Source: Gammaproteobacteria bacterium
GTDB lineage: Bacteria; Pseudomonadota; Gammaproteobacteria; GCA-001735895
DNA: 64,000 bases
Assembly (NCBI GenBank): GCA_050298595.1
Contig: JBNKUM010000014.1
Location: forward strand, 1 to 64,000
Reading direction: 5' to 3'
Shown: positions 1 to 64,000 of the stretch, in pieces
How the letters are laid out: every line of letters starts with the position of its first letter
How positions within the stretch are numbered: position 1 is the stretch's first letter
Position numbers and translations under genes: made by a program
Notes under the pieces: model-generated
Databases searched by the model: none
Told to the model about the DNA's origin: nothing
The model's input: only the letters and a program-made list of their open reading frames with translations

Positions 1-2
1 GG

Positions 3-650
3 CTGGAGCGTTTTCTGCAACTGTGCGCAGAACACAACATGCAGGTCGTCGTGCCGTCGACGCCGGCCCAGATGTTTCACATGCTGCGGCGGCAGATGGT
101 CCGCTCACTGCGCAAGCCGCTGATCGTCTTCACACCGAAGAGTCTGCTGCGGCATCCGGCATCGACATCCAAGCTGTCGACTCTGAGCGAAGGCCGCTTC
201 CAGGCCCTGATCGACGACGTCGAGACCATCGAGCGGGATGCTGTCACGCGCGTCGTGTTCTGCAGTGGCAAGGTCTATTTCGAGCTCGCGGAAGCGCGAC
301 GCAAACAAAAGATCGACAATGTCGCGCTCGTGCGGATCGAGGAACTTTATCCGTTCCCGATCGACGAATATGCATCGACTATCGACAAATACCGGCACGC
401 GCTGGAAATCGTATGGTGCCAGGAAGAGCCGCAAAATCAGGGCGCCTGGTACCAGATACAACATCACCTGCGCGTGAGTAAGCCTTACTATGTTTCACTT
501 GGCTATTCAGGTCGAGCGCCATCAGCATCACCGGCCTGTGGAAATGCTCGCCTGCATCATATCCAGCAACAGGATCTGATTGATCGTGCTCTATCTGATC
601 AACCAGTAGATGATCCCGGAGAGCGTCTGGAAGATACGGATATTCACTAG
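3..650 (+). CDS. sucA: 2-oxoglutarate dehydrogenase E1, C-terminal part (5' end outside window)
   Basis: Frame open from window start: LERFLQLCAEHNMQVVVPSTPAQMFHMLRRQ...KPLIVFTPKSLLRH...CSGKVYFEL...WCQEEPQNQGAW, the SucA C-terminal signature. Confidence 0.95.
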   Translation: MERFLQLCAEHNMQVVVPSTPAQMFHMLRRQMVRSLRKPLIVFTPKSLLRHPASTSKLSTLSEGRFQALIDDVETIERDAVTRVVFCSGKVYFELAEARRKQKIDNVALVRIEELYPFPIDEYASTIDKYRHALEIVWCQEEPQNQGAWYQIQHHLRVSKPYYVSLGYSGRAPSASPACGNARLHHIQQQDLIDRALSDQPVDDPGERLEDTDIH

Positions 651-665
651 GCATCAATCCAGCAG

Positions 666-697
666 ATATTGGCACCAGTAAATACTGGTGCCAATAT
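666..697. terminator. Perfect inverted repeat between convergent genes; likely bidirectional terminator
   Basis: ATATTGGCACCAGTA-AA-TACTGGTGCCAATAT between the sucA stop and the RND stop. Confidence 0.75.
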
Positions 698-715
698 TCC
701 TGTTAAGAATCACTG

Positions 716-3700
716 CTAGCTTTGCTGGATCCTCGCGTTAACATCATCTGCAGGCCTTATTCGGAACCAGGTGACATACAGCGCCGGCAGGAACAACAAT
801 GTGAGAACTGTACCAACCACAATGCCTCCCATCATGGCATAAGCCATAGGCCCCCAGAAGATCTCACTGGAGATGGGTATAAGTGCCAATGTGGCTGCTG
901 CAGCTGTCAACATAATCGGCCGCATACGATTTTCTGTCGCCTCGATCACGGCTTTCCACGGATCCATACCCTCTTTCCTCAGGGTCTCTATCTGAATAAT
1001 CAGGATAACCGAGTTTCGAATCAGGATACCAATCAAGGCCAGAATACCCAGGATTGCCACAAAGCCCATCGGTGAATTACTTGAAAGCAGTGCAATGACC
1101 ACACCGATCAAGGCTAGAGGTGCAACTGTAAACACCAGGAACAAGCGGTTAAAACTTTGCAGCTGGATCATTAAAATAGTCGCCATGATAAACAACATCA
1201 GCGGCGCTACCGCGGCAATTGGCCCCTGTGCTTTGGCACTTTCCTCGACTGCACCACCAGCAACCACTGAGTATCCCTGTGGTAATGTTTTATTAAAGTC
1301 CATGATTTGTGGTGCTAACTGGGCCACAACCGTTGCTGGCTGTAAATTACCTTCGACACTGGCCTTGACTGTAATGGTCGGTAAACGAGAACGACGCCAG
1401 ATGGTCGGTTGCTCCAGTTCATAATGAAACCTGACCACGGCTGAGAGCGGAACCGACTTGCCATTTGACACCGGCAACTGCAGATTCTGTAATGTTGCAA
1501 TAGAGCCGCGCTCTGAGTTTTGCGCACGGCTTACCACATCAACGAGATAGATATCATCACGTACCTGTGTAACCCGAGAACCTGCGACTATTCCGTTTAG
1601 TGCAGTTGCTATATCTTCTGAAGTCACGCCAAGCTGTCGAGCCTTATCCTGTAGCACATCAATCTTGACTACGCGCGCGGGCTCATTCCAGTCGAAGATG
1701 AGACCTGACAGATTTTCATTGCCACCAACAATACCTGCAAGCTGCTGAGCAAGTTTGCGCACAGTCTGCACATCCGGGCCGCTGACACGATACTGTACGG
1801 GCTTGCCCACAGGTGGGCCAATAGCCAACAGCTTGACGTATGCCTCTGTCCCTGGAAAGGTCTTCGTCAGGTATTCCTTAAACTGCCCGCGTAGTCGGTC
1901 TCGAGCTGCGATACTTTTTGTCACCATAACCGTTTGACCAAACGATACATCAGCTGGTTGAACATCGTAGGACAGCACAAATCGTGGTGCACCCTGTCCC
2001 ACATAGGATGACCAGTGGTCGATATCTTCATTGCCAACCAGCATGTCATTTTCAAACTGAGTGATCTGTCTATTGGTCTCTAAAATTGAAGAGTTCTGAG
2101 GCAGATACCAGTCAACAATCAGCTCTACGCGATCCGATGAAGGAAAGAACTGCTGCTGGACAAACCCCATACCACCCAGAGAGGCTGCAAATGCTATTAC
2201 TGTCAGAGTAATCGTCACCCAACGGAAACGCATACACCAATGCAGCAATGAAGAAAATATTGACGCCATAGCGCTCTTCTTTTCATGATGCTGCTGCATG
2301 CTTTTTGGCATCAGAGTGACACCGAGTAACGGCGTGAACAAAACAGCGACCACCCATGAAACAGTAAGTGAAACTGCGATGACCACAAACAGGGTGAAGG
2401 TAAACTCACCCGCCGCGCTACTATTGAGTCCGACGGGAATAAACCCGGCCACCGTAACCAGCGTCCCCGTCAGCATCGGAAATGCTGTCGAGGTGTAAAC
2501 ATAGGTAGCCGCTTTGCGAAGTGTGTCACCCACCTCTAATCGAGCTACCATCATTTCAACCGCAATCATGGCATCATCCACAAGCAGCCCCAGTGCAATA
2601 ATGAGTGCGCCCAGAGAAATTCGCTGTAATGAAATGCCGCTATACTCCATCACCAGAAAAGTTATCGCCAGAACCAGAGGGATAGAGATGGCCACCACCA
2701 GACCGGCACGCATGCCAAGACTGATAAAGCTGATTGCAAGAACAATGGCCACCGCTTCAAACAGGGCCTGAGTGAAACCAGATACCGCTTCTTCAACCAC
2801 AGCCGGTTGATCAGATACCTGCCCTATTTCGACACCAACCGGCATCTCGGCAATAATATTTTGCATCTGCTTATGCAGTGCGTCACCAAATTCCAGCAGG
2901 TTTGCGCCGGTCTTCATACCTATAGCCAGAGCGATAGCTTCCCTGCCATTGTATCGAAACAGCGAACTCGGTGGATCGGCATAGCCACGCCTGATAGTAG
3001 CGACATCCGTTAACGGAAAAAAGCGATCATTAACGCGCAGATTAATGCTGCGTAAGCTGTCCTCGGAAGTGAACTGGCCGCTAACGCGCAGTGCAATTCG
3101 CTCTGGCCCATTCTGGGAAAAGCCTGATGCTGTGACCGCATTTTGAGCCTTCAACGTGGATAGCACAGCCAGCTTGTCAATACCCAAAGCTGCAATCTTG
3201 CGTGTAGAGAATTCTAGGTAAATCACCTCTTCCTGAGCGCCAATGATATCTACCTTACCAACATTTGGCACATGCAATACCTGAGCGCGAGCCTCTTCAA
3301 CATAATCCCTTAATTGACGTTGACTTAGACCATCACTGGTGAAAGCGTAGATGTTTCCAAAAACATCTCCAAATCGATCATTAAAATAAGGGCCAATGAC
3401 ACCACTGGGAAAACTGCCTTTAATGTCAGCAATCATATTGCGTATCTTGACCCAGGTAGGCGACACATCCTTTGCTTTTGTAGTCGCTAACAGATTCACG
3501 AAAACTATAGTCTTACCGGCAGTCGTAATGCTTTTGGTATAATCCAGCGAGTCCAGCTCTTCGAGCTTCTTCTCTATGCGGTCTGTGACCTGTTTGGTCA
3601 CTTCTTCGGCAGAGGCACCAGGCCATTGAGCCTGGATCAGCATCGTTTTAATGGTGAAGTTAGGGTCTTCCTCACGCCCCAGGTTTAGATAGGACATGAA

Positions 3701-3784
3701 ACCTGCAATCAGGAAAACAATCATGAAATACCAGACCAGCGAACGGTGCTCTAATGCCCAGTCAGAAAGGTTGAACTTTTTCAT
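716..3784 (-). CDS. RND efflux transporter permease (AcrB family, TriC/MexK-like)
   Basis: 1022 aa; FNLSDWAL N-terminus, LGREEDP, GLLVDDA and RMRPIMLT motifs, two hydrophobic TM blocks. Confidence 0.93.
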   Translation of the reverse strand: MKKFNLSDWALEHRSLVWYFMIVFLIAGFMSYLNLGREEDPNFTIKTMLIQAQWPGASAEEVTKQVTDRIEKKLEELDSLDYTKSITTAGKTIVFVNLLATTKAKDVSPTWVKIRNMIADIKGSFPSGVIGPYFNDRFGDVFGNIYAFTSDGLSQRQLRDYVEEARAQVLHVPNVGKVDIIGAQEEVIYLEFSTRKIAALGIDKLAVLSTLKAQNAVTASGFSQNGPERIALRVSGQFTSEDSLRSINLRVNDRFFPLTDVATIRRGYADPPSSLFRYNGREAIALAIGMKTGANLLEFGDALHKQMQNIIAEMPVGVEIGQVSDQPAVVEEAVSGFTQALFEAVAIVLAISFISLGMRAGLVVAISIPLVLAITFLVMEYSGISLQRISLGALIIALGLLVDDAMIAVEMMVARLEVGDTLRKAATYVYTSTAFPMLTGTLVTVAGFIPVGLNSSAAGEFTFTLFVVIAVSLTVSWVVAVLFTPLLGVTLMPKSMQQHHEKKSAMASIFSSLLHWCMRFRWVTITLTVIAFAASLGGMGFVQQQFFPSSDRVELIVDWYLPQNSSILETNRQITQFENDMLVGNEDIDHWSSYVGQGAPRFVLSYDVQPADVSFGQTVMVTKSIAARDRLRGQFKEYLTKTFPGTEAYVKLLAIGPPVGKPVQYRVSGPDVQTVRKLAQQLAGIVGGNENLSGLIFDWNEPARVVKIDVLQDKARQLGVTSEDIATALNGIVAGSRVTQVRDDIYLVDVVSRAQNSERGSIATLQNLQLPVSNGKSVPLSAVVRFHYELEQPTIWRRSRLPTITVKASVEGNLQPATVVAQLAPQIMDFNKTLPQGYSVVAGGAVEESAKAQGPIAAVAPLMLFIMATILMIQLQSFNRLFLVFTVAPLALIGVVIALLSSNSPMGFVAILGILALIGILIRNSVILIIQIETLRKEGMDPWKAVIEATENRMRPIMLTAAAATLALIPISSEIFWGPMAYAMMGGIVVGTVLTLLFLPALYVTWFRIRPADDVNARIQQS

Positions 3785-4866
3785 AATGAGCCCTCTTCAT
3801 CGATTCTAACCTGTTGCCCATCCTGCAAACTGTGGACACCAGCTACTGCAACCCTTTCGCCTGTTTGAAGACCGGAAAGTATGATCACATTTTCACCACT
3901 ATTATCTTTGTTTTTTAACGACACCTTGCGACGCAGCACAGAATTTGTATCAGGGTCGACTACCCAGACCGTACTGGTTTCACCTTCCTGCAATATGGCC
4001 GATTGAGGCAGTATGATCTGTGGTTCTACTTTGGTAGTTGCTGAGGCAGTCACGATGGTGCCGAGGCGGAAAGATGGCGGCGGATCAAGCAGGCTAATTT
4101 TGATCCTGTGGGTACGAGTCGTCGCATCAGACTGCGGTGCAATTTCACGAACCGTACCGGCAGCCTGTATTGAAGGTTCAAGCTGTAATGATATCTCAAA
4201 CACTGCTCCCGGTTTAATGGCAGCTATTTCATCTTCAGGCACATCTATAATGACATCGCGTAGATCGGGTCGCGCCTCAATAAACGCAGTTTCACCCGCA
4301 GAAAGTACCTGACCCACCTCCGCCGAAACAGCAGTAATCACTCCGTCAAATTCTGCACGCAGCTGAGCATAGCTAAGCTGCTCTCTGGCTTTGGCAAGAT
4401 TAGCCTTCGCTCTGGCAACGGATGCTTCGGCGCTTTCCTTGACCAGTAACGCATTTTCATATTCCGCCTGAGAGGCAGAGTCCACCTGCGACAACTCGAA
4501 TTGGCGTCGCTCACTCAGACTGGCGTTTCTTAATTCTGCTTCGGTATTTGAAAGTTCTGCCTCTGCGCTACGAACAGACAACTCAAGAACCAGAGGATCG
4601 ATCATTGCTAGCAACTGGCCTTTTTTTACAATATCGCCAATATTAGCCTCTCGTTTGATCACTCGACCTAACAGCCTGAAACCCAGTTCAGCTTCTATAC
4701 GGGGCTCAACGGTACCTGCGAACTGTACCCGGGTTTCCGCCTCAGGCATGACCAGCACTGAAAGTAGTGGCCTTACAACGTCATGCGACTCCGCCTCTTT
4801 ATCTTCACATCCCGACAAAAATACTGGAACAATCAGTGACAGAAATAAAAAATTACGCCAGCTCAT
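3781..4866 (-). CDS. RND periplasmic adaptor (membrane fusion protein), lipoprotein
   Basis: Lipobox LSGC; LGFRLLGRV, GDIVKKGQLLA, LRAEFDGVIT; overlaps RND start by 4 nt. Confidence 0.9.
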   Translation of the reverse strand: MSWRNFLFLSLIVPVFLSGCEDKEAESHDVVRPLLSVLVMPEAETRVQFAGTVEPRIEAELGFRLLGRVIKREANIGDIVKKGQLLAMIDPLVLELSVRSAEAELSNTEAELRNASLSERRQFELSQVDSASQAEYENALLVKESAEASVARAKANLAKAREQLSYAQLRAEFDGVITAVSAEVGQVLSAGETAFIEARPDLRDVIIDVPEDEIAAIKPGAVFEISLQLEPSIQAAGTVREIAPQSDATTRTHRIKISLLDPPPSFRLGTIVTASATTKVEPQIILPQSAILQEGETSTVWVVDPDTNSVLRRKVSLKNKDNSGENVIILSGLQTGERVAVAGVHSLQDGQQVRIDEEGSL

Positions 4867-5945
4867 ATTGCCTCCTTGTTAAGGATAGATACCTGCTGAC
4901 CTGTGCGTAATAATTTTCCGCCCTCGCTGACGACCAGATCGCCATCCTTTAAGCCATCGGTTACAGCAAATAAACCTGTTTCATAGTCTGAGACCTGAAC
5001 CGCTTGCAGTGAAACCTTGCTTCTATCCGGGTCGATTATCCAGACTGCAGGTTTACCATCGATTGAAGCCATTGCACTCCATGGGAGCAGCATGACCTGT
5101 TTGGACTGGTAAGAGAATCGTCCAGTGACAATGGCACCCAATGGCATGATAGAGCCCTGTTCACCTAGATCGACCTTAACCCGGATAGTACCTGTTGATG
5201 CATCTATGGTTGGAGACACTTCCCGTACTGTCGCAGTGATGGTTATGGAGGGGTCAGACAGCAGGGAAACTTCAATCCTGTCATCTGACTGATTATTCAG
5301 AAATAGCGATTCAAACACATTGAATACCGCATCACGCTTGCCCTCATGTGCCAGGGTGAATACAGTCTGTGCTGCCTGCTGAACCTGACCAACTTCAGCG
5401 TTACGTGCCGTAATAATGCCATCTGCATCAGCCCTCAGGTCAGTAAAACTCAGGGTATCTTTAGCACTGGCAAGAACCGCTCTCGCAGCATCTACTGAGC
5501 CTTCAGCCGTACGCAACGCCGCTTCGGCCTGGTCATAGTTGGCTTTTGATGTAATCTGGGTAGCTAACAGTTCCTTCTGGCGTTTCAGTGCCAATGTCGC
5601 CTGCCGAAGTTGAGCCTGTGCCGCTGCCAGACCCGCTTTGGCCACATCAACATCAGCCTGCTGCTGGGCTGGATCAATGCGTGCTAGGATATCGCCCGCT
5701 TTGACATGACTACCCACTTCAACATTGCGCTCAATGATGCGTCCAGATACGCGGAAAGAAAGCTGCGTTTCAGTTCTAGCTGTTACCGAACCAGATAACG
5801 TCGCGTTGGAGGTAAACTCAGTCGTCCTGGCTTCGACTGCGATGACCGCTTTCGGCTGAGCAGGAGGCACTATTTTTTTATCGTCGCAGGACACAAGCGA
5901 CATTGCGATGAGCAAAAAAGCAAAAAGCTTTCTTATTTCAATCAT
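4863..5945 (-). CDS. Second RND periplasmic adaptor (membrane fusion protein), lipoprotein
   Basis: Lipobox LVSC; LSFRVSGRI, GSHVKAGDILARID, LRADADGIIT. Confidence 0.9.
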   Translation of the reverse strand: MIEIRKLFAFLLIAMSLVSCDDKKIVPPAQPKAVIAVEARTTEFTSNATLSGSVTARTETQLSFRVSGRIIERNVEVGSHVKAGDILARIDPAQQQADVDVAKAGLAAAQAQLRQATLALKRQKELLATQITSKANYDQAEAALRTAEGSVDAARAVLASAKDTLSFTDLRADADGIITARNAEVGQVQQAAQTVFTLAHEGKRDAVFNVFESLFLNNQSDDRIEVSLLSDPSITITATVREVSPTIDASTGTIRVKVDLGEQGSIMPLGAIVTGRFSYQSKQVMLLPWSAMASIDGKPAVWIIDPDRSKVSLQAVQVSDYETGLFAVTDGLKDGDLVVSEGGKLLRTGQQVSILNKEAI

Positions 5946-6117
5946 GACTTTTCTCTATCTTTGGTGAGGTATCATCAGGAAAACTATAGCCTATACCTTC
6001 AAAAAACTCGGTAGTATACAAAATTGCAGAGCTTGCATATTGTAAAATATTAATTATCACAGATTATTCCAGGGTATTTTTAATGATTGTCAATCGAACA
6101 GGATACAATCAGACACC

Positions 6118-6460
6118 ATGAGATCTGAACAACGAGAAGCAACTCGCGAACAAATCTTGAGCGCAGCCTTAATGGCAATATCAGAGTCTGGTTTTGACTG
6201 CGTGAGTACAGGGACTATTGCCGAGCGCGCAGGCATCAGGCAGGAACTGCTCACTTATCACTTCAAGTGAAGGAAGAACAATGGCATACCGCAGTAGACC
6301 ACCTGTTTGCTATGGCAAATGATTCAATACAGGAAGTACTTACTTCCCCGCACCCGTTGATCCACTAAAACAGAGGCGTAATTTAATTCGCCAGATGGTT
6401 TACTTCAGTGCCGCCCATCCTGAATTTTACGATATATGCCAGGCTGTTAACACGTGTTGA
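6118..6460 (+). pseudogene. Frameshifted TetR-family regulator divergent from the efflux operon
   Basis: MRSEQREATREQILSAALMAISESGFDCVSTGTIAERAGIRQELLTYHFK* (6118-6270); continues in shifted frames as KEEQWHTAVDHLFA and LIRQMVYFSAAHPEF. Not in the ORF track. Confidence 0.8.
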
Positions 6461-6566
6461 TCCTTGATTGGAAGCAGCGATCAATCGACATGCTGACTAT
6501 CTTGCTATTTTAATGGTGCCAGCATCTTCTTTGAGGATATAATAACTAAGCTGAAAACTAAAAAAG

Positions 6567-6591
6567 ATCGAGGTTCAAAATGAACCTCGAT
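6567..6591 (-). terminator. Rho-independent terminator closing the scn/ABC/SQR operon
   Basis: ATCGAGGTTCA-AAA-TGAACCTCGAT followed on the minus strand by CTTTTTT. Confidence 0.75.
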
Positions 6592-6652
6592 TAAAACTCC
6601 ACTTTAAAACATCATAGAGTTGTGTAGAGGTATTAAGGCCAGATAGAAAAAA

Positions 6653-7081
6653 CTAACCACCTCGTCTGTGTATGTCGCGTAAGCTTTCACTCAAATGCGC
6701 ACCAATCAAAGACATCATACGAAGACCTTCCTGGATTCCCGGCTCGGATATCATTTTAAGCAAACCGCCAATACCGCCTTTTGCAGGTGGTGCAATGGCT
6801 ATGTCACGACTGGTTTTTGTTAATGCAGACGATAAACCAAGCAGTAACGCCTGATTGTCAGGATGATCAAGTTCCTGCAATAGTTTAATCAATCCTTCGT
6901 TTCGAGTTACCCGATCAAGTAACACCATGCCTTCACTGAATGCAGAAGCCAGGCGTGCAACCATATCATCAGTTAAAGCGTCTTGAGTCGCAGCAACAAT
7001 CGAAGCAAATTCAGTCAATCTCTGGAGGTCAGAAGTACTGATAGTTGTTGTATCAGAGGATGAGTTATTTTGTTCAGTCAT
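6653..7081 (-). CDS. DUF1641-like helical protein accompanying SQR
   Basis: DALTDDMVARLA and GGIGGLLKMISEPGIQEGL motifs; start placed at MTEQ after a GAGGA RBS. Confidence 0.7.
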   Translation of the reverse strand: MTEQNNSSSDTTTISTSDLQRLTEFASIVAATQDALTDDMVARLASAFSEGMVLLDRVTRNEGLIKLLQELDHPDNQALLLGLSSALTKTSRDIAIAPPAKGGIGGLLKMISEPGIQEGLRMMSLIGAHLSESLRDIHRRGG

Positions 7082-7092
7082 GATCTTTTTCC

Positions 7093-8226
7093 TCAAAGTA
7101 GTCCACGTACACTGGTCCAGTACATTTTGTTATAAGACGTTTTAAACCAGTGCATAGGTTGATTGGCAGGTTTCAGATCGGGCGGATTAAGGTAGTTAAA
7201 CATAGCGTACGTCGCCTTATCATGACCCGCTTCAATGAAACAGTACACTTTGCCGTCATATTCTGTTACAGGCGTACCTATCTTTATCATAGAAGCTATA
7301 TTTTCTGAAATCACCTCTGCTTCAAAATGAGCAGCAGAACCTGTTTTACTGACGGGAAGATTTGTAGTATCACCGACTACATAAACATTATCGTATCCCT
7401 CCATAGTCAATGAATGTCTATCAGTTGGAATCCAGCCATCCTGACCCAGACCATTTCTTTCAATGACACCCATACCATGATGCTCAGGAACTGATATCAG
7501 CAGATCGTATTTGTACTCAGATCCTTCCATACTTTTGACAACCTTATTTTCCACATCCACTTCTTCGACGTTAAATAAAGTCTCATACTCTACTCCCATT
7601 TCATCAAACTGAGGCCTGGCCCAGATTGCAACATTTTCAATGCTGTGGATTCTGTTAATAGGGTAGTGGTACTTAATATTGACCTTATCCCGTATTCCTC
7701 TTGCAGTAAAATACTCATGTAAAGCGAACGTTATTTCAACCGGTGCTATCGGGCATTTATGCGGCACACCGACGACAATACCAATATTGCCACCCTCAAA
7801 TTCACGCAGCTTTTTGAACATGCTAATAGCACCTTTCTCGGTGTAGCAGGTTTCAGAGCCCTCTTCCAGTCCCGGGATTTTTTTAGGCATTATGCGTGAA
7901 CCTGTGGCGATTACGAGAACATCATAGAAGTACTCCTTACCGCTTTGGGTTCTTACTTTTTTCTTATCAAGCTCAAACTTTTCGACGGGATCAACATGAA
8001 AATCGATGCTCGTTTCTAGTAAACTAGCCTGATCACGATACAGTTCATCAGGCATCATCTGGCCAAACGCAACATATAGTAATCCTGGTTGATACATATG
8101 CTGATCCGAAGCAGATAGCATGGTTATATGTACCTTGCGTTTTTTTATTTCTTTATCCAGACGTCTGGCTAAATTATTTGCAACAATGGTTCCACCGGTG
8201 CCTCCACCAACAACCAAGATTCTCAT
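7093..8226 (-). CDS. Sulfide:quinone oxidoreductase-like flavoprotein (short, type III-like)
   Basis: GGGTGG FAD motif, HMYQPGLLY, KCPIAP and YDGKVYCFIE carrying the two redox Cys positions, VYVVGD. Confidence 0.85.
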   Translation of the reverse strand: MRILVVGGGTGGTIVANNLARRLDKEIKKRKVHITMLSASDQHMYQPGLLYVAFGQMMPDELYRDQASLLETSIDFHVDPVEKFELDKKKVRTQSGKEYFYDVLVIATGSRIMPKKIPGLEEGSETCYTEKGAISMFKKLREFEGGNIGIVVGVPHKCPIAPVEITFALHEYFTARGIRDKVNIKYHYPINRIHSIENVAIWARPQFDEMGVEYETLFNVEEVDVENKVVKSMEGSEYKYDLLISVPEHHGMGVIERNGLGQDGWIPTDRHSLTMEGYDNVYVVGDTTNLPVSKTGSAAHFEAEVISENIASMIKIGTPVTEYDGKVYCFIEAGHDKATYAMFNYLNPPDLKPANQPMHWFKTSYNKMYWTSVRGLL

Positions 8227-8300
8227 TATATTTTCCTCTAGAAACTATTAATTTATTTCTGCAGCGTAGACAGAATTTATATTGTTAACAGGACAGACTT

Positions 8301-8531
8301 TTATTTAGCCTTACGTACAGTGATATGCCATACATCACCCACCTGCTCACTACTTACCATTTCATGACCAATTTTATTTACCCATTCCGGGACATCTGTT
8401 GCTGTCCCATTGTCAGTCGACAGTAATTCAATACTGTCACCGACTTCGGCCTGTTTCATATAAGTAATCAGTTCCATCAGTGGCCCTGGGCAATAGGTAT
8501 TACATGCATCAACTATTTTGTGTTCGCTCAT
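8301..8531 (-). CDS. TusA-family sulfur carrier
   Basis: 76 aa; DACNTYCPGPL (CPxP motif), D-V-P-E-W, ends ITVRKAK. Confidence 0.9.
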   Translation of the reverse strand: MSEHKIVDACNTYCPGPLMELITYMKQAEVGDSIELLSTDNGTATDVPEWVNKIGHEMVSSEQVGDVWHITVRKAK

Positions 8532-8572
8532 ACTTTAACTCCTCGAATTTATTTAATCGTGTCTCTATCTAA

Positions 8573-8962
8573 CTAGAAAGTAAAAACCTGTGAGCCTTCG
8601 GCATCCATTAGAAATTTGGTTAACCCCGTCGCCTCACCAAATCCAGCTTCAAGGTCTTTATCAGTGATTTCCAGTAAATCTAACGCCATCGAACAAGGTA
8701 ATAACTTTGCATCACCCAACTCGGCTGCCTGTTGGAATAATTGCTTAAAAGGGGGCACTCCTTTTTTATCCAGAAGCCCCCCGAATTCCCCCTCTGCCGG
8801 GGCTACAGTTGCATTCCCTTTCACAAAATAAGTAAGTGCATTCATGGAAAAAAATACAGTGACTTCATCTCCGCTAGCTGCGCCAACCGATGCAACCATA
8901 GCCGCCATCTGTAATTTTTCATGTGTGCCGGAAAGACACACTATGTCAATTTGCCTGGGCAT
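8573..8962 (-). CDS. DsrE/DsrF/DrsH-like (DsrE2-type) sulfur-relay protein
   Basis: 129 aa; EVTVFFS, LPCSMALDL with the conserved Cys, GLTKFL. Confidence 0.85.
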   Translation of the reverse strand: MPRQIDIVCLSGTHEKLQMAAMVASVGAASGDEVTVFFSMNALTYFVKGNATVAPAEGEFGGLLDKKGVPPFKQLFQQAAELGDAKLLPCSMALDLLEITDKDLEAGFGEATGLTKFLMDAEGSQVFTF

Positions 8963-9022
8963 TATCAGTACTCCAATTTTTAGAAATAATTTTTAGAAAT
9001 AATTTTTTAACGACAAATTTCA

Positions 9023-9811
9023 TCAGTTACGGTGCCAGCAATAGTTTTTAATGATAAAGGCACAGGAACTATCAAGAATGTAACCTATGACACCAATGAC
9101 GAGCACCATGGCTGTAAGATGGTCGTAGGATAAAGTCTCTCTCGCATCTGCAATCGAATATCCTAATCCTGAAGTAACTCCAAGAAACTCAGCAGGTACT
9201 AACACGATCCATGCAACGCCCAGTGCCGCTCTTATGCCGGTCATAATATCGAATGAAATAGCAGGTAAAATAATCTCTGTCAGAGTCTGCCAGCGACTGG
9301 CTCCCAGATTTCGCGCGACCTTAAACCAGTTTGGATCCACTTTGGCCAGACCTGCGGCAGTAGAGAATGCCACCGGCCATATCGAAGCAATAGATAGAAG
9401 AAAAATGATCGCCTGATCCCAGGAAAGGAATACAATTACGGCGATAGGTTCCCATGATAACGGGCTGATCATTCGTAACAGTTGAAATGGTGAATTACTC
9501 AGTTCTTTAAAAGTTTTACTGCGTCCGAGTAAGATACCTATAGGGATACCTAGAGATATCGCTATAAACAAAGCTATGCCTAACCGATAACCACTGGATT
9601 TAACAGCATCCTGGATAGTCCCATCTGCAAACAGAGCTGGATAAGCTTTGAAGGTAGGTATGGGGCCAAAGTCAGCAAAATTTACTGTATCTGGATTTAT
9701 AGATAGTAAATATCCACCAAGCCACCAGAAACTGAACAGTATTGCCAGGCCTGCAGCCCAGTTAAACAGTGGGCGACCTAACATTTTGATGCCATCTTCA
9801 TTCTTTGCCAT
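9023..9811 (-). CDS. ABC transporter permease (nitrate/sulfonate/cyanate family)
   Basis: LGIPIGILLG, LRMISPLSW, EAA-loop ARNLGASRWQ, LVPAEFLGVTSGLGY. Confidence 0.9.
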   Translation of the reverse strand: MAKNEDGIKMLGRPLFNWAAGLAILFSFWWLGGYLLSINPDTVNFADFGPIPTFKAYPALFADGTIQDAVKSSGYRLGIALFIAISLGIPIGILLGRSKTFKELSNSPFQLLRMISPLSWEPIAVIVFLSWDQAIIFLLSIASIWPVAFSTAAGLAKVDPNWFKVARNLGASRWQTLTEIILPAISFDIMTGIRAALGVAWIVLVPAEFLGVTSGLGYSIADARETLSYDHLTAMVLVIGVIGYILDSSCAFIIKNYCWHRN

Positions 9812-9825
9812 AATTCAATTACTCT

Positions 9826-11115
9826 CTAAATTTTGAAAATCTCTTCTCTGGTGTAGGGATCACCAGATTGAGGAACACTCGAGTCATTTTTCCATTTAGG
9901 ATTAGCTTCCAGTGCTTTTTTCACAAAGTCATAGTTCACCAGATCCTTTGCGATAAATTTTGGATCTAGTCTGGCGACATAATCAACGTCTCCTGTGAGC
10001 ACTGAATCCTGTAAATACTTGATATTTAACTCGGTGGCTGAGGGGTATGGCCAGGCCTGGAAGTTAATACGATCCTGTCCCCATTCTGTATGCTGAATGG
10101 CATGTGGATTCTTATAGTAAGCGGGGTCATAATTCATCATTGCCCGCTTGACGACTTGCTTGGGGAATGGGTAATATTTTTTTCCATCTCTGGATAGAAC
10201 CTGAGACATCTCTTCTCGATTTTCACTTAAATAAATCTGAGCTTCTATTATTGCGTTATGCACACCTTGCGCCCAGGCTGCGCGATCAGGATCCATAGTA
10301 TCTGCTTCATGCATAACGACCACACAGCAAGGATGTCCTTTCCAGATATCGCCGGTAAATCTAAGAACCTTTCCTCCTGCCTTCAATTCTCCCAGTGCAG
10401 CAAAAGGTTCTGCAACACAATAGGCATCTATAGACTTTGCAGCCAGTGCTGGCGGCATTGAAGGTGGCTCTAATACAATGATGTTGCATTCGTTTGGTGC
10501 AAGCTTTGCGTCCTGTGGCCTTATGACGGGAGTAATTCCTGCAGCTCTCATCATTTTTTGCGAAATGATATTATGGTTCGAATACCAGTAAGGTACTGCG
10601 TATTGTTTCCCACCCAGATCCGCCGCAGTATTTATTCCAGTGTCTTTACCTACCACTATAGCTGAACCATTGGTATGATCCCATGCGGTAATTTTCACCG
10701 GGAAATTTGAGTTGTAACGCATTGCTACCGGAATAGGAGCCAGTAAATGAGTCAAATTAAAACGATGAGATGAAAATGCTTCTACCAGTGGCGACCAGCC
10801 TCGAATCAATGTAGGTGGAGCAGAGTCAATTCCCTGCTTCTTGAAAAAACCTTTTTCATGCGCAGTTAACAGTGCCGCTGCATCTGTGATTGGAATATAA
10901 CCCATACGAACTACAGGGTCCCATTTCTTCTCACTTGCATAACTTGGAAGTGGTAAGGCGCTGCTTAATGCCGCTGCGGCCCCAAATTTTAGAAGGTCTC
11001 GGCGAGTTATGCCTGAGCCTAGTACATCCTTAAATAATGGATCGTAATCCACTACCAGATCTGAATCCTGTATTCCATCACCATGCAACTTGTAAATTTT
11101 TTTCATATCAGTCAT
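9826..11115 (-). CDS. ABC substrate-binding protein (NrtA/CmpA/CynA-like) with Tat signal
   Basis: TRRDLLK twin-arginine motif; VRMGYIPITDA, HTNGSAI, VAEPF, WKGHPCCVV. Confidence 0.88.
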   Translation of the reverse strand: MTDMKKIYKLHGDGIQDSDLVVDYDPLFKDVLGSGITRRDLLKFGAAAALSSALPLPSYASEKKWDPVVRMGYIPITDAAALLTAHEKGFFKKQGIDSAPPTLIRGWSPLVEAFSSHRFNLTHLLAPIPVAMRYNSNFPVKITAWDHTNGSAIVVGKDTGINTAADLGGKQYAVPYWYSNHNIISQKMMRAAGITPVIRPQDAKLAPNECNIIVLEPPSMPPALAAKSIDAYCVAEPFAALGELKAGGKVLRFTGDIWKGHPCCVVVMHEADTMDPDRAAWAQGVHNAIIEAQIYLSENREEMSQVLSRDGKKYYPFPKQVVKRAMMNYDPAYYKNPHAIQHTEWGQDRINFQAWPYPSATELNIKYLQDSVLTGDVDYVARLDPKFIAKDLVNYDFVKKALEANPKWKNDSSVPQSGDPYTREEIFKI

Positions 11116-11226
11116 TTCGTCTTCCTCAATCGTTTACCATTAGGTGAATAGTTGTGACACGCTGCTAACCTTTACTTAACTATTGCTGTACTTATCTGTA
11201 TACTTAATTTTTATTGCTGGTCAGGA

Positions 11227-12000
11227 TTAGTTACTCGAGACCATATTTGAAGCCTCGTGAAAAACATGTAATAGATTTTCACGCATTTCCTGAGCCAGTG
11301 GATCATTGCGATCTCTCGGGTCATCAAGGTCAATCGGTATGTCGTGCAATATCTTGCCTGGCGATCCAGCCATTATTAATGCGCGATCCGCCATGCAAAC
11401 CGCTTCGTCAATATCGTGAGTAACCATCAGGAGGTTGATACCGAGTTTTTTTGCTATTGCACGCACATCACGCTGTAACGCTGTGCGGGTGAAGGCATCT
11501 AATGCTGAAAAAGGTTCATCCAGTAAAAGAAGCTCTGGCTCCATAACCAGCGATCGAGCAAGCGCAACTCGCTGTTGCTGCCCACCTGACAGATCCTGTG
11601 TATTTTTCCGGGCATACTCGTCCAGCTCAACCAGACTTATCGCTTCAGCTACCTTGGCTTCGATTTTATCCTTTGGCCAGTTAGAAAATCGCAGCCCTAA
11701 ACCGACGTTGGATTCGACGGTTAACCAGGGAAAAAGATGAGGAGCCTGAAACATCATAACCCAGCGCGGAGATGGTCCTGCTACCTCTATATCATCCAAT
11801 TTTAAACTACCGCTCGATTTATCGAGCAAGCCGGCAATTATATGAAGAAGGGTTGATTTTCCACAGCCTGATCGCCCAATTATAATTAGAGCCTCGCCCT
11901 GCTCGGCCTCTATGTTCACACCATCGAAGGTCAATGGACTCTTCTCGGTATAGCGATGAGTCAGGTTTTCGACCTTCATTTGAACACCACGGATTGACAT
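11227..12000 (-). CDS. ABC transporter ATP-binding subunit
   Basis: GRSGCGKST, LSGGQQQR, LLLDEPFSALD, VTHDIDEA. Confidence 0.95.
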   Translation of the reverse strand: MSIRGVQMKVENLTHRYTEKSPLTFDGVNIEAEQGEALIIIGRSGCGKSTLLHIIAGLLDKSSGSLKLDDIEVAGPSPRWVMMFQAPHLFPWLTVESNVGLGLRFSNWPKDKIEAKVAEAISLVELDEYARKNTQDLSGGQQQRVALARSLVMEPELLLLDEPFSALDAFTRTALQRDVRAIAKKLGINLLMVTHDIDEAVCMADRALIMAGSPGKILHDIPIDLDDPRDRNDPLAQEMRENLLHVFHEASNMVSSN

Positions 12001-12037
12001 TATTCAACTCCTCTTTTTATAGATTTTTGTTTTGCTA

Positions 12038-12067
12038 AGCGCGTTAGTTTTATATAACTAACGCGCT
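12038..12067. other. Intra-operon 12-bp hairpin
   Basis: AGCGCGTTAGTT-TTATAT-AACTAACGCGCT; no U-tract follows on the minus (sense) strand. Confidence 0.6.
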
Positions 12068-12110
12068 GTAGACTGCTTTCTTTTTACTCCGTTAAATCCT
12101 TTTAAGTCGT

Positions 12111-12581
12111 TTAATCGTCTAATCCGTCAGCCATGTGTAAACGTTCATCCACCCGCTTCATATGCCGTTCGAGTTCCTCCTCACTAATCATGCCGCGGCG
12201 GATCAATGTATGTGCCAGTGCCAGCAACTGCCGTTCAGGAAATGGCACATCGGCATAATGCTGATCAACCAGTTTGTCCTCTTCCCAGCGGCGTTCATTG
12301 GAATCAATCTTCTTGTCGTCAGCCATTACCGGCTTTCGTTCTTCTTCCGGTAAACAGATGTTAAAAGGTGCCCAGTATCCACCGGCAAGCCCGTCGCAGG
12401 TCGCTTCCATGCTGACTCTCCATGGTGGGTCCGGGTTATCCACGCCATACTCTTCACTTAACTCATCCCATACTCTGCCCTCTTGCTTGATTTTTTCCAG
12501 CAAAGAGATTGGGGATGAATCCCATTCTCTTGCTGACATCTGCCGGTCGAGCTCAATATAATCTGGATTAATTTCAGCCAT
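12111..12581 (-). CDS. Thiocyanate hydrolase activator/metallochaperone (P15K-like, NHase-beta-like)
   Basis: Directly downstream of scnC; ERRWEED...YADVPFPERQLLALAHTLIRRGMISEEEL parallels the ScnB segment ERRRRQN...YLGLPYYGRWLL. Confidence 0.75.
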   Translation of the reverse strand: MAEINPDYIELDRQMSAREWDSSPISLLEKIKQEGRVWDELSEEYGVDNPDPPWRVSMEATCDGLAGGYWAPFNICLPEEERKPVMADDKKIDSNERRWEEDKLVDQHYADVPFPERQLLALAHTLIRRGMISEEELERHMKRVDERLHMADGLDD

Positions 12582-12591
12582 GATGATTTTC

Positions 12592-13299
12592 CTAGTGCTT
12601 ATATGGATTAACTGCAGGACGAACAGGACGTTTGCCGTTTGCAGTCACCCCTGGCTTGGGAACAGCCACTCCTATCAGACAATCACGAGTCACAATTTCA
12701 GCCAGCTGATCTTCGGTCCAGCCCTCAGTACCTTCCGGTCTAACTGGCAAAACGATCATGCGTGATTTCTGATTCGAATCGACCACACGAATCTCAACAT
12801 CTTCAGGTAACTGTAATCCGAACTCTGCAAGGACCTGTCTGGGCCAACGCACAATACGACGACGATAATTCGGCGTGCGATACCATTCTGGGGATTGTCC
12901 GAGAATAGGTCTTGGATAGCAGGAACATAAGGTACACACAACCACGTGTTTTAATGTGGGCGTGTCTTCCATTACGCGTAAATTACAGTAATCGCTTGGG
13001 GTACCAAATTTTGTTGGCATGGAATTTACCCAGTCAATTCCAACATCAAGACTGGCTTTTACACCGTCTTCAACGCACATTTTTTTGTATTCGGGATCTA
13101 GCCAGGCTTTGGCGACCAGTCGTGCTGCAGGAGCTGGACCCAGAGTATGCATATAATCAGTCCATTGATTGTGATCTTCCTGGGTAAATAGACCTTTTTC
13201 GATAGCAAGTTCACGTACTGCAATTTCCAGTACTTCAAACTCACTGACTTCATCCACCATCGCTGCGGGGGGATGCAAATGTTCTTCTTCATGTGACAT
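12592..13299 (-). CDS. scnC: Thiocyanate hydrolase gamma subunit (Co-binding)
   Basis: VCTLCSCYPRPILGQSPEWYR cobalt-type motif and RWPRQVLAEFGLQLP, as recalled for Thiobacillus SCNase gamma; start at MSHEEE after GAGGA. Confidence 0.93.
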   Translation of the reverse strand: MSHEEEHLHPPAAMVDEVSEFEVLEIAVRELAIEKGLFTQEDHNQWTDYMHTLGPAPAARLVAKAWLDPEYKKMCVEDGVKASLDVGIDWVNSMPTKFGTPSDYCNLRVMEDTPTLKHVVVCTLCSCYPRPILGQSPEWYRTPNYRRRIVRWPRQVLAEFGLQLPEDVEIRVVDSNQKSRMIVLPVRPEGTEGWTEDQLAEIVTRDCLIGVAVPKPGVTANGKRPVRPAVNPYKH

Positions 13300-13353
13300 G
13301 CTTGTGTTCCTCTTATAACTGATTGGTATGCAGATATTCACCCCATTAAGGGG

Positions 13354-13722
13354 TCAGACCGCCTCTAAATAATGTTCTGGAATCTCGGTTTCTACCGTGT
13401 CTTTGGCAAATGTGCCAGAATAGTCAGGCCAGAGATCTGTCATTGAAACCACCAGACTATAAAACCACTCGACATTTTCCGTGTTATCCCATGATTCATC
13501 TTCAGCAGGAGGGCTTTCGTAGACCAATCGGGTTATGGTTGCCGTTGAACCTCTTAAATAGCCTTGAGTTCGGGTGTAAAACAGATCGGGCAGATCTCTG
13601 ATTCGAACCTTGTCCCCAACCTTGAACCTGGCGGGAGGCGCCTCACCTCTAAAGCATTGCGGATCACCAATACCAGTCGCTTTCTTGACATGATGCTCTC
13701 TATCATAATGTGGCTTACTCAT
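13354..13722 (-). CDS. scnA: Thiocyanate hydrolase alpha subunit
   Basis: 122 aa; GIGDPQCFRG, RFKVGDKVRIRDLPDLFYTRTQGYLRG, ETEIPEHYLE (SH3-like C-terminal half of NHase beta). Confidence 0.9.
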   Translation of the reverse strand: MSKPHYDREHHVKKATGIGDPQCFRGEAPPARFKVGDKVRIRDLPDLFYTRTQGYLRGSTATITRLVYESPPAEDESWDNTENVEWFYSLVVSMTDLWPDYSGTFAKDTVETEIPEHYLEAV

Positions 13723-14146
13723 AACGTTTTCTCACCTCTGCAACTTTTTCCTGTAATTCAGTAGCGGTGACATATTGCTTATCCACCAGAATCTTTGCTG
13801 CTGTCAGTAGCCAGCGACCGTAATATGGTAATCCGAGGTATGTCGTATGCCCTACCTCAACATTTTGCCGACGACGCCTTTCTTCGGCGTTCCACACGCC
13901 TCGCCAGGCGAGTACTTCGCAGGTTACAAAGGTATTGTGCTCCCAAACTTCTTCTTCTTTTTCTTCCCAGGTAATCGGGATATCAGGCTCTCCCCCGACA
14001 TCATGCGGTGATCGCGTATAAGCTCGGAAATGGGCGTTATCAATCTCATCGGGAGCGGGTGCATGTGTGGCTCTATGCAAAGCCGGTTGCATTTGTCCGA
14101 GAATATTGATATGTCGTAGTACTTTATCTCTTGTTGACACTGACAT
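13715..14146 (-). CDS. scnB: Thiocyanate hydrolase beta subunit
   Basis: PHDVGGEPD, WEHNTFVTCEVLAWRGVWNAEERRRRQN, YLGLPYYGRW (N-terminal half of NHase beta); order scnB-scnA-scnC. Confidence 0.9.
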   Translation of the reverse strand: MSVSTRDKVLRHINILGQMQPALHRATHAPAPDEIDNAHFRAYTRSPHDVGGEPDIPITWEEKEEEVWEHNTFVTCEVLAWRGVWNAEERRRRQNVEVGHTTYLGLPYYGRWLLTAAKILVDKQYVTATELQEKVAEVRKRYE

Positions 14147-14288
14147 AATTTGGACTCCTAACTTTTTTTAATATTGATTGCTATGGAACAATCGTCTTAA
14201 GACGGGCTAGAGATCATACTTTTAATAAGAAATACTTATAAGCTCATCAGCTAACCTGCGAACAAGTCTAATTTTAGGGGGGTGATTC

Positions 14289-14332
14289 AATCCAATACTT
14301 TGTTATTATCATGCCTATAGGCATTACCTATA
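14289..14332 (-). promoter_or_regulatory. LysR(CynR)-type operator copy 1, upstream of scnB
   Basis: Minus strand TATAGGTAATGCCTATAGGCATGATAATAACAAAGTATTGGATT; palindromic T-N11-A core; aligns ungapped with copies 2 and 3. Confidence 0.8.
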
Positions 14333-14543
14333 GTTGAAACAAAAACTAAAAAATTTTTGAATATCTTGTTACATTTCTGCGTCATACTAGTCAGTTAAAA
14401 CAATTTGACTCGCTTTGTTTGACTCAGAACAGAGAGAATGTGAAGGTTAGAATTTAATCGATCAAACAATCGCTTAAGTTGTATAGCTTTACACAGCCCA
14501 GGGATCTTTTTAAGCAGTAAGATAACAACCGAGGCACTACATC

Positions 14544-15566
14544 ATGAATCCGAAGCATATATTTCCACGTCCTTTACAATATTTAATTGCTGTCGCAGAA
14601 CACGGTAGTTTTACCCGAGCAGCAGAGGCTCTGTATGTCTCGCAACCCACACTTTCACAACAGATAAAACAACTGGAAGACTCACTAACCTTGCCATTGC
14701 TGGATCGGTCTGGCAAAACTGTAAGGCTCACAGATGCCGGTGAAACTTATGTCTACCATGCGCGACGTGCATGGTCAGAACTGGAAGCTGGCACCCGAGC
14801 AGTGCAGGATGTGCAAAACCTGAGTCGTGGAAGCCTGCGTATTGGTTGGACTCCTATTACCGACTTTCTGACCTGCTCTCTACTGGATCAATTCATTCGT
14901 AAATACCCCGGAATTTCTCTGACCACACTGGAAATGCCAGCTGATGAAATTGAAATGGCAGTAAGTGACGACCTGATTGATTTTGGTATCGTATTCAGTA
15001 AACCCATCTCGATCGATCAATCCAAACCTTACAATATCAAATCCTGTGTACTGTTCGAGGAAAAGCTGTGTTTAGCCATTGGAAACTCTCATGCACGAGC
15101 CGGACAGAAAGAAAGGATAAGCGCCAAACAACTGGACAGAGAAAACATGATCATGCTGAATACAGATTTTGTGCTAAGACGCAAGGTAGATTCATACTGT
15201 ACTGACAATAACATTTCTCCCAATATTGCGATGGAAACCGACTCTCTGAGCGTTATCATTGAAATGGTTCAATCCGGGGCACTCTCAACTATCCTGCCGG
15301 AAAGTATCGTTTACTCACAGTGTGGACTGTATTCGTTAATTGCAGCCCCACGCTTACCCGTTCAGGTAATTACCATAATTTGCAGAAACAAGGGATACAA
15401 GAGTCCAGCCTGTATTGCTTTTTCTGAACTGGCTATGGCCTGGTCTGAAAACCGCCTTAAACAAACCCCTCGAAAAAAACAAAGACCCTGCCCGCTCAGC
15501 GAGCCTGGAGATTCTCAGAGCAAACTCTATGAAAACCAGCCTAAGAGCCTTGAATTTAACGTTTAG
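14544..15566 (+). CDS. cynR: CynR-like LysR regulator 1
   Basis: LQYLIAVAEHGSFTRAAEALYVSQPTLSQQIKQLE...LDRSGKTVRLTDAG...LSRGSLRIG, closely resembling E. coli CynR. Confidence 0.85.
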   Translation: MNPKHIFPRPLQYLIAVAEHGSFTRAAEALYVSQPTLSQQIKQLEDSLTLPLLDRSGKTVRLTDAGETYVYHARRAWSELEAGTRAVQDVQNLSRGSLRIGWTPITDFLTCSLLDQFIRKYPGISLTTLEMPADEIEMAVSDDLIDFGIVFSKPISIDQSKPYNIKSCVLFEEKLCLAIGNSHARAGQKERISAKQLDRENMIMLNTDFVLRRKVDSYCTDNNISPNIAMETDSLSVIIEMVQSGALSTILPESIVYSQCGLYSLIAAPRLPVQVITIICRNKGYKSPACIAFSELAMAWSENRLKQTPRKKQRPCPLSEPGDSQSKLYENQPKSLEFNV

Positions 15567-15630
15567 CTCAGGAATATGCTGATTCCCTTATAGTTTTAAA
15601 GAATACAATCCTTTTGAATCGCAATTTAAC

Positions 15631-15674
15631 TATAACCTGTACTTATAGAGTTGATAACAACCATATATTGGTAA
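15631..15674 (+). promoter_or_regulatory. LysR(CynR)-type operator copy 2, upstream of the second cynR
   Basis: TATAACCTGTACTTATAGAGTTGATAACAACCATATATTGGTAA. Confidence 0.7.
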
Positions 15675-15775
15675 ATTAATCTATCCTCACATATTTTAAA
15701 CTTGCTCAATGGATAGGTCAGTGAAACGAACTGAGTGTCTGTTTAAAAATATCAATAAATTCCGGATGAGAGTAG

Positions 15776-16744
15776 ATGATTTCACGCGATATTTTTCCGC
15801 GAACATTGCAATACCTTATAGCTATTGCTGAGTATGGTAATTTCACACGTGCTGCTGAAGCACTTTGCGTCTCGCAGCCCACGCTTTCACAACAGATTAA
15901 ACAGTTAGAAGAAACGCTAAATCTCCCATTGCTTGATAGATCATCAAAACAGGTACATCTGACGGATGCAGGAAAGATATACCTTTACCATGCCAGGCGT
16001 GCATGTTCTGAGCTAGAAGCTGGTACCAGGGCAATTCAGGATGTTGAAAATCTATCTCGTGGTTCTTTACGCATTGGCTGGACTCCGATTACTGATTACA
16101 TGACCTGTACTCTGATAGAAAGGTTCCACATTGAGTATCCCGGGATAAAACTAACCACTCTTGAAATGCCAGCAGATCAGATCGCTGTAGCTATCGCTGA
16201 AGATCGTATTGATTTTGGTATTGCTTTCAATAAACCGTTATTGAAAAACTCATCCCGGTTACATGAGATACAAACTCGCACATTGTTTAGAGAAACTCTT
16301 TGCGTGGCATTGGGAAATGAGCACATCCGCGCAGGTCAACTGGAAAGAATAAGCGTTCAGGAGTTAGGTAGAGAGAATCTTATCCTGCTTAATAAAGACT
16401 TTGCGCTGCGTCGGACTATTGACCAGTATTTCAATGATAATGGCATTGTGCCCCAGATAGCAATGCAAACCGATTCTCTAAGTGTCATCATTGAGATGGT
16501 TCAACTAGGACCTCTTGTCACTATACTGCCTGAAAGTATCATCCGTACTCAATGTGGAATACATCAAATAAGGTTGATACCTGGCCTACCACTACAGGAA
16601 ATCACGGTCATTAATCGTACTACAGGATATAAAAACCCGGCCAGCACAGCTTTTGAAATACAGGCCCAGCTTTGGTCAGAATCTCGCCTTAATAACACTC
16701 CAAACAAATACCAAAGGCCCTGCCCTTATCATGAGCCGTTCTAA
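15776..16744 (+). CDS. cynR: CynR-like LysR regulator 2 (paralog)
   Basis: Colinear with regulator 1 (IFPRTLQYLIAIAE...SRGSLRIGWTPITD...QRPCP). Confidence 0.85.
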   Translation: MISRDIFPRTLQYLIAIAEYGNFTRAAEALCVSQPTLSQQIKQLEETLNLPLLDRSSKQVHLTDAGKIYLYHARRACSELEAGTRAIQDVENLSRGSLRIGWTPITDYMTCTLIERFHIEYPGIKLTTLEMPADQIAVAIAEDRIDFGIAFNKPLLKNSSRLHEIQTRTLFRETLCVALGNEHIRAGQLERISVQELGRENLILLNKDFALRRTIDQYFNDNGIVPQIAMQTDSLSVIIEMVQLGPLVTILPESIIRTQCGIHQIRLIPGLPLQEITVINRTTGYKNPASTAFEIQAQLWSESRLNNTPNKYQRPCPYHEPF

Positions 16745-16820
16745 AACATCATTCGATACGAGGATTAACAACGGCCCGTAATGACCTGCACTGGATAAAA
16801 AGCTATAACAAAGCACTCAT

Positions 16821-16864
16821 TATAGGCACTGCCTATAGGGTTGATAATCACAAAATATTGGAAT
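16821..16864 (+). promoter_or_regulatory. LysR(CynR)-type operator copy 3, upstream of glcF-like/cynS
   Basis: TATAGGCACTGCCTATAGGGTTGATAATCACAAAATATTGGAAT. Confidence 0.8.
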
Positions 16865-16965
16865 ATTGCTTATGCCACTCATACAGTGCCTGATAATTCA
16901 ATAGCATTCCGTAGCCAGTTTTTTAAACCGAGAATAAAAGCTGAGAGGTTAGATGATAAAGGTCC

Positions 16966-18270
16966 ATGCATACCGAATTTAGCGTCGAACAACTAACTAA
17001 TCCAGGTATAGCCAGATCCAATGAGATTTTGGTCAGATGCCTGCAATGCGGATATTGTCTCGACAACTGTCCAACTTATCAGGAAACCGGTCACGAATAT
17101 GATACCCCGAGAGGTCGCGTATTTCTGATTAAGGAAATGCTGGAAAGTCGAAATGCACCAACTACTGAAACGGTACATTATCTAGATCGTTGCCTTAACT
17201 GTCTAAGCTGTTTATCCAGCTGTCCCTCATTTGTGAACTATATGCATTTGATGGATTACGCACGTGATCATATCGAACAGAAATTTAAGCGTCCTCTAGG
17301 TGACCGTCTGATACGCTGGACCCTTGCTAAAATACTACCGTACCCAGAGCGCCTTAAAATTGTCGCACGCTCTGCAAAGCTGGCTAAACCCATAGCGAAT
17401 ACATTACCCAAAGCAATATCTCGGCTGATTAACTCGGTACCTGAAAAAATTTTTCCTGCAAATGAAAACGATCGACCACAGATTTTCCCGGCGCTAGGCC
17501 AACGAAAATTTCGTGTTGCACTATTAACAGGATGTGTTCAAAAAAGTCTAAATGCCAATATTAATAACGCAACGATCAGAATATTACGCAGACATGGTTG
17601 CGAAGTTGTCATTACTGAAGGTATGGGGTGTTGTGGAGCATTAACCTATCATATGGGTAAGGTGCAGGACGCACGATCCTTGGCGATAAAAAACATTAAG
17701 GCCTGGATGTCTGAAATCAATCATCATGGACTGGATGCAATCATCATTAACACCAGTGGCTGCGGCACAGTTGTTAAAGATTACGTCAACATGTTTCAGG
17801 ATCATTCTTTAGCCGAACAGGCAAAGACAATTTCAGCCATAGCTAAAGATGTCAGTGAGTGGCTACAGGAACTAAAGCTGGAATATAAAATCAATCCAGC
17901 AATGCGTGTCGCTTATCACGCATCCTGTTCGTTACAGTTTGCTCAAAGAATACGCTACCTGCCTAAAAAGCTTCTAAAAGCAGCAGGCTTTACAGTACTC
18001 GAACCAAAGGGGCAACATACCTGTTGCGGATCAGCAGGCACTTATCATCTGCTGCAACAGGAATTATCAGAAAATTTGAAAAATAAAAAAGTTCTGTCTA
18101 TTGAAAAACTCGAACCCGATGTCATCGCAGCAGGCAACATAGGCTGTATGAAACAAATCGGCTCAGCTACCAATATACCCGTAGTTCATTCAGTGGAGTT
18201 ACTTGACTGGGCTACGGGCGGTCCTAAACCTGAAGTGATTACTGATTCACCGAACTTCTGCCCCGTATAA
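16966..18270 (+). CDS. glcF: GlcF-like Fe-S protein (2x4Fe-4S plus two CCG domains)
   Basis: CLQCGYCLDNCPTY, DTPRGRVFLIK, CLNCLSCLSSCP, GCCGAL, TCCGSAGTY, GNIGCMKQI. Confidence 0.85.
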   Translation: MHTEFSVEQLTNPGIARSNEILVRCLQCGYCLDNCPTYQETGHEYDTPRGRVFLIKEMLESRNAPTTETVHYLDRCLNCLSCLSSCPSFVNYMHLMDYARDHIEQKFKRPLGDRLIRWTLAKILPYPERLKIVARSAKLAKPIANTLPKAISRLINSVPEKIFPANENDRPQIFPALGQRKFRVALLTGCVQKSLNANINNATIRILRRHGCEVVITEGMGCCGALTYHMGKVQDARSLAIKNIKAWMSEINHHGLDAIIINTSGCGTVVKDYVNMFQDHSLAEQAKTISAIAKDVSEWLQELKLEYKINPAMRVAYHASCSLQFAQRIRYLPKKLLKAAGFTVLEPKGQHTCCGSAGTYHLLQQELSENLKNKKVLSIEKLEPDVIAAGNIGCMKQIGSATNIPVVHSVELLDWATGGPKPEVITDSPNFCPV

Positions 18271-18328
18271 ATTTTTGAGTAGCTATAACAGAATTCTACA
18301 TATACCTAACCTTGACAGGAGACAAAAA

Positions 18329-18769
18329 ATGAATAAAGAACAAATGACCGATAGCATATTTGCTGCAAAAAAAGCCAAAGGATTAACCTGGGAATCTATT
18401 GGTAATAGCCTGGGACTGGGCGCAACCTGGGTAACCTCGGCCTGCTTTGGTATGAATAGCATGCCTGCTGAAAGCGCAGATGCTCTTTGTGAACTTCTGG
18501 GTCTGGATGCTGAAGTTAGTGAAGCTTTGCAGGCTTTCCCTCATAAGGCATGGGATAAAACTATTCCACAGGATCCCGTTATTTATCGTCTGTATGAGAT
18601 TGTTGGTGTATATGGAGATACTATTAAAGAAACTATTGCTGAAAAATTTGGTGATGGAATTATGAGTGCCATAGATTTCTCAATGCATATCGACAAAGAA
18701 GAGAACCCTAAAGGAGACAGAGTTGTGATCACCATGAATGGAAAATTCCTCAAGTACACCAGCTGGTAA
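18329..18769 (+). CDS. cynS: Cyanase (cyanate hydratase)
   Basis: PQDPVIYRLYE, EKFGDGIMSAIDF, GDRVVITMNGKFLKY; start at MNKEQ after AGGAG. Confidence 0.95.
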   Translation: MNKEQMTDSIFAAKKAKGLTWESIGNSLGLGATWVTSACFGMNSMPAESADALCELLGLDAEVSEALQAFPHKAWDKTIPQDPVIYRLYEIVGVYGDTIKETIAEKFGDGIMSAIDFSMHIDKEENPKGDRVVITMNGKFLKYTSW

Positions 18770-19111
18770 TTATATAACGAACAAGACCCATGTCTGTTAA
18801 CCGGCAACCCCTGTTTGATTTTTTTACAAAGGTCGCAAACAGTGACAGATTGCAGCTTCGACTCCTGTCACAGGATTCGAAGTTTCTGCTTAATTCCTGT
18901 TACTGGCATTTTAAGCTGCCAGACTCAAACAGTCATCTGGGTAAACAGCATAGAACTTTCAAGACCATGAACTGTATTAAATTCAGAAAAATCGTCTATA
19001 GCAGCCCCATACAACAGGCTATAAATTTTTTTGGGGCCAGAGTTTACATTAGTGATAATCAGCAGAATATTGATAAATCAACCTATGCCTTAGTCTGGCA
19101 GGAGAATTCAG

Positions 19112-19954
19112 ATGTCGTTAGTGCCTAAAGACCCACACCGGTTTATCAATGAACTGGATAAACCAGCCCTACAAAGCCTGATCATGAGACTTGAGAGCCG
19201 TGCCAGGGATAAGGCTTTTTCTAACCTGATTCTGAAATATGCCGCACAGCTTTCTCTGCCAGAATCCGCCCTCGCGCTAGATATAGGCTGTGGTACCGGT
19301 GCAACTACCCGCTTCCTGGCACAACGGGATAATTTTTCGGGTAAAGCTTATGCTGTAGATCAAAGTCCAGACTTTATTGAAGTCGCAAAACGCTTTGCAC
19401 AGTCGGAGAACATCGCTGATCGAATCGAATTCTCTGTTGGTGATGCACATCAACTGGAATTTTCTGACTCCATGTTTGATGTTGTCATCGCACATACTGT
19501 CATCAGCCATGTTACCGAACCCCAGACCGTGATTCAGGAAATGGCTCGTGTTGTAAAACCCGGGGGAACTCTGGTTATCTTCGATGGTGATTATTCATCC
19601 TTAACCTTTGCTTATCCGGAACAGGAACTAGGGCATAAAATGAATAAAGCATTGGCTCAGGCCACTTTTAATAACACAATAATTATGCAGGAAATACCCC
19701 GCATGCTACCTGGCTTTAACCTGGAAATCAGCAAGGCCTGGGGGGATGCCATCGTAGAGATAGGTCGTGGTAGTTATTTTAAATCCTTTATTGAAGCTTA
19801 CGCTCCTTATGTAAAGCACGCTGGGTTAATCAGTGCCAACCTGGTAGACGACTGGTTATCAAATCAGCTTGATTTTATTGACAAGGGACATTTTTTTGCT
19901 TCCTGTAACTACTATACCTATCTGTTAAAACGCAGAGAAAAATCTAATTTTTAA
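19112..19954 (+). CDS. Class I SAM-dependent methyltransferase (UbiE-like fold)
   Basis: LDIGCGTG, GDAHQLEF...FDVV, MARVVKPGG. Confidence 0.85.
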   Translation: MSLVPKDPHRFINELDKPALQSLIMRLESRARDKAFSNLILKYAAQLSLPESALALDIGCGTGATTRFLAQRDNFSGKAYAVDQSPDFIEVAKRFAQSENIADRIEFSVGDAHQLEFSDSMFDVVIAHTVISHVTEPQTVIQEMARVVKPGGTLVIFDGDYSSLTFAYPEQELGHKMNKALAQATFNNTIIMQEIPRMLPGFNLEISKAWGDAIVEIGRGSYFKSFIEAYAPYVKHAGLISANLVDDWLSNQLDFIDKGHFFASCNYYTYLLKRREKSNF

Positions 19955-20014
19955 TTCATAGTTAATAATTGTGAGCTTCAAGATCTTATCGCTTATAAAA
20001 CTATACACGCCTGG

Positions 20015-20812
20015 ATGAACTTACCATTCCCTGTTGATGCTGTTTCTGAGTTAAGGATTATTCATATTACAGACTCTCATTTACTCGATTCACCCGAAGA
20101 CAGGCTGTATGGTTTAAACACCAGTCACAACCTGCGGAGAGTGCTAACACAAGCGCTCACAGATGTTCCTGACGCGGACTTTATTCTGTTTACTGGAGAT
20201 ATCTCACAAACTGGTAGTAGATCCAGTTATCGGATATTCCAGTCAATCATTGCCGAACTCGAGTTGCCTGTATTATGCGTTCCCGGTAACCACGATAACC
20301 CGGAGCTGTTACAAAACGTTGTTTTCAGCAGTCCTGTTGAATCCTCTGTATTCCTGAAACAAGAGCACTTTTCGATTGTGTTGATGAATAGCTGGGTTGA
20401 TCAGGGTCATCATGGAGAGTTCGACGCAAATTGCATGGACCAGCTGCAACAATTTCTACGAAACTCCGGCAGTCACTTCCATATCTTTGCAATTCATCAC
20501 CCCCCCGTTACGGTCAACAGCAGATGGCTGGATGAACTGGGCCTGAAAAACCGGGATCAACTGCTCAGCCTTATTCTTGACTCTGGCACACCTTCCTTAC
20601 TATTAAGTGGACATATACATCAGCCGCTGGATCTGAAAATGGATCAGCTGAGGCTGTTGGCCACACCCTCAACCTGTCATCAATTTACAAGCCAAACAGA
20701 TCAAATTCAATTTCTTGATCATTCATTAGCCTCGTTTCGATATATTAAAATCTCGCTTCCAGACCAGATCGAGACCAGTGTTCATTTTATAGATTGTACT
20801 GTCCAGGATTAA
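20015..20812 (+). CDS. CpdA/Icc-like cyclic-nucleotide phosphodiesterase
   Basis: HITDSHL, TGDIS, PGNHD, HHPP, SGHIHQ, TPSTCHQF. Confidence 0.85.
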   Translation: MNLPFPVDAVSELRIIHITDSHLLDSPEDRLYGLNTSHNLRRVLTQALTDVPDADFILFTGDISQTGSRSSYRIFQSIIAELELPVLCVPGNHDNPELLQNVVFSSPVESSVFLKQEHFSIVLMNSWVDQGHHGEFDANCMDQLQQFLRNSGSHFHIFAIHHPPVTVNSRWLDELGLKNRDQLLSLILDSGTPSLLLSGHIHQPLDLKMDQLRLLATPSTCHQFTSQTDQIQFLDHSLASFRYIKISLPDQIETSVHFIDCTVQD

Positions 20813-20962
20813 TATATGTCAGGAAAGTAAGTAGTCCTGTACCTGATCAACTATAAGCTATGTCCCATACAAGCTGATTATCTATCAATCAGCAACCCCA
20901 ATAGCTGAACTCGCCCAAATACTATATAATCATTCGCTTATTAACCAGATCAAGAGTCAATA

Positions 20963-21889
20963 ATGAGCAACGATAAATTTAATTTCGATTTACCTTTTGA
21001 CAGCCCGGTGGAACCCATTCGCCTGGAAGCCAATGATCAACTTAAATTTCGCTGTCACAAAGGTGTTTCCTGCTGGAATGCCTGTTGCTCGCAAGCCAAT
21101 GTCACCCTCACCCCATATGATGTTATACGTCTTAAGCAACATACCGGCTTAAGTACTACCGATGTGCTGGCTAAACACACCGTACCTTTTGAACTCGACT
21201 CAGGCAGCATGCCCGGTATCAAACTGCGCACCGATGACAGTGGTGCCTGCCTGTTCATGACCGACGCTGGCTGCTCAGTTTATGAAAACCGTCCAACAGC
21301 CTGTCGTTATTATCCTTCGGGTTTATTGTCCATGCGCGCTATCGACAAAAATGTTGATGAGCGTTCTTTCCTGCTGATCAAAGAAGATCACTGCAAAGGA
21401 CATCTGGAAGACCAGGTTCAGACCGTTCAGGAATATCGTGAAGCTCAGGGTGTGACCGAATATGACGATTACAATCGTGAATGGTTTGTCATTATCTTAA
21501 AGAAACGCTCGACTGGTCCCGCTATCGGTAAACCTTCTGAAATGAGCCTGCAACTGTTTTTTATGGCCAGTTACGATATGGATCGCTTCCGTCGCTTTGT
21601 TACCAGCGATAGTTTTAAGAAAACCTATAACCTCACAGAAGGATTTTATACGGCTGTTGAAACCGATGATGTTGCCTTAATGCAATTTGGTTTTAAATTA
21701 ATGCGTCAGGTATTGTACGGAGAGTTAACCATTCCTGAAGTTGAAGGTGCATGGGATAAACGCGTAGAAGAACGTGCCGAAATCCTGAAAATGCGTAAGG
21801 AAATCGAAGTCATGGAACACGAAAAGCAAAAGGAAGCAGAGCTTGCCGAGGCCGTTTTGGGCAAATCTGATCAATGTTCGGACAACTGA
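20963..21889 (+). CDS. YkgJ-family cysteine-cluster protein
   Basis: FRCHKGVSCWNACC, ACLFM...GCSVYENRPTACRYYP, EDHCKG. Confidence 0.85.
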   Translation: MSNDKFNFDLPFDSPVEPIRLEANDQLKFRCHKGVSCWNACCSQANVTLTPYDVIRLKQHTGLSTTDVLAKHTVPFELDSGSMPGIKLRTDDSGACLFMTDAGCSVYENRPTACRYYPSGLLSMRAIDKNVDERSFLLIKEDHCKGHLEDQVQTVQEYREAQGVTEYDDYNREWFVIILKKRSTGPAIGKPSEMSLQLFFMASYDMDRFRRFVTSDSFKKTYNLTEGFYTAVETDDVALMQFGFKLMRQVLYGELTIPEVEGAWDKRVEERAEILKMRKEIEVMEHEKQKEAELAEAVLGKSDQCSDN

Positions 21890-21893
21890 TTCT

Positions 21894-22445
21894 ATGACAC
21901 AACAAATTACCGTTGCTATTGTTTCTGATACTCATGCCTATCTTCACCCTGAGATCGACAAACTGGTAAAACAATGTGATATCGCTATCCATGCGGGGGA
22001 TATCTGCAATGCATCCATACTGGATGCATTACAACCCAAAACCGGTCAGGTTATTGCAGTAGCTGGAAACAATGATTATGAAGCGGCCTGGCCCTCTCAG
22101 CAGAACGCACGCGTCAAATCCTTACCCCAGATTGCGAGCCTGGAATTGCCAGGTGGCTTGATCAAGATTGAGCATGGACATATTCACGATATGAGTAGTC
22201 CAGACCATGAAGACCTGCGTCAGGCGCACCCTGATGCACGGATGGTAGTTTATGGTCACACCCATAGGAAAGTCATCGATGATTTTAAAATGCCGTGGGT
22301 GGTAAATCCTGGCGCTGCAGGTGCTACCCGTACCCGTGGTGGTGCATCCTGCCTGGTGTTGATTGCCAGTAAAGATCTGTGGAAGATTGAAAGCTATCGC
22401 TTTGAAGATATTACGCATACCGCTCAGGCCGCCTCTGCGGCCTGA
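21894..22445 (+). CDS. Metallophosphoesterase (YfcE/MJ0936 family)
   Basis: VSDTH, HAGDI, GNND, HGH, YGHTH, NPGA; start at MTQQI. Confidence 0.85.
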   Translation: MTQQITVAIVSDTHAYLHPEIDKLVKQCDIAIHAGDICNASILDALQPKTGQVIAVAGNNDYEAAWPSQQNARVKSLPQIASLELPGGLIKIEHGHIHDMSSPDHEDLRQAHPDARMVVYGHTHRKVIDDFKMPWVVNPGAAGATRTRGGASCLVLIASKDLWKIESYRFEDITHTAQAASAA

Positions 22446-23957
22446 TTAATTATTTGAGTCTAACTCGACCTCATCGAAGATGGCAAGTCCATCATCGGTG
22501 ATTCGATCCTCTAAATCCACAAAGCTTTTCATACGATCGTTAACAACAATGTAATCAAAAAACTCAGCTCGCGTTTTATTTCTATCATCAATTTCATAAT
22601 CAGCTGATGCATCCAGCTCGACTGTCAGACCATTAATCACCACAGTGTAGGGAGCAATTTTCTCAGTAATATACCCCCTGATCTTATACTCTTTCAGGTG
22701 ATCATGTTTTAGTGATACCACTACCCAATCGGCTCCAACCTTCTTCACCTGAGCCTTAACGTCCAGGTCAACCGATAATTGGTCCAGAGTCATTGGCTCA
22801 GAATGATGATGCCTTGATTCATCCACGAGCTGACTTTGATTATCAAACAACAGGTCGATAGTTTGACTCATTCCTGGATATTCGATTTGAATTCGCTTAT
22901 TGTCAATATCATCTATTGATGAAATAACCGCATCAAACTCGGCCTCAGCACTACGGATCTCCAGTTTTTGAGCGATAAGTTCTGCACCAGAATAATGCCC
23001 TTTAACCTGAACCTGTATGCCTTCTTTGAGTTGTCCTGTAATTGAAGAATCAATTCCCGAGACATCGACTACAATGCCGTTTAACTCAAAAAAATCATCT
23101 CCACGGGTAAATTCACTAACAATGCCCTGTAAACATATTTCTCCAGTGGCATGGGTTAGCTTCTGAATATCATCATCTTCACCTTCAATATGGGTAGCCT
23201 GAATATGAGTAGAATCCAGATAGACACCGTTTACTTCCACATGTACCCCAACTTTCAATCCCGTAACATCCAGATCAGTCAAATTTGAATCATCAATCGA
23301 TGAGGTATCTACCGAAACACCCTGCACCGTTATCGTCTGAGTGCCTAGACTCTCGATAGCACCGTGTAATTCAACAGGGATAGAACCATTTTGCTGTCCC
23401 ACTTTTTTCTCAACACGGGTTGCAACAATCGTGGAGGATTTGAGATCAACGAAACCGCTGACCTCAACATTGTCTCCCTGAGCAATAGTATCAAAGGAAA
23501 AGTCTGTACCATTATCTATAGTAAAGGTAGTAGAAGCAGCATCAATTAAAACAATCTGCCCTAGAATATTTAATGATTTGAGGTTTCTGTTAACGGTTGA
23601 TAGAACAATGCTTTCAATAGGTCCTTCTATCGCATCATCATAGACTACGGAGTTTGCCAGACCGGTGCCATCACCATTATCCGTAGCCACAAGTCGAACC
23701 ACCATACCAAGAGCAAGATTATTTTTGCCAGAGGCAGGGGCACCGTCCACATCGATACTAGCCTGATCAATATCGTACTCAACACCGTTAACAAAGATAC
23801 TGCCAAACCCTGTGATAACACCCAGGACAATACCGGTACCACTGATACCGGCAGTCATTAAAGTACCTTCTCCTCCGCAGGAAAGGATAGATATACTCAA
23901 CACAGTAGTAATAATGATACGTCTGAGCCTTATTGTGAAGCACATGAATTTATCCAT
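22446..23957 (-). CDS. DUF5666-like repeat lipoprotein
   Basis: Lipobox ILSC; GISGTG...GVITGFGSIFVNGV followed by repeated GxxVEVxG...ATRVE OB-like units; start at MDKF after AGGA. Confidence 0.75.
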   Translation of the reverse strand: MDKFMCFTIRLRRIIITTVLSISILSCGGEGTLMTAGISGTGIVLGVITGFGSIFVNGVEYDIDQASIDVDGAPASGKNNLALGMVVRLVATDNGDGTGLANSVVYDDAIEGPIESIVLSTVNRNLKSLNILGQIVLIDAASTTFTIDNGTDFSFDTIAQGDNVEVSGFVDLKSSTIVATRVEKKVGQQNGSIPVELHGAIESLGTQTITVQGVSVDTSSIDDSNLTDLDVTGLKVGVHVEVNGVYLDSTHIQATHIEGEDDDIQKLTHATGEICLQGIVSEFTRGDDFFELNGIVVDVSGIDSSITGQLKEGIQVQVKGHYSGAELIAQKLEIRSAEAEFDAVISSIDDIDNKRIQIEYPGMSQTIDLLFDNQSQLVDESRHHHSEPMTLDQLSVDLDVKAQVKKVGADWVVVSLKHDHLKEYKIRGYITEKIAPYTVVINGLTVELDASADYEIDDRNKTRAEFFDYIVVNDRMKSFVDLEDRITDDGLAIFDEVELDSNN

Positions 23958-23961
23958 ATAA

Positions 23962-24774
23962 CTATTTCCTTTCTTCACTGGAAGGTTTCTGATTAAAGTA
24001 AATACCAAAGCTGACGGCACATGACTCTTCATCGTTCTCAACCTCATTCGCTGAAAAGTCTGCATCAATGTCTTCCAACAATTGCTGGGCTCGATTATTT
24101 ATTTTTTTCGTTATTTTTTTCACCGCAGTTTTTCTTATGTGAGTATTCGAGGCCTTACGCTGAAACCACGCATCTTCAGGATGAGCGATATTGATATTAT
24201 GATCTATGGTATCAATAAACTCGGCGGTATCTATACCTAATATATTAAGTTTCTGGTCAGAGTCGGTAGAAGGTAGATAATTCGGATTGATCAGCTGGAT
24301 ATTACCGTTATCGATAATCTTAATATTACCGCTGTCCATAAGTGCATTAAGCATCGCTACTATAGGCATATCACCACTATATTGTTTGACAAGACTGGTA
24401 AAAGAAGACTTCTCACCCTCTAATTGCAGATCCTTAGGCTCATGATCCGCATCCAGAAATTCATCATCGTGCTGCCAACCCGCAAGCACGCGCACAATAC
24501 GGTTGAACTTCTTAAGTGAATTATCAGAATCGAAAGTTAAAGATTCCTTTAGACGTTTGACTTCTTTGCGGTTGATCCCAGTCAGTATAGATACGTTCGA
24601 AACCGTCTGTTTTTGCTCACGGCGTGAAGCTTCGTCATACCCTGCATCCACATAAATTTTGCGTGCTATATCGGCAAAAGTCCCGTATGCAATACCATTA
24701 CGCAGCAGTATTCTGATTAGCGGTTTCAGAATACGTATAGTGGTGGTTTGTATGACTTCTGGTACTAAACTCAT
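23962..24774 (-). CDS. DUF6502-like protein with HTH-like segment
   Basis: LKPLIRILLRNGI, TVSNVSILTGINRKEV, RVLAGW, SFTSLVKQYSGD; typical partner of DUF5666 genes. Confidence 0.75.
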   Translation of the reverse strand: MSLVPEVIQTTTIRILKPLIRILLRNGIAYGTFADIARKIYVDAGYDEASRREQKQTVSNVSILTGINRKEVKRLKESLTFDSDNSLKKFNRIVRVLAGWQHDDEFLDADHEPKDLQLEGEKSSFTSLVKQYSGDMPIVAMLNALMDSGNIKIIDNGNIQLINPNYLPSTDSDQKLNILGIDTAEFIDTIDHNINIAHPEDAWFQRKASNTHIRKTAVKKITKKINNRAQQLLEDIDADFSANEVENDEESCAVSFGIYFNQKPSSEERK

Positions 24775-25111
24775 TTGTTCGGTAACCCGTGAAAAATTTC
24801 TACTGACTCAACAAAAAAATGCACTTCATCACCTTTCAGGTTCAATCTGAAATCGTAAAGATTGTGCAAAATGCTAACACTTAGTCAAGGCCATAACGAT
24901 GAAACACTTCAAATACAGATTAAATAAACCGGAAAATCAAATACTAAATGCTGTAACTTATATCAGTGAATAAACCTAAGATAATTCTCACGAACAGGAC
25001 AAGGATTGATTTATGTTTGGGAAAATATTCCCTTTGGGCTGTTTCAGCATTCTACAGGATTTAGTTATATGATCAAGTCCAAAAAAAGTATATACACTGA
25101 ATGGAATGTAT

Positions 25112-26368
25112 TTAGAACAGACTCTCAATGGTAGCGATAATTTCAGGTGCATCCCACTCGAGTGCGCCTTGATAGGCAAAGCGGATATATCCCTCTCGAT
25201 CAATTAGATAATTGGATGGATAGCCATATACCTTCCAGTCACGCACAGCCTGACCATCCTGATCCATCAAGATATCGAAGTTAACAGGAATCGACTGTGT
25301 GAAATGTTTAATATCCTCGGAAGATTCACCAATATTTACAGCGACCACTTTAAACGGCCGGCCTTTCATTCGATTAACCAGCCTGGAAAGCGAAGGGACT
25401 TCTTCTACGCAGGGCCGACACCAGCTAGCCCAAAAGTTCACCAGAATAACCTCATCAGTCGATGATGCCAGATCGAATTTTCTACCGTTTATATCTTTTA
25501 ATACTAAAGACTGCGGTTTAGCATCACCCTTATAAGGATGAAGATTTAGGGCTTTTATCTTTTCGTTATCGGATTTTCTGTTCTCAATATATTGGTAACC
25601 TGGCCTGATATCGTCTTTTCTTGAAGCTACTAACAAACCCAAAGCTGTTTGCAGAATTTGCGCTAACTGTTCACGCGCCGAAATATCTACTGGTTTCAGG
25701 TCTTCCTCAGGACGCATATGGAATCCTCCCTGAACACCCTTGAACATATGGATATAAACCTGACTGCCAGCTTTACCCAGTTGTTTGGCAATTTCTTTAC
25801 CACGAGCAAACTTGGTTGAGTATTGAGGAAGCAACATATACACCGGCAAATTGCTGTAGCCTGATATTTCGACATACCTGGCGCTGCTACCCATTTCAGT
25901 CCTGCCCTGCACCAGATGTGGAGAAAACAGTAACAGACCATGTAACAGGTCTGACTGGGGGTTTTTCTGCTGCCATAAATAGGCTGCATTCAAAGCTAAC
26001 TGGACTCCTCGATCCGAACTGAGCAGAAATACTTCCTGATAACCCTGTGTTTTGGTGACATCGATAAGTGCTAACAGGTCATCCATGTCAATTTCACTAA
26101 GGCTGTCACGGCCCGTTGGAATGATATAGCTTTCATGCAGGTTTGCCGCCCATACGTCAATGCCCAGAGCCGCCAGATCAAGCGAGATGGGAATATAACC
26201 CTGACCTAAACCTCGCTCAGAAGGTAGCCAGATAATGAGGGATTTACCAGCCCCCTTAAATTGAGTAATACTAAAGGTGGTACCAGTATCTAACTCAACT
26301 TCAAGGCTCTCGTAGGCATCAACTGCACTCGTAACAAGCAGTAGTAAAATCAGATAGATACGTGACAT
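25112..26368 (-). CDS. Secreted fusion of an alpha/beta-hydrolase-like domain and a TlpA-family thiol-disulfide oxidoreductase
   Basis: Signal peptide; C-terminal VNFWASWCRPCVEEVP and YPSNYLID. Confidence 0.8.
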   Translation of the reverse strand: MSRIYLILLLLVTSAVDAYESLEVELDTGTTFSITQFKGAGKSLIIWLPSERGLGQGYIPISLDLAALGIDVWAANLHESYIIPTGRDSLSEIDMDDLLALIDVTKTQGYQEVFLLSSDRGVQLALNAAYLWQQKNPQSDLLHGLLLFSPHLVQGRTEMGSSARYVEISGYSNLPVYMLLPQYSTKFARGKEIAKQLGKAGSQVYIHMFKGVQGGFHMRPEEDLKPVDISAREQLAQILQTALGLLVASRKDDIRPGYQYIENRKSDNEKIKALNLHPYKGDAKPQSLVLKDINGRKFDLASSTDEVILVNFWASWCRPCVEEVPSLSRLVNRMKGRPFKVVAVNIGESSEDIKHFTQSIPVNFDILMDQDGQAVRDWKVYGYPSNYLIDREGYIRFAYQGALEWDAPEIIATIESLF

Positions 26369-26462
26369 GTAGATGTGAATATGATGAGAAATTAGTGACC
26401 AACCCTAACATATTGCACTACCCGGAAATAAGCTATCCCCAAGAGATAGATGGATTGCAGGC

Positions 26463-27062
26463 TTATCTATAATTGCGCATCTGACCAACCAGCACGCCGT
26501 GTATGGTCACTCGATCGGCAGAGTACACCATAGGCTCCATTGAGGAGTTTTCTGGAATCAAAGCAACCTCTGAGTTACTGCGACGACGAAAACGCTTTAG
26601 CGTTGCTTCCACCTTATCGATCATGGCTACTACGATATCGCCATCGTGAGCAATCGGCTGTTTTTTGATAATCACATAATCGTTATCGAGAATACCAACA
26701 TCCATCATCGAATCCCCGCTAACGCGAAGCGCGAACAAGTCAGGCCCCATAAACATTTCGGACAGATTCAGTTCCTGATGATCTTCTATCGCCTCTATCG
26801 GCAAACCGGCAGCAATCTTCCCTACTAAAGGAATCACTGGAGGACTCACCAGAGGCAACTCAACCAGACTCATGCCGCGAGAGTTACCTTTAGCTCGGTT
26901 GATATAACCTTTATCTTCCAGAGATTGAACATAACGATGAATCGTGCCCTGCGAATTGACTCCGATAGCTGTACCTATTTCCTTAAATTTTGGTGCATAG
27001 CCAAACTGGGCAATATAGTTGCGAATGAATTGAAGGGTATTTTGTTCTTGTGTAGTCAGCAT
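26463..27062 (-). CDS. lexA: SOS repressor LexA
   Basis: N-terminal wHTH, IAAG Ala-Gly cleavage site, RVSGDSM (Ser), TLKRF (Lys); start at MLTTQ. Confidence 0.93.
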   Translation of the reverse strand: MLTTQEQNTLQFIRNYIAQFGYAPKFKEIGTAIGVNSQGTIHRYVQSLEDKGYINRAKGNSRGMSLVELPLVSPPVIPLVGKIAAGLPIEAIEDHQELNLSEMFMGPDLFALRVSGDSMMDVGILDNDYVIIKKQPIAHDGDIVVAMIDKVEATLKRFRRRSNSEVALIPENSSMEPMVYSADRVTIHGVLVGQMRNYR

Positions 27063-27093
27063 AGGTCTTCTCACTATCTTCTCGTGGCATTGA

Positions 27094-27108
27094 GAATAAA
27101 ACGAGAAC
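27094..27108 (-). promoter_or_regulatory. Candidate LexA box, GTTC-N7-GTTC type
   Basis: Minus strand GTTC-TCGTTTT-ATTC about 30 nt upstream of the lexA start; one mismatch. Confidence 0.5.
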
Positions 27109-27233
27109 ACTAACTGTGCAAGTTAATTTTGCTCAGCAGTCATAATATGACGCAAATCATTGCATACATTTGCGCTATCAGACTATCCTTCATCTGAGTG
27201 CTTTACTCCAGCAAACGACAATGAAGCAAACGA

Positions 27234-28007
27234 ATGACTGTACTTTCTATTATAAGCCGCCTTTTTCTGCTGATAAGTTGTCTAATCATACTTTCCCTGC
27301 CAGCCGTACAGGCTGAAGAAATTGAATCACTGGTTCTCAGTGAAGATGCCGAAATAGATATCCTGCACATCGGTGAATCTGGAAATACCGCATTGATCTG
27401 GTTTGCCTGTAATCAGGGTGAAGAAACCACCGAATTTGAGGCGGCACGAAATCTCGTTGCTCTGGGCTATCAGACATTTTTCCCTGACATGCTGAGTGCA
27501 CATTTTTTGTCACCCACACCCTCAAATATTGGAAAAATACCAGCACAGGAAGTCGCCAAAGTCATTCAACATATTATCGAAGAATCCAATGCTAAAAAAA
27601 TCTACCTGATTGGAGGAGCACGAGCTGCAGTTCCGGTGTTAACAGGGTTGGCTGAAAAAGACATTAAATCTGAAGCAAGAATAAATGGAGCACTACTGAT
27701 TACGCCACGCATTAATAAGTTAACACCTGTGCCAGGCTCTGAACCAGTTTACATCGATGCTGTTGGACAGTCGCAACACCCGATTAGAGTACTGGAGGGC
27801 GAAAGAACGCCAAACCGCTGGGGGTTGCCCTATTTGAAGCAAAGGCTAGCTGAATCTGGAAGTACGGTCAGTACGGCACTTATCAAAGGTGTGCGAGGTT
27901 TTTTTTATTTACGTAACGATAAAACCCCTGAAGAAGAAAAAGCTACTGACAACCTCCCCCACATCATCGACACCAATATTCAACAACTGGGAGTCCCCAA
28001 TCAATGA
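27234..28007 (+). CDS. Secreted alpha/beta-hydrolase-like protein, paralogous to the N-domain of 25112-26368
   Basis: Signal peptide ending AVQA; ALIWFA, IYLIGGARA, GALLITP, IKGVRGFFYLR align with SLIIWLP, VFLLSSDRG, GLLLFSP, FKGVQGGFHMR. Confidence 0.7.
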   Translation: MTVLSIISRLFLLISCLIILSLPAVQAEEIESLVLSEDAEIDILHIGESGNTALIWFACNQGEETTEFEAARNLVALGYQTFFPDMLSAHFLSPTPSNIGKIPAQEVAKVIQHIIEESNAKKIYLIGGARAAVPVLTGLAEKDIKSEARINGALLITPRINKLTPVPGSEPVYIDAVGQSQHPIRVLEGERTPNRWGLPYLKQRLAESGSTVSTALIKGVRGFFYLRNDKTPEEEKATDNLPHIIDTNIQQLGVPNQ

Positions 28008-28519
28008 ATAAACTAAGCTGCCTGATATTTGCAATATGCTTATGTCTGTCCAGTTACCAGAGCATAGCAGCCAGTGGTCAATTAAAACCTTATAAGGGAA
28101 ATTTGACTCAAAACGAACTTAAGTTACCCGATATGCAGGGCAAGGTACATACCCTAAATGACTACAAAGGTAACATAGTGCTGGTACAGTTCTGGGCCAC
28201 CTACTGCACCCCCTGTCGCCAGGAAATGCCGACTATGAATAAGCTGATCAAAAAAATGCAGGGCAAGCCTTTCAAAATCATCACGGTGAACATGGCGGAG
28301 TCTCGTGAAGAAGTCGCCGATTTTATCAAACAGGTTCCGGTCGATTTTCCGGTGTTGCTGGATAGCGATGGATCCACCGTTGGAAAATGGAAGGTGTTTG
28401 CAGCACCTGCTAATTTCATACTGGACAAAAAAGGCAACATCATCTTCACCCTTTTCGGTGCTATAGACTGGGACTCGGATGATATGGTAAAAAAACTGAC
28501 TCTGTTAACTGAGATGTGA
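28004..28519 (+). CDS. TlpA-family thiol-disulfide oxidoreductase
   Basis: VQFWATYCTPCRQEMP; signal peptide; ATGA coupling to the upstream gene. Confidence 0.9.
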   Translation: MNKLSCLIFAICLCLSSYQSIAASGQLKPYKGNLTQNELKLPDMQGKVHTLNDYKGNIVLVQFWATYCTPCRQEMPTMNKLIKKMQGKPFKIITVNMAESREEVADFIKQVPVDFPVLLDSDGSTVGKWKVFAAPANFILDKKGNIIFTLFGAIDWDSDDMVKKLTLLTEM

Positions 28520-28529
28520 CTCAACTTTT

Positions 28530-30362
28530 TTATATCTCATACAACCACGGCAACACCATAGTCAGCGTTGCCCACATGAGTAAAGTTAGCGGCACGCCCA
28601 CCTTAACAAAATCCATAAATCGATAATTACCTGCATTCATTACCAGCAGGTTGGTTTGATAAGCCATTGGGGTGGCAAAGCTCATATTTGCTCCAAATAA
28701 AACGGCCAGCACAAAAGGTTCCGCATTCAGACCCAATTGCTGGGCGATACCGATTGCAATCGGAGTACCTATCACTGCCGCCGCATTATTAGAGACAACA
28801 TTAGTCAACAAAGCCATCAATAACATTAAGCCACTCAATACCCAGGTCGGTGACCAACCATCCGTTGCGTAAACATATTGTTGCGCCAGAAAATCCGCCG
28901 CGCCCGTTTGTAGCAGAGCATTACCCATCGCCAGGGAGACGACAATAATCAGTATCACCGGGGCACTTAAGGCGGTACGTGCATCTCGCCAGCGCATGCA
29001 CCCAGTGAGTAGCATAAGAAAAACACCCACCATAGCACTGATTTCAATCGATAGTATTCCGCTGGCTGCGCTTGCTACAATGAAGAACATAATCGCTAAT
29101 GAGACATAGGCTTTACTGGATCTGGGCAAATCTGAACTGGCATCCAGTACCATGACATTACGGCTAGCTTTCATGCGTTTGATACTCTCCCGCGAGCCTT
29201 GCACCAGTACTACGTCACCAGCTTTTAACTGAACATCTTCTGGATGCTGGGTACTTGATTTCTGTTTCCAGCGGATAGCACGATGTAAGGCTAGCACCAG
29301 CATATGATATCGATCGGTAAAACGAGTCTCCTTCAAGCTCCTGTTTTCCAGAGAAGAGCCCGGCACGATAACGACTTCGGCGATTTGCTGGTCATTGTCT
29401 TTGAGTGGATGATCTTCATCCACCGGCTGATCCTCGGCATAAAGGCGCGCACCGATCAGGCTTTCGAAAGACTTCAACATCTCGGGCGTTTCTTTAGCCC
29501 AGATGTGGTCCTCTGCCCGAATCTTGATATCAGGTAATGGTGATAAACGAATGCCTTCTTTACCTCGAAGGATCTCGTGTACAACCAGCTTGCCATCGGT
29601 TTTGGCAATCACTTCTGCCAGTGTTGCTCCATCAGCAAAACCACCTTCTATGATACGCAACTGGGCACTAAAAATACGTGCCGAGGTCGTGGGCATAATG
29701 GGTTCACGATGTGGCGTGATGCGTGGTGCGATCAACCACAGATAGATAATACCTACACTCCCAGCAATCAATGCGGGTATGACAAAATCGAACATGCCAA
29801 ACTCACGCAATCCCAGCTCACTGGCAAAAGAAACCACCAGAAGGTTAGTTGAGGTACCGATGGTTGTTGCCATACCTCCCATCAAGGTGGCAAAGCCTAC
29901 CGGCATTAATAACGATGATGCGGAGGATCCTGTTTTAAGCGAAATACTGATCAGTATCGGTAACAGCAAAATCACAATGGGGGTGTTATTCACAAAGGCA
30001 CTTAACACGGCACCGCTTAGCAAAGTGAGTAGAAATACCAACACTGGACTTTTCGCCCAGAATTTTCCCAGCAGGCGCCCCACTGGTTCCAGTGCACCGG
30101 TACGTACCAGGCCTTTACCGGCAATCATCAATGCGCACACGGCGATCAATGCCTTATGCCCAAATCCGGTTAAAAACTGTGCCGATTTAAGCGGCCCCTG
30201 CTCGGTTTGATAGGGAAACAGCTCAAACACCAGCGCCAGTAAAACAAGGATAAAAAGGCTGGAACTGGCGATAGGGATCTTTTCATGGGCGAACAGAAAC
30301 AGCGCTGCAACCACCAGCAGCATAACAAACCAGGCATGGAAACCTACGCTGGACTCGATCAT
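28530..30362 (-). CDS. SLC13/DASS-family permease with TrkA-C domains
   Basis: SAFVNNT, GGMATTIGTSTNL, TNVVSNNAAA, SFATPMAYQTN; central soluble TrkA-C region. Confidence 0.88.
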   Translation of the reverse strand: MIESSVGFHAWFVMLLVVAALFLFAHEKIPIASSSLFILVLLALVFELFPYQTEQGPLKSAQFLTGFGHKALIAVCALMIAGKGLVRTGALEPVGRLLGKFWAKSPVLVFLLTLLSGAVLSAFVNNTPIVILLLPILISISLKTGSSASSLLMPVGFATLMGGMATTIGTSTNLLVVSFASELGLREFGMFDFVIPALIAGSVGIIYLWLIAPRITPHREPIMPTTSARIFSAQLRIIEGGFADGATLAEVIAKTDGKLVVHEILRGKEGIRLSPLPDIKIRAEDHIWAKETPEMLKSFESLIGARLYAEDQPVDEDHPLKDNDQQIAEVVIVPGSSLENRSLKETRFTDRYHMLVLALHRAIRWKQKSSTQHPEDVQLKAGDVVLVQGSRESIKRMKASRNVMVLDASSDLPRSSKAYVSLAIMFFIVASAASGILSIEISAMVGVFLMLLTGCMRWRDARTALSAPVILIIVVSLAMGNALLQTGAADFLAQQYVYATDGWSPTWVLSGLMLLMALLTNVVSNNAAAVIGTPIAIGIAQQLGLNAEPFVLAVLFGANMSFATPMAYQTNLLVMNAGNYRFMDFVKVGVPLTLLMWATLTMVLPWLYEI

Positions 30363-30495
30363 AAAGAACCTGAAGTTTATTTTTTCTTAGAAACCGTCAG
30401 TGCATCGAGCAGGATTAAAATTTTCGTGCTGTTAGCAGAGTGACCAATGAAGTAAAGATAGCACTCATTGAGAGATTAAATCTCATTTTCTACAT

Positions 30496-31572
30496 CTAGT
30501 CTTTATGCAAGTTGAGTGGATTATTGATATCAATACCATCCATGAAAGGTTTCTTACGATCTTTATGGGTGAGCTGGTAAATAAGGCCCATCCAGTTTCC
30601 GACGACGGCATCGGCAGTATCACACCAACTGTTATTCAAATGCGGGATGATTTTAGCCTCAGGAAACTCTGGCAATTCACTACCCTTTGCCATCGCTTTT
30701 TGCAGATAGTAACGGTACTCTCTGAAAACAGCCTGTTCGAAGATGCTGAAATAATTTTCTGGAAAGGGCGGAAACTTATCCAGTTCTCCGGCAATAAACC
30801 GAAATACCTCGCGTTTAAACTCTTTAATTAGAGATATCGTATCGTATTCTGGATGCCCCTGAAAAAACACGGTACGTATTCCATCTTCACTAGTTGCCAG
30901 ATGCACACAGCCATCATCCTGTTCGGTGGCCAGTATATGCAACCCGGCCTCTGCAAATTGCTCTGGATACACTTCATTCCAGCGTGAATGGGGTACATCA
31001 AAGGTAGTATTTATATCGACCGTCAATGGGTGTTTCTGACGCGTAAGCTGGTGACTGAATACACCCCATTTTTTACCTTTCTGCGGATGCCGTTTCTGGC
31101 CGTAACGAAACTCCATCACAGCATGGGTGGCGAGACATGAACAAAGCGTTGAAGTGACATTATCGTAAGCCCAGTCCACCACTTCTTTTAGTGGTTCCCA
31201 GAACGCCTGGTTGGAAAGATCCGGGCCAATCACATTGGCGCCTGTAATGATTAAAGCATCCAGCCCCTGCTGCTTGATATTCTCAAAGCGCTCATAATAG
31301 GCATCAATATGAGCCTGCGCCTCGCTGCCACGCTCTAAAACATCCAGTGTAAAGGGATAAACATAAAACTGGGCAATCGGGTTGCTGTCGCCAATCAAAC
31401 GAAAAAACTGCATCTCGGTAGCTTTTAATGCAGCGTCAGGCATCATATTCAGCAAGCCTATGTGTAACTCACGGATATCCTGATTAAACGCACGCGCGGA
31501 ATCAAGAATATTAACGCCCTCTTCTTTCAGGCGTGCAAATGCGGGTAAATTGTTGTGCGCAACAATCGGCAT
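30496..31572 (-). CDS. metA: Homoserine O-acyltransferase (MetA family)
   Basis: LHIGLLNMMPDAAL, DALIITGA, CSCLA, PHSRWN, QGHPEYD. Confidence 0.9.
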   Translation of the reverse strand: MPIVAHNNLPAFARLKEEGVNILDSARAFNQDIRELHIGLLNMMPDAALKATEMQFFRLIGDSNPIAQFYVYPFTLDVLERGSEAQAHIDAYYERFENIKQQGLDALIITGANVIGPDLSNQAFWEPLKEVVDWAYDNVTSTLCSCLATHAVMEFRYGQKRHPQKGKKWGVFSHQLTRQKHPLTVDINTTFDVPHSRWNEVYPEQFAEAGLHILATEQDDGCVHLATSEDGIRTVFFQGHPEYDTISLIKEFKREVFRFIAGELDKFPPFPENYFSIFEQAVFREYRYYLQKAMAKGSELPEFPEAKIIPHLNNSWCDTADAVVGNWMGLIYQLTHKDRKKPFMDGIDINNPLNLHKD

Positions 31573-32441
31573 CAGCTTTGCCTCTCAATAGCGGTCTCTA
31601 ACAGCTGCATGAAATCGGCCTCGCTTTTGACCCTGGCCACCTCTTCTGAAGTTACTGTATAGCCCTGTTTGGCTATCTCTTCGTAACGCGGTAAACGTGA
31701 ACGGAATAGACGCGGGAAAACCCAACGCGCAAAATCATCAGGATCCATCTCTGCGGCATAAGTTAAACCCGTCTCCTTGAGATACATGTCCAGATGTTCT
31801 AACAGAAACTCAGGGCGATAATACAATGGCTTGGGTGAACTTACGGCCCGGTCGATGAGTTTGTTTTCCTCGGCCTGATTGGTTACCTTGATGTAAAGAA
31901 TTAGCGTATGCTCGGTCAGCATTTCCATCACGCCAGGCTCTTCCAGCTCGCATAGACTGCCACCCACATCATTCACAAAATGCGGATAACCGTAAAGTTG
32001 CTGAGCCTTGCCTATGAATTCAGGCACATCGTACATGGTATCAATCTCGGCCTGACGATACTGCGCCTGGCGCTTGATAAAATCTTCCAGCTCTACACCG
32101 CCCAGTTCAGGATTACCCAGCTTACCAACAAAACTGAGCACGGGACCAAGGTCGTGTACCTTGATGTTATTGCGAATATAGATCCAGTCATTACGCAACA
32201 GCTCTTTTAGAAAGGGCACCTGCATTGCCTGCTGCTTAATCATATCCATGATAGGCTCATCCAGATAGCGCGTACCGATGCGATAGTCCCCCGAATAGTG
32301 GAACCAGTTAGCCCCATCGCGCAGCATGGTGGAAAGGTAGGATTTTCCAACACCCGACATACCCACCAGGGTTACCTTTTTATTATCCCATGCACGGAAT
32401 TGTTCAAGCGAAAATTTCAAACCCTGCTCCAGTAAATGCAA
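31572..32441 (-). CDS. P-loop NTPase of unknown function, translationally coupled to metA
   Basis: GMSGVGKS, WFHYSGDYRIGTRYL, DVGGSLCE, PKPLYY. Confidence 0.75.
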   Translation of the reverse strand: MHLLEQGLKFSLEQFRAWDNKKVTLVGMSGVGKSYLSTMLRDGANWFHYSGDYRIGTRYLDEPIMDMIKQQAMQVPFLKELLRNDWIYIRNNIKVHDLGPVLSFVGKLGNPELGGVELEDFIKRQAQYRQAEIDTMYDVPEFIGKAQQLYGYPHFVNDVGGSLCELEEPGVMEMLTEHTLILYIKVTNQAEENKLIDRAVSSPKPLYYRPEFLLEHLDMYLKETGLTYAAEMDPDDFARWVFPRLFRSRLPRYEEIAKQGYTVTSEEVARVKSEADFMQLLETAIERQS

Positions 32442-32769
32442 AATGGCGATTATGCCTTATTTCCCCAGGTGAAGAAATCATACTGGCATCTGTTTGAACC
32501 TGGATTCCGCAATTGACCGCTCGCATAAGTAGTATTTTAAACAGGATTATTGGCCCGAAATATGATTGTGTTGATTGGCCTTGCAGTATCTGGATTTTAC
32601 GCACAGCAACTACTCCACTAAATAGGCATATATTTTATGGGGTAAATGCTCAAAAAATAATATGTTCTAATACCTAAAACTGATTAAGTTATCATTTTTC
32701 CTGATGTTATACTTCTGCCCCCAAATTCTGACTGCTGCAATAGATAAGCTAATTTAAGAGAGAATCCGC

Positions 32770-34167
32770 ATGAAAAAAACGATGTATGAGAAAATCTGGG
32801 ATGACCATTTAGTGCATGAATCTGAAGGTCAGGCTCCTACACTGTATATAGACCGTCATTTGCTACATGAAGTGACCAGTCCCCAGGCCTTCGAAGGTCT
32901 TAGAAATGCGAATCGCGCTGTGCGTCGTACAGCGGCCAACCTGGCGACTCTGGACCATTGTGTACCCACCAAAGATCGTGACCAGCCTATCAAAGACCCC
33001 ATAGCTCGCAAACAGGTCGAGACTATGATGAAAAACTGCGCCGATAACGGCATGCGACTGTACGATATGGAGAGCCCAAATAACGGCATTATTCATATTG
33101 TGGTACCCGAACATGGCTTTGTGCACCCTGGCATGACCGTGGTGTGTGGTGACAGCCATACCGCAACACATGGCGCATTTGGCGCACTGGCCTTTGGTAT
33201 TGGTACCTCAGAGGTAGAACATGTACTGTCCACCCAGACCCTACGTCAGAAGAAATCTAAAACCATGCGTGTGAATGTGGAAGGTGAGTTATCCGAATTC
33301 TGCACAGCTAAAGATATCGCGCTATCTATCATCGGGCATATCGGTACCGCTGGCGGCACCGGCTATGTCATCGAATACACTGGCGATGCAATCAGCAAAC
33401 TATCCATGGAAGGCCGCATGACCCTCTGTAACCTGGCTATCGAAAGTGGTGCCAGAGCCGGTCTGGTTGCTCCGGATGAAAAGACCTTTGAATTTCTAAA
33501 GGGTCGTGAGTTTGCTCCACAGGCTGAAGACTGGGATCAGGCTGTCGCCTACTGGAAAAGCATAGTCAGTGATGAAGACGCTGTATATGACAAAGAAATC
33601 ACCATACATGCGGATGATATTGCGCCGCAGGTTACCTGGGGCACTTCGCCTGAGCAGGTGATAGGTGTGGATAAAAAAGTGCCCGATCCTCAGCAGTTTA
33701 GTGATGAAGAAAAGCAGAAAGCCTGCGCCAGCGCACTTGACTATATGGGGTTAAAAGCGAATACCGATATTACCGATATCAACATTGATTATGTATTTGT
33801 CGGTTCCTGTACCAATGGTCGTATTGAAGATCTGCGCGCTGCAGCGAAGGTAGCTAAAGGCACTAAGGTTGCTGATGGTGTTACCGCGATTGTGGTACCC
33901 GGTTCCTACTGGGTTAAAAAGCAGGCTGAAGAAGAAGGCCTGAATCAGATATTTATTGATGCTGGCTGGCAATGGCGTGAACCTGGTTGCTCCATGTGTC
34001 TGGCCATGAATGGTGACGAGCTAAAACCCGGCGAGCGTTGTGCTTCAACCTCTAACCGCAACTTTGAAGGCCGTCAGGGCAAAGGTGGTCGTACCCACCT
34101 GGTATCTCCTGCTATGGCAGCCGCAGCTGCGGCCGCGGGTAAGTTTGTAGATATCCGCAAGCTGTAG
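32770..34167 (+). CDS. leuC: 3-isopropylmalate dehydratase large subunit
   Basis: [42 protein letters not shown]. Confidence 0.97.
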
Positions 34168-34214
34168 CGCTGAGATAAAGCCTAAATTAAATAGCGAATT
34201 CAGAGAGATTAAAT

Positions 34215-34826
34215 ATGAAGCCTTATACCAATCATACTAGCACTGCCGCATTAATGGACCGCAGTAACGTCGATACCGATCAAATCATTCCCAAGCAATT
34301 CCTGAAGAAGGTTGAACGCTCAGGATTTGGCATACACCTGTTTCATGACTGGCGCTATAACGCCGATGGCAGTGAAAATGCAGATTTTGAACTGAATAAA
34401 GCAGCCTTCAAAGATGCAAAAATTCTCGTGGCTGGAGATAACTTCGGCTGTGGTTCATCACGCGAACACGCACCCTGGGCGATTGAAGACTATGGTTTTA
34501 ATACCATTATCTCAACCAGCTATGCCGATATTTTTTATAACAACTGTTTCAAGAATGGCATATTACCGATAGTGGTTTCGCGTCAGCAACTGGATCAGTT
34601 GATGCAGGAAATTCGCGCTAACGAAGGCGTCAAGTTCAGCATCGATTTGCCTGAGCAAACTATTACAACTGCTGCTGGCACTGTAGTTAAATTCGACATA
34701 GACGAATTTCGTAAACAGAACCTGTTGTTAGGCCTGGACGATATTGGAATGACCCTGCAGCACGTAGATAAGATTGATGCGTTTGAAGCTCGTCAGCAAC
34801 AGACCCACCCCTGGTTGTGGAAATAA
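34215..34826 (+). CDS. leuD: 3-isopropylmalate dehydratase small subunit
   Basis: NVDTDQIIPKQFL, NFGCGSSREHAPW. Confidence 0.97.
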   Translation: MKPYTNHTSTAALMDRSNVDTDQIIPKQFLKKVERSGFGIHLFHDWRYNADGSENADFELNKAAFKDAKILVAGDNFGCGSSREHAPWAIEDYGFNTIISTSYADIFYNNCFKNGILPIVVSRQQLDQLMQEIRANEGVKFSIDLPEQTITTAAGTVVKFDIDEFRKQNLLLGLDDIGMTLQHVDKIDAFEARQQQTHPWLWK

Positions 34827-34858
34827 GCCATCCTTACTCTTAAGCGTTGATATAAAGT

Positions 34859-36427
34859 ATGACTGATACAGGGCGACATATTGAGCTGATGGATACCACC
34901 TTGCGTGATGGAGAGCAAACACAGGGTGTTTCTTTCACACCAGATGAAAAGGTCAACATCGGCAAGGCTTTATTACAAAAGCTGGGCGTTGACCGTATCG
35001 AGGTCGCCTCTGCCAAGGTGTCGGAAGGTGAGAAAAAGGCAGTCACAACGCTTAACGAATGGGCAGCCAAAGAAGGCTATCTGGAACGTATCGAGGTACT
35101 TGGCTTTGTCGATCATACGCGCAGCGTAGACTGGATAGTCGAAACTGGCGGGCGCACCATAAACCTGTTGACCAAGGGCAGTGAAAATCATTGCCGCAAT
35201 CAATTAAGGCAGGAACTGTCCGAACATGCCGAAGCGATCAGACAGACCATAAGCTACGCCCAAAGCAAAGGTCTCACCGTCAATATGTATCTGGAAGACT
35301 GGTCGAACGGCTACAGAGATAATCCGGATTATGTTTTTGGCTTGATGGATGCAGTAAAAGGTTGCGGTGTGAAACGCTATTTACTGCCTGATACGCTCGG
35401 CGTGATGTCACCCGCTGAAGTCACTGCTGCCATTAGTGATATGGTGACACGTTTTCCCGAGCAGCAATTTGATTTTCATCCACATAATGACTATGGACTG
35501 GCCACAGCCAACGCAATGGCCGCCGTAGCTGCCGGTGCCGGTGCGATACATTGCACCCTGAACTGCCTGGGCGAGCGTGCAGGTAATGCATCCCTGGCGG
35601 AGGTAGCTGTGGTGTTGAAAGATAAAATGGGCATGAAGTTATCTATCAATGAGCACCATATCTTTGATTTGAGTAATATGGTTGAACGTTTTTCAGGAAA
35701 ACGCATCAGCGACAACACACCGATTGTGGGTAGCAATGTGTTTACGCAAACTGCGGGCATACATGCTGACGGTGATACCAAGGGTGGCCTGTACGAAAGT
35801 CATTTGAGCCCGGAAAGATTTGGCCGTAAACGCACCTACGCACTGGGTAAGATGAGTGGAAAGGCATCGCTGCTGAAAAATCTGGAAAAACTGGACCTGA
35901 GTCTTAGCCCTGAGAATCAGGAAAAAGTGCTGAAACGCATCGTAAAACTGGGTGACTCCAAACAGAATATTACACCTGATGATTTACCCTTCATCATTGC
36001 TGATGTCATGGAGAGCAGTGACTACCATCATATCAAATTGATCAATTGCTCCATCACCAGTGGTCTGAATCTGGAATCGACGGTGAGCATAGCAGTAGAC
36101 CTGAATGGTAAAATTCTGAAATCTACCGGTGCAGGCAATGGTGGTTTTGATGCCTTTATCAATGCCGTTGGCAAGCTATTTAAACCGGATTATTACGTGT
36201 TACCCAAGCTGGAAGATTTCGAGGTGCGCATTCCTCGTGGTGGCAATACCAACGCGCTCACCGAATGTATTATCACCTGGCGCACAAAGCACAAGAGCAT
36301 CAAAACACGAGGGGTTCATTCGAACCAGGTTTTTGCTGCCATACTGGCAACGACTCGTGTCATCAATCTTCAGCTACATGAGTTAGCAGCCTCTTCTGAG
36401 GACCAACTCAAGGAAAACACTGATTAG
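34859..36427 (+). CDS. cimA: (R)-citramalate synthase-like DRE-TIM enzyme (Leptospira/Bacteroides-type CimA)
   Basis: MDTTLRDGEQT, NMYLEDWSNG, DFHPHNDY, GERAGN, YALGKMSGKAS, C-terminal regulatory domain. Confidence 0.7.
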   Translation: MTDTGRHIELMDTTLRDGEQTQGVSFTPDEKVNIGKALLQKLGVDRIEVASAKVSEGEKKAVTTLNEWAAKEGYLERIEVLGFVDHTRSVDWIVETGGRTINLLTKGSENHCRNQLRQELSEHAEAIRQTISYAQSKGLTVNMYLEDWSNGYRDNPDYVFGLMDAVKGCGVKRYLLPDTLGVMSPAEVTAAISDMVTRFPEQQFDFHPHNDYGLATANAMAAVAAGAGAIHCTLNCLGERAGNASLAEVAVVLKDKMGMKLSINEHHIFDLSNMVERFSGKRISDNTPIVGSNVFTQTAGIHADGDTKGGLYESHLSPERFGRKRTYALGKMSGKASLLKNLEKLDLSLSPENQEKVLKRIVKLGDSKQNITPDDLPFIIADVMESSDYHHIKLINCSITSGLNLESTVSIAVDLNGKILKSTGAGNGGFDAFINAVGKLFKPDYYVLPKLEDFEVRIPRGGNTNALTECIITWRTKHKSIKTRGVHSNQVFAAILATTRVINLQLHELAASSEDQLKENTD

Positions 36428-36517
36428 TTCTTTTATTCCTGTCATTACTAACCCCTCGTGTCAGGAGTCGCTATAGAGAAGTAGCATTTACGCAACTAAA
36501 GGATGAAATCAGATAGT

Positions 36518-36997
36518 TCAGGAAATCGGCTTTAAATGAATATGCCGATGCGGCAGATTCAGTTTTCCATGTTGATGCTCCTGAGCAATCGCCTCTACCG
36601 GGAAACAATTGAGTCTGCCATGTCTGACGCCTGGTTGTGAAATTACTACATCGGCAAAAGCCTGAACACGCTCCAGAGATCCATGTAAGACAATAGTCTC
36701 CAGACAGTTATCATGATCCAGATGCACATGCAAAGTGGAGACCGTTAAATCATGGTGATCATGGGATATTTGCGTCATACGTGTTGCAAGGTCACGCTGG
36801 TGGTGATCATAAATATAAGTGAGTGTGGCCGTACAGTCTCCCTTCAGGTCGCTACTTTGCCGGGCATCCAGAAGTTGTTCTCTTAACATATCTCGAATAG
36901 CCTCGGATCGATTACTGTAACCCTGATCTTTACGGAATTGCTCAAATTGTTCAGCAAGTGACTCTTCAAGTGTAATAGTGAAACGCTGCATGCTCAT
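36518..36997 (-). CDS. nikR: Nickel-responsive regulator NikR
   Basis: MQRFTITL, YSNRSEAIRD, YDHH, STLHVHLDHDNCLE, His-rich tail. Confidence 0.93.
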   Translation of the reverse strand: MSMQRFTITLEESLAEQFEQFRKDQGYSNRSEAIRDMLREQLLDARQSSDLKGDCTATLTYIYDHHQRDLATRMTQISHDHHDLTVSTLHVHLDHDNCLETIVLHGSLERVQAFADVVISQPGVRHGRLNCFPVEAIAQEHQHGKLNLPHRHIHLKPIS

Positions 36998-37090
36998 TGG
37001 TTTTGCTCTCGGGTAGATATCGCTCGAACATGATCTACGTAAAACCTGGATCGATCAAGATATGCACGACTTCCCCCTGCCTGAAAAACC

Positions 37091-37119
37091 AGTATGATAA
37101 ATTTTAAATTTATCATACT
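37091..37119. promoter_or_regulatory. NikR operator-like palindrome
   Basis: AGTATGATAAATTT-T-AAATTTATCATACT, i.e. GTATGA-N15-TCATAC, between divergent nikR and hupE/ureJ. Confidence 0.8.
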
Positions 37120-37208
37120 ATAACTTGTGTTAATTCGATGCCTTAGCTTAGCGCGAGTTGAGTTAGCGCGTAAATTTTGTTGGACACTAATCACTAGAGG
37201 ATAAACAA

Positions 37209-37787
37209 ATGAATCAATCAATCTGCAAACTTTCACTGCTTCTTTTACTTCTGCCCGGTATTGCATTTGCACATACCGGGGTTGGCGAAACCACTGGTAT
37301 AACTCATGGCTTTGGTCACCCGATTGGCGGTGTAGATCATCTGCTGGCTATGGTTGCTGTCGGACTGTGGGCTGCACAGATAGGAGGTCGAGCGTTGTGG
37401 GTGGTTCCTACGGTTTTTGTTACGGTAATGATGGCAGGTGGCGTTCTGGGATTCTCCGGTATACCAATACCATTTATTGAAGAAGGCATTCTGGTTTCTG
37501 TTTTGATACTGGGCGTATTGATTGCAGGTGCCTTCAAACTTCCGCTGATGTATAGCGCAGCTATCGTCGGCGTCTTCGCAATATTCCATGGTTATGCGCA
37601 TGGCGCCGAAATGCCGATCAGTATTGAAGCGGCTTCCTATACTTTTGGATTTGCTCTGGCTACTGCGCTGTTACACCTGTCCGGAATCGGCCTTGGTCTA
37701 TTACTAATGGTTTCCAAACTCAAGTACATTGATCGCTATGCAGGCGGCGCAATATTATTTAGTGGAATATATTTAGCCTTTGCATAG
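37209..37787 (+). CDS. HupE/UreJ-family Ni/Co permease
   Basis: Signal peptide AFA-HTG; GFGHPIGGVDHLLAM, FHGYAHGAE. Confidence 0.92.
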   Translation: MNQSICKLSLLLLLLPGIAFAHTGVGETTGITHGFGHPIGGVDHLLAMVAVGLWAAQIGGRALWVVPTVFVTVMMAGGVLGFSGIPIPFIEEGILVSVLILGVLIAGAFKLPLMYSAAIVGVFAIFHGYAHGAEMPISIEAASYTFGFALATALLHLSGIGLGLLLMVSKLKYIDRYAGGAILFSGIYLAFA

Positions 37788-37900
37788 TCTCTAGGTAATC
37801 AATGCTTTTTGAACAGCTGTTTTGATTGGCTAGAAGTACGAGGCAAAGTATCTATAGATCTCAGTCTTGCGCAGTCGCGAATCAGAACTTTATCAATAAG

Positions 37901-37925
37901 GGAACCTCAGGCATGCTGGGGTTCC
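37901..37925 (+). other. Hairpin between hupE/ureJ and soxB (terminator or 5'-UTR structure)
   Basis: GGAACCTCAG-GCATG-CTGGGGTTCC, 10-bp stem with one G-U pair. Confidence 0.45.
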
Positions 37926-37962
37926 TGAAATAATTTCAGCAAAACCCTATTGAGGAATAGAT

Positions 37963-39747
37963 ATGTCTCTGAGTCGTCGTGAATTTCTGCAGGTAATGGC
38001 ACTGGCGAGTGCTGCTGGTCTGGTTCCCCAAACAGGTCTGGCACAAAAAAAATCCCCGTCAGATCTTTATGATGTACCCAAATCTGGCAATGTGCGTCTT
38101 TTGCATATTACCGACTCACATGCCCAACTGTTACCAATTTATTTTCGTGAGCCTAACGTCAACCTGGGTATAGGTGCTGCCTATGGTAAGGCACCGCATA
38201 TAGTGGGTGCCGAACTACTGAAGTTGTTTAATCTACCCACCGACGGTATTCAGTCCCATGCCTATACCTATCTTGATTTCGAACAGGCAGCAAAAACCTA
38301 TGGTCGTGTAGGTGGCTTTGCCTACCTGAAAACCCTGATCGATAAGCTTCGCTCTGCAGTCGGGGATGGCAATTCACTGTTGCTGGATGGTGGTGATACC
38401 TGGCAGGGCTCAGGCACTGCATTCAAGACGCGTGGAAAAGATATGGTTGGTGCCTGTAATCGTTTGGGTGTAGATGTGATGACCGGTCACTGGGAGTTTA
38501 CCTATCTGGACAAGGAGGTCATTGAGAATCTGGGTGAGTTTAACGGTGAATTCCTGGCTCAGAACATCAAGGTTACCGAAGAAGCGCTGTTCGATTACCG
38601 CTTCGCTGATTACGCAAATTTCAATGAAGATTCAGGACATGCATTCAAGCCCTACACAATCAGGAAAGTCGGTGGAGCGCGTATTGCGGTAATCGGTCAG
38701 GCATTTCCCTATACACCTATAGCCAATCCTAGCCGATTTATGCCGGACTGGACATTCGGCATACAGGATGAAGCGATGCAGAACCTGGTTGAGCAGATAC
38801 GTGATGAAGAGAAACCCGACGCAGTAGTTGTCATCTCGCATAACGGTATGGATGTGGATCTCAAGATGGCGTCGATTGTTAGCGGTATCGATGTTATTTT
38901 CGGTGGTCATACGCACGATGGCATGCCGGCACCAACGGTAGTCACCAACCCCGGCGGTAAAACACTGGTTACTAATGCGGGTTCTAATGGCAAATATGTG
39001 GGCGTGATGGATCTGGATATACGTGGTGGTAAGGTCAGGGGCTACAACTACCGCTTACTACCCGTGTTCTCCAATCTACTGAAACCGGATGCGCAGATGG
39101 CTTCATACATTGAAGAGGTGCGTAAACCCCACCTGCCCTGGCTAAGAGAGAAGTTAGCTGTTGCAGGTGAAACCCTTTACCGTCGCGGCAATTTCAATGG
39201 TACCTTCGACCAGATCATCTGCGATGCACTGGTCGAGCAACTCGATGCTCAGGTATCACTGTCCCCTGGATTTCGCTGGGGCACCAGTGTGCTTCCTGGT
39301 GAACCGATTTATATGGAAAATATCCTCGATCAAACCTGTATGACCTATCCAGAGACCTATGTCCGCCCTATGACGGGTAAGGACATCAAGGCTATCCTCG
39401 AAGATGTTTGCGATAACCTGTTTAATGCCGACCCATACTATCAGCAGGGCGGAGATATGGTACGAGTGGGTGGTATGGACTATACCTGCGACCCAGCAGC
39501 CGGGATGGGCTCAAGAATTTCTGATCTACGCCTTAACGACGGCACCCCGGTCGAAGCCAATAAAAGTTATAAAGTAGCCGGTTGGGCTACGGTCGGTTCT
39601 CAATCCCCTGGGGCACCCGTATGGGATGTAGTCGCCGATTACCTCAGAAGTAAATCAACGGTGCGAATTACAAAACTGAATACCCCTAAACTGAAGAACG
39701 TCAGTGGCAATCCGGGAATTGCAAAATATGCGGGTATTACTGTATAG
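37963..39747 (+). CDS. soxB: Thiosulfohydrolase SoxB
   Basis: Tat signal SRREFLQ; HITDSHAQL..YFREP, LDGGDTWQGS, GHWEFT, SHNGMDVD, GGHTHD, YQQGGDMVRVGG. Confidence 0.95.
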   Translation: MSLSRREFLQVMALASAAGLVPQTGLAQKKSPSDLYDVPKSGNVRLLHITDSHAQLLPIYFREPNVNLGIGAAYGKAPHIVGAELLKLFNLPTDGIQSHAYTYLDFEQAAKTYGRVGGFAYLKTLIDKLRSAVGDGNSLLLDGGDTWQGSGTAFKTRGKDMVGACNRLGVDVMTGHWEFTYLDKEVIENLGEFNGEFLAQNIKVTEEALFDYRFADYANFNEDSGHAFKPYTIRKVGGARIAVIGQAFPYTPIANPSRFMPDWTFGIQDEAMQNLVEQIRDEEKPDAVVVISHNGMDVDLKMASIVSGIDVIFGGHTHDGMPAPTVVTNPGGKTLVTNAGSNGKYVGVMDLDIRGGKVRGYNYRLLPVFSNLLKPDAQMASYIEEVRKPHLPWLREKLAVAGETLYRRGNFNGTFDQIICDALVEQLDAQVSLSPGFRWGTSVLPGEPIYMENILDQTCMTYPETYVRPMTGKDIKAILEDVCDNLFNADPYYQQGGDMVRVGGMDYTCDPAAGMGSRISDLRLNDGTPVEANKSYKVAGWATVGSQSPGAPVWDVVADYLRSKSTVRITKLNTPKLKNVSGNPGIAKYAGITV

Positions 39748-40150
39748 GTTTTAGCGAATTCACGCATACAACGCACTAACTCTGAGAATACTTGAACCCC
39801 TTATGGCAATACAGGAGAGATTGCCGAGGGTGCTCAGCTTCCCGCGCTAACTTAGACTCCTGTTCGCGAGTCGTCCTGAACTGATGGTTAGGTGCCAGAG
39901 TATCGTCTACCATGCAATTGTATCGCTTCTCATCAACAAGGCAGGATTAAGCAGAAAGAAAGTGTAGCCCTGGACGCATGGATGCTCAGGAGCGATCAAT
40001 GTCGACTAAGTGCCTACTCCTGGAAAAACCTGCGCTCACTGCGGTTGCCCTAGAGCCGGGCTCCGTCCAACCACCTACGTCCATGTAGGCGTCTTGCGTT
40101 TATTGGAAAGCGTCCCACAATGATGAATTTACTGAGGAACTGCTGTCCAG

Positions 40151-41251
40151 TTACAGCTTATTCAGCTCTTCAACTACCAGATCACCGAAGGCATCGGTAT
40201 TGATCATCTTTACGCCACTGCCAGGCTTTGACAGGTCTGGCGTTGAGTAACCCTGTGCATACACACTCTGAATCGCTGTCCAGATATTTTTAGACTCTTC
40301 TAACATGCCAAAACTATGTTCCAGCATCATCGCGACCGAACCGATCATAGAGTAAGGGTTGGCAATATTTTTACCCGCAATATCCGGTGCAGAGCCATGT
40401 GAAGGCTCATAATATGCCTTATCGCTACCCAGACAGGCAGAAGGCATTAGTCCCAGTGAGCCCAGAATACCGCCGCCCTGATCGCTCAGGATATCGCCGA
40501 ACATATTTTCCATCACCATCACGTCAAACTGACCAGGATCGAGACACAGTAGCGTTGCTGCTGAATCGACCAGTTGATGCCTGACTTCAACTTCAGGGTA
40601 TAACGGTGCAATTTCTTCGACGATTTCATTCCATAACACACTGGATTTCAGGACGTTGCTTTTATGGATATTGTGCAGAACTTTCTTGCGCTTCATCGCC
40701 TGTTTGAATGCGAAATGAATGATTTGTGATATCTGCTTTTCATCATATTCAAGGGTTTCGCGCACATAGCGAAGACCTTCTTCATTGACGCCAACTTCCT
40801 TGTTACCGAAATACAGGCCACCTACCAGCTCGCGAATGATCAGAATATCGATGCCCTCACCTACGATCTCTGACTTTAGAGGAGAAAAGTGTGACAGGCT
40901 TTTGGGTAAATAAACCGGACGCAGATTCGCGTAGGTATCGAGATGTTTACGCAGCGGTAGAATGGCACCACGCTCTGGTTGCATATCAACCGGGATTTTC
41001 TGTGTTTCTTCATAGCTCAGTCCAACTGGGCCTTTTAGTACTGCATCGGCTTCATCACAGATTTTTTTGGTTTCTTCGGGGAATGAGTGTCCAACCTTAA
41101 AGTAAGCGCTGGCGCCAAAATCAGCATGAACCAGATCAAACTCAACATCAGCACTTCGTGCTTCAACGGCTTTCAGTACTTTAACCGCTTCCATCATGCA
41201 TTCAGGACCGATAGCATCACCATCAAGCAGCGCAATTGTGTATTTTTTCAT
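40151..41251 (-). CDS. leuB: 3-isopropylmalate dehydrogenase
   Basis: YANLRP, RELVGGLYFG, NMFGDILSD, EPSHGSAPDIAG. Confidence 0.93.
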   Translation of the reverse strand: MKKYTIALLDGDAIGPECMMEAVKVLKAVEARSADVEFDLVHADFGASAYFKVGHSFPEETKKICDEADAVLKGPVGLSYEETQKIPVDMQPERGAILPLRKHLDTYANLRPVYLPKSLSHFSPLKSEIVGEGIDILIIRELVGGLYFGNKEVGVNEEGLRYVRETLEYDEKQISQIIHFAFKQAMKRKKVLHNIHKSNVLKSSVLWNEIVEEIAPLYPEVEVRHQLVDSAATLLCLDPGQFDVMVMENMFGDILSDQGGGILGSLGLMPSACLGSDKAYYEPSHGSAPDIAGKNIANPYSMIGSVAMMLEHSFGMLEESKNIWTAIQSVYAQGYSTPDLSKPGSGVKMINTDAFGDLVVEELNKL

Positions 41252-41479
41252 ATTTAAACGTTTTAAATTAGGGTGGAAATTAATACGTGACGATTTTGTC
41301 GCGGACGTACTCTGTCAGTGGGTGCGGATTTTACAGTATGGCCTTGTATCTATCTAATTTTTCTTAAGGCAGCTCTGATCTGTATGTTTTGTCTCTTCGA
41401 GGCCTGAAGCATAGCTGTTCGTCGTTAGTATCTTTCTGGTGAATCTGTATAAAAATCAGTATATTAGAATGAAATCCAG

Positions 41480-42301
41480 CTATGGAAGAGCCGATAAATA
41501 ATTCAGTAACAGTTTTCGGTTATCGGTAATACTGAAAATATTATTATGATCCCCTTCTATCCTGATGAATTGCTTTGGCTGCCTGGCAGCATCAAATAAT
41601 CGATTGGCATGATAAATATCGACCAATTTATCCGCCTCGCTGTGCATGATTAAAACAGGTACAGGTGAAATCAATCCTATCGAGTCTAGTGGTCTATAAC
41701 TGTTATCTACTGTAAATGACAAAGGCCATTGAAATAACCAGAACAACCAGTTTCTGGATAAAACATCCTGTGTTACTTCGTGATAATCACTAAATGCATT
41801 CATAGTGACCAGCGCCTTGATTCGATCCTTAAAAGCAGAATGAGCAACTGTAAAAATACCCATACTGGCGCCGAGACTATGACCCAGTATTATCAGCTTT
41901 TCATCATCAGGTAACTCTCTAATAACATAATGTATCATTAAATCAAGATCATTGATGGTACTGTCCAGTGTCGGTATGCCTTCGGATTTTCCATAGCCAC
42001 TATAATCGAACACATATACATCATAGCCTTGTTTGGTGAGCCAGAAGGTATTTGGCAATTGAGTACTGACATTGTCACCATTACCATGAAAAAAGAGTAT
42101 TGTTCCTGACGATTTGCGTTCAGCCAACAATTTCCAGCCATGTAAGCTGTAACCATCAGAAGATTTTATGTAAACATCCTGATAATTTATATCTATTTTA
42201 TCGGGTGTTAATGGAAAAGGTTTGACCGGTACAAACAGGTAATTTGTACAACCTGTTAACAAAATAATTAGTAATAAGAATAAGAAAAGGTGACGATTCA
42301 T
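41480..42301 (-). CDS. Alpha/beta hydrolase lipoprotein
   Basis: Lipobox LTGC; FFHGNG, DYSGYGKS, GHSLG nucleophile elbow, D and H triad candidates. Confidence 0.88.
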   Translation of the reverse strand: MNRHLFLFLLLIILLTGCTNYLFVPVKPFPLTPDKIDINYQDVYIKSSDGYSLHGWKLLAERKSSGTILFFHGNGDNVSTQLPNTFWLTKQGYDVYVFDYSGYGKSEGIPTLDSTINDLDLMIHYVIRELPDDEKLIILGHSLGASMGIFTVAHSAFKDRIKALVTMNAFSDYHEVTQDVLSRNWLFWLFQWPLSFTVDNSYRPLDSIGLISPVPVLIMHSEADKLVDIYHANRLFDAARQPKQFIRIEGDHNNIFSITDNRKLLLNYLSALP

Positions 42302-42527
42302 TTCCTGAGCAAAGAAGTAATAAGTCCAATTTGAGGTTACTATATTACATATGAGTTTATAATACGCCGTTTTTGCTGAGATACATTGCTAATAACACAC
42401 TCTTAAGGCTCTCAACAGAGTGATCAAGTCACATTTTTACCCATTGTTATTTATGATAAATATGAGCTACTATAAGTTGCCTTTGCTAAAAGGCTTCTTC
42501 ATTTAATCTTCATACAGGAAAAGGAAC

Positions 42528-43004
42528 ATGAAAAAAATAATCTTAGGTTTAGCCTTAATCACCGTTTCATCTGCCTCTTTTGCAGAAGCCCCTGGTGGTC
42601 CAGATTGTGGCTGGGGTAATATGTTAATGGAAGGTAAGTCAGGAACAGGTTCTCACATAATGGCATCACTCACCAACGGTACTTCTGGGAATGCTACTTT
42701 CGGCATGACGACTGGTACAAACGGTTGTTCTACTTCTGGCACTTTAACTTATGGTGGAGCTAGCATGGTGAGTTCTATTATGAGTGAATTCTCTGAAGAC
42801 GTGGCACGTGGTCAGGGAGATGCAATGGATACTGTTGCAGTGATCTATGGCGTTGAAAAACAGGATAGAGACACTTTTGCAAAAGTTATGCATGAAAACT
42901 TCTCTGTAATTTTCCCAAATGAAAATGTGACAGCTGAAGAAATGATGGCTTCTATGGAATCTATCATGAAGGCAGATCCTGTATTGACCAAGTATATTGC
43001 TTAA
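42528..43004 (+). CDS. DUF3015-like secreted protein
   Basis: Signal peptide; GPDCGWG, TNGTSGNATFGMTTGTNGC, DVARGQGD. Confidence 0.8.
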   Translation: MKKIILGLALITVSSASFAEAPGGPDCGWGNMLMEGKSGTGSHIMASLTNGTSGNATFGMTTGTNGCSTSGTLTYGGASMVSSIMSEFSEDVARGQGDAMDTVAVIYGVEKQDRDTFAKVMHENFSVIFPNENVTAEEMMASMESIMKADPVLTKYIA

Positions 43005-43020
43005 TATATAAAGCACCTTT

Positions 43021-43067
43021 AAAAAACCTCTCTTCCCGATAATCGATTGTGGTTGAGAGGTTTTTTT
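43021..43067 (+). terminator. Probable terminator after the DUF3015-like gene
   Basis: AAAAAACCTCTC...GAGAGGTTTTTTT with a long loop. Confidence 0.55.
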
Positions 43068-43082
43068 ATGCCTCGTTAAAAA

Positions 43083-45005
43083 GTGATGTTGCAAATGTAT
43101 AAAGCCTTTCACTCATTATTTTTATCAAATAAATTTTATCTACTGATGGCTTTACTGCTCACTTCAGTAAATATCCATGCCTTCGATGAAAACCCTGAGC
43201 TGGTTAATATGCTGATCAATAAAGCCACTGAGAATAGCTTATGGAAAAAACAGGAGTGGTTGAATTTAATTCACTATAAAGTCCAAAATGATGGATATGT
43301 CAGTCAGGTTGATGATGAAAGATTCTTCTATGCTAAAAATGGGAAAACCAGTTCTAAGCAAGAGTTAATTGCAACCATTAAACAGCTTTTCATACTGACA
43401 GAAGATAGCAACCAACAAGCACAATGTCGTTTCATTGCGCGTACTGAATGGTTATCCAGTCAACTCAATATTCACAAAAACCAGCTCCCTGAAGTTAACT
43501 GTACTGAGTACAGGGAATGGTATGCACAGGCTCGCGCTGACAGTGTGACTCTGGTATTTCCTGCCTATCACCTGAATAGCCCCTCATCGATGTTTGGACA
43601 TACCTTACTAAGACTGGATAAATCAGAAATTTCCGATTCTGAGTGGATATCATTTGCGGTAAATTTTGGTGCTGATACAAGCTCAAACGACAACTCGATT
43701 GTCTACGCCTATCGGGGGCTGGTAGGTGGTTACCCAGGTCTTTTTATTACCGAGCCCTATTTCAAAAAAATTCAGGAATATAATCAAATAGAACATCGCG
43801 ATATATGGGAGTACCGGTTAAATTTAACTCCCGCCGAAACGGACAGAATGATCAAACATCTATGGGAACTAAAGACCATTAATTTTGATTACTATTTTTT
43901 TGACGAAAATTGTTCATACCGCTTACTGGAGTTAGTCGAAGTTGCCCGCCCCGGCATCGAGTTAACCGATGAGTTTAAATTAACGGCCATACCCGTCGAT
44001 ACCGTCAGGGCTATCGAGAATGCTCAACTGATTGAATCAGTCAAATTTCGCCCCTCTCGGGTGTCTGAAATTCAATATACTCTTACTCAATTACCCGAAC
44101 CACATCGAGATTTAGTTTTACAGCTTTCGAAAGATATTTCCATCTCCAAAACCAGCAAATTTACGCAACTGAATGCAACTGAAAAAAAGAGAATTGTTGC
44201 GCTTTCTTATAAATATCTGCGTTATCAAAATGCAACAGAAGCCAGAAAACCGGAAATTGTAAAACGTAGTTACCAACTTTTGGAGTTACTCAATTCATAT
44301 CCGGCCAAAATAGATGTTGAAGCATATGTACCTGTACCTTCACCACCAAATAAGGGCCATAAAAGTAAACGCTGGAATATTGGACTTGGTAAAACCCTGA
44401 AAAATCAATATATAGATCTCGGCTATAAAATGTCATTCCATGATCTTGAGGATAATATCAGCGGGTTTCTGCAAGGTGCTCAGATAAATATGGGTAATAT
44501 AAAATTTCGAATTGAAGAAGATGATGGGCTACAACTTAATCGATTTGACTTAGTTGATATTTTTTCTCTGACGCCCAGAAATGACTTTTTCTCGCCCCTG
44601 TCATGGAAGGTATATACAGGTTTAGAACGTCAGCTAACCAAAGACAGAGATCTGCTGGTGTATCATTTAACAGGTGGGGCTGGCAGTGCCTGGGAAATAC
44701 AAAAAGATCACATATTGTATGCCCTGGCAACGTTACGTCTGGAAATAAATAAGAATATGAAAACGGACCTGGAACCAGCAATAGGCTTTAATTCTGGCTT
44801 GCTTTCTCACTTTACCAATCAAACAGCACATCTTGAATTCAGTGGGGAACAGTTTGAGGAAGAGCTGTATCGAATGAGACTGATATACACCCACAACTTT
44901 GTGCTCTCAACCAATCAGTCAATAAAATTAATCGCCAAAAAACAATGGCAGGAAGATAATATTGAGTTTACAGATGTTAGTTTGAACTACCAGGCTTATT
45001 TTTAA
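43083..45005 (+). CDS. DUF4105 (Lnb N-terminal-like) domain protein with C-terminal beta-rich region
   Basis: QCRFIAR, NSPSSMFGHTLLR, YYFFDENCSYRLL; terminal Phe suggests an OM barrel; exact start uncertain. Confidence 0.8.
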   Translation: MMLQMYKAFHSLFLSNKFYLLMALLLTSVNIHAFDENPELVNMLINKATENSLWKKQEWLNLIHYKVQNDGYVSQVDDERFFYAKNGKTSSKQELIATIKQLFILTEDSNQQAQCRFIARTEWLSSQLNIHKNQLPEVNCTEYREWYAQARADSVTLVFPAYHLNSPSSMFGHTLLRLDKSEISDSEWISFAVNFGADTSSNDNSIVYAYRGLVGGYPGLFITEPYFKKIQEYNQIEHRDIWEYRLNLTPAETDRMIKHLWELKTINFDYYFFDENCSYRLLELVEVARPGIELTDEFKLTAIPVDTVRAIENAQLIESVKFRPSRVSEIQYTLTQLPEPHRDLVLQLSKDISISKTSKFTQLNATEKKRIVALSYKYLRYQNATEARKPEIVKRSYQLLELLNSYPAKIDVEAYVPVPSPPNKGHKSKRWNIGLGKTLKNQYIDLGYKMSFHDLEDNISGFLQGAQINMGNIKFRIEEDDGLQLNRFDLVDIFSLTPRNDFFSPLSWKVYTGLERQLTKDRDLLVYHLTGGAGSAWEIQKDHILYALATLRLEINKNMKTDLEPAIGFNSGLLSHFTNQTAHLEFSGEQFEEELYRMRLIYTHNFVLSTNQSIKLIAKKQWQEDNIEFTDVSLNYQAYF

Positions 45006-45198
45006 TTTTCCAAATCTAGTTTCATTCACAGATATTAGGATTTCTGTCACGCCTGTTGTGCTATGCCTTTCTGGTTAAAAAATTTTTGATTATTCTCGGA
45101 TAGTAAACACAAGAATTATTTTTAAATATTTTCATATGATACACAGCATATTTTTATTCTTTACGGTCATTCCATGGGATAGTTTTACTCATACTGAA

Positions 45199-45455
45199 TC
45201 AGGAAATAATCCTGCCACTTTTTTTGGATTCATACATGAGCGAGTCACCGCCCTCCAACAATGATTCAATGGTCTCGTGCTTAGCTGGATCTAACTCGAC
45301 TACGCCACAGGAAAATGAAATCTGATACCTACGCTCAGATTCCTGATTATATTTATCCAGTAATTTATTAAACCTGATAAAGATATTCTCTGCGTCTTTC
45401 TTTAATGTATTGATAAACAATATAACGAACTCATCTCCACCTAGCCTAGAAACGG
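45199..45455 (-). pseudogene. Truncated GGDEF-domain fragment
   Basis: VSRLGGDEFVILF...ISFSCGV...GDSLMYESKKSG; N-terminal half of the domain is absent. Confidence 0.7.
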
Positions 45456-45622
45456 AGTGTCTTAAACCGCTGGACTTCATATTCAGGGGTGTCAGGCTTT
45501 TTCATTTTTATTCCCTCAGTAATATTTTCATCCGTGTCTTTTTTTATGTCGCTCTGCTCTCAGCGATTTGAATATGATTCATTAGATAAATTGCATTTGT
45601 CACAATTAACTAAAACCAGTTT

Positions 45623-47341
45623 CTATATTTGACTGACGTTAAAAGACCTCATTCGATTCAGGGTAAATGCCAGCTCATAGGCGCGAAACTCGGCAAAGTG
45701 TCCGGAAATCTTTTCGCTGAGTATATCCAGCCCGTTTTCCTCTATATCCTGCATTACCAGATCAAGAACCTGCTTCAGCGTTCTTTCCCCATCCATATAC
45801 TTTCTGGCATAAATCATTGCGTAACCTATGGCCTTTGTCTGCGACAGTTCAATCAATTGCTCAAGATCGGTCAGGTCGATTTTATTGCGGCCAAAATGCA
45901 GGGTATTTACCTCGGTGGTATAAAGCCGCCATTTTCTGTATTCACTCATAGGATCTACGCTTTCAACCAGTGGTATACGCCTTCTGGGTTGAATGGGATA
46001 CTCAACATCTTCCTTGATTCTTTTTACCGGATAGTCGTGAATAATGTTCTTTGCCTGGGCGGTAACATCATAGGGATGATATTTGATCAACTGGATGACG
46101 TGATCAGCTGCTTCAAAATAATCACCTACCCCACCCAGAGCAAGAATGGTTGATATGTTTTTTTTAAGGTAAAGCTGACGTACTTTATCGATATAGGAAG
46201 TAATCGGTTCATCTGATTTTTTGACCAGTTTCTGCATATACATATCACGGATCATAAAGTTAGTGGCGCAGGTATCCTCATCCATCAGGATTACTTTGGC
46301 ACCTATCTCCATAGCCTCGATAATATTAGCCGCCTGCGAGGTACTGCCACTGGCATTTTCGCTGGAAAAATCGCTGGTATCTTCACGAAATGGCAGGTTC
46401 CTGATAAAGGGAGAAATATCCGTCTTAACCACATGCCTGCCACTATAGGATCTAATCTTAACCGTGTCTGGCAAAGAGACGCACAGCTCCCTGCCATCTC
46501 CGCTGATGTGGTTATATACACCCATTTCGATAGCTTGAAGCAGGGTTGATTTACCATGATAACCACCACCCGCAAGGAGGGTGATGCCTTGTGGGATACC
46601 CATTCCAGTAACGTTTCCAGCATTAGGTAGCTTAATTTCCACTCTAAGGCTTTCAGGGGATTCAAATGCAATGATCGAGTCACTTTGCATGGGTAGATCA
46701 CTAATACCACTTTCTCTGGGTAAAATTGCACCATCAGAGATAAAAGCCACTAGCCCCAGATCCGATAATTTAGTGCGTAAAAATTCTGCATCAACTGCCG
46801 TATGGATGTGAGACAGCAACTGAGGTCTATGTGTAGCTTGCTGCTGCAGTGATAAACTGACAATTTCAGGCAACTCTTCAAGCAGCATTTTAATGGCGAG
46901 CCTGGCTTTGATATTTCTTTTGGATGCGGGCAGTCCAACAAAGCAGCGGACCTCTAAACTATCTTCATTAATCACTACCGAGCTACGCTGCAGGATAGCC
47001 TGACCCGGTTCATTTATCGTGATGATACCGCTGTAACCCGGCCCTCGTCGCTTACCAGCAATGCTATTGCTATGCTGAAAAAACTGACGGGCATAAAAAT
47101 CCCGACAGGCAATTTGTTTCAGGTTTGAATCGATCATGTCTGGTCCAATGACCGTATCATGTAGAGGAAATTGAATCCGGTAAATCCCGGTATGCGGGGG
47201 GGCATAAGGGTCTTTCGGGATTTGATCGATAATTAATACAAACTGTTTAAAATCATAGTGTCCAATCAATGTCTGATAGCGGCCATAATCCTGTCCATCC
47301 AACTGAAGGATCTTTTTCTCTAGCTGGTCTATTGTGTCCAT
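45623..47341 (-). CDS. ABC-class ATPase domain-containing protein of unknown function
   Basis: GGGYHGKSTLL, ENASGSTSQAANI, MDEDTCATNFMIRD. Confidence 0.85.
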   Translation of the reverse strand: MDTIDQLEKKILQLDGQDYGRYQTLIGHYDFKQFVLIIDQIPKDPYAPPHTGIYRIQFPLHDTVIGPDMIDSNLKQIACRDFYARQFFQHSNSIAGKRRGPGYSGIITINEPGQAILQRSSVVINEDSLEVRCFVGLPASKRNIKARLAIKMLLEELPEIVSLSLQQQATHRPQLLSHIHTAVDAEFLRTKLSDLGLVAFISDGAILPRESGISDLPMQSDSIIAFESPESLRVEIKLPNAGNVTGMGIPQGITLLAGGGYHGKSTLLQAIEMGVYNHISGDGRELCVSLPDTVKIRSYSGRHVVKTDISPFIRNLPFREDTSDFSSENASGSTSQAANIIEAMEIGAKVILMDEDTCATNFMIRDMYMQKLVKKSDEPITSYIDKVRQLYLKKNISTILALGGVGDYFEAADHVIQLIKYHPYDVTAQAKNIIHDYPVKRIKEDVEYPIQPRRRIPLVESVDPMSEYRKWRLYTTEVNTLHFGRNKIDLTDLEQLIELSQTKAIGYAMIYARKYMDGERTLKQVLDLVMQDIEENGLDILSEKISGHFAEFRAYELAFTLNRMRSFNVSQI

Positions 47342-47377
47342 GATCTCCCTCTGCGCCATTGGATGAAAGATATTCAG

Positions 47378-48184
47378 TTATTCAGCAACTGAGTTAACGC
47401 TCGACTTGAGCAGCATAGGCAAATCGTTAATCGTTGGGATCACATGGTCTGCCCTGATACCGGTCTGCCGTACAAACGCTTCTCGGTACTTGCCGGTCTG
47501 CACCAGCACCGTAGCGAGTCCCGCCTGTTGTGCACCACCGATATCCGACTCGACATCATCCCCCACCATCACAGCCTGAGCTACGGAAACCTTAAGCGCA
47601 TCGCAAATACCCAGAAAAAAATCAGCCGAAGGCTTGCCCAGAATCTGCGCCTGTTTGCCGCTGGCATACTCTACAGCAGCCACAAAAACGCCTAGATCCA
47701 GATGCAGGCCATCCTCTCGCTGCCAGAATCGATTTTTATGCAGGGCCAGCACCTGAGCCCCATTCATGACCAGTTCAAAAATCCTGCGCAGTATTTCGGG
47801 CGGATACCCTTCTCCGCCTATGTCCCCCATCAACACAAAATCTGGATGCTCATCATTCTGTCTGATAGCGCTAAAATCCTCCAGCAATGCATCCCGAATA
47901 AACAGAGCCGCGCTTTGATTACCGATCACCTTGCTGGCAATTGCGGCTGGCGTGTAAATATCATTCTGTCGGATAGGGATACCCATAACAGCCAGCTTTT
48001 CAGCAATAGCACGTAGCGACTGGGTTGTGGTATTGGTGATTCCTGCGATTTGCAGACCACTGTCCAGCAGTTGCTGAACCGTTTCACCCGCAGCAGGAAC
48101 AGGCTGGTTACCGACGTATAGCACACCATCCAGGTCTAATAGAATGGCCTGTATGGGTTTATCTATATACGTATTCATGTTCAT
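47378..48184 (-). CDS. HAD-IIA hydrolase (LHPP/TIGR01458-like)
   Basis: LDLDGVLY, TNTT, GKP, MVGDDVESD, VQTGKY. Confidence 0.88.
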   Translation of the reverse strand: MNMNTYIDKPIQAILLDLDGVLYVGNQPVPAAGETVQQLLDSGLQIAGITNTTTQSLRAIAEKLAVMGIPIRQNDIYTPAAIASKVIGNQSAALFIRDALLEDFSAIRQNDEHPDFVLMGDIGGEGYPPEILRRIFELVMNGAQVLALHKNRFWQREDGLHLDLGVFVAAVEYASGKQAQILGKPSADFFLGICDALKVSVAQAVMVGDDVESDIGGAQQAGLATVLVQTGKYREAFVRQTGIRADHVIPTINDLPMLLKSSVNSVAE

Positions 48185-48258
48185 AGCTTAACCTGTCTGT
48201 AAGCAGCGATGTTGAACTCACTAACACGATATTAGATCAGACCGTCTGGTTTTGCCTG

Positions 48259-49452
48259 CTAGCCAGTGAGTTCTGCATGGATATCAGCAAAAGCCGTAAT
48301 CGCCGTATCCAGATCTTCACGGGTATGGGCTGCTGATATCTGAGTACGGATTCTCGCCTTGCCTTCTGCAACCACCGGGTAAAAGAAACCGATTGCATAC
48401 ACCCCACGCTGCAATAATCGACGCGACATTTCCTGCGCCAGTTTGGCATCACCCAGCATGACTGGCACAATGGGATGCTCACCATCGCTGATAGAGAAAC
48501 CTGCGGCTTTCATGCCTGCGCGAAAATAGCGCGTGTTTTCCATCAACCGGTCCCTTAATGCGGTGGAAGCTGTCAGCATCTCCAGCACCTTGATAGAAGC
48601 GGCGCAAATCGATGGTGCCAGGGTATTGGAAAATAGATAGGGGCGTGAGCGTTGACGTAACATATCGATGATTTCCTGACGCCCGGAGGTATAGCCACCC
48701 GATGCGCCGCCCAGCGCTTTGCCGAAGGTGCCGGTAATGATATCGACTCTATCCATGACATGATGGTATTCGTGCACTCCGCGCCCTTTATCACCCATAA
48801 ACCCCACCGCATGACAATCATCATGATGCACCATGGCATCGTATTCATCGGCCAGATCGCAAATCTTATCCAGCCTGGCAATGTTGCCATCCATAGAAAA
48901 CACCCCATCGGTGGTAATCAGGATACGCCTTGCCCCGGCAGCTTTGGCTTCTTTCAGGCGATCTTCTAAATCCTGCATATCATTATTTCTGTAGCGGTAG
49001 CGCGCGGCCTTGCACAGGCGCACGCCATCGATGATAGAGGCATGATTTAACTCATCAGAAATCACTGCATCACGCTGATCCAGAATGGTTTCAAACAGGC
49101 CGGTATTGGCATCGAAACAGGCTGCGTACAGAATCGTATCCTGCATGCCGAGGAATTCACTAACCCTTTGTTCCAGTAACTTATGTATGCTCTGGGTACC
49201 GCAGATAAAGCGCACCGAAGACAGACCGAACCCCCAGTCGTCAAAGCTGTCTCTGGCTGCCTGTATCACTTCGGAATTATTCGCCAGGCCCAGATAATTA
49301 TTAGCGCACATATTGATGACTTCACTGCCATCCTGCAGCGTGATGTCATGACTCTGCTGGGATGCAATCACCCGTTCCGTTTTCCATAAGCCTGCATCTT
49401 TTATTGCTTGCAGATCTTCACCAAGACTCTCTCTGGCACTTTTATAACTCAT
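48259..49452 (-). CDS. kbl: 2-amino-3-ketobutyrate CoA ligase (glycine C-acetyltransferase)
   Basis: [53 protein letters not shown]. Confidence 0.95.
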
Positions 49453-49485
49453 TATTCTCTCGTTTATTTAGGTACTTTTGATTAA

Positions 49486-50520
49486 TCAGGCTTCCCAGTT
49501 AAGAATCACCTTGCCCGACTGCCCTGAGCGCATGACATCAAAGCCCTGCTGAAAATCTCGATAGTCAAAGCGATGGGTAATAATCTTTTCCAGTGGCAGG
49601 CCGGTCTGCACCATCATCGACCCCTTATACCAGGTTTCAAAGATTTCGCGTCCGTAAATCCCCTTAATGGTCAGCCCCTTAAATACCACCTGATCCCAGT
49701 CGATTCCGGAACCCGCCGGCATAATCGCCAACATCGCAATATTGCCGCCATTGATCATCAGCTTGAGCATATTGCTAAATGCCTGAGGTGAACCGGACAT
49801 TTCCAGCCCAACATCAAAGCCTTCGAAGATACCCAGCTCGTGCATCATCTCACGGCTGATAGATTCCTTGCTGACATTGATTGGAATAACTCTGGGGGTA
49901 ATCGATTTTGCCAGATCAAGTCGATATTGATTAATATCGGTAATGATGATGTTCCTGGCACCACAATGCGCGGCGACCATAGATGCCATAATACCGATGG
50001 GACCAGCCCCGGTGATAAGCACGTCTTCACCCACCATATTGAACGATAAGGCGGTATGCACCGCATTACCATAGGGATCAAAACAGGAGAGTAATTCGGT
50101 CGAGATTTCTCTGCTAGGTCGGAATACATTCTTTGCCGGAATCGACAGGTATTCAGCAAAACTACCGGTACGATTTACCCCTACCCCTATGGTGTTAGGG
50201 CATAAATGACGTCGCCCGGCCAGGCAGTTGCGACAACGATCACAGACGATATGCCCCTCACCGGAAACCACATCACCGATCTGTAGATCACTAACATTAG
50301 CCCCCATATCGGCAATTACGCCGGCAAATTCATGGCCTACCGTCATCGGAACGGGAATAGTTTTCTGCGCCCACTCATCCCAGTTATAAATATGGATATC
50401 GGTGCCACAGATGGCAGTTTTCTGAATCTTGATCAGCACATCGTTATTGCCCACTTCAGGCATGGCCACATCTTCCAGCCACAGCCCCTGCTCAGCAGAT
50501 TTTTTTACCAGTGCTTTCAT
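49486..50520 (-). CDS. tdh: L-threonine 3-dehydrogenase
   Basis: [45 protein letters not shown]. Confidence 0.95.
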
Positions 50521-50617
50521 CGCTATTCCTTCTCAATTTCAATCAGGTTATTGTACGTCTAAACAGAGTCGATAAACACAGTCAGCGATCAGTTCCAGTA
50601 ATCTACGAAAGGAGAAA

Positions 50618-51508
50618 ATGATTAATCCTCTGACCAGGCAACAACATAGCCTACGTGGTATTATTTACATTACGCTAGCAATCCTCGGTATTTCGATATC
50701 CGATGCGCTGGTTAAATGGATGGTGATGGGGGGAACTCACCCGCTCCAGTTAATCGCCGTGCGTGGCTGGATGACGCTGTTTTTTTTCCTGATGCTCATC
50801 CGCTATCGAGGGGTTAAACAACTCTATTCCACGCGCTGGAAATCACATATCGGGCGCGGACTGATTGGAGCGATTGCACCGATCTTATTCTTCCAGTCCC
50901 TGAAAACCCTGCCATTGGCAGAAGCCACCGCTTTATTTTTCAGTTCGACTTTTATCATGGCGATACTCTCAGCAATATTTCTTAAAGAACCGATCGGCGG
51001 ACATCGCTGGCTGGCGGTGGTGGTCGGTTTTTTTGGCGTGCTATTGATCACCCGTCCCGGCGCAGAAGCCTTTCGCATCGAAGCGCTGTATGTGTTCGGA
51101 TCAAGTCTGGCTTATTCAATACTGGTGGTCAGCGGACGCTATCTTTCACGCACCGAATCGATAACCTCACTAGTGTTTTATTTTAATCTGGCACTGGTGA
51201 TTGTCTGCACACTACCCATGCCCTGGATCTGGCGAGCAATGCCGATTGAAATCTGGTTAGGGATTCTGGGCTTTGCCTTGATCACACTGCTCGGACATTT
51301 CGGTATCACGCTGGCATTTAAAATTGCACCCATCGGTGTTATCGCCCCGTTTGAATATCTAGCGCTGGTATGGGCTACCCTGCTGGGTTTTATGATATGG
51401 GGCGACCTACCTGAACCACTCAGTTTCGCAGGTATGTTTATCATTATTGCGAGCGGGCTGTATATCCTGTATCGAGAACGTCGATCGCAAACCGCAACAG
51501 GTAATTGA
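50618..51508 (+). CDS. DMT/EamA-family transporter
   Basis: About ten TM segments; LPLAEATAL, FLKEPIG, IAPFEY. Confidence 0.88.
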   Translation: MINPLTRQQHSLRGIIYITLAILGISISDALVKWMVMGGTHPLQLIAVRGWMTLFFFLMLIRYRGVKQLYSTRWKSHIGRGLIGAIAPILFFQSLKTLPLAEATALFFSSTFIMAILSAIFLKEPIGGHRWLAVVVGFFGVLLITRPGAEAFRIEALYVFGSSLAYSILVVSGRYLSRTESITSLVFYFNLALVIVCTLPMPWIWRAMPIEIWLGILGFALITLLGHFGITLAFKIAPIGVIAPFEYLALVWATLLGFMIWGDLPEPLSFAGMFIIIASGLYILYRERRSQTATGN

Positions 51509-51525
51509 TTTGTGAGGTCGGATCT

Positions 51526-51670
51526 GAATGGCACTTACTTAAGGGAAAAATGTCATCGCGAGTGTCAGCGCGGCGATCTTTAACTTTGCAGAAACCCCAC
51601 TGACGAAGGGATTGCCACGTCGCAAGCTCCTCGCAATGAACAGCGTAACAGCCTTAAGTAAGTACCATTA
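51526..51670. mobile_element. ~145-bp MITE with IS4-type ends and target-site duplication
   Basis: TIRs AATGGCACTTACTTAAGG / CCTTAAGTAAGTACCATT (17 of 18 match); flanking direct repeat AGGTCGGATCT at 51515 and 51671; internal GTCATCGCGAG...CTCGCAATGA palindrome. Confidence 0.8.
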
Positions 51671-51760
51671 AGGTCGGATCTGAAGTATTTTTGAGTTCTG
51701 CTCTTTCTGCTAAAGATCCAGGGCACCCATATGGACTCCCGAAAATCTGCAACTGCTCAT

Positions 51761-51783
51761 GTCACCCCGGCAAAGCCGGGGTG
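51761..51783. repeat. GC-rich hairpin (REP-like), possibly terminating the 51796-52674 gene
   Basis: GTCACCCCGGC-AAA-GCCGGGGTG. Confidence 0.55.
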
Positions 51784-51795
51784 TAATTATTGGGT

Positions 51796-52674
51796 TTACT
51801 TAATCGCTGCTTTTATGGTCAAGACAATCGATTTCGGCGCCTCAGAAATTTTCATAAAAGTGCCCATGCCTAAATCCGGGAAGCTTTGGGCGATACGGAA
51901 TTTGCCATGTAAAAGATAAGCTTTATTACCGGAAACCAGAAATTCATAAGGCAGATGGGCAGTGTGGCGTAAATCACCCTGGTCGGTTATCGCCATTACG
52001 GTTTTATCCGCACCATCGCCTTCTTTAATTGCCACGCCATATACAGTTTCATCTTTACCCGTGACATCAACTCGATAGACCAAATCAACCGCTTTGCTAT
52101 TGGCTAAACCTTTTTCAACAGCAGTCAAAGCCGCTTGATAATCTGCGTATTCAGCCAGGTTCAACTGATCATCGAAATAAGGCATCGCAAACATATAATG
52201 GTATTCACGTAGGTCCTCTGCCTTCATGGCTTTTTCTACACCAAACTCCTGTGTTTTACCCAGTGCTTTTACCATGGCATCAGTAATACCGTCGAGATTG
52301 CTGGACATACGATACATATTTGCCATGTAGGAAGGATTGGTATAAGACAGCTGAACGTTATCACCCACTTTGGTTACAGCAACCCGTTGTGCAGCAGCGA
52401 AGCCACCGAAAGTAGAACCGGCTGCGGCCTTTTTCAGTGCATCATTAGTAACTATGATGATATGTGCATCTGCATAAGGCGCATATTCTCCCACAACTGT
52501 GAAGCCTGCCCCGGTCAAAACCTGCCTGGTTTCTTCAACTTTAGCGGCCACATCACCGGCACCCTGAGATGCTAAAATATAAGGCTTGTAAACTCCGTCA
52601 CCTGCGTGGGCCGCGCTAGAAAAAATACAGGTGATGATCATGAGGGGTATTGCAATAAAAGTTTTAATTATCAT
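51796..52674 (-). CDS. Secreted hypothetical protein
   Basis: Signal peptide ending AAHA; AGGAG RBS; clean 292-aa ORF; family not recognised with certainty. Confidence 0.7.
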   Translation of the reverse strand: MIIKTFIAIPLMIITCIFSSAAHAGDGVYKPYILASQGAGDVAAKVEETRQVLTGAGFTVVGEYAPYADAHIIIVTNDALKKAAAGSTFGGFAAAQRVAVTKVGDNVQLSYTNPSYMANMYRMSSNLDGITDAMVKALGKTQEFGVEKAMKAEDLREYHYMFAMPYFDDQLNLAEYADYQAALTAVEKGLANSKAVDLVYRVDVTGKDETVYGVAIKEGDGADKTVMAITDQGDLRHTAHLPYEFLVSGNKAYLLHGKFRIAQSFPDLGMGTFMKISEAPKSIVLTIKAAIK

Positions 52675-52959
52675 TAAAAAGCTCCTTTGGTTATTTTAAT
52701 TATCTTGAAGATTTTTCATTTATTCCATGTATAGGGAAGATGGACTCGTAAGCTGGAATAAACAAAAACCAAGCATACTCACTAAAGAAAAAGATGGAAA
52801 GCCTATTATCAAGATTTTTATGGACTGCGGTTTAGGTAAAAGTCACTCCATGACTCCCCCATAGAAAAGTATGCTGGAATAGCAATAGCGGAAAAACTAT
52901 TGTTATTGCATAAACAATTTTTAGATTCACTACTATTTGTAGTTTCTTAGATCGATCAT

Positions 52960-55854
52960 TTATTTCAGCGCTGAAATTAATTTTGTGGTTACAGGGATAT
53001 TAGCGGAAGGCCTTCCGATATAATAACCTTGGGCATAATCCACACCAATTTCTGCTAATAGCTTGAGGGTATTTTCATCTTCAACAAATTCTGCCACTGT
53101 CTCCTTTCCTAAAGCAGTTGCTATCTGCGTTAATGCTCTGACAAAGACCTGATCCATCTTGTTTGTGAGTAGTTGTTTGATGAATGAACCATCGATCTTT
53201 ACAATATCCACCGGTAGCTCTCTCAAGTAATAAAAGGATGAGAAGCCGATACCAAAATCATCCAGTGCAAACCGGCACCCGAGTTTCTGGAGCTCGGTCA
53301 TCAAGTTAAGCGCTGCATTCATATCTGCCAGTGCTGCAGTTTCAGTCAGTTCAAATACCAGATGCTCTGGGTTGATACCACTATTGTTGAGCAGTTGAGT
53401 CAATTGCGGGAGTAGCTTTGGATCATCAATGACACGACCAGATAGATTGATTGAGAGCGTGATATCCTGCTCGCTACCTCTCAGACTTGACAATTTATCA
53501 ATCGAGGCACCCAGTACATATTGGTTAATCTTGTGAATCAAGCCTGTTCGCTCAGCTACAGGTATGAACTCTCCAGGCATAGCAATGGAGCCGTCCCGCT
53601 CAATCATTCTGATGAGTACCTCATAATGTGAGATGATGCCGTCGCTAATCTTCAAAATAGGCTGAAAAAACAGGGTGAAACGCTCCTCTGTCAAGGCCCG
53701 TTCGATCTTATTTTTCCAGGTAACCTGGGCATTCAACTGTTCACGAACCATCTCCTTGTTTGAGAAGAGATGCCAATTGTCTCTGCCCAACTCTTTCGCC
53801 TGATACATGGCCAGGTCGGCATTTGAAAGCAGTTCTTCGGATGAAGAACCATGTTTCGGGTAGGTAACTATGCCGATGCTAGCTGTGACGTGATGGCGGT
53901 GGCCTTTTGATGGAATGGAAATCTTCTTAAGTTCATTAAGTAGCTTGTCTGCAAAAAGAATGGTGCCCGGTATGTCTGCCTCCGGTACCACAATCGCGAA
54001 TTCATCACCACCCAGGCGTGCAATAAGGTCGTTGGAGCGGGTGATTTCACGAATTTTTCGGGCAACGGCCTGTAAAAATGCATCACCTGTTTGATGACCA
54101 CTTGAATCGTTAATGTACTTAAACTGGTCGAGATCAAAAAACAGTAGCGCGAAGGAACGGCGATAACGCTCGGCAAACGTAATGATCTTATCTAACTCAG
54201 TCTGAAAGCTACGACGGTTATTCAGTTCTGTCAGTGGATCATGATTTGCTAACCATGCAAGCCGCTGCTGTGCGACTTCACGGTCAGTAATATCAAGACC
54301 GATCGAAAGTATATCAGGAGTATCGGGAGTCTGTTTGCTGGTTAATGGTGAGTGTACCCAGGAGAAGGTTTTTTTCTGCCCATCGCATGACAGGGTGCTG
54401 GCATCGTGTTGATGGGAAGCTATCTTGCCAGCCTGCAAACCATCCATGATATGCTTCATCTGTTTGAGCTGATCAACATTCATGAACAGGTCACTGAAGC
54501 GGCGACTGCCAGGCTGGTAATCGGTTACGCCGATAAACTGACAGCCCTCAGTATTAATGGTGAGGATAGCACCATTGCTGTCCTGAGTGAGGATAATAAC
54601 CTGTGCGCTGTGCATGATAGTGTTGAGGAAATCCCTTTCTACGGCTAACTCTTCACTACGTTTAATGAGACTATCGGTATTTTTTTTTATCTCCTCATGA
54701 AGATTCTCTAGTGTATGTGTCAGTTGAATGGCAGATTCGCTGGCGATATCAATCTCATCCTGATACCAGTCGTGACGTTGGAAGGAGAGTTTGCTTCTGA
54801 CTTTCTGAAAGGCGTTTTTTGCCAGTAATGGCAAACTGTTTGATATCAGCAGCAGTCTTTTCATCGGATGCCACAGGAACAGGGCTAAAAGTAGTTCAGA
54901 AACAATAAATCCAATAATGCCTATCACAACAGATTGCGTGGTTGCCTGCTGAATTTGTTGGACCACAGCTGTAATATTACTGACAATAACAAAGTCCGCT
55001 GATGTATCACTAGTTGCCGGAATAAGACTTATAGCAAAGTGCTCACCGTCATAGATGGCTTTGTATTCACTATCAGCTATAGCCATGAGCGATATTTGCT
55101 CAGAAGTTAAATGTAATATTGGAATCACTTTTTCAATATTACTCGATGCAGAGATATATCTTTGCCACTTTGGAAGAAGGCGGATGCTACTCATCAGGTT
55201 CTCCTGTGAATTCGGACGACTGATTATTGCGACATCTGTCTTTGTTAATTCATTAAATTCTATGATGACATCAGCCAGGGAGCGGCCTACCAGTATCACT
55301 CCGGCATCTTTACCTTTGTCTAGCACAGGCACGGCGACATACTGAACACAAGCTGCATCACAGTGCAGGCTAGACATCGGTATCTGAAGACGATTAACCG
55401 ACCTGACCAGATCATCGAAAATACCCTCAGTCTCTCTGGTCTGCCAGTTAAACAGAAGCTCGTTGTGGTTACTGAAATAAGCAGCCTGTTCAAGCCCCCA
55501 GTCAATATCCAGTGTCTTTTCACTATGTTGAAAAAAATTATTCAGCTTCTTGCCCAGGCTAAGGCTTTGCTTAGTCATGGCTGCTTCAGATAATGCAGGA
55601 ATCATTCGGGCTATCTGCTCCAAACGATATAAACTTGTTTCCAGAAGGGATGTGACCTGCCTGTTTTGTTGCTCGCGTATTTGTTCCTGATAGGTGTTAA
55701 ACAGGCTGCGTTGTTGTAGATAGCCCAGGCCTGCCAAACCCGCGTTGATGATAAATAGTACCAGGCTGAACAATAGAACGACCTTCCATTTCAGACTGAG
55801 GAAGAATAGACCTTTGTTAGAATATGCAGATTCGGAACTATTTTTCTTATCCAA
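52960..55854 (-). CDS. Membrane sensor with periplasmic Cache-like, PAS, GGDEF and EAL domains
   Basis: Two TM helices; HDPLTELNNRR, DLDQFK, RLGGDEF, YEVLIRM, ELTET, ALDDFG, QGYYIGRP; TTG start. Confidence 0.92.
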   Translation of the reverse strand: MDKKNSSESAYSNKGLFFLSLKWKVVLLFSLVLFIINAGLAGLGYLQQRSLFNTYQEQIREQQNRQVTSLLETSLYRLEQIARMIPALSEAAMTKQSLSLGKKLNNFFQHSEKTLDIDWGLEQAAYFSNHNELLFNWQTRETEGIFDDLVRSVNRLQIPMSSLHCDAACVQYVAVPVLDKGKDAGVILVGRSLADVIIEFNELTKTDVAIISRPNSQENLMSSIRLLPKWQRYISASSNIEKVIPILHLTSEQISLMAIADSEYKAIYDGEHFAISLIPATSDTSADFVIVSNITAVVQQIQQATTQSVVIGIIGFIVSELLLALFLWHPMKRLLLISNSLPLLAKNAFQKVRSKLSFQRHDWYQDEIDIASESAIQLTHTLENLHEEIKKNTDSLIKRSEELAVERDFLNTIMHSAQVIILTQDSNGAILTINTEGCQFIGVTDYQPGSRRFSDLFMNVDQLKQMKHIMDGLQAGKIASHQHDASTLSCDGQKKTFSWVHSPLTSKQTPDTPDILSIGLDITDREVAQQRLAWLANHDPLTELNNRRSFQTELDKIITFAERYRRSFALLFFDLDQFKYINDSSGHQTGDAFLQAVARKIREITRSNDLIARLGGDEFAIVVPEADIPGTILFADKLLNELKKISIPSKGHRHHVTASIGIVTYPKHGSSSEELLSNADLAMYQAKELGRDNWHLFSNKEMVREQLNAQVTWKNKIERALTEERFTLFFQPILKISDGIISHYEVLIRMIERDGSIAMPGEFIPVAERTGLIHKINQYVLGASIDKLSSLRGSEQDITLSINLSGRVIDDPKLLPQLTQLLNNSGINPEHLVFELTETAALADMNAALNLMTELQKLGCRFALDDFGIGFSSFYYLRELPVDIVKIDGSFIKQLLTNKMDQVFVRALTQIATALGKETVAEFVEDENTLKLLAEIGVDYAQGYYIGRPSANIPVTTKLISALK

Positions 55855-55864
55855 GGCATTTATC

Positions 55865-57073
55865 TCAGAAACTATAGGAAACTAGTAGCGAAAACAGGTT
55901 CCAGTCACGCTGTTTCGCGCCAGGCAATGGGTTTTCCAGGTTGGATAGAAATATAGTACCTTCCACCTGACTGAATTCGGTACGTAACATTAACCGCTCG
56001 GTGGGCTCCCAGAGCAGCCCTACAGTCCATAATTTGCTGAAGAAGTTGTGGGGAGGCAGGCCGAGTTTGGCGCTGGTTTTGCTACCATCTGTGTCATGTT
56101 TATCGTAATGGCTCTCCTCATAACGAGCGAACATTTCCCAGTCTGGCAGCATCCGATAACTTCCCTGTAAGTAGTAACCATTAACGGTTGTGTCTCCCGC
56201 ATCCATAAAACCGCCAAAACCTGTGTAGTCTATGGGTTCCTCCATATATTCCATGGTCAGGCTCAGGGGGCCATCATTGTATTGGCTTGAGACTACCCAG
56301 TAATCCATATCGAAACCACCTGGGGGGAACGCATTCATCTCACCATTCATTGACAGAGAAGCGTTACTCAGGGCCAATCTGATGCGACCTCCATCCCACT
56401 CATAGAGTAAGCGGCCGCCAGTTGTGAGGCCATCCTGCTCCAATTTTGGACTGGAGTCAGGGATAAGGTAGCTCTTTTCAACATTTTCATCGATCGGTGT
56501 TTTTCCGGCAAATAGTTGCAGATTGAAAAGGTGGCTGCCGAACTGGCTCCCTGCGTAAAATTGTCCTCCATCATTGGAGAGGACCATGTTTCTCACCCGA
56601 TCCCAGTAAATCGACTGAGGCATAAAGATTCCTGGCCGGGTAGCTGCTACATCCCGCGTGTCATTATACAGACCGAGAGGGTTTTTATTGCGACCGACAA
56701 TAAAACCGATATAGCTAGTCTCATCCATCTGGTGGGTATAATCGAATTGAGCAAAATCGACATCTAGAGACCCATCATACATCTCACCCGCTGTACGGGA
56801 GAGTAGTTGAGCGGATGCCATCATAGTTGGTGAAATACGATAGGAGGTATTGATGCCAATTTCAGTGAAATCAAAACTGCCATCCTTGCTATCACCAAAG
56901 AAGCTGTTTTCAGTTGTTTTGACATAACCCTGGGTTAAAAAGCCATGGACTTGCAAAGCTCGATTAAAATCTGAAAGTTCTGCGGCCAGCAATCCCTTTG
57001 CTGGCAGACAGCATAGTGCTAGCAGGCAAAGTGCCCAACGACTATTCAACTGAAATGGTGCGCATACGCTCAT
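55865..57073 (-). CDS. Outer-membrane beta-barrel (porin-like) protein
   Basis: Signal-like WALCLLALCCL; QVHGFLTQGY, GRNKNPLGLYNDTRDV; ends SYSF; start is 57073 or TTG at 57049. Confidence 0.7.
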   Translation of the reverse strand: MSVCAPFQLNSRWALCLLALCCLPAKGLLAAELSDFNRALQVHGFLTQGYVKTTENSFFGDSKDGSFDFTEIGINTSYRISPTMMASAQLLSRTAGEMYDGSLDVDFAQFDYTHQMDETSYIGFIVGRNKNPLGLYNDTRDVAATRPGIFMPQSIYWDRVRNMVLSNDGGQFYAGSQFGSHLFNLQLFAGKTPIDENVEKSYLIPDSSPKLEQDGLTTGGRLLYEWDGGRIRLALSNASLSMNGEMNAFPPGGFDMDYWVVSSQYNDGPLSLTMEYMEEPIDYTGFGGFMDAGDTTVNGYYLQGSYRMLPDWEMFARYEESHYDKHDTDGSKTSAKLGLPPHNFFSKLWTVGLLWEPTERLMLRTEFSQVEGTIFLSNLENPLPGAKQRDWNLFSLLVSYSF

Positions 57074-57461
57074 TATTATTTCCTTCAGAAAGATAACCGA
57101 TAGCCCCAGGTGTTTGTGCCACCATCTCGCGCATCTCCTCCTCAGATTCAACCTTAGTAGGTGCCTGCCCCATACCGGAATAGATCTGTCGATTCCAGAC
57201 TCGACGTAACTGGTGTGGAAATAAGCCGAGCAACTGTTTACTGAAATCTGTGTGCAAGCTGGTTTTATCCGGCATAACAAAGACATGGATTGGCTTGCCA
57301 TCGGGCCAGAGTGTTTTCCGCATGCTGAAAATTGAGCGTAAGGTGTTGCGTGACATGGTCTCCTGGGAGACATCACGGTTGATGACCAGATCAATAGATT
57401 GTGCTGTTTCACAAAAACTTAGCAGCAATCCAATTGCAAGTGCATGATAAGCAAATTTCAT
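57042..57461 (-). CDS. Small periplasmic substrate-binding-like protein (PBP2/phosphate-binding-like)
   Basis: Signal peptide; LRSIFSMRKTLWPDG, WNRQIYSG.GQAP, VAQTPGAIGYL. Confidence 0.75.
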   Translation of the reverse strand: MKFAYHALAIGLLLSFCETAQSIDLVINRDVSQETMSRNTLRSIFSMRKTLWPDGKPIHVFVMPDKTSLHTDFSKQLLGLFPHQLRRVWNRQIYSGMGQAPTKVESEEEMREMVAQTPGAIGYLSEGNNNERMRTISVE

Positions 57462-57889
57462 TCTTGTGGGAGAGATTCCTTATATTCCCTGATTATAGCA
57501 ACTATAGGAGCCCTGTCCCCATATTACAAGCAGCGAATTGCTACCTAACAACCCCTTCATTAAAAATGAGGGTAGACCAGTGTATCAACTGGAGAAATTT
57601 GCATTAATGGGGGGGCAGAGGGATTAATTTCCACTGATTACGTCAAAAGTTCCGCTGCCTCAGTGGTGAGCCGCTGAGTGGTTGATAATAGTGACAATAG
57701 CTAATCACAGAGCTTATCATGTCTCGCAAGCTCATTCAGTTTCAACCAGGCTTATCCTTAACCGAATTTACCTGACTTTACGGCAGTCAGGAGCAATGCC
57801 AATCTACCCTACAAGCTCGCACGCTGGCCTAAGGGGTTCGACTGTCAACGTCGTGCTTTACAGTTCTGGCTGAGATGGTTGATCAACAC

Positions 57890-58252
57890 CGAGCTATAGT
57901 AACCGGGTCAGGGCCGCTATGCACGAAGACAACCAGTTGCTTTTCAAGCTCAGCGATAGCGGAATTGGCAAACAACCCAAGCATATAGTGTACCAGTTCA
58001 AACCCTATGAGCAGGGAAACAGCTCCACCACACGCAAGCTTCGGTGGTACCGACCTCGGTTTTGTCATCAGCAAGAGGCTGGTGGACCTGATGAATGGCA
58101 ACATCTCTGTGCAGAGCAAGCTCGAAGAGGCATCCACCTTCGAAGTACGAATTCCACTGCTTAACAGGGGCATATCGACAGGAACTACAGGCCTGAACCG
58201 ACCCTCTTCAAACAGCTGGAAAAACGGTGCCTGGTTAGCCTCTCACTGCTGA
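57890..58252 (+). pseudogene. Frameshifted histidine-kinase HATPase fragment
   Basis: FKLSDSGIG...FKPYEQGNSSTTRK, then in another frame FGGTDLGFVISKRLVDLMNGNISVQS...STF (G1, F and G2 boxes). Confidence 0.75.
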
Positions 58253-58267
58253 TGGCCGAGGACAACT

Positions 58268-58960
58268 GTAAGCGTCCAGTAAACCCCACCTAAAGATTTC
58301 CCAAATCAGTTGATAGAGTTCGCCTTTTAACAGAAGGAACGAGTATGACCCAAAGAACCCACCGAAGCCAGGCCGAGTGGCAAGCCTTGATCCAGCAGCA
58401 AGTACAAAGCGGACAGACTTCAGCGGCATTTTGCCGTGAACAAGGCATATTGGCAAAAAGCTTCTTCTGCTGGCGAGGCCTGTTTGAAAAGTCTACTGAG
58501 GAAGCCTTAGTGCGCGTGGAACCGCTGCCCACTGCCAAAACCTCAATAACTGATCGCATGGTGTTGGAGTATGGGGGCCAGCCGTCTGGTGCTTGAAGGC
58601 TGTGATCCTTTATGGCTGGCGCAACTGCTCAAGGCGTTGTCATGAAGATGTTCGTCGAACCTGGTGCCGTGTTCCTACACCGCGAAGCGGTGGACTTCCG
58701 TAAATCTATTAATGGTCTGGTAGCTATAGTGCAACAGGAGATGAATCGTTCACCCTTCGCCGATGCACTGTTCGTATTCTGCAACCGGGCAAGGGACAAG
58801 CTCAAGATTGTCTACTGGGACCAAACCGGATTTTGTGCGACCACCACGGATGGTGGAAGTTAGGCAACGCAGGAGCAGTTGCCAAGTATAAACGCCTGGA
58901 ACAGGAACGCTTCAAATGGCCGGCACGCTACCCAGATGCCAACATGCCATTGAGCAGCGT
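58268..58960 (+). mobile_element. Degenerate IS66-family element (left end, tnpA, broken tnpB; tnpC absent)
   Basis: Left end GTAAGCGTCC at 58268; tnpA EWQALIQQQ..SG...AAFCR with an extra G in the G5 run at 58573-58577; tnpB VDFRKSINGL...FVFCNRARDKLKIVYWD. Confidence 0.85.
58837..58886 (+). repeat. ~50-bp double-hairpin insertion disrupting IS66 tnpB
   Basis: CCACC-ACGGAT-GGTGG and GGCAAC-GCAGGAGCA-GTTGCC lie between tnpB GFC and the out-of-frame YKRLEQERFKWP. Confidence 0.75.
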
Positions 58961-59182
58961 ATTCTGGTAAAATAGCACCATGTAATTGGCTATGGAACCA
59001 TTACTAAACGGCATCAACCGAATCATAAAAACTCAATTATTTGAGTTTAAGGACACGTTTGTCTTGAAAGTAGGGAGGCGTCCATATACGTCCAGAAACA
59101 ACTTAAATAACTGTTAATCAGCATAACTTCGTTTGCGCTATTGACTGAAAGCGGCTAATTGACCCCATTTATTTTTATCCTT

Positions 59183-59401
59183 TTATTGATTTTCAATCTC
59201 TTCCTGTACATCCTTAGGTAGCCACTTCCAAACAACCTGATAATACAACTCCTTGATTTCAGGGTAATTGATCTCTGCAAATTCCGAAACACGATTGGCA
59301 TCACCATATTTTGAAGGCTGATGAAATAGACTATTCAATTTCTCTAAAAGAGAAAAGATACGTATAGCTTCATCCACATCAACATCAATTTTACGATTCA
59401 T
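59183..59401 (-). CDS. Probable immunity protein (72 aa)
   Basis: Starts 3 nt after the toxin stop with an AGGTGA RBS; small and acidic; call rests on position. Confidence 0.65.
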   Translation of the reverse strand: MNRKIDVDVDEAIRIFSLLEKLNSLFHQPSKYGDANRVSEFAEINYPEIKELYYQVVWKWLPKDVQEEIENQ

Positions 59402-59404
59402 ATT

Positions 59405-60337
59405 TCACCTATTATTACTAAATGATGCATTTCTATCTTTTAAATCCACATCTCCTTTCAACGTGTATTCTGTCGCCCCGGTTTGTGGGTTCTTGACTAC
59501 AGCAAACTCACCTTCATATGCATCAAATTCTACATAATTATTACCCCGACCACGACTAATACCAAGCTCTTCTTCAACATCTCTTGGACTTTTGGGTTTA
59601 CCCTTAGCCTTTACAGTAAAAACTCGATCTTGATCACTCGCTTTTATCACCTCCGTATCCTTAATCCCCTCAATTCCTTTCTTGTTAGTAAAGTGACGAA
59701 GTCTAGTAGCTTTTAGTGGCTTTGCCAACGGAATCTCAGATAGCACCCCAATTATACCCAGAGCATATTCTCCATTTCTAATATCGTTTACTCCATCAGC
59801 AACTCCCATTCCTGGAGCCATTTCAACGCTAGCTTCGGCAAAGCCAAATGCAAAATCGGTATAGAATTTTCCACTCGAGAAATAGTCAGATGGAAATGCA
59901 TATCCAAAATACTCCCCATTCGGATCAGTATATTTATAAGGGTTATCTCCCGCATAAGCATACCGATTAAACGTAATCGGGTTTTTACTCTTAAACCCAA
60001 CCGGATCCACCCCCATAAACCGTCCAATCTCCGGATCATAATACCGAGCCTGCATATAAGTCAGCCCGGTCTCCTCATCATGCACATGCCCAGTATAGCC
60101 ACGCACATTATCCTTTCCCACATCCTGCTTGAGTAACTTATCTCCATAAGGGCTGTACTCTTCTCGCCACACCACCTCACCCAATTCATTGGTGGTGGCA
60201 ACTGGACTGCCGAGCAAGTCGTAGTGATAAAACGTGATTTTATTAGCGGCGTAGGCCTGATTATTGGCTATGGCCATTAGCACCAGGAATAAACCCAACA
60301 CCAGGTACTTGATTAATTTGGAAGCGCTAGTTTTCAT
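59405..60337 (-). CDS. Signal-peptide-bearing RHS-core protein with C-terminal toxin domain (ART HYD1-like)
   Basis: MKTSASKLIKYLVLGLFLVLMAIANNQAYA, then FYHYDLLGSP...GYTGHVHD..TGLTYMQARYYDPEIGRFMGVDP...NRYAYAGDNPYKYTDPNG; tip LRHFTNKKGIEGI...VF...YVEFD. Confidence 0.88.
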   Translation of the reverse strand: MKTSASKLIKYLVLGLFLVLMAIANNQAYAANKITFYHYDLLGSPVATTNELGEVVWREEYSPYGDKLLKQDVGKDNVRGYTGHVHDEETGLTYMQARYYDPEIGRFMGVDPVGFKSKNPITFNRYAYAGDNPYKYTDPNGEYFGYAFPSDYFSSGKFYTDFAFGFAEASVEMAPGMGVADGVNDIRNGEYALGIIGVLSEIPLAKPLKATRLRHFTNKKGIEGIKDTEVIKASDQDRVFTVKAKGKPKSPRDVEEELGISRGRGNNYVEFDAYEGEFAVVKNPQTGATEYTLKGDVDLKDRNASFSNNR

Positions 60338-60465
60338 GTTCTTTCCAGAAGCTCCTTGAATTTTTTTCATGGTAATAGCAATTAGCATCAGTTGATTCTA
60401 ATTAGATCATTTATGAGCACGTAATCAATCACCGAATATGACCCTTGACCTCCTATTTTTAATTG

Positions 60466-63400
60466 TTAATTCACTTTGGTTACTGACGTAAATGTTTCAT
60501 CGCTATAATTACTACACCCTGAACTATTACAGGCGCGTACGCGGAAAACATGATAACCGAAAGGATTTGTTATAGAGGCTGTCGTATAACTCAATAACCC
60601 CCCTTCATAAACAGTAACCCACGGAGATCGATAGGAGGAGCCAATTTGACTGGCCCTTTGTAACTGATAGGTTGCCCCAGTGCCTCCACTGCCCCAGGTA
60701 AGTATAATCCGTCCACCCTCTATTATGCGACTTGGTGCAATTAAATTGGGTTTATCTGGAGGTAACAATACTGTTATTGTTTTTGTAACGCTATAAGCCC
60801 CACATCCACTGATGTTGCAGGCTCTAACCCGATAGTAATAAGTCGCACTACCTCGGCCTGTCAAAAGCTTACTTCTGATATTACTGCTATGAACTGTCAC
60901 CCATGAACTATTATTTTTCTTTTCAACTAGCTCATAGCTGGTTGCTGTAGATACTGCATTCCAACTTACTGAATAAGTACCATCAGTATTAGAAGCAGGT
61001 ATGGTCAATCCACCCGGAACTACTGGACGGAATAAAACAACCGTGGTTTTAGTAACACTAAAAGCACTTGCACCACTACCATTGCTAGCCCTAACACGAT
61101 AACGGTAAGTTCCATTACCTCTACCGGTCAAAACTTTACTGGTCGTAGTGCCACTATGGACCATAACCCAGGCACCATTGTTTTTCTGCTCCTGTAATTC
61201 ATAAAGGTTTGCGGCAGTTACTGCACTCCAGCTCACTGTATAAGTGCCATCAATATCATTCGCTGGTGAACTAAGCCCTCCAGGCGTGGTGGGCGGTAAT
61301 GCGACGGCCGTAACCTTCTGAGCACTGAACGCACTACACCCACTAGTATTACAGGCCTTGGCCTGATAGGAATAGGTACCACTGCCCTTACCACTGCGTG
61401 CGATACTCGTGGCACTCGTATTCTGTATAACTGTCCAGGCTCCACTGTTGACTTTTTCCTCGACCTGATAACGGGCCGAACCCTTCACTGAAGTCCAGCT
61501 CACCGTGTAGACCCCATCGATATCCGAGGCCGGAGCACTGAGTGTTGGTGTAGCTGGCGGTAATAGTACAAGAGTTGATTTCCGGGTACTGAACGCACTA
61601 CACCCGCTGCTATTACAGGCCTTGACCTGATAGTAATAGGTACCGCTGCCCTTACCACTGCGTGCGATACTCGTGGCACTCGTATTCTGTATAACTGTCC
61701 AGGCTCCACTGTTGAGTTTTTCCTCGAGCTGATAACGAGTCGAACCAGTCACTGCATTCCAGCTCACCGTATAGGCTCCATCGATATCCGAGGTCGGTGT
61801 GCTGAGTGTTGGTGTAGCCGGCGGTAATAGTACCAGAGTTGATTTCTGGGTACTGAGCGCACTACAGCCCATATGATTACAACCCTGAACTCGATAGTAC
61901 CAGTTCCCAGAGGCATGGCCAGATACCGCTTTACTTCTAGCACTGCCGTTATAGATGGTAGCCCAGGCCCCACTGTCTTTCTTTTCCTGTAACTGATAAC
62001 TGGTGGCAGTTAAGGCACTGCTCCAACTGATACTATAGGCACCATCGGTATCGGAAACGGGGGTGGTTAAACCGCCGGGTACGGGTGGCTTGTCATACAT
62101 CAGTGGATTCCGCCCCTGCGCAACTTCAGTACCGTCATTGATCAGGTCTCCATCGGTGTCTGCTTTAGTGGGGTTAGTACCTCGGGTTTGTTCCGCCAGA
62201 TTGTTGAGCCCATCACTATCCGTATCTTCGTTGGCATCACTGATGCTATCACCATCCGTATCCGGGTTAGTGGCGCTGAGTCCATACTGAATTTCAAAAT
62301 GATCATTCAGGCCATCACCATCGGTATCCCATTTGGTAGGACTGGTGCCCCAGAACGCGATTTCATCACCATCCTTGATTCCATCTCCATCACTATCTGG
62401 GTTGTTGGGTTTAGTACCCCAGAGGATTTCATCACGGTCATTCAGGCCATCCTTGTCGCTGTCCGGTACTATGGTGGATACCACCGAGGGTCCATGCTCC
62501 AGCTTGGCGACCAGCTTTCCATTCAGGTTGACGTACTCGATATCTTTCTTATTGGTCTGATCGTAGCGATAGAGAAGTTCACCTGCCAGGTTGTAGATAT
62601 AGTAGATAGTTTTATCAGGGGCTTTCACCTTGACCCTTTTCTTGTTGCCGTCGTAGCTGTAATTAATACCCTGGTTAGTCACGCTGAGTAGTTGACTGGC
62701 ATCATCGTAGCTGAAGCTATCGCTTCCGTTACCTTTTACGTTGCCATAGTTATCGTAGCTAAACGTTTTGCTCACTCCGCCAGTCACACTGTCCAGACGA
62801 TTGCTGCTGTTGTAGTGATAGCTCAGGCTCTTGCTGCCGAGGGTCATGCTGCTGATGTCATGGTCATCGTCATAACTGATGACTCCATTACCCCAACGTC
62901 CATTGGCGCTGGTGAGTCGGCCCAGGCCGTCGTAGCCCATGCTACGGTTGTTGTTACTCAGCGCAGCATCGGTGATCCCTGTGACGTTTTCTTCATCGTC
63001 GTAGGTATAAGTCAGATCGACCAGATTCAGGATGTTATCGGTGGTATGTATGTTCTCGGGAACGAACTTGTTGTTGAGTGTCGCTGTATAAAAATAACCA
63101 TTGGCATAGGTCATTTCTTTGACGACGTCATTGGCGTAGTAATTAATGTCAGTCACATAGTCGCTATTGCTGTCGTAGATGGCTCGGGTGCGTGAGAGTG
63201 CATCTTTGGTATATTCAATATAACGACCATTAGGTTGTTCGATATTGGGCAGGCGTAGTCGGTCAAGGTTGCCAAGGCTGTCGTAGACGTATTCGGTGGT
63301 GAAGTTCAGGCCGTCGATGCTGAGTGTTTCTTTTTCGATCTGGTTAACTGCATCGAAGTCATAGTCCCAGTCTGTGGTGTTGGCACCGGTAATCAGGTGA

Positions 63401-63999
63401 TCCAGATTATGGCCCTGATAGGTATAGGTGACATCTAGCGTACTACCAGGATAATCGATGTGTTCAATTAAGTTGTTATTCCAGTAGTGGTAATAGGTGA
63501 TACCAGAAGCCCCTACCTGCTTACTGGAGAGGTTGCCACGCACATCATAGCCATAGGTCGTTTTTCCCGTTTCAGGTTCGGTTTTGGTTTCTACCAGCAA
63601 TGTACCTTCTTGATATTTCGTGTCATATTTATAAGTGAAACTGCGGGTGATATTGTTCTGCTTGATCGTTTTGATCTGGCCATGCTTGCCTCGCGTCATG
63701 CGGGTTTCTATATAGGCCGTGCTGTCCTTTTGCTGCTGGATTTCTATCAGGTCTTTGTCATTCGGATCGCTATAGGACCGATAGTTGCGTATGGTTTCAT
63801 AGCCAAGTGTATCGGTAACAACTTCTCCATGCTGGACAGAGGATTTGCCGCTGCGAGTTGCATTACAGGCTGTACCATAACAGATGGTGGTGCTGCTAGC
63901 ATCACCGGGTTCGGTGATGCTGGTGATGCGATTGAGAGCATCATACTCGAAGATTTTCTTAGCCGTCTCGGCACTGTCATAGCTGGGGATATATTCGTG
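60466..63999 (-). CDS. YD-repeat (Rhs shell) protein with Ca-binding DxDxDG repeats and six FN3 domains; 5' end outside window
   Basis: Frame open to the window edge (FEYDALNRITSIT...); repeats YDVRGNL, YDSLGNL, YDGLGRL, YDNYGNV; six D(S/T)DxD motifs; six FN3 units with WxxV...YxYRVxACN. Confidence 0.9.
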   Translation of the reverse strand, partial: HEYIPSYDSAETAKKIFEYDALNRITSITEPGDASSTTICYGTACNATRSGKSSVQHGEVVTDTLGYETIRNYRSYSDPNDKDLIEIQQQKDSTAYIETRMTRGKHGQIKTIKQNNITRSFTYKYDTKYQEGTLLVETKTEPETGKTTYGYDVRGNLSSKQVGASGITYYHYWNNNLIEHIDYPGSTLDVTYTYQGHNLDHLITGANTTDWDYDFDAVNQIEKETLSIDGLNFTTEYVYDSLGNLDRLRLPNIEQPNGRYIEYTKDALSRTRAIYDSNSDYVTDINYYANDVVKEMTYANGYFYTATLNNKFVPENIHTTDNILNLVDLTYTYDDEENVTGITDAALSNNNRSMGYDGLGRLTSANGRWGNGVISYDDDHDISSMTLGSKSLSYHYNSSNRLDSVTGGVSKTFSYDNYGNVKGNGSDSFSYDDASQLLSVTNQGINYSYDGNKKRVKVKAPDKTIYYIYNLAGELLYRYDQTNKKDIEYVNLNGKLVAKLEHGPSVVSTIVPDSDKDGLNDRDEILWGTKPNNPDSDGDGIKDGDEIAFWGTSPTKWDTDGDGLNDHFEIQYGLSATNPDTDGDSISDANEDTDSDGLNNLAEQTRGTNPTKADTDGDLINDGTEVAQGRNPLMYDKPPVPGGLTTPVSDTDGAYSISWSSALTATSYQLQEKKDSGAWATIYNGSARSKAVSGHASGNWYYRVQGCNHMGCSALSTQKSTLVLLPPATPTLSTPTSDIDGAYTVSWNAVTGSTRYQLEEKLNSGAWTVIQNTSATSIARSGKGSGTYYYQVKACNSSGCSAFSTRKSTLVLLPPATPTLSAPASDIDGVYTVSWTSVKGSARYQVEEKVNSGAWTVIQNTSATSIARSGKGSGTYSYQAKACNTSGCSAFSAQKVTAVALPPTTPGGLSSPANDIDGTYTVSWSAVTAANLYELQEQKNNGAWVMVHSGTTTSKVLTGRGNGTYRYRVRASNGSGASAFSVTKTTVVLFRPVVPGGLTIPASNTDGTYSVSWNAVSTATSYELVEKKNNSSWVTVHSSNIRSKLLTGRGSATYYYRVRACNISGCGAYSVTKTITVLLPPDKPNLIAPSRIIEGGRIILTWGSGGTGATYQLQRASQIGSSYRSPWVTVYEGGLLSYTTASITNPFGYHVFRVRACNSSGCSNYSDETFTSVTKVN
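61324..61870. repeat. 264-bp tandem duplication encoding adjacent FN3 domains
   Basis: ACTGA(A/G)CGCACTACA recurs at 61324, 61588 and 61852; long identical blocks such as CCCTTACCACTGCGTGCGATACTCGTGGCACTCGTATTCTGTATAACTGTCCAGGCTCCACTGTTGA. Confidence 0.9.
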
Positions 64000-64000
64000 G

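Follow-up and report, generated by a model that had tools for sequence, protein, structure and literature searches.

A predicted CynR-regulated operon pair for thiocyanate use, orthologous to the known thiocyanate hydrolase cluster of Thiobacillus and Thioalkalivibrio

The closest described system is the cluster reported by Berben et al. (2017), whose account gives one gene order for Thiobacillus thioparus DSM 505 and Thioalkalivibrio thiocyanodenitrificans ARhD1: a cyanase and a methylase upstream, followed by scnB, scnA and scnC, a hypothetical protein, a NitT/TauT ABC transporter, a DsrE/F-like protein, tusA, sqr and another hypothetical protein (PMC5328954). Our window, the whole stretch of 64,000 nucleotides that was analysed, has the same genes in the same order, and judged by sequence its cluster is a fresh example of this known system. 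We consider it very likely that the locus is a pair of CynR-regulated operons for the use of thiocyanate by the carbonyl sulfide (COS) pathway, orthologous to the T. thioparus and T. thiocyanodenitrificans cluster. The functional outline proposed in an earlier note on this DNA (import, hydrolysis, sulfur handling and cyanase under a shared operator) agrees with the family scores, the matches to solved structures and the gene order. Its suggestion that the combination of genes as a whole may be new to the literature does not stand, since the same layout was published in 2017 (PMC5328954) and recurs in related loci. The survey of scnC neighbourhoods that the note had called for covered 80 related loci, of which the 64 with at least 8 kb 3' of scnC are informative for the downstream genes, and 50 of these 64 have the complete eight 3' of scnC in one orientation. 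One Thiobacillaceae locus (L069) shows the layout described for T. thioparus.

The two hypothetical proteins of the published cluster correspond here to a P15K-like activator and a DUF1641-like protein, and cyanase and methyltransferase genes adjoin the operon. Our window departs from the published description (PMC5328954) in several ways: cynS and the methyltransferase gene belong to a unit of their own, glcF-cynS-orf112-methyltransferase, that runs on the other strand; two CynR paralogues lie in tandem; a single permease gene stands where that cluster has two; and a cobalt transporter is absent from the cluster and its surroundings. In the text of Berben et al. neither a regulator of the LysR or CynR kind, nor an operator, nor a GlcF-like gene is mentioned (PMC5328954).

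The thiocyanate operon is an 11-gene run on the minus strand (14146-6653) made up of scnB-scnA-scnC, the activator gene, a three-gene ABC importer, dsrE, tusA, a SQR-like gene and orf147. The run had been proposed before, and the ORFs together with Pfam and NCBIfam matches place all of its named genes as claimed. From scnB to orf147 the intergenic gaps are -8, 12, 10, 110, 111, 14, 60, 41, 74 and -4 nt; the gaps of about 110 nt on either side of the ATPase gene make internal promoters possible. The operon also ends in a terminator, as had been claimed: an intrinsic-type hairpin on the minus strand (6567..6591) with an 11-bp stem, 5 GC pairs and a T run, stronger than any other terminator-like site in the region, lies 62 nt past the orf147 stop, and within the operon a strong terminator follows this last gene solely. 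Terminator-like sites overall are not enriched in the region, with 14 found against 11.1 +/- 3.7 expected.

Divergent from scnB is the gene of a CynR-type LysR regulator (lysR1, 14544..15566, plus strand; NF008416, 333.5 bits against a cut-off of 277), and a second one follows (lysR2, 15776..16744, plus strand; 329.7 against 277 bits), the two proteins being 65% identical. The single operator family proposed for the locus is borne out, as TATAR-N8-TATAG occurs at three places in the 64 kb, all of them promoter regions. Site 1 (14306..14334, minus strand; core match 14315-14333) is in the scnB/lysR1 divergent region and reads CTATAGG-N5-CCTATAG with an ATGATAA extension toward scnB. Site 2 (15629..15657, plus strand; core match 15630-15648) and site 3 (16819..16847, plus strand; core match 16821-16838) each lie 119 nt 5' of a start codon, that of lysR2 and that of the glcF-like gene, respectively. 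Two of the three sites are perfect palindromes and so are counted on both strands, which gives 5 matches against 0.33 expected, a number reached by none of 100 shuffles. All three place a palindromic T-N11-A operator in a predicted target promoter. Related loci show the same association. Of 77 loci, 52 have the form ATAG-N7-CTAT upstream of scnB, where its density is 1.84 per kb compared to 0.06 per kb elsewhere; none of its 149 sites in the loci falls within a labelled gene, 90 are no more than 400 nt 5' of the start of such a gene, and 88 of those 90 precede scnB, LysR, glcF or cynS. A CynR-type operator upstream of scnB is apparently unpublished.

In our proposal one or both CynR paralogues would bind the shared palindromic operator upstream of scnB, of lysR2 and of the glcF-cynS-orf112-methyltransferase unit. 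They would probably respond to SCN- and/or OCN-, and it is the target operon that makes SCN- the probable effector. The arrangement resembles cynR-cynTSX of E. coli in combining a cyanase with a CynR-type regulator that is divergent from a target operon, but the window has neither the cynT carbonic anhydrase nor cynX, its main divergent target is the thiocyanate operon, and its regulators are two paralogues. In 50 of 73 loci a divergent LysR gene lies at most 800 nt from scnB. Among the 80 loci, L001 alone has the tandem pair in the layout of the window.

Downstream of the regulators, on the plus strand, are an orphan glcF-like Fe-S protein gene (16966..18270; NF008434, 398 against 333 bits; PF02754 and Fer4 models), cynS for cyanase (18275..18769; TIGR00673, 162.8 against 113.3 bits; PF02560, PF21291), orf112 for a conserved small protein of 112 aa (18790..19128) and a class I SAM-dependent methyltransferase gene (19112..19954; PF13847, PF08241), the "methylase" of the described cluster. 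The genes that had been listed on this strand, from the two cynR genes to the methyltransferase, are all there, but orf112 between the last two had been missed. The GlcF-like protein has two 4Fe-4S motifs and two CCG domains. Although it passes the model NF008434, it differs from the glycolate oxidase GlcDEF in being without the flavoprotein subunits GlcD and GlcE, no FAD-oxidase ORF being present among the 53 window ORFs scanned. Orf112 has 18 homologues in the loci and a structure model with a pLDDT of 89.3, with no Pfam or NCBIfam match for the sequence and no fold match of the model to solved structures at E <= 0.001. Among solved structures the methyltransferase matches generic methyltransferases only. 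The cyanase would remove or use cyanate. Across 51 loci LysR is present in 48, the methyltransferase in 31, cynS in 28 and the glcF-like gene in 26, and 10 loci have the whole set with the glcF-like and methyltransferase genes included. The presence of an orphan GlcF-like gene and of orf112 by the cluster is apparently unpublished.

The last four genes of the thiocyanate operon suggest what may happen to the sulfur. They encode a DsrE-family sulfur carrier or transferase (8573..8962, minus strand; PF13686, PF02635) with a Cys within LLPCSMAL, a TusA-family sulfur carrier (8301..8531, minus strand; PF01206, 67.5 bits) with a Cys-Pro-Gly-Pro motif, a SQR-like flavoprotein (7093..8226, minus strand), which would be a sulfide-oxidising disulfide oxidoreductase of type II/III-like character, and orf147 (6653..7096, minus strand). 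The SQR-like protein matches human SQOR at 127 bits and shares the FAD fold and both redox cysteines with type II/III SQRs (human SQOR, archaeal type III SQR); these cysteines, C158 and C329, are unchanged in 32 of 32 sequences. It differs from those enzymes in its shorter length (377 aa), in falling below the cut-off of NF049943 (type III, selenoprotein subtype; 322 against 525 bits), the one SQR model of NCBIfam with which it has a match, and in that proteins of its kind are always paired with a DUF1641-like gene, DsrE and TusA in the survey loci. No signal peptide was found on it. Orf147, whose gene overlaps that of the SQR-like protein by 4 nt, is probably its partner subunit. The DUF1641 label given to orf147 earlier is supported by its relatives rather than by its own score: the protein itself reaches 14.2 bits against DUF1641 (PF07849), below the gathering threshold of 21 (E 0.041), but 6 of 28 homologues match the family (best E 4e-8), and in the Atlas its top clusters score 0.97 and 28-36% of its neighbours are DUF1641. 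Its structure model is all-helical (pTM 0.30), and we describe it as a putative divergent DUF1641-family helical protein. In our proposal the SQR-like protein, cytoplasmic and probably acting with this translationally coupled partner, would oxidise H2S, and the sulfane sulfur would pass to DsrE and TusA and from there into the sulfur-oxidation pathway of the cell.

It is quite possible, although it is not the account that we favor, that the cluster serves mainly to obtain nitrogen from thiocyanate and cyanate, and that the DsrE-TusA-SQR-DUF1641 set detoxifies cytoplasmic sulfide rather than providing energy. Both regulators belong to the CynR (cyanate) type, the cyanase is under the same operator, and in the survey loci the cluster occurs commonly among marine symbionts and bacteria of sediments. 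Additionally, while dsrE is present in 57 of the 64 informative loci, tusA and orf147 in 58 each and the complete set of four in 57, all four genes are missing from 6, thus the sulfur module appears dispensable for thiocyanate hydrolysis. However, TusA and DsrE typically occur in dissimilatory sulfur oxidation, not in detoxification, and SoxB, which is encoded in the window, marks the organism as a sulfur oxidiser. The sole expression report, in its part on this cluster, finds it expressed in lucinid clam symbionts and treats it as a source of ammonium (PMC11171427), whereas for the cultured species that carry this cluster Berben et al. describe growth with thiocyanate as the electron donor (PMC5328954). 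The roles in nitrogen acquisition and in energy are not exclusive and can coexist.

Import of thiocyanate is the next point at which another reading has to be weighed. The importer consists of a NitT/TauT-type ATPase (11227..12000, minus strand; PF00005, 116 bits), a periplasmic anion-binding protein of the NMT1/NrtA/CmpA type (9826..11115, minus strand; PF13379, 127 bits) and a permease (9023..9811, minus strand; PF00528, 82 bits). The binding protein carries a twin-arginine signal with the motif TRRDLLKFGAAAA and is probably the thiocyanate receptor; exported by the Tat route, it would capture periplasmic SCN-, which the ABC importer would carry in. We think it unlikely that the transporter imports cyanate, nitrate or bicarbonate (the latter feeding the cyanase) instead. 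The best solved relatives of the binding protein include 3un6 (ABC substrate-binding protein, 60 bits) and the nitrate and bicarbonate binding domains of NrtA, NrtC and CmpC (57-59 bits), and the ATPase (1e-57 to 1e-58) and the permease both match nitrate- and taurine-type NCBIfam models, which would fit such a substrate. But no NCBIfam transporter family model is matched at or above its cut-off, which indicates a substrate other than those that the models name. Further, in 58 of 64 loci the three genes are part of the scn operon and follow the activator gene immediately, whereas cynS is on the opposite strand here and missing from 23 of 51 loci.

A weak point of our best explanation concerns cobalt. 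Most relatives have a cobalt transporter between the permease gene and dsrE, where the window has a gap of only 60 nt. With queries from relatives for CbtA, CbtB, NicO and CbiM, tblastn found none of these genes in the window, and HupE/UreJ (37209-37787) is the sole candidate metal transporter there in the Pfam scan. In the conserved scn operon as Berben 2017 describes it, citing Kantor 2015, a cobalt uptake gene in or beside the cluster is expected, and an operon lacking the cobalt transporter of its relatives is apparently unpublished. The lack of a gene for cobalt supply in the operon counts against our best explanation.

The step from COS to sulfide also lacks a local gene. We propose that a carbonic-anhydrase-type enzyme encoded outside the window would convert COS to H2S and CO2. 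The earlier note had seen no beta-carbonic-anhydrase-type COS hydrolase in the window, and Pfam (no carbonic anhydrase among the 53 window ORFs, 23 + 30), a six-frame search of the window for a beta-CA motif and a tblastn search of the window with the beta-CA-like ORF of locus L071 are all negative. With no COS hydrolase found in the window or in 79 of the 80 related loci, one step of the pathway has no local gene to account for it. The note had allowed for an enzyme encoded elsewhere, which we retain, or for one of the unassigned genes, which is much less probable. We regard it as very unlikely that the SQR-like and DUF1641 proteins with DsrE and TusA, the GlcF-like protein or orf112 carry out this step and make a carbonic-anhydrase-type hydrolase unnecessary. 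In favor of this, the L071 ORF is the only beta-CA-like one among 1648 ORFs of the 80 loci, and carbonic anhydrase is absent from the neighbour gene clusters common to at least 4 of them. Against it, orf112 and orf147 are without conserved metal-binding or nucleophilic residues (no Cys, His, Asp or Glu is conserved in the orf112 homologues, and no Cys in the orf147 alignment), the SQR-like protein retains its sulfide-oxidising cysteine pair, and COS is hydrolysed by ordinary carbonic anhydrases. The known T. thioparus COS hydrolase gene, as its published description has it, is likewise not linked to scn (PMC6382920).

ScnB (13715..14146, minus strand; PF21006 NHase_beta_N, 69.9 bits) and scnA (13354..13722, minus strand; PF02211 NHase_beta_C, 68.7 bits), which overlap by 8 nt, encode the beta and alpha subunits of thiocyanate hydrolase and correspond to the N- and C-terminal halves of a nitrile hydratase beta chain, here two separate ORFs. 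ScnC (12592..13341, minus strand) encodes the catalytic, cobalt-binding gamma subunit and passes the TIGR03887 equivalog with 384 bits (cut-off 291). All three subunits align over nearly their full length with the solved enzyme of T. thioparus THI115 (2dd4, 2dd5, 3vyg), at 443 bits for scnC with 2dd4_C, 222.9 bits for scnB with 2dd4_B (residues 1-141) and 191 bits for scnA with 2dd4_A; the sequences diverge chiefly at the subunit termini. The segment VCTLCSCYPRP of scnC is unchanged in 12 of 12 aligned sequences, and its Cys-Thr-Leu-Cys-Ser-Cys, which we take to be a cobalt-type metal site, agrees with the Cys-X-Leu-Cys-Ser-Cys site of the T. thioparus enzyme. The next gene (12111..12581, minus strand; NHase_beta_N weak at 21.7 against 21.5 bits) encodes a P15K-like activator, or metallochaperone, with a homologue directly 3' of scnC in 60 of 64 informative loci; P15K itself is said to have been described by Kataoka in 2006 as the activator of thiocyanate hydrolase. 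By homology the enzyme is thus a thiocyanate hydrolase and not a nitrile hydratase, and the cobalt ScnBAC complex, matured by the P15K-like protein, is predicted to convert SCN- to COS and NH3. The possibility, raised in the earlier note, that it acts on nitriles is extremely remote: although each of the three subunits has a Pfam match to a nitrile hydratase domain and the Cys-Ser-Cys cobalt-type motif is common to nitrile hydratases, scnC fails the nitrile hydratase alpha equivalog (208.9 bits, cut-off 249.85) and reaches at most 186 bits with any nitrile hydratase alpha chain, the beta chain is split as in T. thioparus, and genes for sulfur handling would have no place in an operon for organic nitriles. 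From the N-termini of homologues, the true start of scnC is probably the internal ATG at 13293.

On the minus strand of the window, ORF listing and family scans find a run of 11 genes from 14146 to 6653, as the earlier note had described. The run is closed by the terminator that was also claimed there, the region's strongest terminator-like hairpin (6591 to 6567, an 11-bp stem with a T run), which lies 62 nt past the last gene. The run opens with scnB (13715-14146; 223 bits to 2dd4_B), scnA (13354-13722; 191 bits to 2dd4_A) and scnC (12592-13341), whose actual start, as the homologue N-termini in a 12-sequence alignment suggest, is the ATG at 13293. An enzyme acting on nitriles would be the alternative to thiocyanate hydrolase here, and the scores decide between the two. 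ScnC passes the thiocyanate hydrolase gamma equivalog (384 bits against a cut-off of 291) and fails the nitrile hydratase alpha equivalog (208.9 bits, cut-off 249.85); among solved structures it reaches 443 bits with 2dd4_C, the gamma subunit of Thiobacillus thioparus, and 186 bits or less with any nitrile hydratase. As in the T. thioparus enzyme the beta chain is divided over two genes, and the metal site VCTLCSCYPRP is unchanged in 12 of 12 aligned ScnC sequences. Judged by sequence, then, ScnBAC is a thiocyanate hydrolase and not a nitrile hydratase. Directly after scnC comes a gene for a P15K-like activator of 156 residues (12111-12581), a putative metallochaperone of the hydrolase with weak likeness to the N-terminal half of the nitrile hydratase beta chain.

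The remainder of the run encodes an ABC ATPase (11227-12000), a binding protein of the NMT1/SsuA/NrtA type (9826-11115), a permease (9023-9811), a DsrE-family protein (8573-8962), TusA (8301-8531), an SQR-like flavoprotein (7093-8226) and orf147 (6653-7096), a divergent DUF1641 member of 147 residues. The gaps between successive genes are -8, 12, 10, 110, 111, 14, 60, 41, 74 and -4 nt. Opposed on the plus strand are two CynR-type regulator genes, lysR1 (14544-15566) and lysR2 (15776-16744), both above the CynR equivalog cut-off and with products 65% identical, followed by a GlcF-like Fe-S protein (16966-18270) above the GlcF model cut-off, the cyanase gene cynS (18275-18769) and a class I SAM methyltransferase (19112-19954). 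All five had been listed before; what had been overlooked is orf112 (18790-19128), a plus-strand ORF of 112 residues between cynS and the methyltransferase that belongs to no Pfam or NCBIfam family. A mobile island was considered and found no support: the window has no tRNA gene, the scanned ORFs include no integrase or transposase, and the GC content of the cluster is 41-47% against 43-52% in the flanks. The window also has no Rfam match to a riboswitch or other RNA family. Just downstream of the operon terminator (716-5945, minus strand) lie an AcrB-type RND pump and two tandem paralogous membrane-fusion adaptor genes.

The functional interpretation of the cluster is sound, and its architecture is already known, contrary to the suggestion that the full gene combination might be undescribed. 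Berben et al. 2017 (PMC5328954) report this architecture in two species, T. thioparus DSM 505 and Thioalkalivibrio thiocyanodenitrificans. Their gene list starts with scnABC, a hypothetical protein and four ABC subunits of the NitT/TauT type, continues with a DsrE/F-like protein, tusA and sqr, and ends in another hypothetical protein; genes for cyanase, a methylase and one subunit of a cobalt transporter lie upstream. PMC11171427 describes a "cyanate/thiocyanate module" expressed in a lucinid clam symbiont. The window shows three peculiarities: its CynR paralogues are in tandem, its cynS forms a separate unit on the opposed strand together with glcF, orf112 and the methyltransferase, and it lacks a cobalt transporter.

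The gene-neighbourhood survey that had been proposed for ScnC homologues places the cluster in a wider group. These homologues number in the thousands, at 80-95% identity. Our survey was based on the GTDB set with one genome per species, which gave 330 stretches with a ScnC relative; the best 80 of these, with 10-kb flanks, were searched by tblastn with every gene of the window (loci with handles in L, L001 being the closest relative). They include lucinid clam symbionts and sponge-associated and sediment bacteria, and most share the 11-gene order. Among the carriers are MAGs labelled Thiodiazotropha, Sedimenticolaceae, Arenicellales, Acidiferrobacteraceae, Thiohalophilus, Thiobacillaceae and Hyphomicrobiales. 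With the window, one more gammaproteobacterium, uncultured and of marine type, joins those known to have the cluster. Where at least 8 kb lies downstream of scnC (64 of the best 80 loci), all eight following genes occur on the same strand in 50 loci and dsrE-tusA-sqr-orf147 is complete in 57. All four sulfur genes are missing in six (L023, L034, L036, L041, L050 and L051); these, together with L025, L028 and L029, have a short form of the cluster, with a different DsrE-family ORF of 120 residues between the activator and the ABC ATPase (e.g. L023:11229-11591). Of the 51 loci that extend at least 8 kb to both sides, LysR is found in 48, the methyltransferase in 31, cynS in 28, the glcF-like gene in 26 and orf112 in 19; the full operon with cynS and LysR occurs in 18, and with glcF and the methyltransferase as well in 10. 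Two recurrent neighbours are absent from the window, a PhzF-like protein (L079:18395-19303; 21 loci) and a 493-residue porin-like outer-membrane protein (L068:17393-18874; 17 loci). An HTH_Tnp_1 (IS3 orfA-like) ORF of about 100 residues, which forms one cluster of 13 loci, is conserved between the second permease and dsrE in the Thiodiazotropha/Sedimenticolaceae loci L008-L021, L024 and L030 (e.g. L016:15336-15638), and resembles either the fixed remains of a transposase or a regulator that has been domesticated.

The claim of one operator family held up. The pattern TATAR-N8-TATAG, which is the palindrome CTATAGG-N5-CCTATAG with the T-N11-A box of LysR-type regulators, is found at three positions in the 64 kb and no others, all ahead of cluster genes: in the divergent region between scnB and lysR1 (14315-14333, extended 14306-14334), upstream of lysR2 (15630-15648, extended 15629-15657) and upstream of the glcF-like gene (16821-16838, extended 16819-16847). 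This gives 5 matches, since two perfect palindromes score on both strands, against 0.33 expected, a count attained in 0 of 100 shuffles. All three sites carry a (G)TTGATAA-like extension facing the gene that each precedes, and the second and third extended sites both stop 119 nt short of the start codon. A sigma-70-like promoter sequence (TTATCA-17-TATAGT or TATAAT), on the strand facing away from the regulated gene, also coincides with each site. It may have arisen by chance, the palindrome being rich in A/T, or may be a divergent promoter for autoregulation. Among the relatives, 52 of 77 loci have ATAG-N7-CTAT no more than 450 nt upstream of scnB, where its density is 1.84 per kb against 0.06 per kb in the remainder of the loci. 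None of the 149 sites falls within a labelled gene; 90 precede the start of a labelled gene by no more than 400 nt, and for 88 of those 90 the gene is scnB, LysR, glcF or cynS. Judged by position, several of the remaining sites precede the cobalt-uptake gene CbiM in Thiodiazotropha loci. In 50 of 73 loci a divergent LysR gene lies no more than 800 nt from scnB. Our literature search on CynR/LysR and thiocyanate found no paper on scn regulation, and the text of PMC5328954 nowhere mentions LysR, CynR, glycolate or Fe-S; thus, within the literature searched, the regulator-operator pair, the GlcF-like gene and orf112 seem to be unpublished.

Mining and coking release thiocyanate as a pollutant, and it also arises naturally when cyanide is detoxified; the genes by which bacteria break it down are those of the COS-pathway cluster. 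We infer the ligand of the transporter, the effector of the regulators, the source of COS hydrolysis and the passage of sulfane sulfur from the SQR-like protein to DsrE and TusA. One joint reading of these data, which we put forward as a tentative and rather doubtful whole, is that the cluster holds three undescribed elements conserved across Alpha-, Beta- and Gammaproteobacteria. The first would be a thiocyanate-sensing CynR branch with an operator of its own (ATAG-N7-CTAT and an extension rich in A/T), which might link the hydrolysis of thiocyanate to cyanase and, as it appears in Thiodiazotropha, to the uptake of cobalt; a conserved operator of this kind could be used as a part in thiocyanate biosensors. 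The second would be a dedicated cytoplasmic sulfide-capture machine, in which the SQR-like/DUF1641 pair might pass sulfane sulfur straight to DsrE and TusA rather than to quinone-linked polysulfide. The third would comprise the GlcF-like protein, orf112 and the methyltransferase as possible accessory genes of a cyanate/thiocyanate regulon.

The proposed sulfide route is testable. The best alignment of the SQR-like protein is to human SQOR (127 bits), with both redox cysteines aligned, and C158 and C329 are unchanged in 32 of 32 sequences; on the sole NCBIfam SQR model matched it scores 322 bits against a cut-off of 525. It opens directly with the FAD-binding glycine motif (consensus) and so has no signal peptide. 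The orf147 gene overlaps it by 4 nt and the two are found together in 58 of 64 loci, from which we infer that orf147 is its partner subunit. The orf147 protein is all-helical with no conserved cysteine, and its structure model is poor (pLDDT 67.5, pTM 0.30). From the SQR-like protein, sulfane sulfur would go to DsrE and TusA, both of which retain their cysteine motifs. SoxB is present at 37963-39747 (plus strand; TIGR04486, 858 bits against a cut-off of 550), which marks the host as a Sox-type sulfur oxidiser. As to the transporter, the binding protein has a twin-arginine signal, and among solved structures its named relatives are binders of nitrate or bicarbonate.

Of the accessory genes, the GlcF-like Fe-S/CCG protein is the first of the glcF-cynS-orf112-methyltransferase unit behind the third operator site, and the window holds no GlcD/GlcE partner for it. 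The orf112 gene is conserved beside cynS or LysR, with 18 homologues in the 80 loci. Its model is confident (pLDDT 89.3), yet Foldseek gives no match to solved structures at E <= 0.001, and in the Atlas it falls into hypothetical-protein clusters only. No polar catalytic residue is conserved in it, the invariant positions being nearly all aromatic or hydrophobic. The solved relatives of the methyltransferase are generic and point to no particular substrate.

The noted absence of a beta-carbonic-anhydrase COS hydrolase from the window was borne out: none of the 53 window ORFs scanned is a carbonic anhydrase, and neither a six-frame search with a beta-CA motif nor tblastn with the beta-CA-like ORF of L071 gave a match. 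Carbonic anhydrase is also absent from the neighbour clusters common to at least 4 of the 80 loci. That L071 ORF (1811-2446, minus strand; CCDSR...HTHCGG) is the only one of its kind within 10 kb of scn, 1 in 1648 ORFs of the 80 loci, and is a candidate linked COS hydrolase of that one genome. Linkage of a COS hydrolase to the cluster is almost never seen in the surveyed loci.

Many relatives have 1.3-1.5 kb of cobalt transporters (CbtA/CbtB or NicO) between the permease and dsrE, including L001, where ScnC is 94% identical and the other cluster genes 57-95%, and the Thiodiazotropha loci have CbiM upstream. The window has a gap of 60 nt (8963-9022) against cbtB-cbtA-cbtB in L001:14334-15670, and no homologue of CbtA, CbtB, NicO or CbiM anywhere. 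A 13-nt A/T-rich unit is present there as a tandem copy and is possibly a deletion scar. The sole candidate metal transporter in the window is a HupE/UreJ protein of the nickel/cobalt type (37209-37787, plus strand), 23 kb off; NikR (36518-36997, minus strand) lies beside it and SoxB. At the far end of the window (59405-63999, minus strand), an RHS-repeat protein region closes with a HYD1-type ADP-ribosyltransferase toxin domain (Pfam) and looks like a polymorphic toxin locus without relation to the scn cluster.

What the first reader, a model, noticed from the sequence alone, without database searches (positions are those of the whole stretch)
59183..63999. Split Rhs system: adhesin-tipped YD shell plus separately secreted core-toxin cartridge
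Seen: the YD repeats end at EYVNLNGKLVAKLE, where a canonical Rhs would continue into the core. Instead come six DxDxD Ca-binding-type repeats, six FN3 domains and a stop. The next gene has its own signal peptide (ending AYA) and starts at the missing core (ITFYHYDLLGSP...DPNG), followed by a toxin and a probable immunity gene. Known: classical Rhs proteins are single chains whose YD shell encloses the toxin and whose core protease cleaves at DPxG. Inference: shell and core assemble after separate export, the FN3/Ca stalk tethers or targets the particle, and cartridges are exchangeable without recombination into the shell gene. Separately encoded cores occur in other proteobacteria, but I know no functional description of this architecture.
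Basis: partly seen in the sequence, partly recalled or inferred. Interest (0 to 1): 0.8.

Follow-up and report, generated by a model that had tools for sequence, protein, structure and literature searches.

The report
Two-piece secreted Rhs toxin system
This locus encodes a bacterial toxin container (Rhs) as two separately exported proteins, a shell with a sticky stalk and a small plug-plus-toxin cartridge; the same layout recurs in many proteobacteria and I found no paper that names it.

Summary
The window ends inside a 1955-aa gene (contig C14 60466-66333, minus strand). It encodes a signal peptide, a YD-repeat Rhs cocoon ending at residue 1279, six DxDxD (TSP3) repeats and six FN3-like domains, with no Rhs core. 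The next gene (59405-60388) encodes a signal peptide, a complete Rhs core with conserved protease motifs, and a Tox-ART-HYD1 toxin. A 72-aa ORF follows 4 nt later.

This is not an orphan remnant:
- 108 of 120 listed short relatives carry a signal-peptide-like N-terminus directly before the core.
- In 33 of 41 informative genome loci a core-less shell frame ends within 500 nt of the cartridge.
- Up to 5-6 cartridges occur in arrays.
- Fused single-chain relatives show that nothing is missing at the split.
- Stalk domains sit at the split, on either chain.
- A complex model scores 0.91 (best control 0.00), possibly from likeness to solved single-chain Rhs.
- T2SS genes adjoin three loci.

The published Xanthomonas perforans Bcn-A bacteriocin (T2SS-dependent, needs ORFA and ORF4) probably belongs here. 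I could not check that by sequence.

Best reading: a split, Sec/T2SS-exported Rhs bacteriocin with exchangeable cartridges. It is a new variant of a known kind, and no experiment was done here.

The parts
62497..64000 (-). YD-repeat cocoon (shell) part of the 1955-aa shell gene. The gene continues beyond the window to contig C14:66333, where it starts with a signal-peptide-like leader (residues 1-22). The shell ends at residue 1279 (...LVAKLE).
   Evidence: RHS_repeat E 2.1e-18. An AF2 model of residues 23-1222 has pLDDT 85.2 and pTM 0.82. The best PDB match is the T6SS Rhs cocoon 7q97, E 1.9e-35. Boundary.
62122..62469 (-). Six TSP3-type DxDxD calcium-binding-type repeats (residues about 1289-1404), directly after the last shell strand.
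   Evidence: Pfam TSP3_bac E 1.5e-12, 5 stretches. Six DxDxD[GSL] motifs at residues 1291, 1313, 1336, 1358, 1370 and 1392.
60469..62088 (-). Six FN3-like beta-sandwich units (residues 1416-1955), five of them with a CxxxxC motif. The stop codon is at 60466-60468.
   Evidence: Translation. ChitinaseA_N E 2.9e-10 and GH85_C E 5.5e-7. Weak PDB sequence matches to an Fn3-like protein (3mpc, E 2.4e-4) and an F2-pyocin tail fibre (E 1.4e-4). A 264-nt tandem repeat at 61324-61976.
60248..60337 (-). Sec-type signal peptide of the cartridge protein (residues 18-47 of the 327-aa ORF), with the likely start at Met18 and an ...AYA cleavage motif. The ORF itself opens at 60388.
   Evidence: The database gene call P0005 starts at Met18. 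The equivalent leader occurs in 108 of 120 listed relatives. No SignalP was available; I used my own crude rule.
59915..60247 (-). Complete Rhs repeat-associated core (residues 48-158), beginning ...ITFYHYDLLGSP and ending DPNG. It carries the two conserved Asp-Pro motifs (D128-P129, D155-P156).
   Evidence: TIGR03696 E 2.4e-23, positions 1-75 of 76, and PF03527 E 1e-7. D128, P129 and D155 are invariant in 46 aligned relatives. The segment aligns to the C-terminal ends of solved Rhs chains, e.g. Tse5 1015-1120 of 1121, E 2.9e-13.
59408..59914 (-). 169-aa toxin region with a Tox-ART-HYD1 (predicted ADP-ribosyltransferase) domain at residues 230-318 (59435-59701). The stop codon is at 59405-59407.
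   Evidence: Pfam PF15633 E 2.3e-22, positions 1-97 of 97. The cargo length is typical of the family (median 165 aa).
59183..59401 (-). 72-aa ORF starting 4 nt after the toxin stop: candidate immunity protein.
   Evidence: Position only. No Pfam or NCBIfam family. Only two relatives, at 72% and 67% identity, in the 5.8-billion-protein search. No convincing match in 400 same-class genomes.

Best explanation
The locus encodes a split Rhs polymorphic toxin.

- Chain 1 (1955 aa) is exported by Sec. It folds into the YD-repeat cocoon but stops just before the core 'plug'. It carries a Ca-binding-type TSP3 linker and six FN3-like domains at that open end.
- Chain 2 (about 310 aa) is exported separately by its own Sec leader. 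Its core domain adds on to the last strand of the shell, closes the cocoon, and brings in the roughly 19-kDa ADP-ribosyltransferase cargo. The conserved aspartyl-protease motifs of the core then cut the cargo free.
- The complex is probably released through a type II secretion system as a soluble or surface-binding bacteriocin. The stalk at the plug end would be the part that binds surfaces or target cells.
- The 72-aa protein would protect the producer.
- Because each cartridge has its own start and leader, one shell can in principle be loaded with alternative cartridges without recombination.

Shown here: the gene anatomy, the conservation of the pair and of the leaders, and the complementarity at the split.

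Inferred: assembly, encapsulation, the T2SS route, the stalk function and immunity.
For: 1. The two parts are complementary.
- The shell has no core.
- The cartridge starts exactly where fused relatives continue after a 4-10 residue linker.
- Its core is complete and the catalytic Asp-Pro motifs are invariant in 46 aligned relatives.

2. Both chains carry leaders.
- The shell has one.
- 108 of 120 listed short relatives pass a crude signal-peptide rule with the core following within 22 residues.

3. Synteny across the 67 genome loci.
- In 33, a core-less shell frame ends within 500 nt of the first cartridge frame, often overlapping it.
- 8 other informative loci lack this: 6 have no shell, 1 has fragments only, and 1 has a shell 3 kb away.
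- 6 are fused and 20 cannot be judged.
- No third gene is conserved across the loci.

4. The stalk marks the junction.
- It follows the shell C-terminus here and in many other loci.
- In L061 (Big_7 x4) and L065 (N_BRCA1_IG x6) it sits instead between the leader and the core of the cartridge chain.

5. Complex model.
- Shell residues 420-1296 with core residues 48-165 gave an ipSAE of 0.91 in three runs. The best of 3 controls scored 0.00.
- The mark was reached by 116 of 157 solved complexes and 2 of 215 mismatched pairs.
- The runs agree in at least 90% of contacts, and the partner pLDDT is at least 86.
- Core residues 51-54 pair with shell residues 1275-1278.

6. The shell models as a cocoon: pLDDT 85.2, and the top PDB matches are Rhs, TcB-TcC and teneurin shells.

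7. Cartridge arrays, each cartridge with its own leader.
- L033 has 5; L038 and L075 have 4 each.
- In L020, 3 of 4 pass the leader rule; in L035, 4 of 5 (the fifth is cut off at the locus edge).
- In L121, four cartridges share near-identical leader-plus-core halves and have different toxins.

9. Export route.
- gspL/M/C/D genes lie directly beside the pair in L014, L043 and L074.
- The window's own genome has two GspD secretins elsewhere.
- In X. perforans Bcn-A, ORFA (RHS family, 1398 aa) and ORF4 (290 aa, with a signal peptide and similarity to WapA, RhsA and Tc) are both required. Activity is in the supernatant above 100 kDa and is lost in an xpsD mutant. ORF5, directly after ORF4, gives immunity (PMC7259588, passages).
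Against: - No experiment or expression data bear on this locus. No RNA holder was listed.
- The complex score may reflect the model's memory of solved single-chain Rhs cocoons, as the tool itself warns. Only a truncated shell and the core without cargo were modelled.
- The signal peptides were judged by my own hydrophobicity rule, not by SignalP.
- 6 of 41 informative loci have a leader-bearing cartridge with no shell within 4-10 kb upstream. L119 is a solitary cartridge. Cartridges may therefore also act alone or in trans.
- How a cargo that leaves the Sec channel after the core gets inside a shell is unexplained.
- No T2SS gene lies next to this locus.
- The immunity role of the 72-aa ORF rests on position alone.
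- I could not verify by sequence that Bcn-A belongs to this family. Bcn-A also has two extra small genes (ORF2, ORF3) that this locus lacks.
Confidence: 0.68

Rival explanations
1. The cartridge is a self-sufficient secreted toxin. Its Rhs core serves only as a self-cleaving pro-domain, and the neighbouring shell is a separate adhesin without cargo. Adjacency would then reflect common descent or recombination, not assembly.
For: - Leader-bearing cartridges occur with no shell within 4-10 kb in 6 of 41 informative loci, and L119 is solitary.
- Arrays hold many more cartridges than shells.
- Shells carry adhesin-like domains.
Against: - A shell lacking exactly the core, next to a protein starting exactly at the core, in 33 loci is hard to explain without assembly.
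- The stalk sits at the junction on either chain.
- The complex model scores 0.91 against 0.00.
- In every solved structure matched, the core segment is part of the shell chain.
- In Bcn-A both ORFA and ORF4 are needed (PMC7259588, passages).
Confidence: 0.15
2. The pair assembles as proposed, but it is not released by a T2SS. It might stay in the periplasm or on the cell surface, or leave by vesicles or lysis. The stalk would then tether it to the producer for contact-dependent inhibition, as with WapA.
For: - No T2SS gene lies beside this locus.
- Only 3 of 67 loci have gspL/M/C/D next door, and 2 more have a secretin-like gene.
- TSP3 repeats match surface proteins such as CglD and MtsD weakly, below their cut-offs.
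Against: - The shell has no C-terminal anchor or sorting signal visible in its sequence.
- T2SS adjacency occurs in three unrelated loci.
- Bcn-A activity is in the supernatant and depends on xpsD (PMC7259588, passages).
Confidence: 0.12
3. The arrangement is a decayed Rhs gene. An ancestral single-chain gene was interrupted, and the downstream piece is an unexpressed orphan remnant.
For: - An IS66 fragment lies 320 nt downstream of the 72-aa ORF.
- The module is patchy within the genus: 1 of 13 other genomes has a stand-alone relative.
- This genome also holds true orphan cassettes without leaders, on contig C43.
Against: - Both frames are intact.
- The leader is conserved in 108 of 120 relatives.
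- The pair recurs across many genera of gamma- and betaproteobacteria.
- The catalytic residues are invariant.
Confidence: 0.04

Closest known systems
Canonical single-chain Rhs / WapA-type polymorphic toxins (T6SS Rhs such as RhsA 7q97, Tse5 and Tse15; Sec-exported WapA; bacterial teneurin-like proteins, PMC13018210)
   Same: - YD-repeat cocoon.
- Rhs core with DPxG protease motifs.
- Variable C-terminal toxin followed by a small gene.
- Close fused relatives also have Sec-type leaders.
   Different: - The shell and the core-plus-toxin are two genes, each with its own leader.
- No PAAR, VgrG or DUF6531 family was detected in the shell.
- Accessory stalk domains sit at the shell/core junction.
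Tc (ABC) toxin BC sub-complex: TcB plus TcC, e.g. YenB with YenC1, YenC2 or YenC3 (PMC11067744, abstract seen; PDB 4igl, 4o9x)
   Same: - One cocoon is built from two polypeptides, with the core and cargo on the second chain.
- One shell partner accepts alternative cargo chains, including one from a distant 'orphan' locus (abstract).
- The shell model matches TcdB2-TccC3 (4o9x, E 1.4e-29).
   Different: - In solved Tc complexes the C chain is much larger: the core lies at residues 599-689 of the 690-residue YenC2 chain. From my recall, TcC also supplies about half of the shell. Here chain 2 supplies only the roughly 110-aa core.
- No SpvB, TcB-mid or beta-propeller families are found in the shell.
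- Both chains have Sec leaders. That Tc subunits assemble in the cytoplasm is my recall.
- No TcA was found, but that search had no working control.
Orphan rhs-CT/rhsI modules downstream of full-length rhs genes (PMC4436062, passages; Koskiniemi 2014 as cited there)
   Same: - Core-fragment-plus-toxin-plus-immunity cassettes lie in arrays downstream of a large rhs gene.
   Different: - Orphan modules are described as lacking N-terminal trafficking modules and needing recombination into the main gene (PMC4436062, passage).
- These cartridges carry a complete core and their own start and signal peptide.
- The upstream gene has no core or toxin to be displaced.
- True leaderless orphans exist elsewhere in the same genome (C43).
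Bcn-A bacteriocin locus of Xanthomonas perforans 91-118 (PMC7259588, passages read)
   Same: By the paper's description:
- A large secreted RHS-family protein (ORFA, 1398 aa).
- A 290-aa protein with a signal peptide and similarity to WapA, RhsA and Tc (ORF4), followed by the immunity gene ORF5.
- ORFA and ORF4 are both required.
- Activity is in the supernatant above 100 kDa and depends on the T2SS secretin XpsD.

A relative from the same GTDB family as a Luteimonas genome (L122) has the same shell plus FN3-like tail plus cartridge layout. By eye, its toxin resembles the two helices printed for ORF4.
   Different: - Two small genes (ORF2, which is required, and ORF3) lie between ORFA and ORF4. 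Here the gap is 77-128 nt.
- The authors read ORFA as the toxin and ORF4 as an accessory, not as a split Rhs.
- I could not obtain the sequences, so homology is not tested here.

Membership tests
Rhs / YD-repeat polymorphic toxin | YD-repeat beta-cocoon shell | tested here: met
   RHS_repeat E 2.1e-18. AF2 model pLDDT 85.2. Foldseek top hits are Rhs cocoons, E 1.9e-35.
Rhs / YD-repeat polymorphic toxin | Rhs repeat-associated core with the paired DPxG aspartyl-protease motifs | tested here: met
   TIGR03696 E 2.4e-23, positions 1-75 of 76. D128-P129 and D155-P156 are conserved. The core lies on the second polypeptide.
Rhs / YD-repeat polymorphic toxin | Shell, core and toxin in one polypeptide | tested here: not met
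   A stop at 60466-60468, a 77-128 nt gap, and a new start with a leader.
Rhs / YD-repeat polymorphic toxin | Variable C-terminal toxin directly after the core | tested here: met
   Tox-ART-HYD1 E 2.3e-22. Relatives carry other or unannotated C-termini.
Rhs / YD-repeat polymorphic toxin | Cognate immunity gene immediately downstream | tested here: inconclusive
   A 72-aa ORF starts 4 nt after the toxin stop. It has no family and only two relatives. No binding or protection test was done.
T6SS-delivered Rhs effector | PAAR, VgrG or prePAAR linkage and no Sec signal | tested here: not met
   No such family in the shell or in the scanned neighbours. Both chains have Sec-type leaders. A T6SS exists elsewhere in the genome.
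Tc toxin BC sub-complex | Cocoon made of two separate chains | tested here: inconclusive
   The complex model supports binding (0.91 against a best control of 0.00; 116 of 157 solved and 2 of 215 mismatched pairs reach the mark). It may pass from likeness to solved structures. No experiment.
Tc toxin BC sub-complex | TcB-type N-terminal SpvB and mid domains with a beta-propeller, and a TcC chain that contributes half of the shell | tested here: not met
   No SpvB or TcdB-mid families in the shell. Chain 2 holds only about 110 aa of core before the toxin.
Tc toxin BC sub-complex | TcA translocator partner in the genome | tested here: inconclusive
   VRP1 (PF03538) was not found in the own genome, but the control rang in no genome.
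Orphan rhs-CT/rhsI module | No own trafficking module or start; depends on recombination into a full-length rhs gene | tested here: not met
   An own leader is conserved in 108 of 120 relatives, the core is complete, and the upstream gene has no core to recombine with.
Bcn-A-type bacteriocin locus (X. perforans) | Sequence homology of the shell to ORFA and of the cartridge to ORF4 | not testable with these tools
There is only a by-eye resemblance of the L108/L122 toxin to the helices printed in the paper.
Bcn-A-type bacteriocin locus (X. perforans) | Required small genes ORF2 and ORF3 between the shell and the cartridge | tested here: not met
   Only 77-128 nt separate the two genes here. No third conserved gene was found across 67 loci.

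The most novel reading that the evidence does not exclude
A widespread class of Rhs weapons works as a cartridge system assembled outside the cytoplasm.
- One Sec-exported, core-less shell is loaded in the periplasm with any of several independently expressed 'plug plus toxin' cartridges, including ones encoded elsewhere in the genome.
- The loaded particle leaves through a T2SS as a diffusible bacteriocin.
- Its receptor-binding stalk is attached at the plug end.
- Toxin diversification would then need no recombination into the main gene, and the known Bcn-A bacteriocin would be the first characterised example.
Probability: 0.4. Interest if true: 0.85.

Novelty: new variant of a known kind. 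Interest (0 to 1): 0.72.

Why it matters
Current accounts treat Rhs toxins as single chains that fold around their own cargo, and treat downstream cassettes as silent spares that need recombination (PMC4436062, passages). Three things would follow from a two-chain form with its own export signal on the cargo chain.

- A cocoon could be closed and loaded after export.
- One shell could fire several toxins at once.
- A large set of genes annotated 'RHS repeat-associated core domain-containing protein' of about 300 aa would be active toxins, not remnants. There were 427 clusters in one length-limited search, and 223 of 401 genomes of one family had a match.

It would also give a mechanistic reading of T2SS-dependent Rhs bacteriocins such as Bcn-A. 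The fixed insertion point for targeting domains offers a simple handle for studying how Rhs cargo is loaded.

Tried and rejected
- **Expression.** The look-up of sequencing runs listed 6 DNA holders in 3 studies and no RNA holder, so read laying was not used and expression is untested.
- **Promoter and terminator scan** of 58900-60700 gave counts at the shuffle level and nothing on the minus strand between the genes.
- **Rfam** on the 13.2-kb locus gave no match.
- **Immunity ORF.** There are no convincing relatives in 400 same-class genomes; the best foreign E-values are about 0.004. The large protein search found only two relatives.
- **Outgroup for the shell tree.** The genome's other Rhs-core proteins (contigs C12, C109) gave no phmmer hit to the shell at E 1e-3 (script errors). 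The tree is therefore unrooted.
- **Locating Bcn-A.** I found more split loci (L120, L121, L122) and a solitary cartridge (L119), but nothing I can equate with Bcn-A.
- **TcA search.** The control rang nowhere, so the search is uninformative.
- **Literature.**
  - The phrases 'split Rhs', 'bipartite Rhs' and 'two-partner Rhs' had no occurrence in the library.
  - Combinations of Rhs with signal peptide, core domain, T2SS, Sec-dependent, orphan and shell returned no paper describing this architecture apart from the Bcn-A paper.
  - These searches cover open-access papers and bioRxiv only. I read no supplements.
- **Rejected readings.**
  - Frameshift or read-through joining the two genes: the second gene has its own leader.
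  - Lipoprotein leader: there is no Cys at the cleavage site.

Full report
**1. What is in the window**

Three minus-strand frames fill 59183-63999:
- an open-ended frame at 60466..63999;
- a 327-aa ORF at 59405..60388;
- a 72-aa ORF at 59183..59401.

The window is contig C14:1-64000 of a 5.49-Mb, 119-contig genome. Reading on in the contig, the large gene starts at C14:66333 and encodes 1955 aa.

*The shell protein*
- It begins with a short charged stretch, a hydrophobic run and ...TFA, which looks like a Sec signal peptide.
- It is a YD-repeat protein (RHS_repeat E 2.1e-18) up to ...LVAKLE at residue 1279.
- Six DxDxD motifs follow at residues 1291-1392 (TSP3_bac E 1.5e-12).
- Six FN3-like units then run from residue 1416 to the stop (ChitinaseA_N E 2.9e-10, GH85_C E 5.5e-7).
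- Neither Pfam nor NCBIfam finds an Rhs core, a PAAR domain or a DUF6531 domain in it.

*The cartridge protein*
- It has a leader ending ...AYA. The likely start is Met18, as in the database gene call P0005.
- A complete Rhs core follows immediately (TIGR03696 E 2.4e-23, positions 1-75 of 76; PF03527 E 1e-7), ending in DPNG at residues 155-158.
- A Tox-ART-HYD1 domain follows (E 2.3e-22).
- The 72-aa ORF starts 4 nt after the toxin's stop codon.

**2. The two genes add up to one Rhs**

Fused single-chain relatives (L073, L068, L041) pass from the strand equivalent to ...LVAKLE through a 4-10 residue linker into the strand equivalent to ...ITFYHYDLLGSP. Nothing is missing and nothing is duplicated: the break lies in one loop.

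In every solved structure matched by sequence, cartridge residues of about 28-146 align to the C-terminal end of the shell chain itself. An example is Tse5 1015-1120 of 1121, E 2.9e-13.

An AF2 model of shell residues 23-1222 is confident (pLDDT 85.2, pTM 0.82). Its best PDB matches are T6SS Rhs cocoons (7q97, E 1.9e-35), TcB-TcC and teneurins.

**3. It is a family, not an accident**

*Short relatives.* A search restricted to proteins of 179-573 aa found 427 relatives of the leader-plus-core part at E <= 0.001 among 576 candidates. Of the 120 listed, 108 pass a crude signal-peptide rule: a basic residue, then at least 10 uncharged hydrophobic residues, with the core within 22 residues. The median length before the core is 31 residues. 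The other 12 break down as follows:
- 8 have N-termini of only 7-24 residues and look like truncated gene calls;
- 3 have a hydrophobic N-terminus plus 60-80 extra residues;
- 1 has no leader.

*Conserved residues.* The core's Asp-Pro motifs are invariant in 46 aligned members.

*Cargo.* C-termini are diverse and mostly unannotated. This fits a cavity-limited cargo. PMC13018210 (passage) makes the same argument for teneurin-like proteins.

**4. The pair is syntenic**

A scan of one genome per species gave 633 confirmed stretches. The best 80 formed 67 loci.

| Category | Loci |
|---|---|
| Core-less shell frame ends within 500 nt of the first cartridge frame, often overlapping | 33 |
| Shell 3 kb upstream | 1 |
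| Only N-terminal shell fragments | 1 |
| At least 4 kb upstream DNA and no shell | 6 |
| Fused single-chain genes | 6 |
| Cannot be judged (18 with too little upstream DNA; 2 with a giant upstream frame reaching the locus edge) | 20 |

So 33 of 41 informative non-fused loci show the pair. The hosts named in the record titles include Pseudomonas, Shewanella, Colwellia, Ferrimonas, Pleionea, Zooshikella, Hahella, Microbulbifer, Luteimonas, Stenotrophomonas, Pokkaliibacter, Comamonas and Thiobacillus.

Shell proteins of both split and fused relatives start with Sec-type leaders and share an N-terminal motif. An all-against-all comparison found no third gene conserved across the loci.

In a tree of 23 shells, the four fused forms nest among the split ones. 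Three changes of state are needed, and starred branches force at least two. Branches are long and the tree is unrooted, so I conclude only that splitting or fusion happened more than once.

**5. The stalk marks the junction**

Tails vary. Many shells end bare (e.g. L014, L028, L043, L074), while others carry TSP3/FN3-like or other repeats.

In L061 and L065 the shell ends bare and the repeats sit between the leader and the core of the cartridge chain. These are Big_7 x4 (E 6.2e-77) and N_BRCA1_IG x6 (E 9.5e-47).

Accessory domains are thus attached at the same topological point from either side. This is what one expects if the two chains meet there and the loop faces outward.

**6. Binding model**

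I modelled shell residues 420-1296 with core residues 48-165, each with its own alignment.
- The ipSAE was 0.91 in all three runs, and the best of three controls scored 0.00.
- The mark was reached by 116 of 157 solved complexes and 2 of 215 mismatched pairs.
- The runs agree in at least 90% of contacts, and the partner pLDDT is at least 86.
- The tightest contacts pair core residues 51-54 with shell residues 1275-1278, i.e. strand addition continuing the spiral.

As the tool warns, halves of a split protein can pass from likeness to solved single-chain cocoons. The result therefore shows compatibility, not binding.

**7. Cartridges**

Thirteen loci hold two or more stand-alone core frames: L064 has 6; L033 and L035 have 5; L020, L038 and L075 have 4.
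- In L033, L038, L075 and L022 every cartridge passes the leader rule. In L035, 4 of 5 pass; the fifth is cut off at the locus edge.
- In L121, four cartridges share near-identical leader-plus-core halves and then diverge.
- By contrast, the extra cassettes of L061 and those on this genome's contig C43 have no leader and look like classical orphans.
- Solitary leader-bearing cartridges also exist (L119).

Reviews describe orphan modules as lacking trafficking modules (PMC4436062, passage). These cartridges differ in exactly that respect. A precedent for one shell partner accepting several cargo chains, one of them from an 'orphan' locus, is YenB with YenC1-3 (PMC11067744, abstract).

**8. Export route**
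- Nothing beside this locus encodes a secretion system. Downstream lie an IS66 TnpB fragment, a weak porin-like gene and a GGDEF-EAL gene.
- The genome has two GspD secretins over the cut-off and one T6SS sheath gene elsewhere.
- In L014 and L043 (Pseudomonas) and L074 (Pokkaliibacter), gspL/M/C/D genes lie directly beside the pair. In L074 they sit between two pairs. L053 and L054 have a secretin-like gene within 10 kb.
- PMC7259588 (passages) describes the X. perforans Bcn-A locus:
  - its genes are ORFA (RHS family, 1398 aa), ORF2, ORF3, ORF4 (290 aa, with a signal peptide and similarity to WapA, RhsA and Tc) and ORF5 (immunity);
  - ORFA, ORF2 and ORF4 are required;
  - activity is in the supernatant above 100 kDa and is lost in an xpsD mutant.

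  This reads like a member of the family, but I could not fetch its sequence. The link rests on the description and on a by-eye resemblance of one relative's toxin (L108/L122).

**9. Distribution**
- Within the window's genus, only 1 of 13 other genomes has a stand-alone relative (G401, 42% identity).
- The toxin and immunity genes are AT-rich (36-43% GC against about 50% nearby), and an IS fragment adjoins them. The module looks horizontally acquired.
- In the family of G418, 223 of 401 genomes match the profile at E <= 1e-20. This tally includes three unpublished genomes (G502, G680, G615).
- Of the first 50 listed matches, 39 lie in frames of at most 566 aa and 11 in frames of at least 866 aa. 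The profile includes the leader, so short forms rank higher.

**10. Verdict**

Best reading (0.68): a split, Sec-exported and probably T2SS-released Rhs bacteriocin. Its plug-plus-toxin is a separately exported, exchangeable cartridge, and its stalk is mounted at the plug end.

Open points:
- assembly and encapsulation, in particular how the cargo gets inside;
- the function of the stalk;
- the role of the 72-aa ORF;
- expression.

I found no paper naming this architecture. Those searches cover open-access text only, and Bcn-A is a probable unrecognised example. I therefore rate it a new variant of a known kind.

Noticed in passing
window 57412-59183 (IS66 fragment at 58612-58863, + strand): The 1.8 kb downstream of the 72-aa ORF has no long ORF but holds a fragment of an IS66 Orf2 (TnpB_IS66, E 4.1e-23). 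GC drops to 36-43% over the toxin and immunity genes, against about 50% on either side. This suggests the module was acquired horizontally.
   Followed up: partly
own genome, contig C43 (3514 nt), frames 1130-2080 and 2556-3476, minus strand: Two classical orphan-type Rhs core-plus-toxin cassettes without any leader, each followed by a small or mid-sized ORF, on a short contig. They contrast with the leader-bearing cartridge in the window.
   Followed up: partly
own genome, contig C12 around 7277-7516 (2837-aa open frame) and contig C109 2-3142: Two further large proteins carry an Rhs core. Neither gave a phmmer hit to the window's shell at E 1e-3. They are presumably the T6SS-type Rhs of this genome, which has a TssC gene on C26.
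   Followed up: no
L074 11459-15889 (also L043 1063-5505 and L014 12390-16072): A compact gspL/M/C/D-like T2SS gene set (Secretin E 1.9e-51, T2SSC, T2SSM_b). It lies between two split Rhs modules in Pokkaliibacter and next to the module in two Pseudomonas genomes.
   Followed up: partly
L119 970-1839 (G681:C1), minus strand: A solitary leader-bearing core-plus-toxin cartridge with a small downstream ORF and no shell within 7 kb. By eye, it sits beside two genes that look like PilT/PilU-type ATPases; no family scan was run.
   Followed up: no
window 61324-61976: A 264-nt tandem repeat, 2.1-2.5 copies at 82-90% identity, within the FN3-like units. It points to recent duplication in the stalk.
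   Followed up: no
window 52960-57412, minus strand: Downstream neighbours are a dCache_3-GGDEF-EAL signalling protein (964 aa) and a 515-aa protein with a sub-threshold porin match. No link to the Rhs module is evident.
   Followed up: no
L064 (Shewanella MAG contig, 12145 nt): Six successive core-bearing frames of 304-516 aa. Four of them have an FN3-like stretch before the core, and none passed my leader rule. This may be a third arrangement, or the starts may be miscalled.
   Followed up: no
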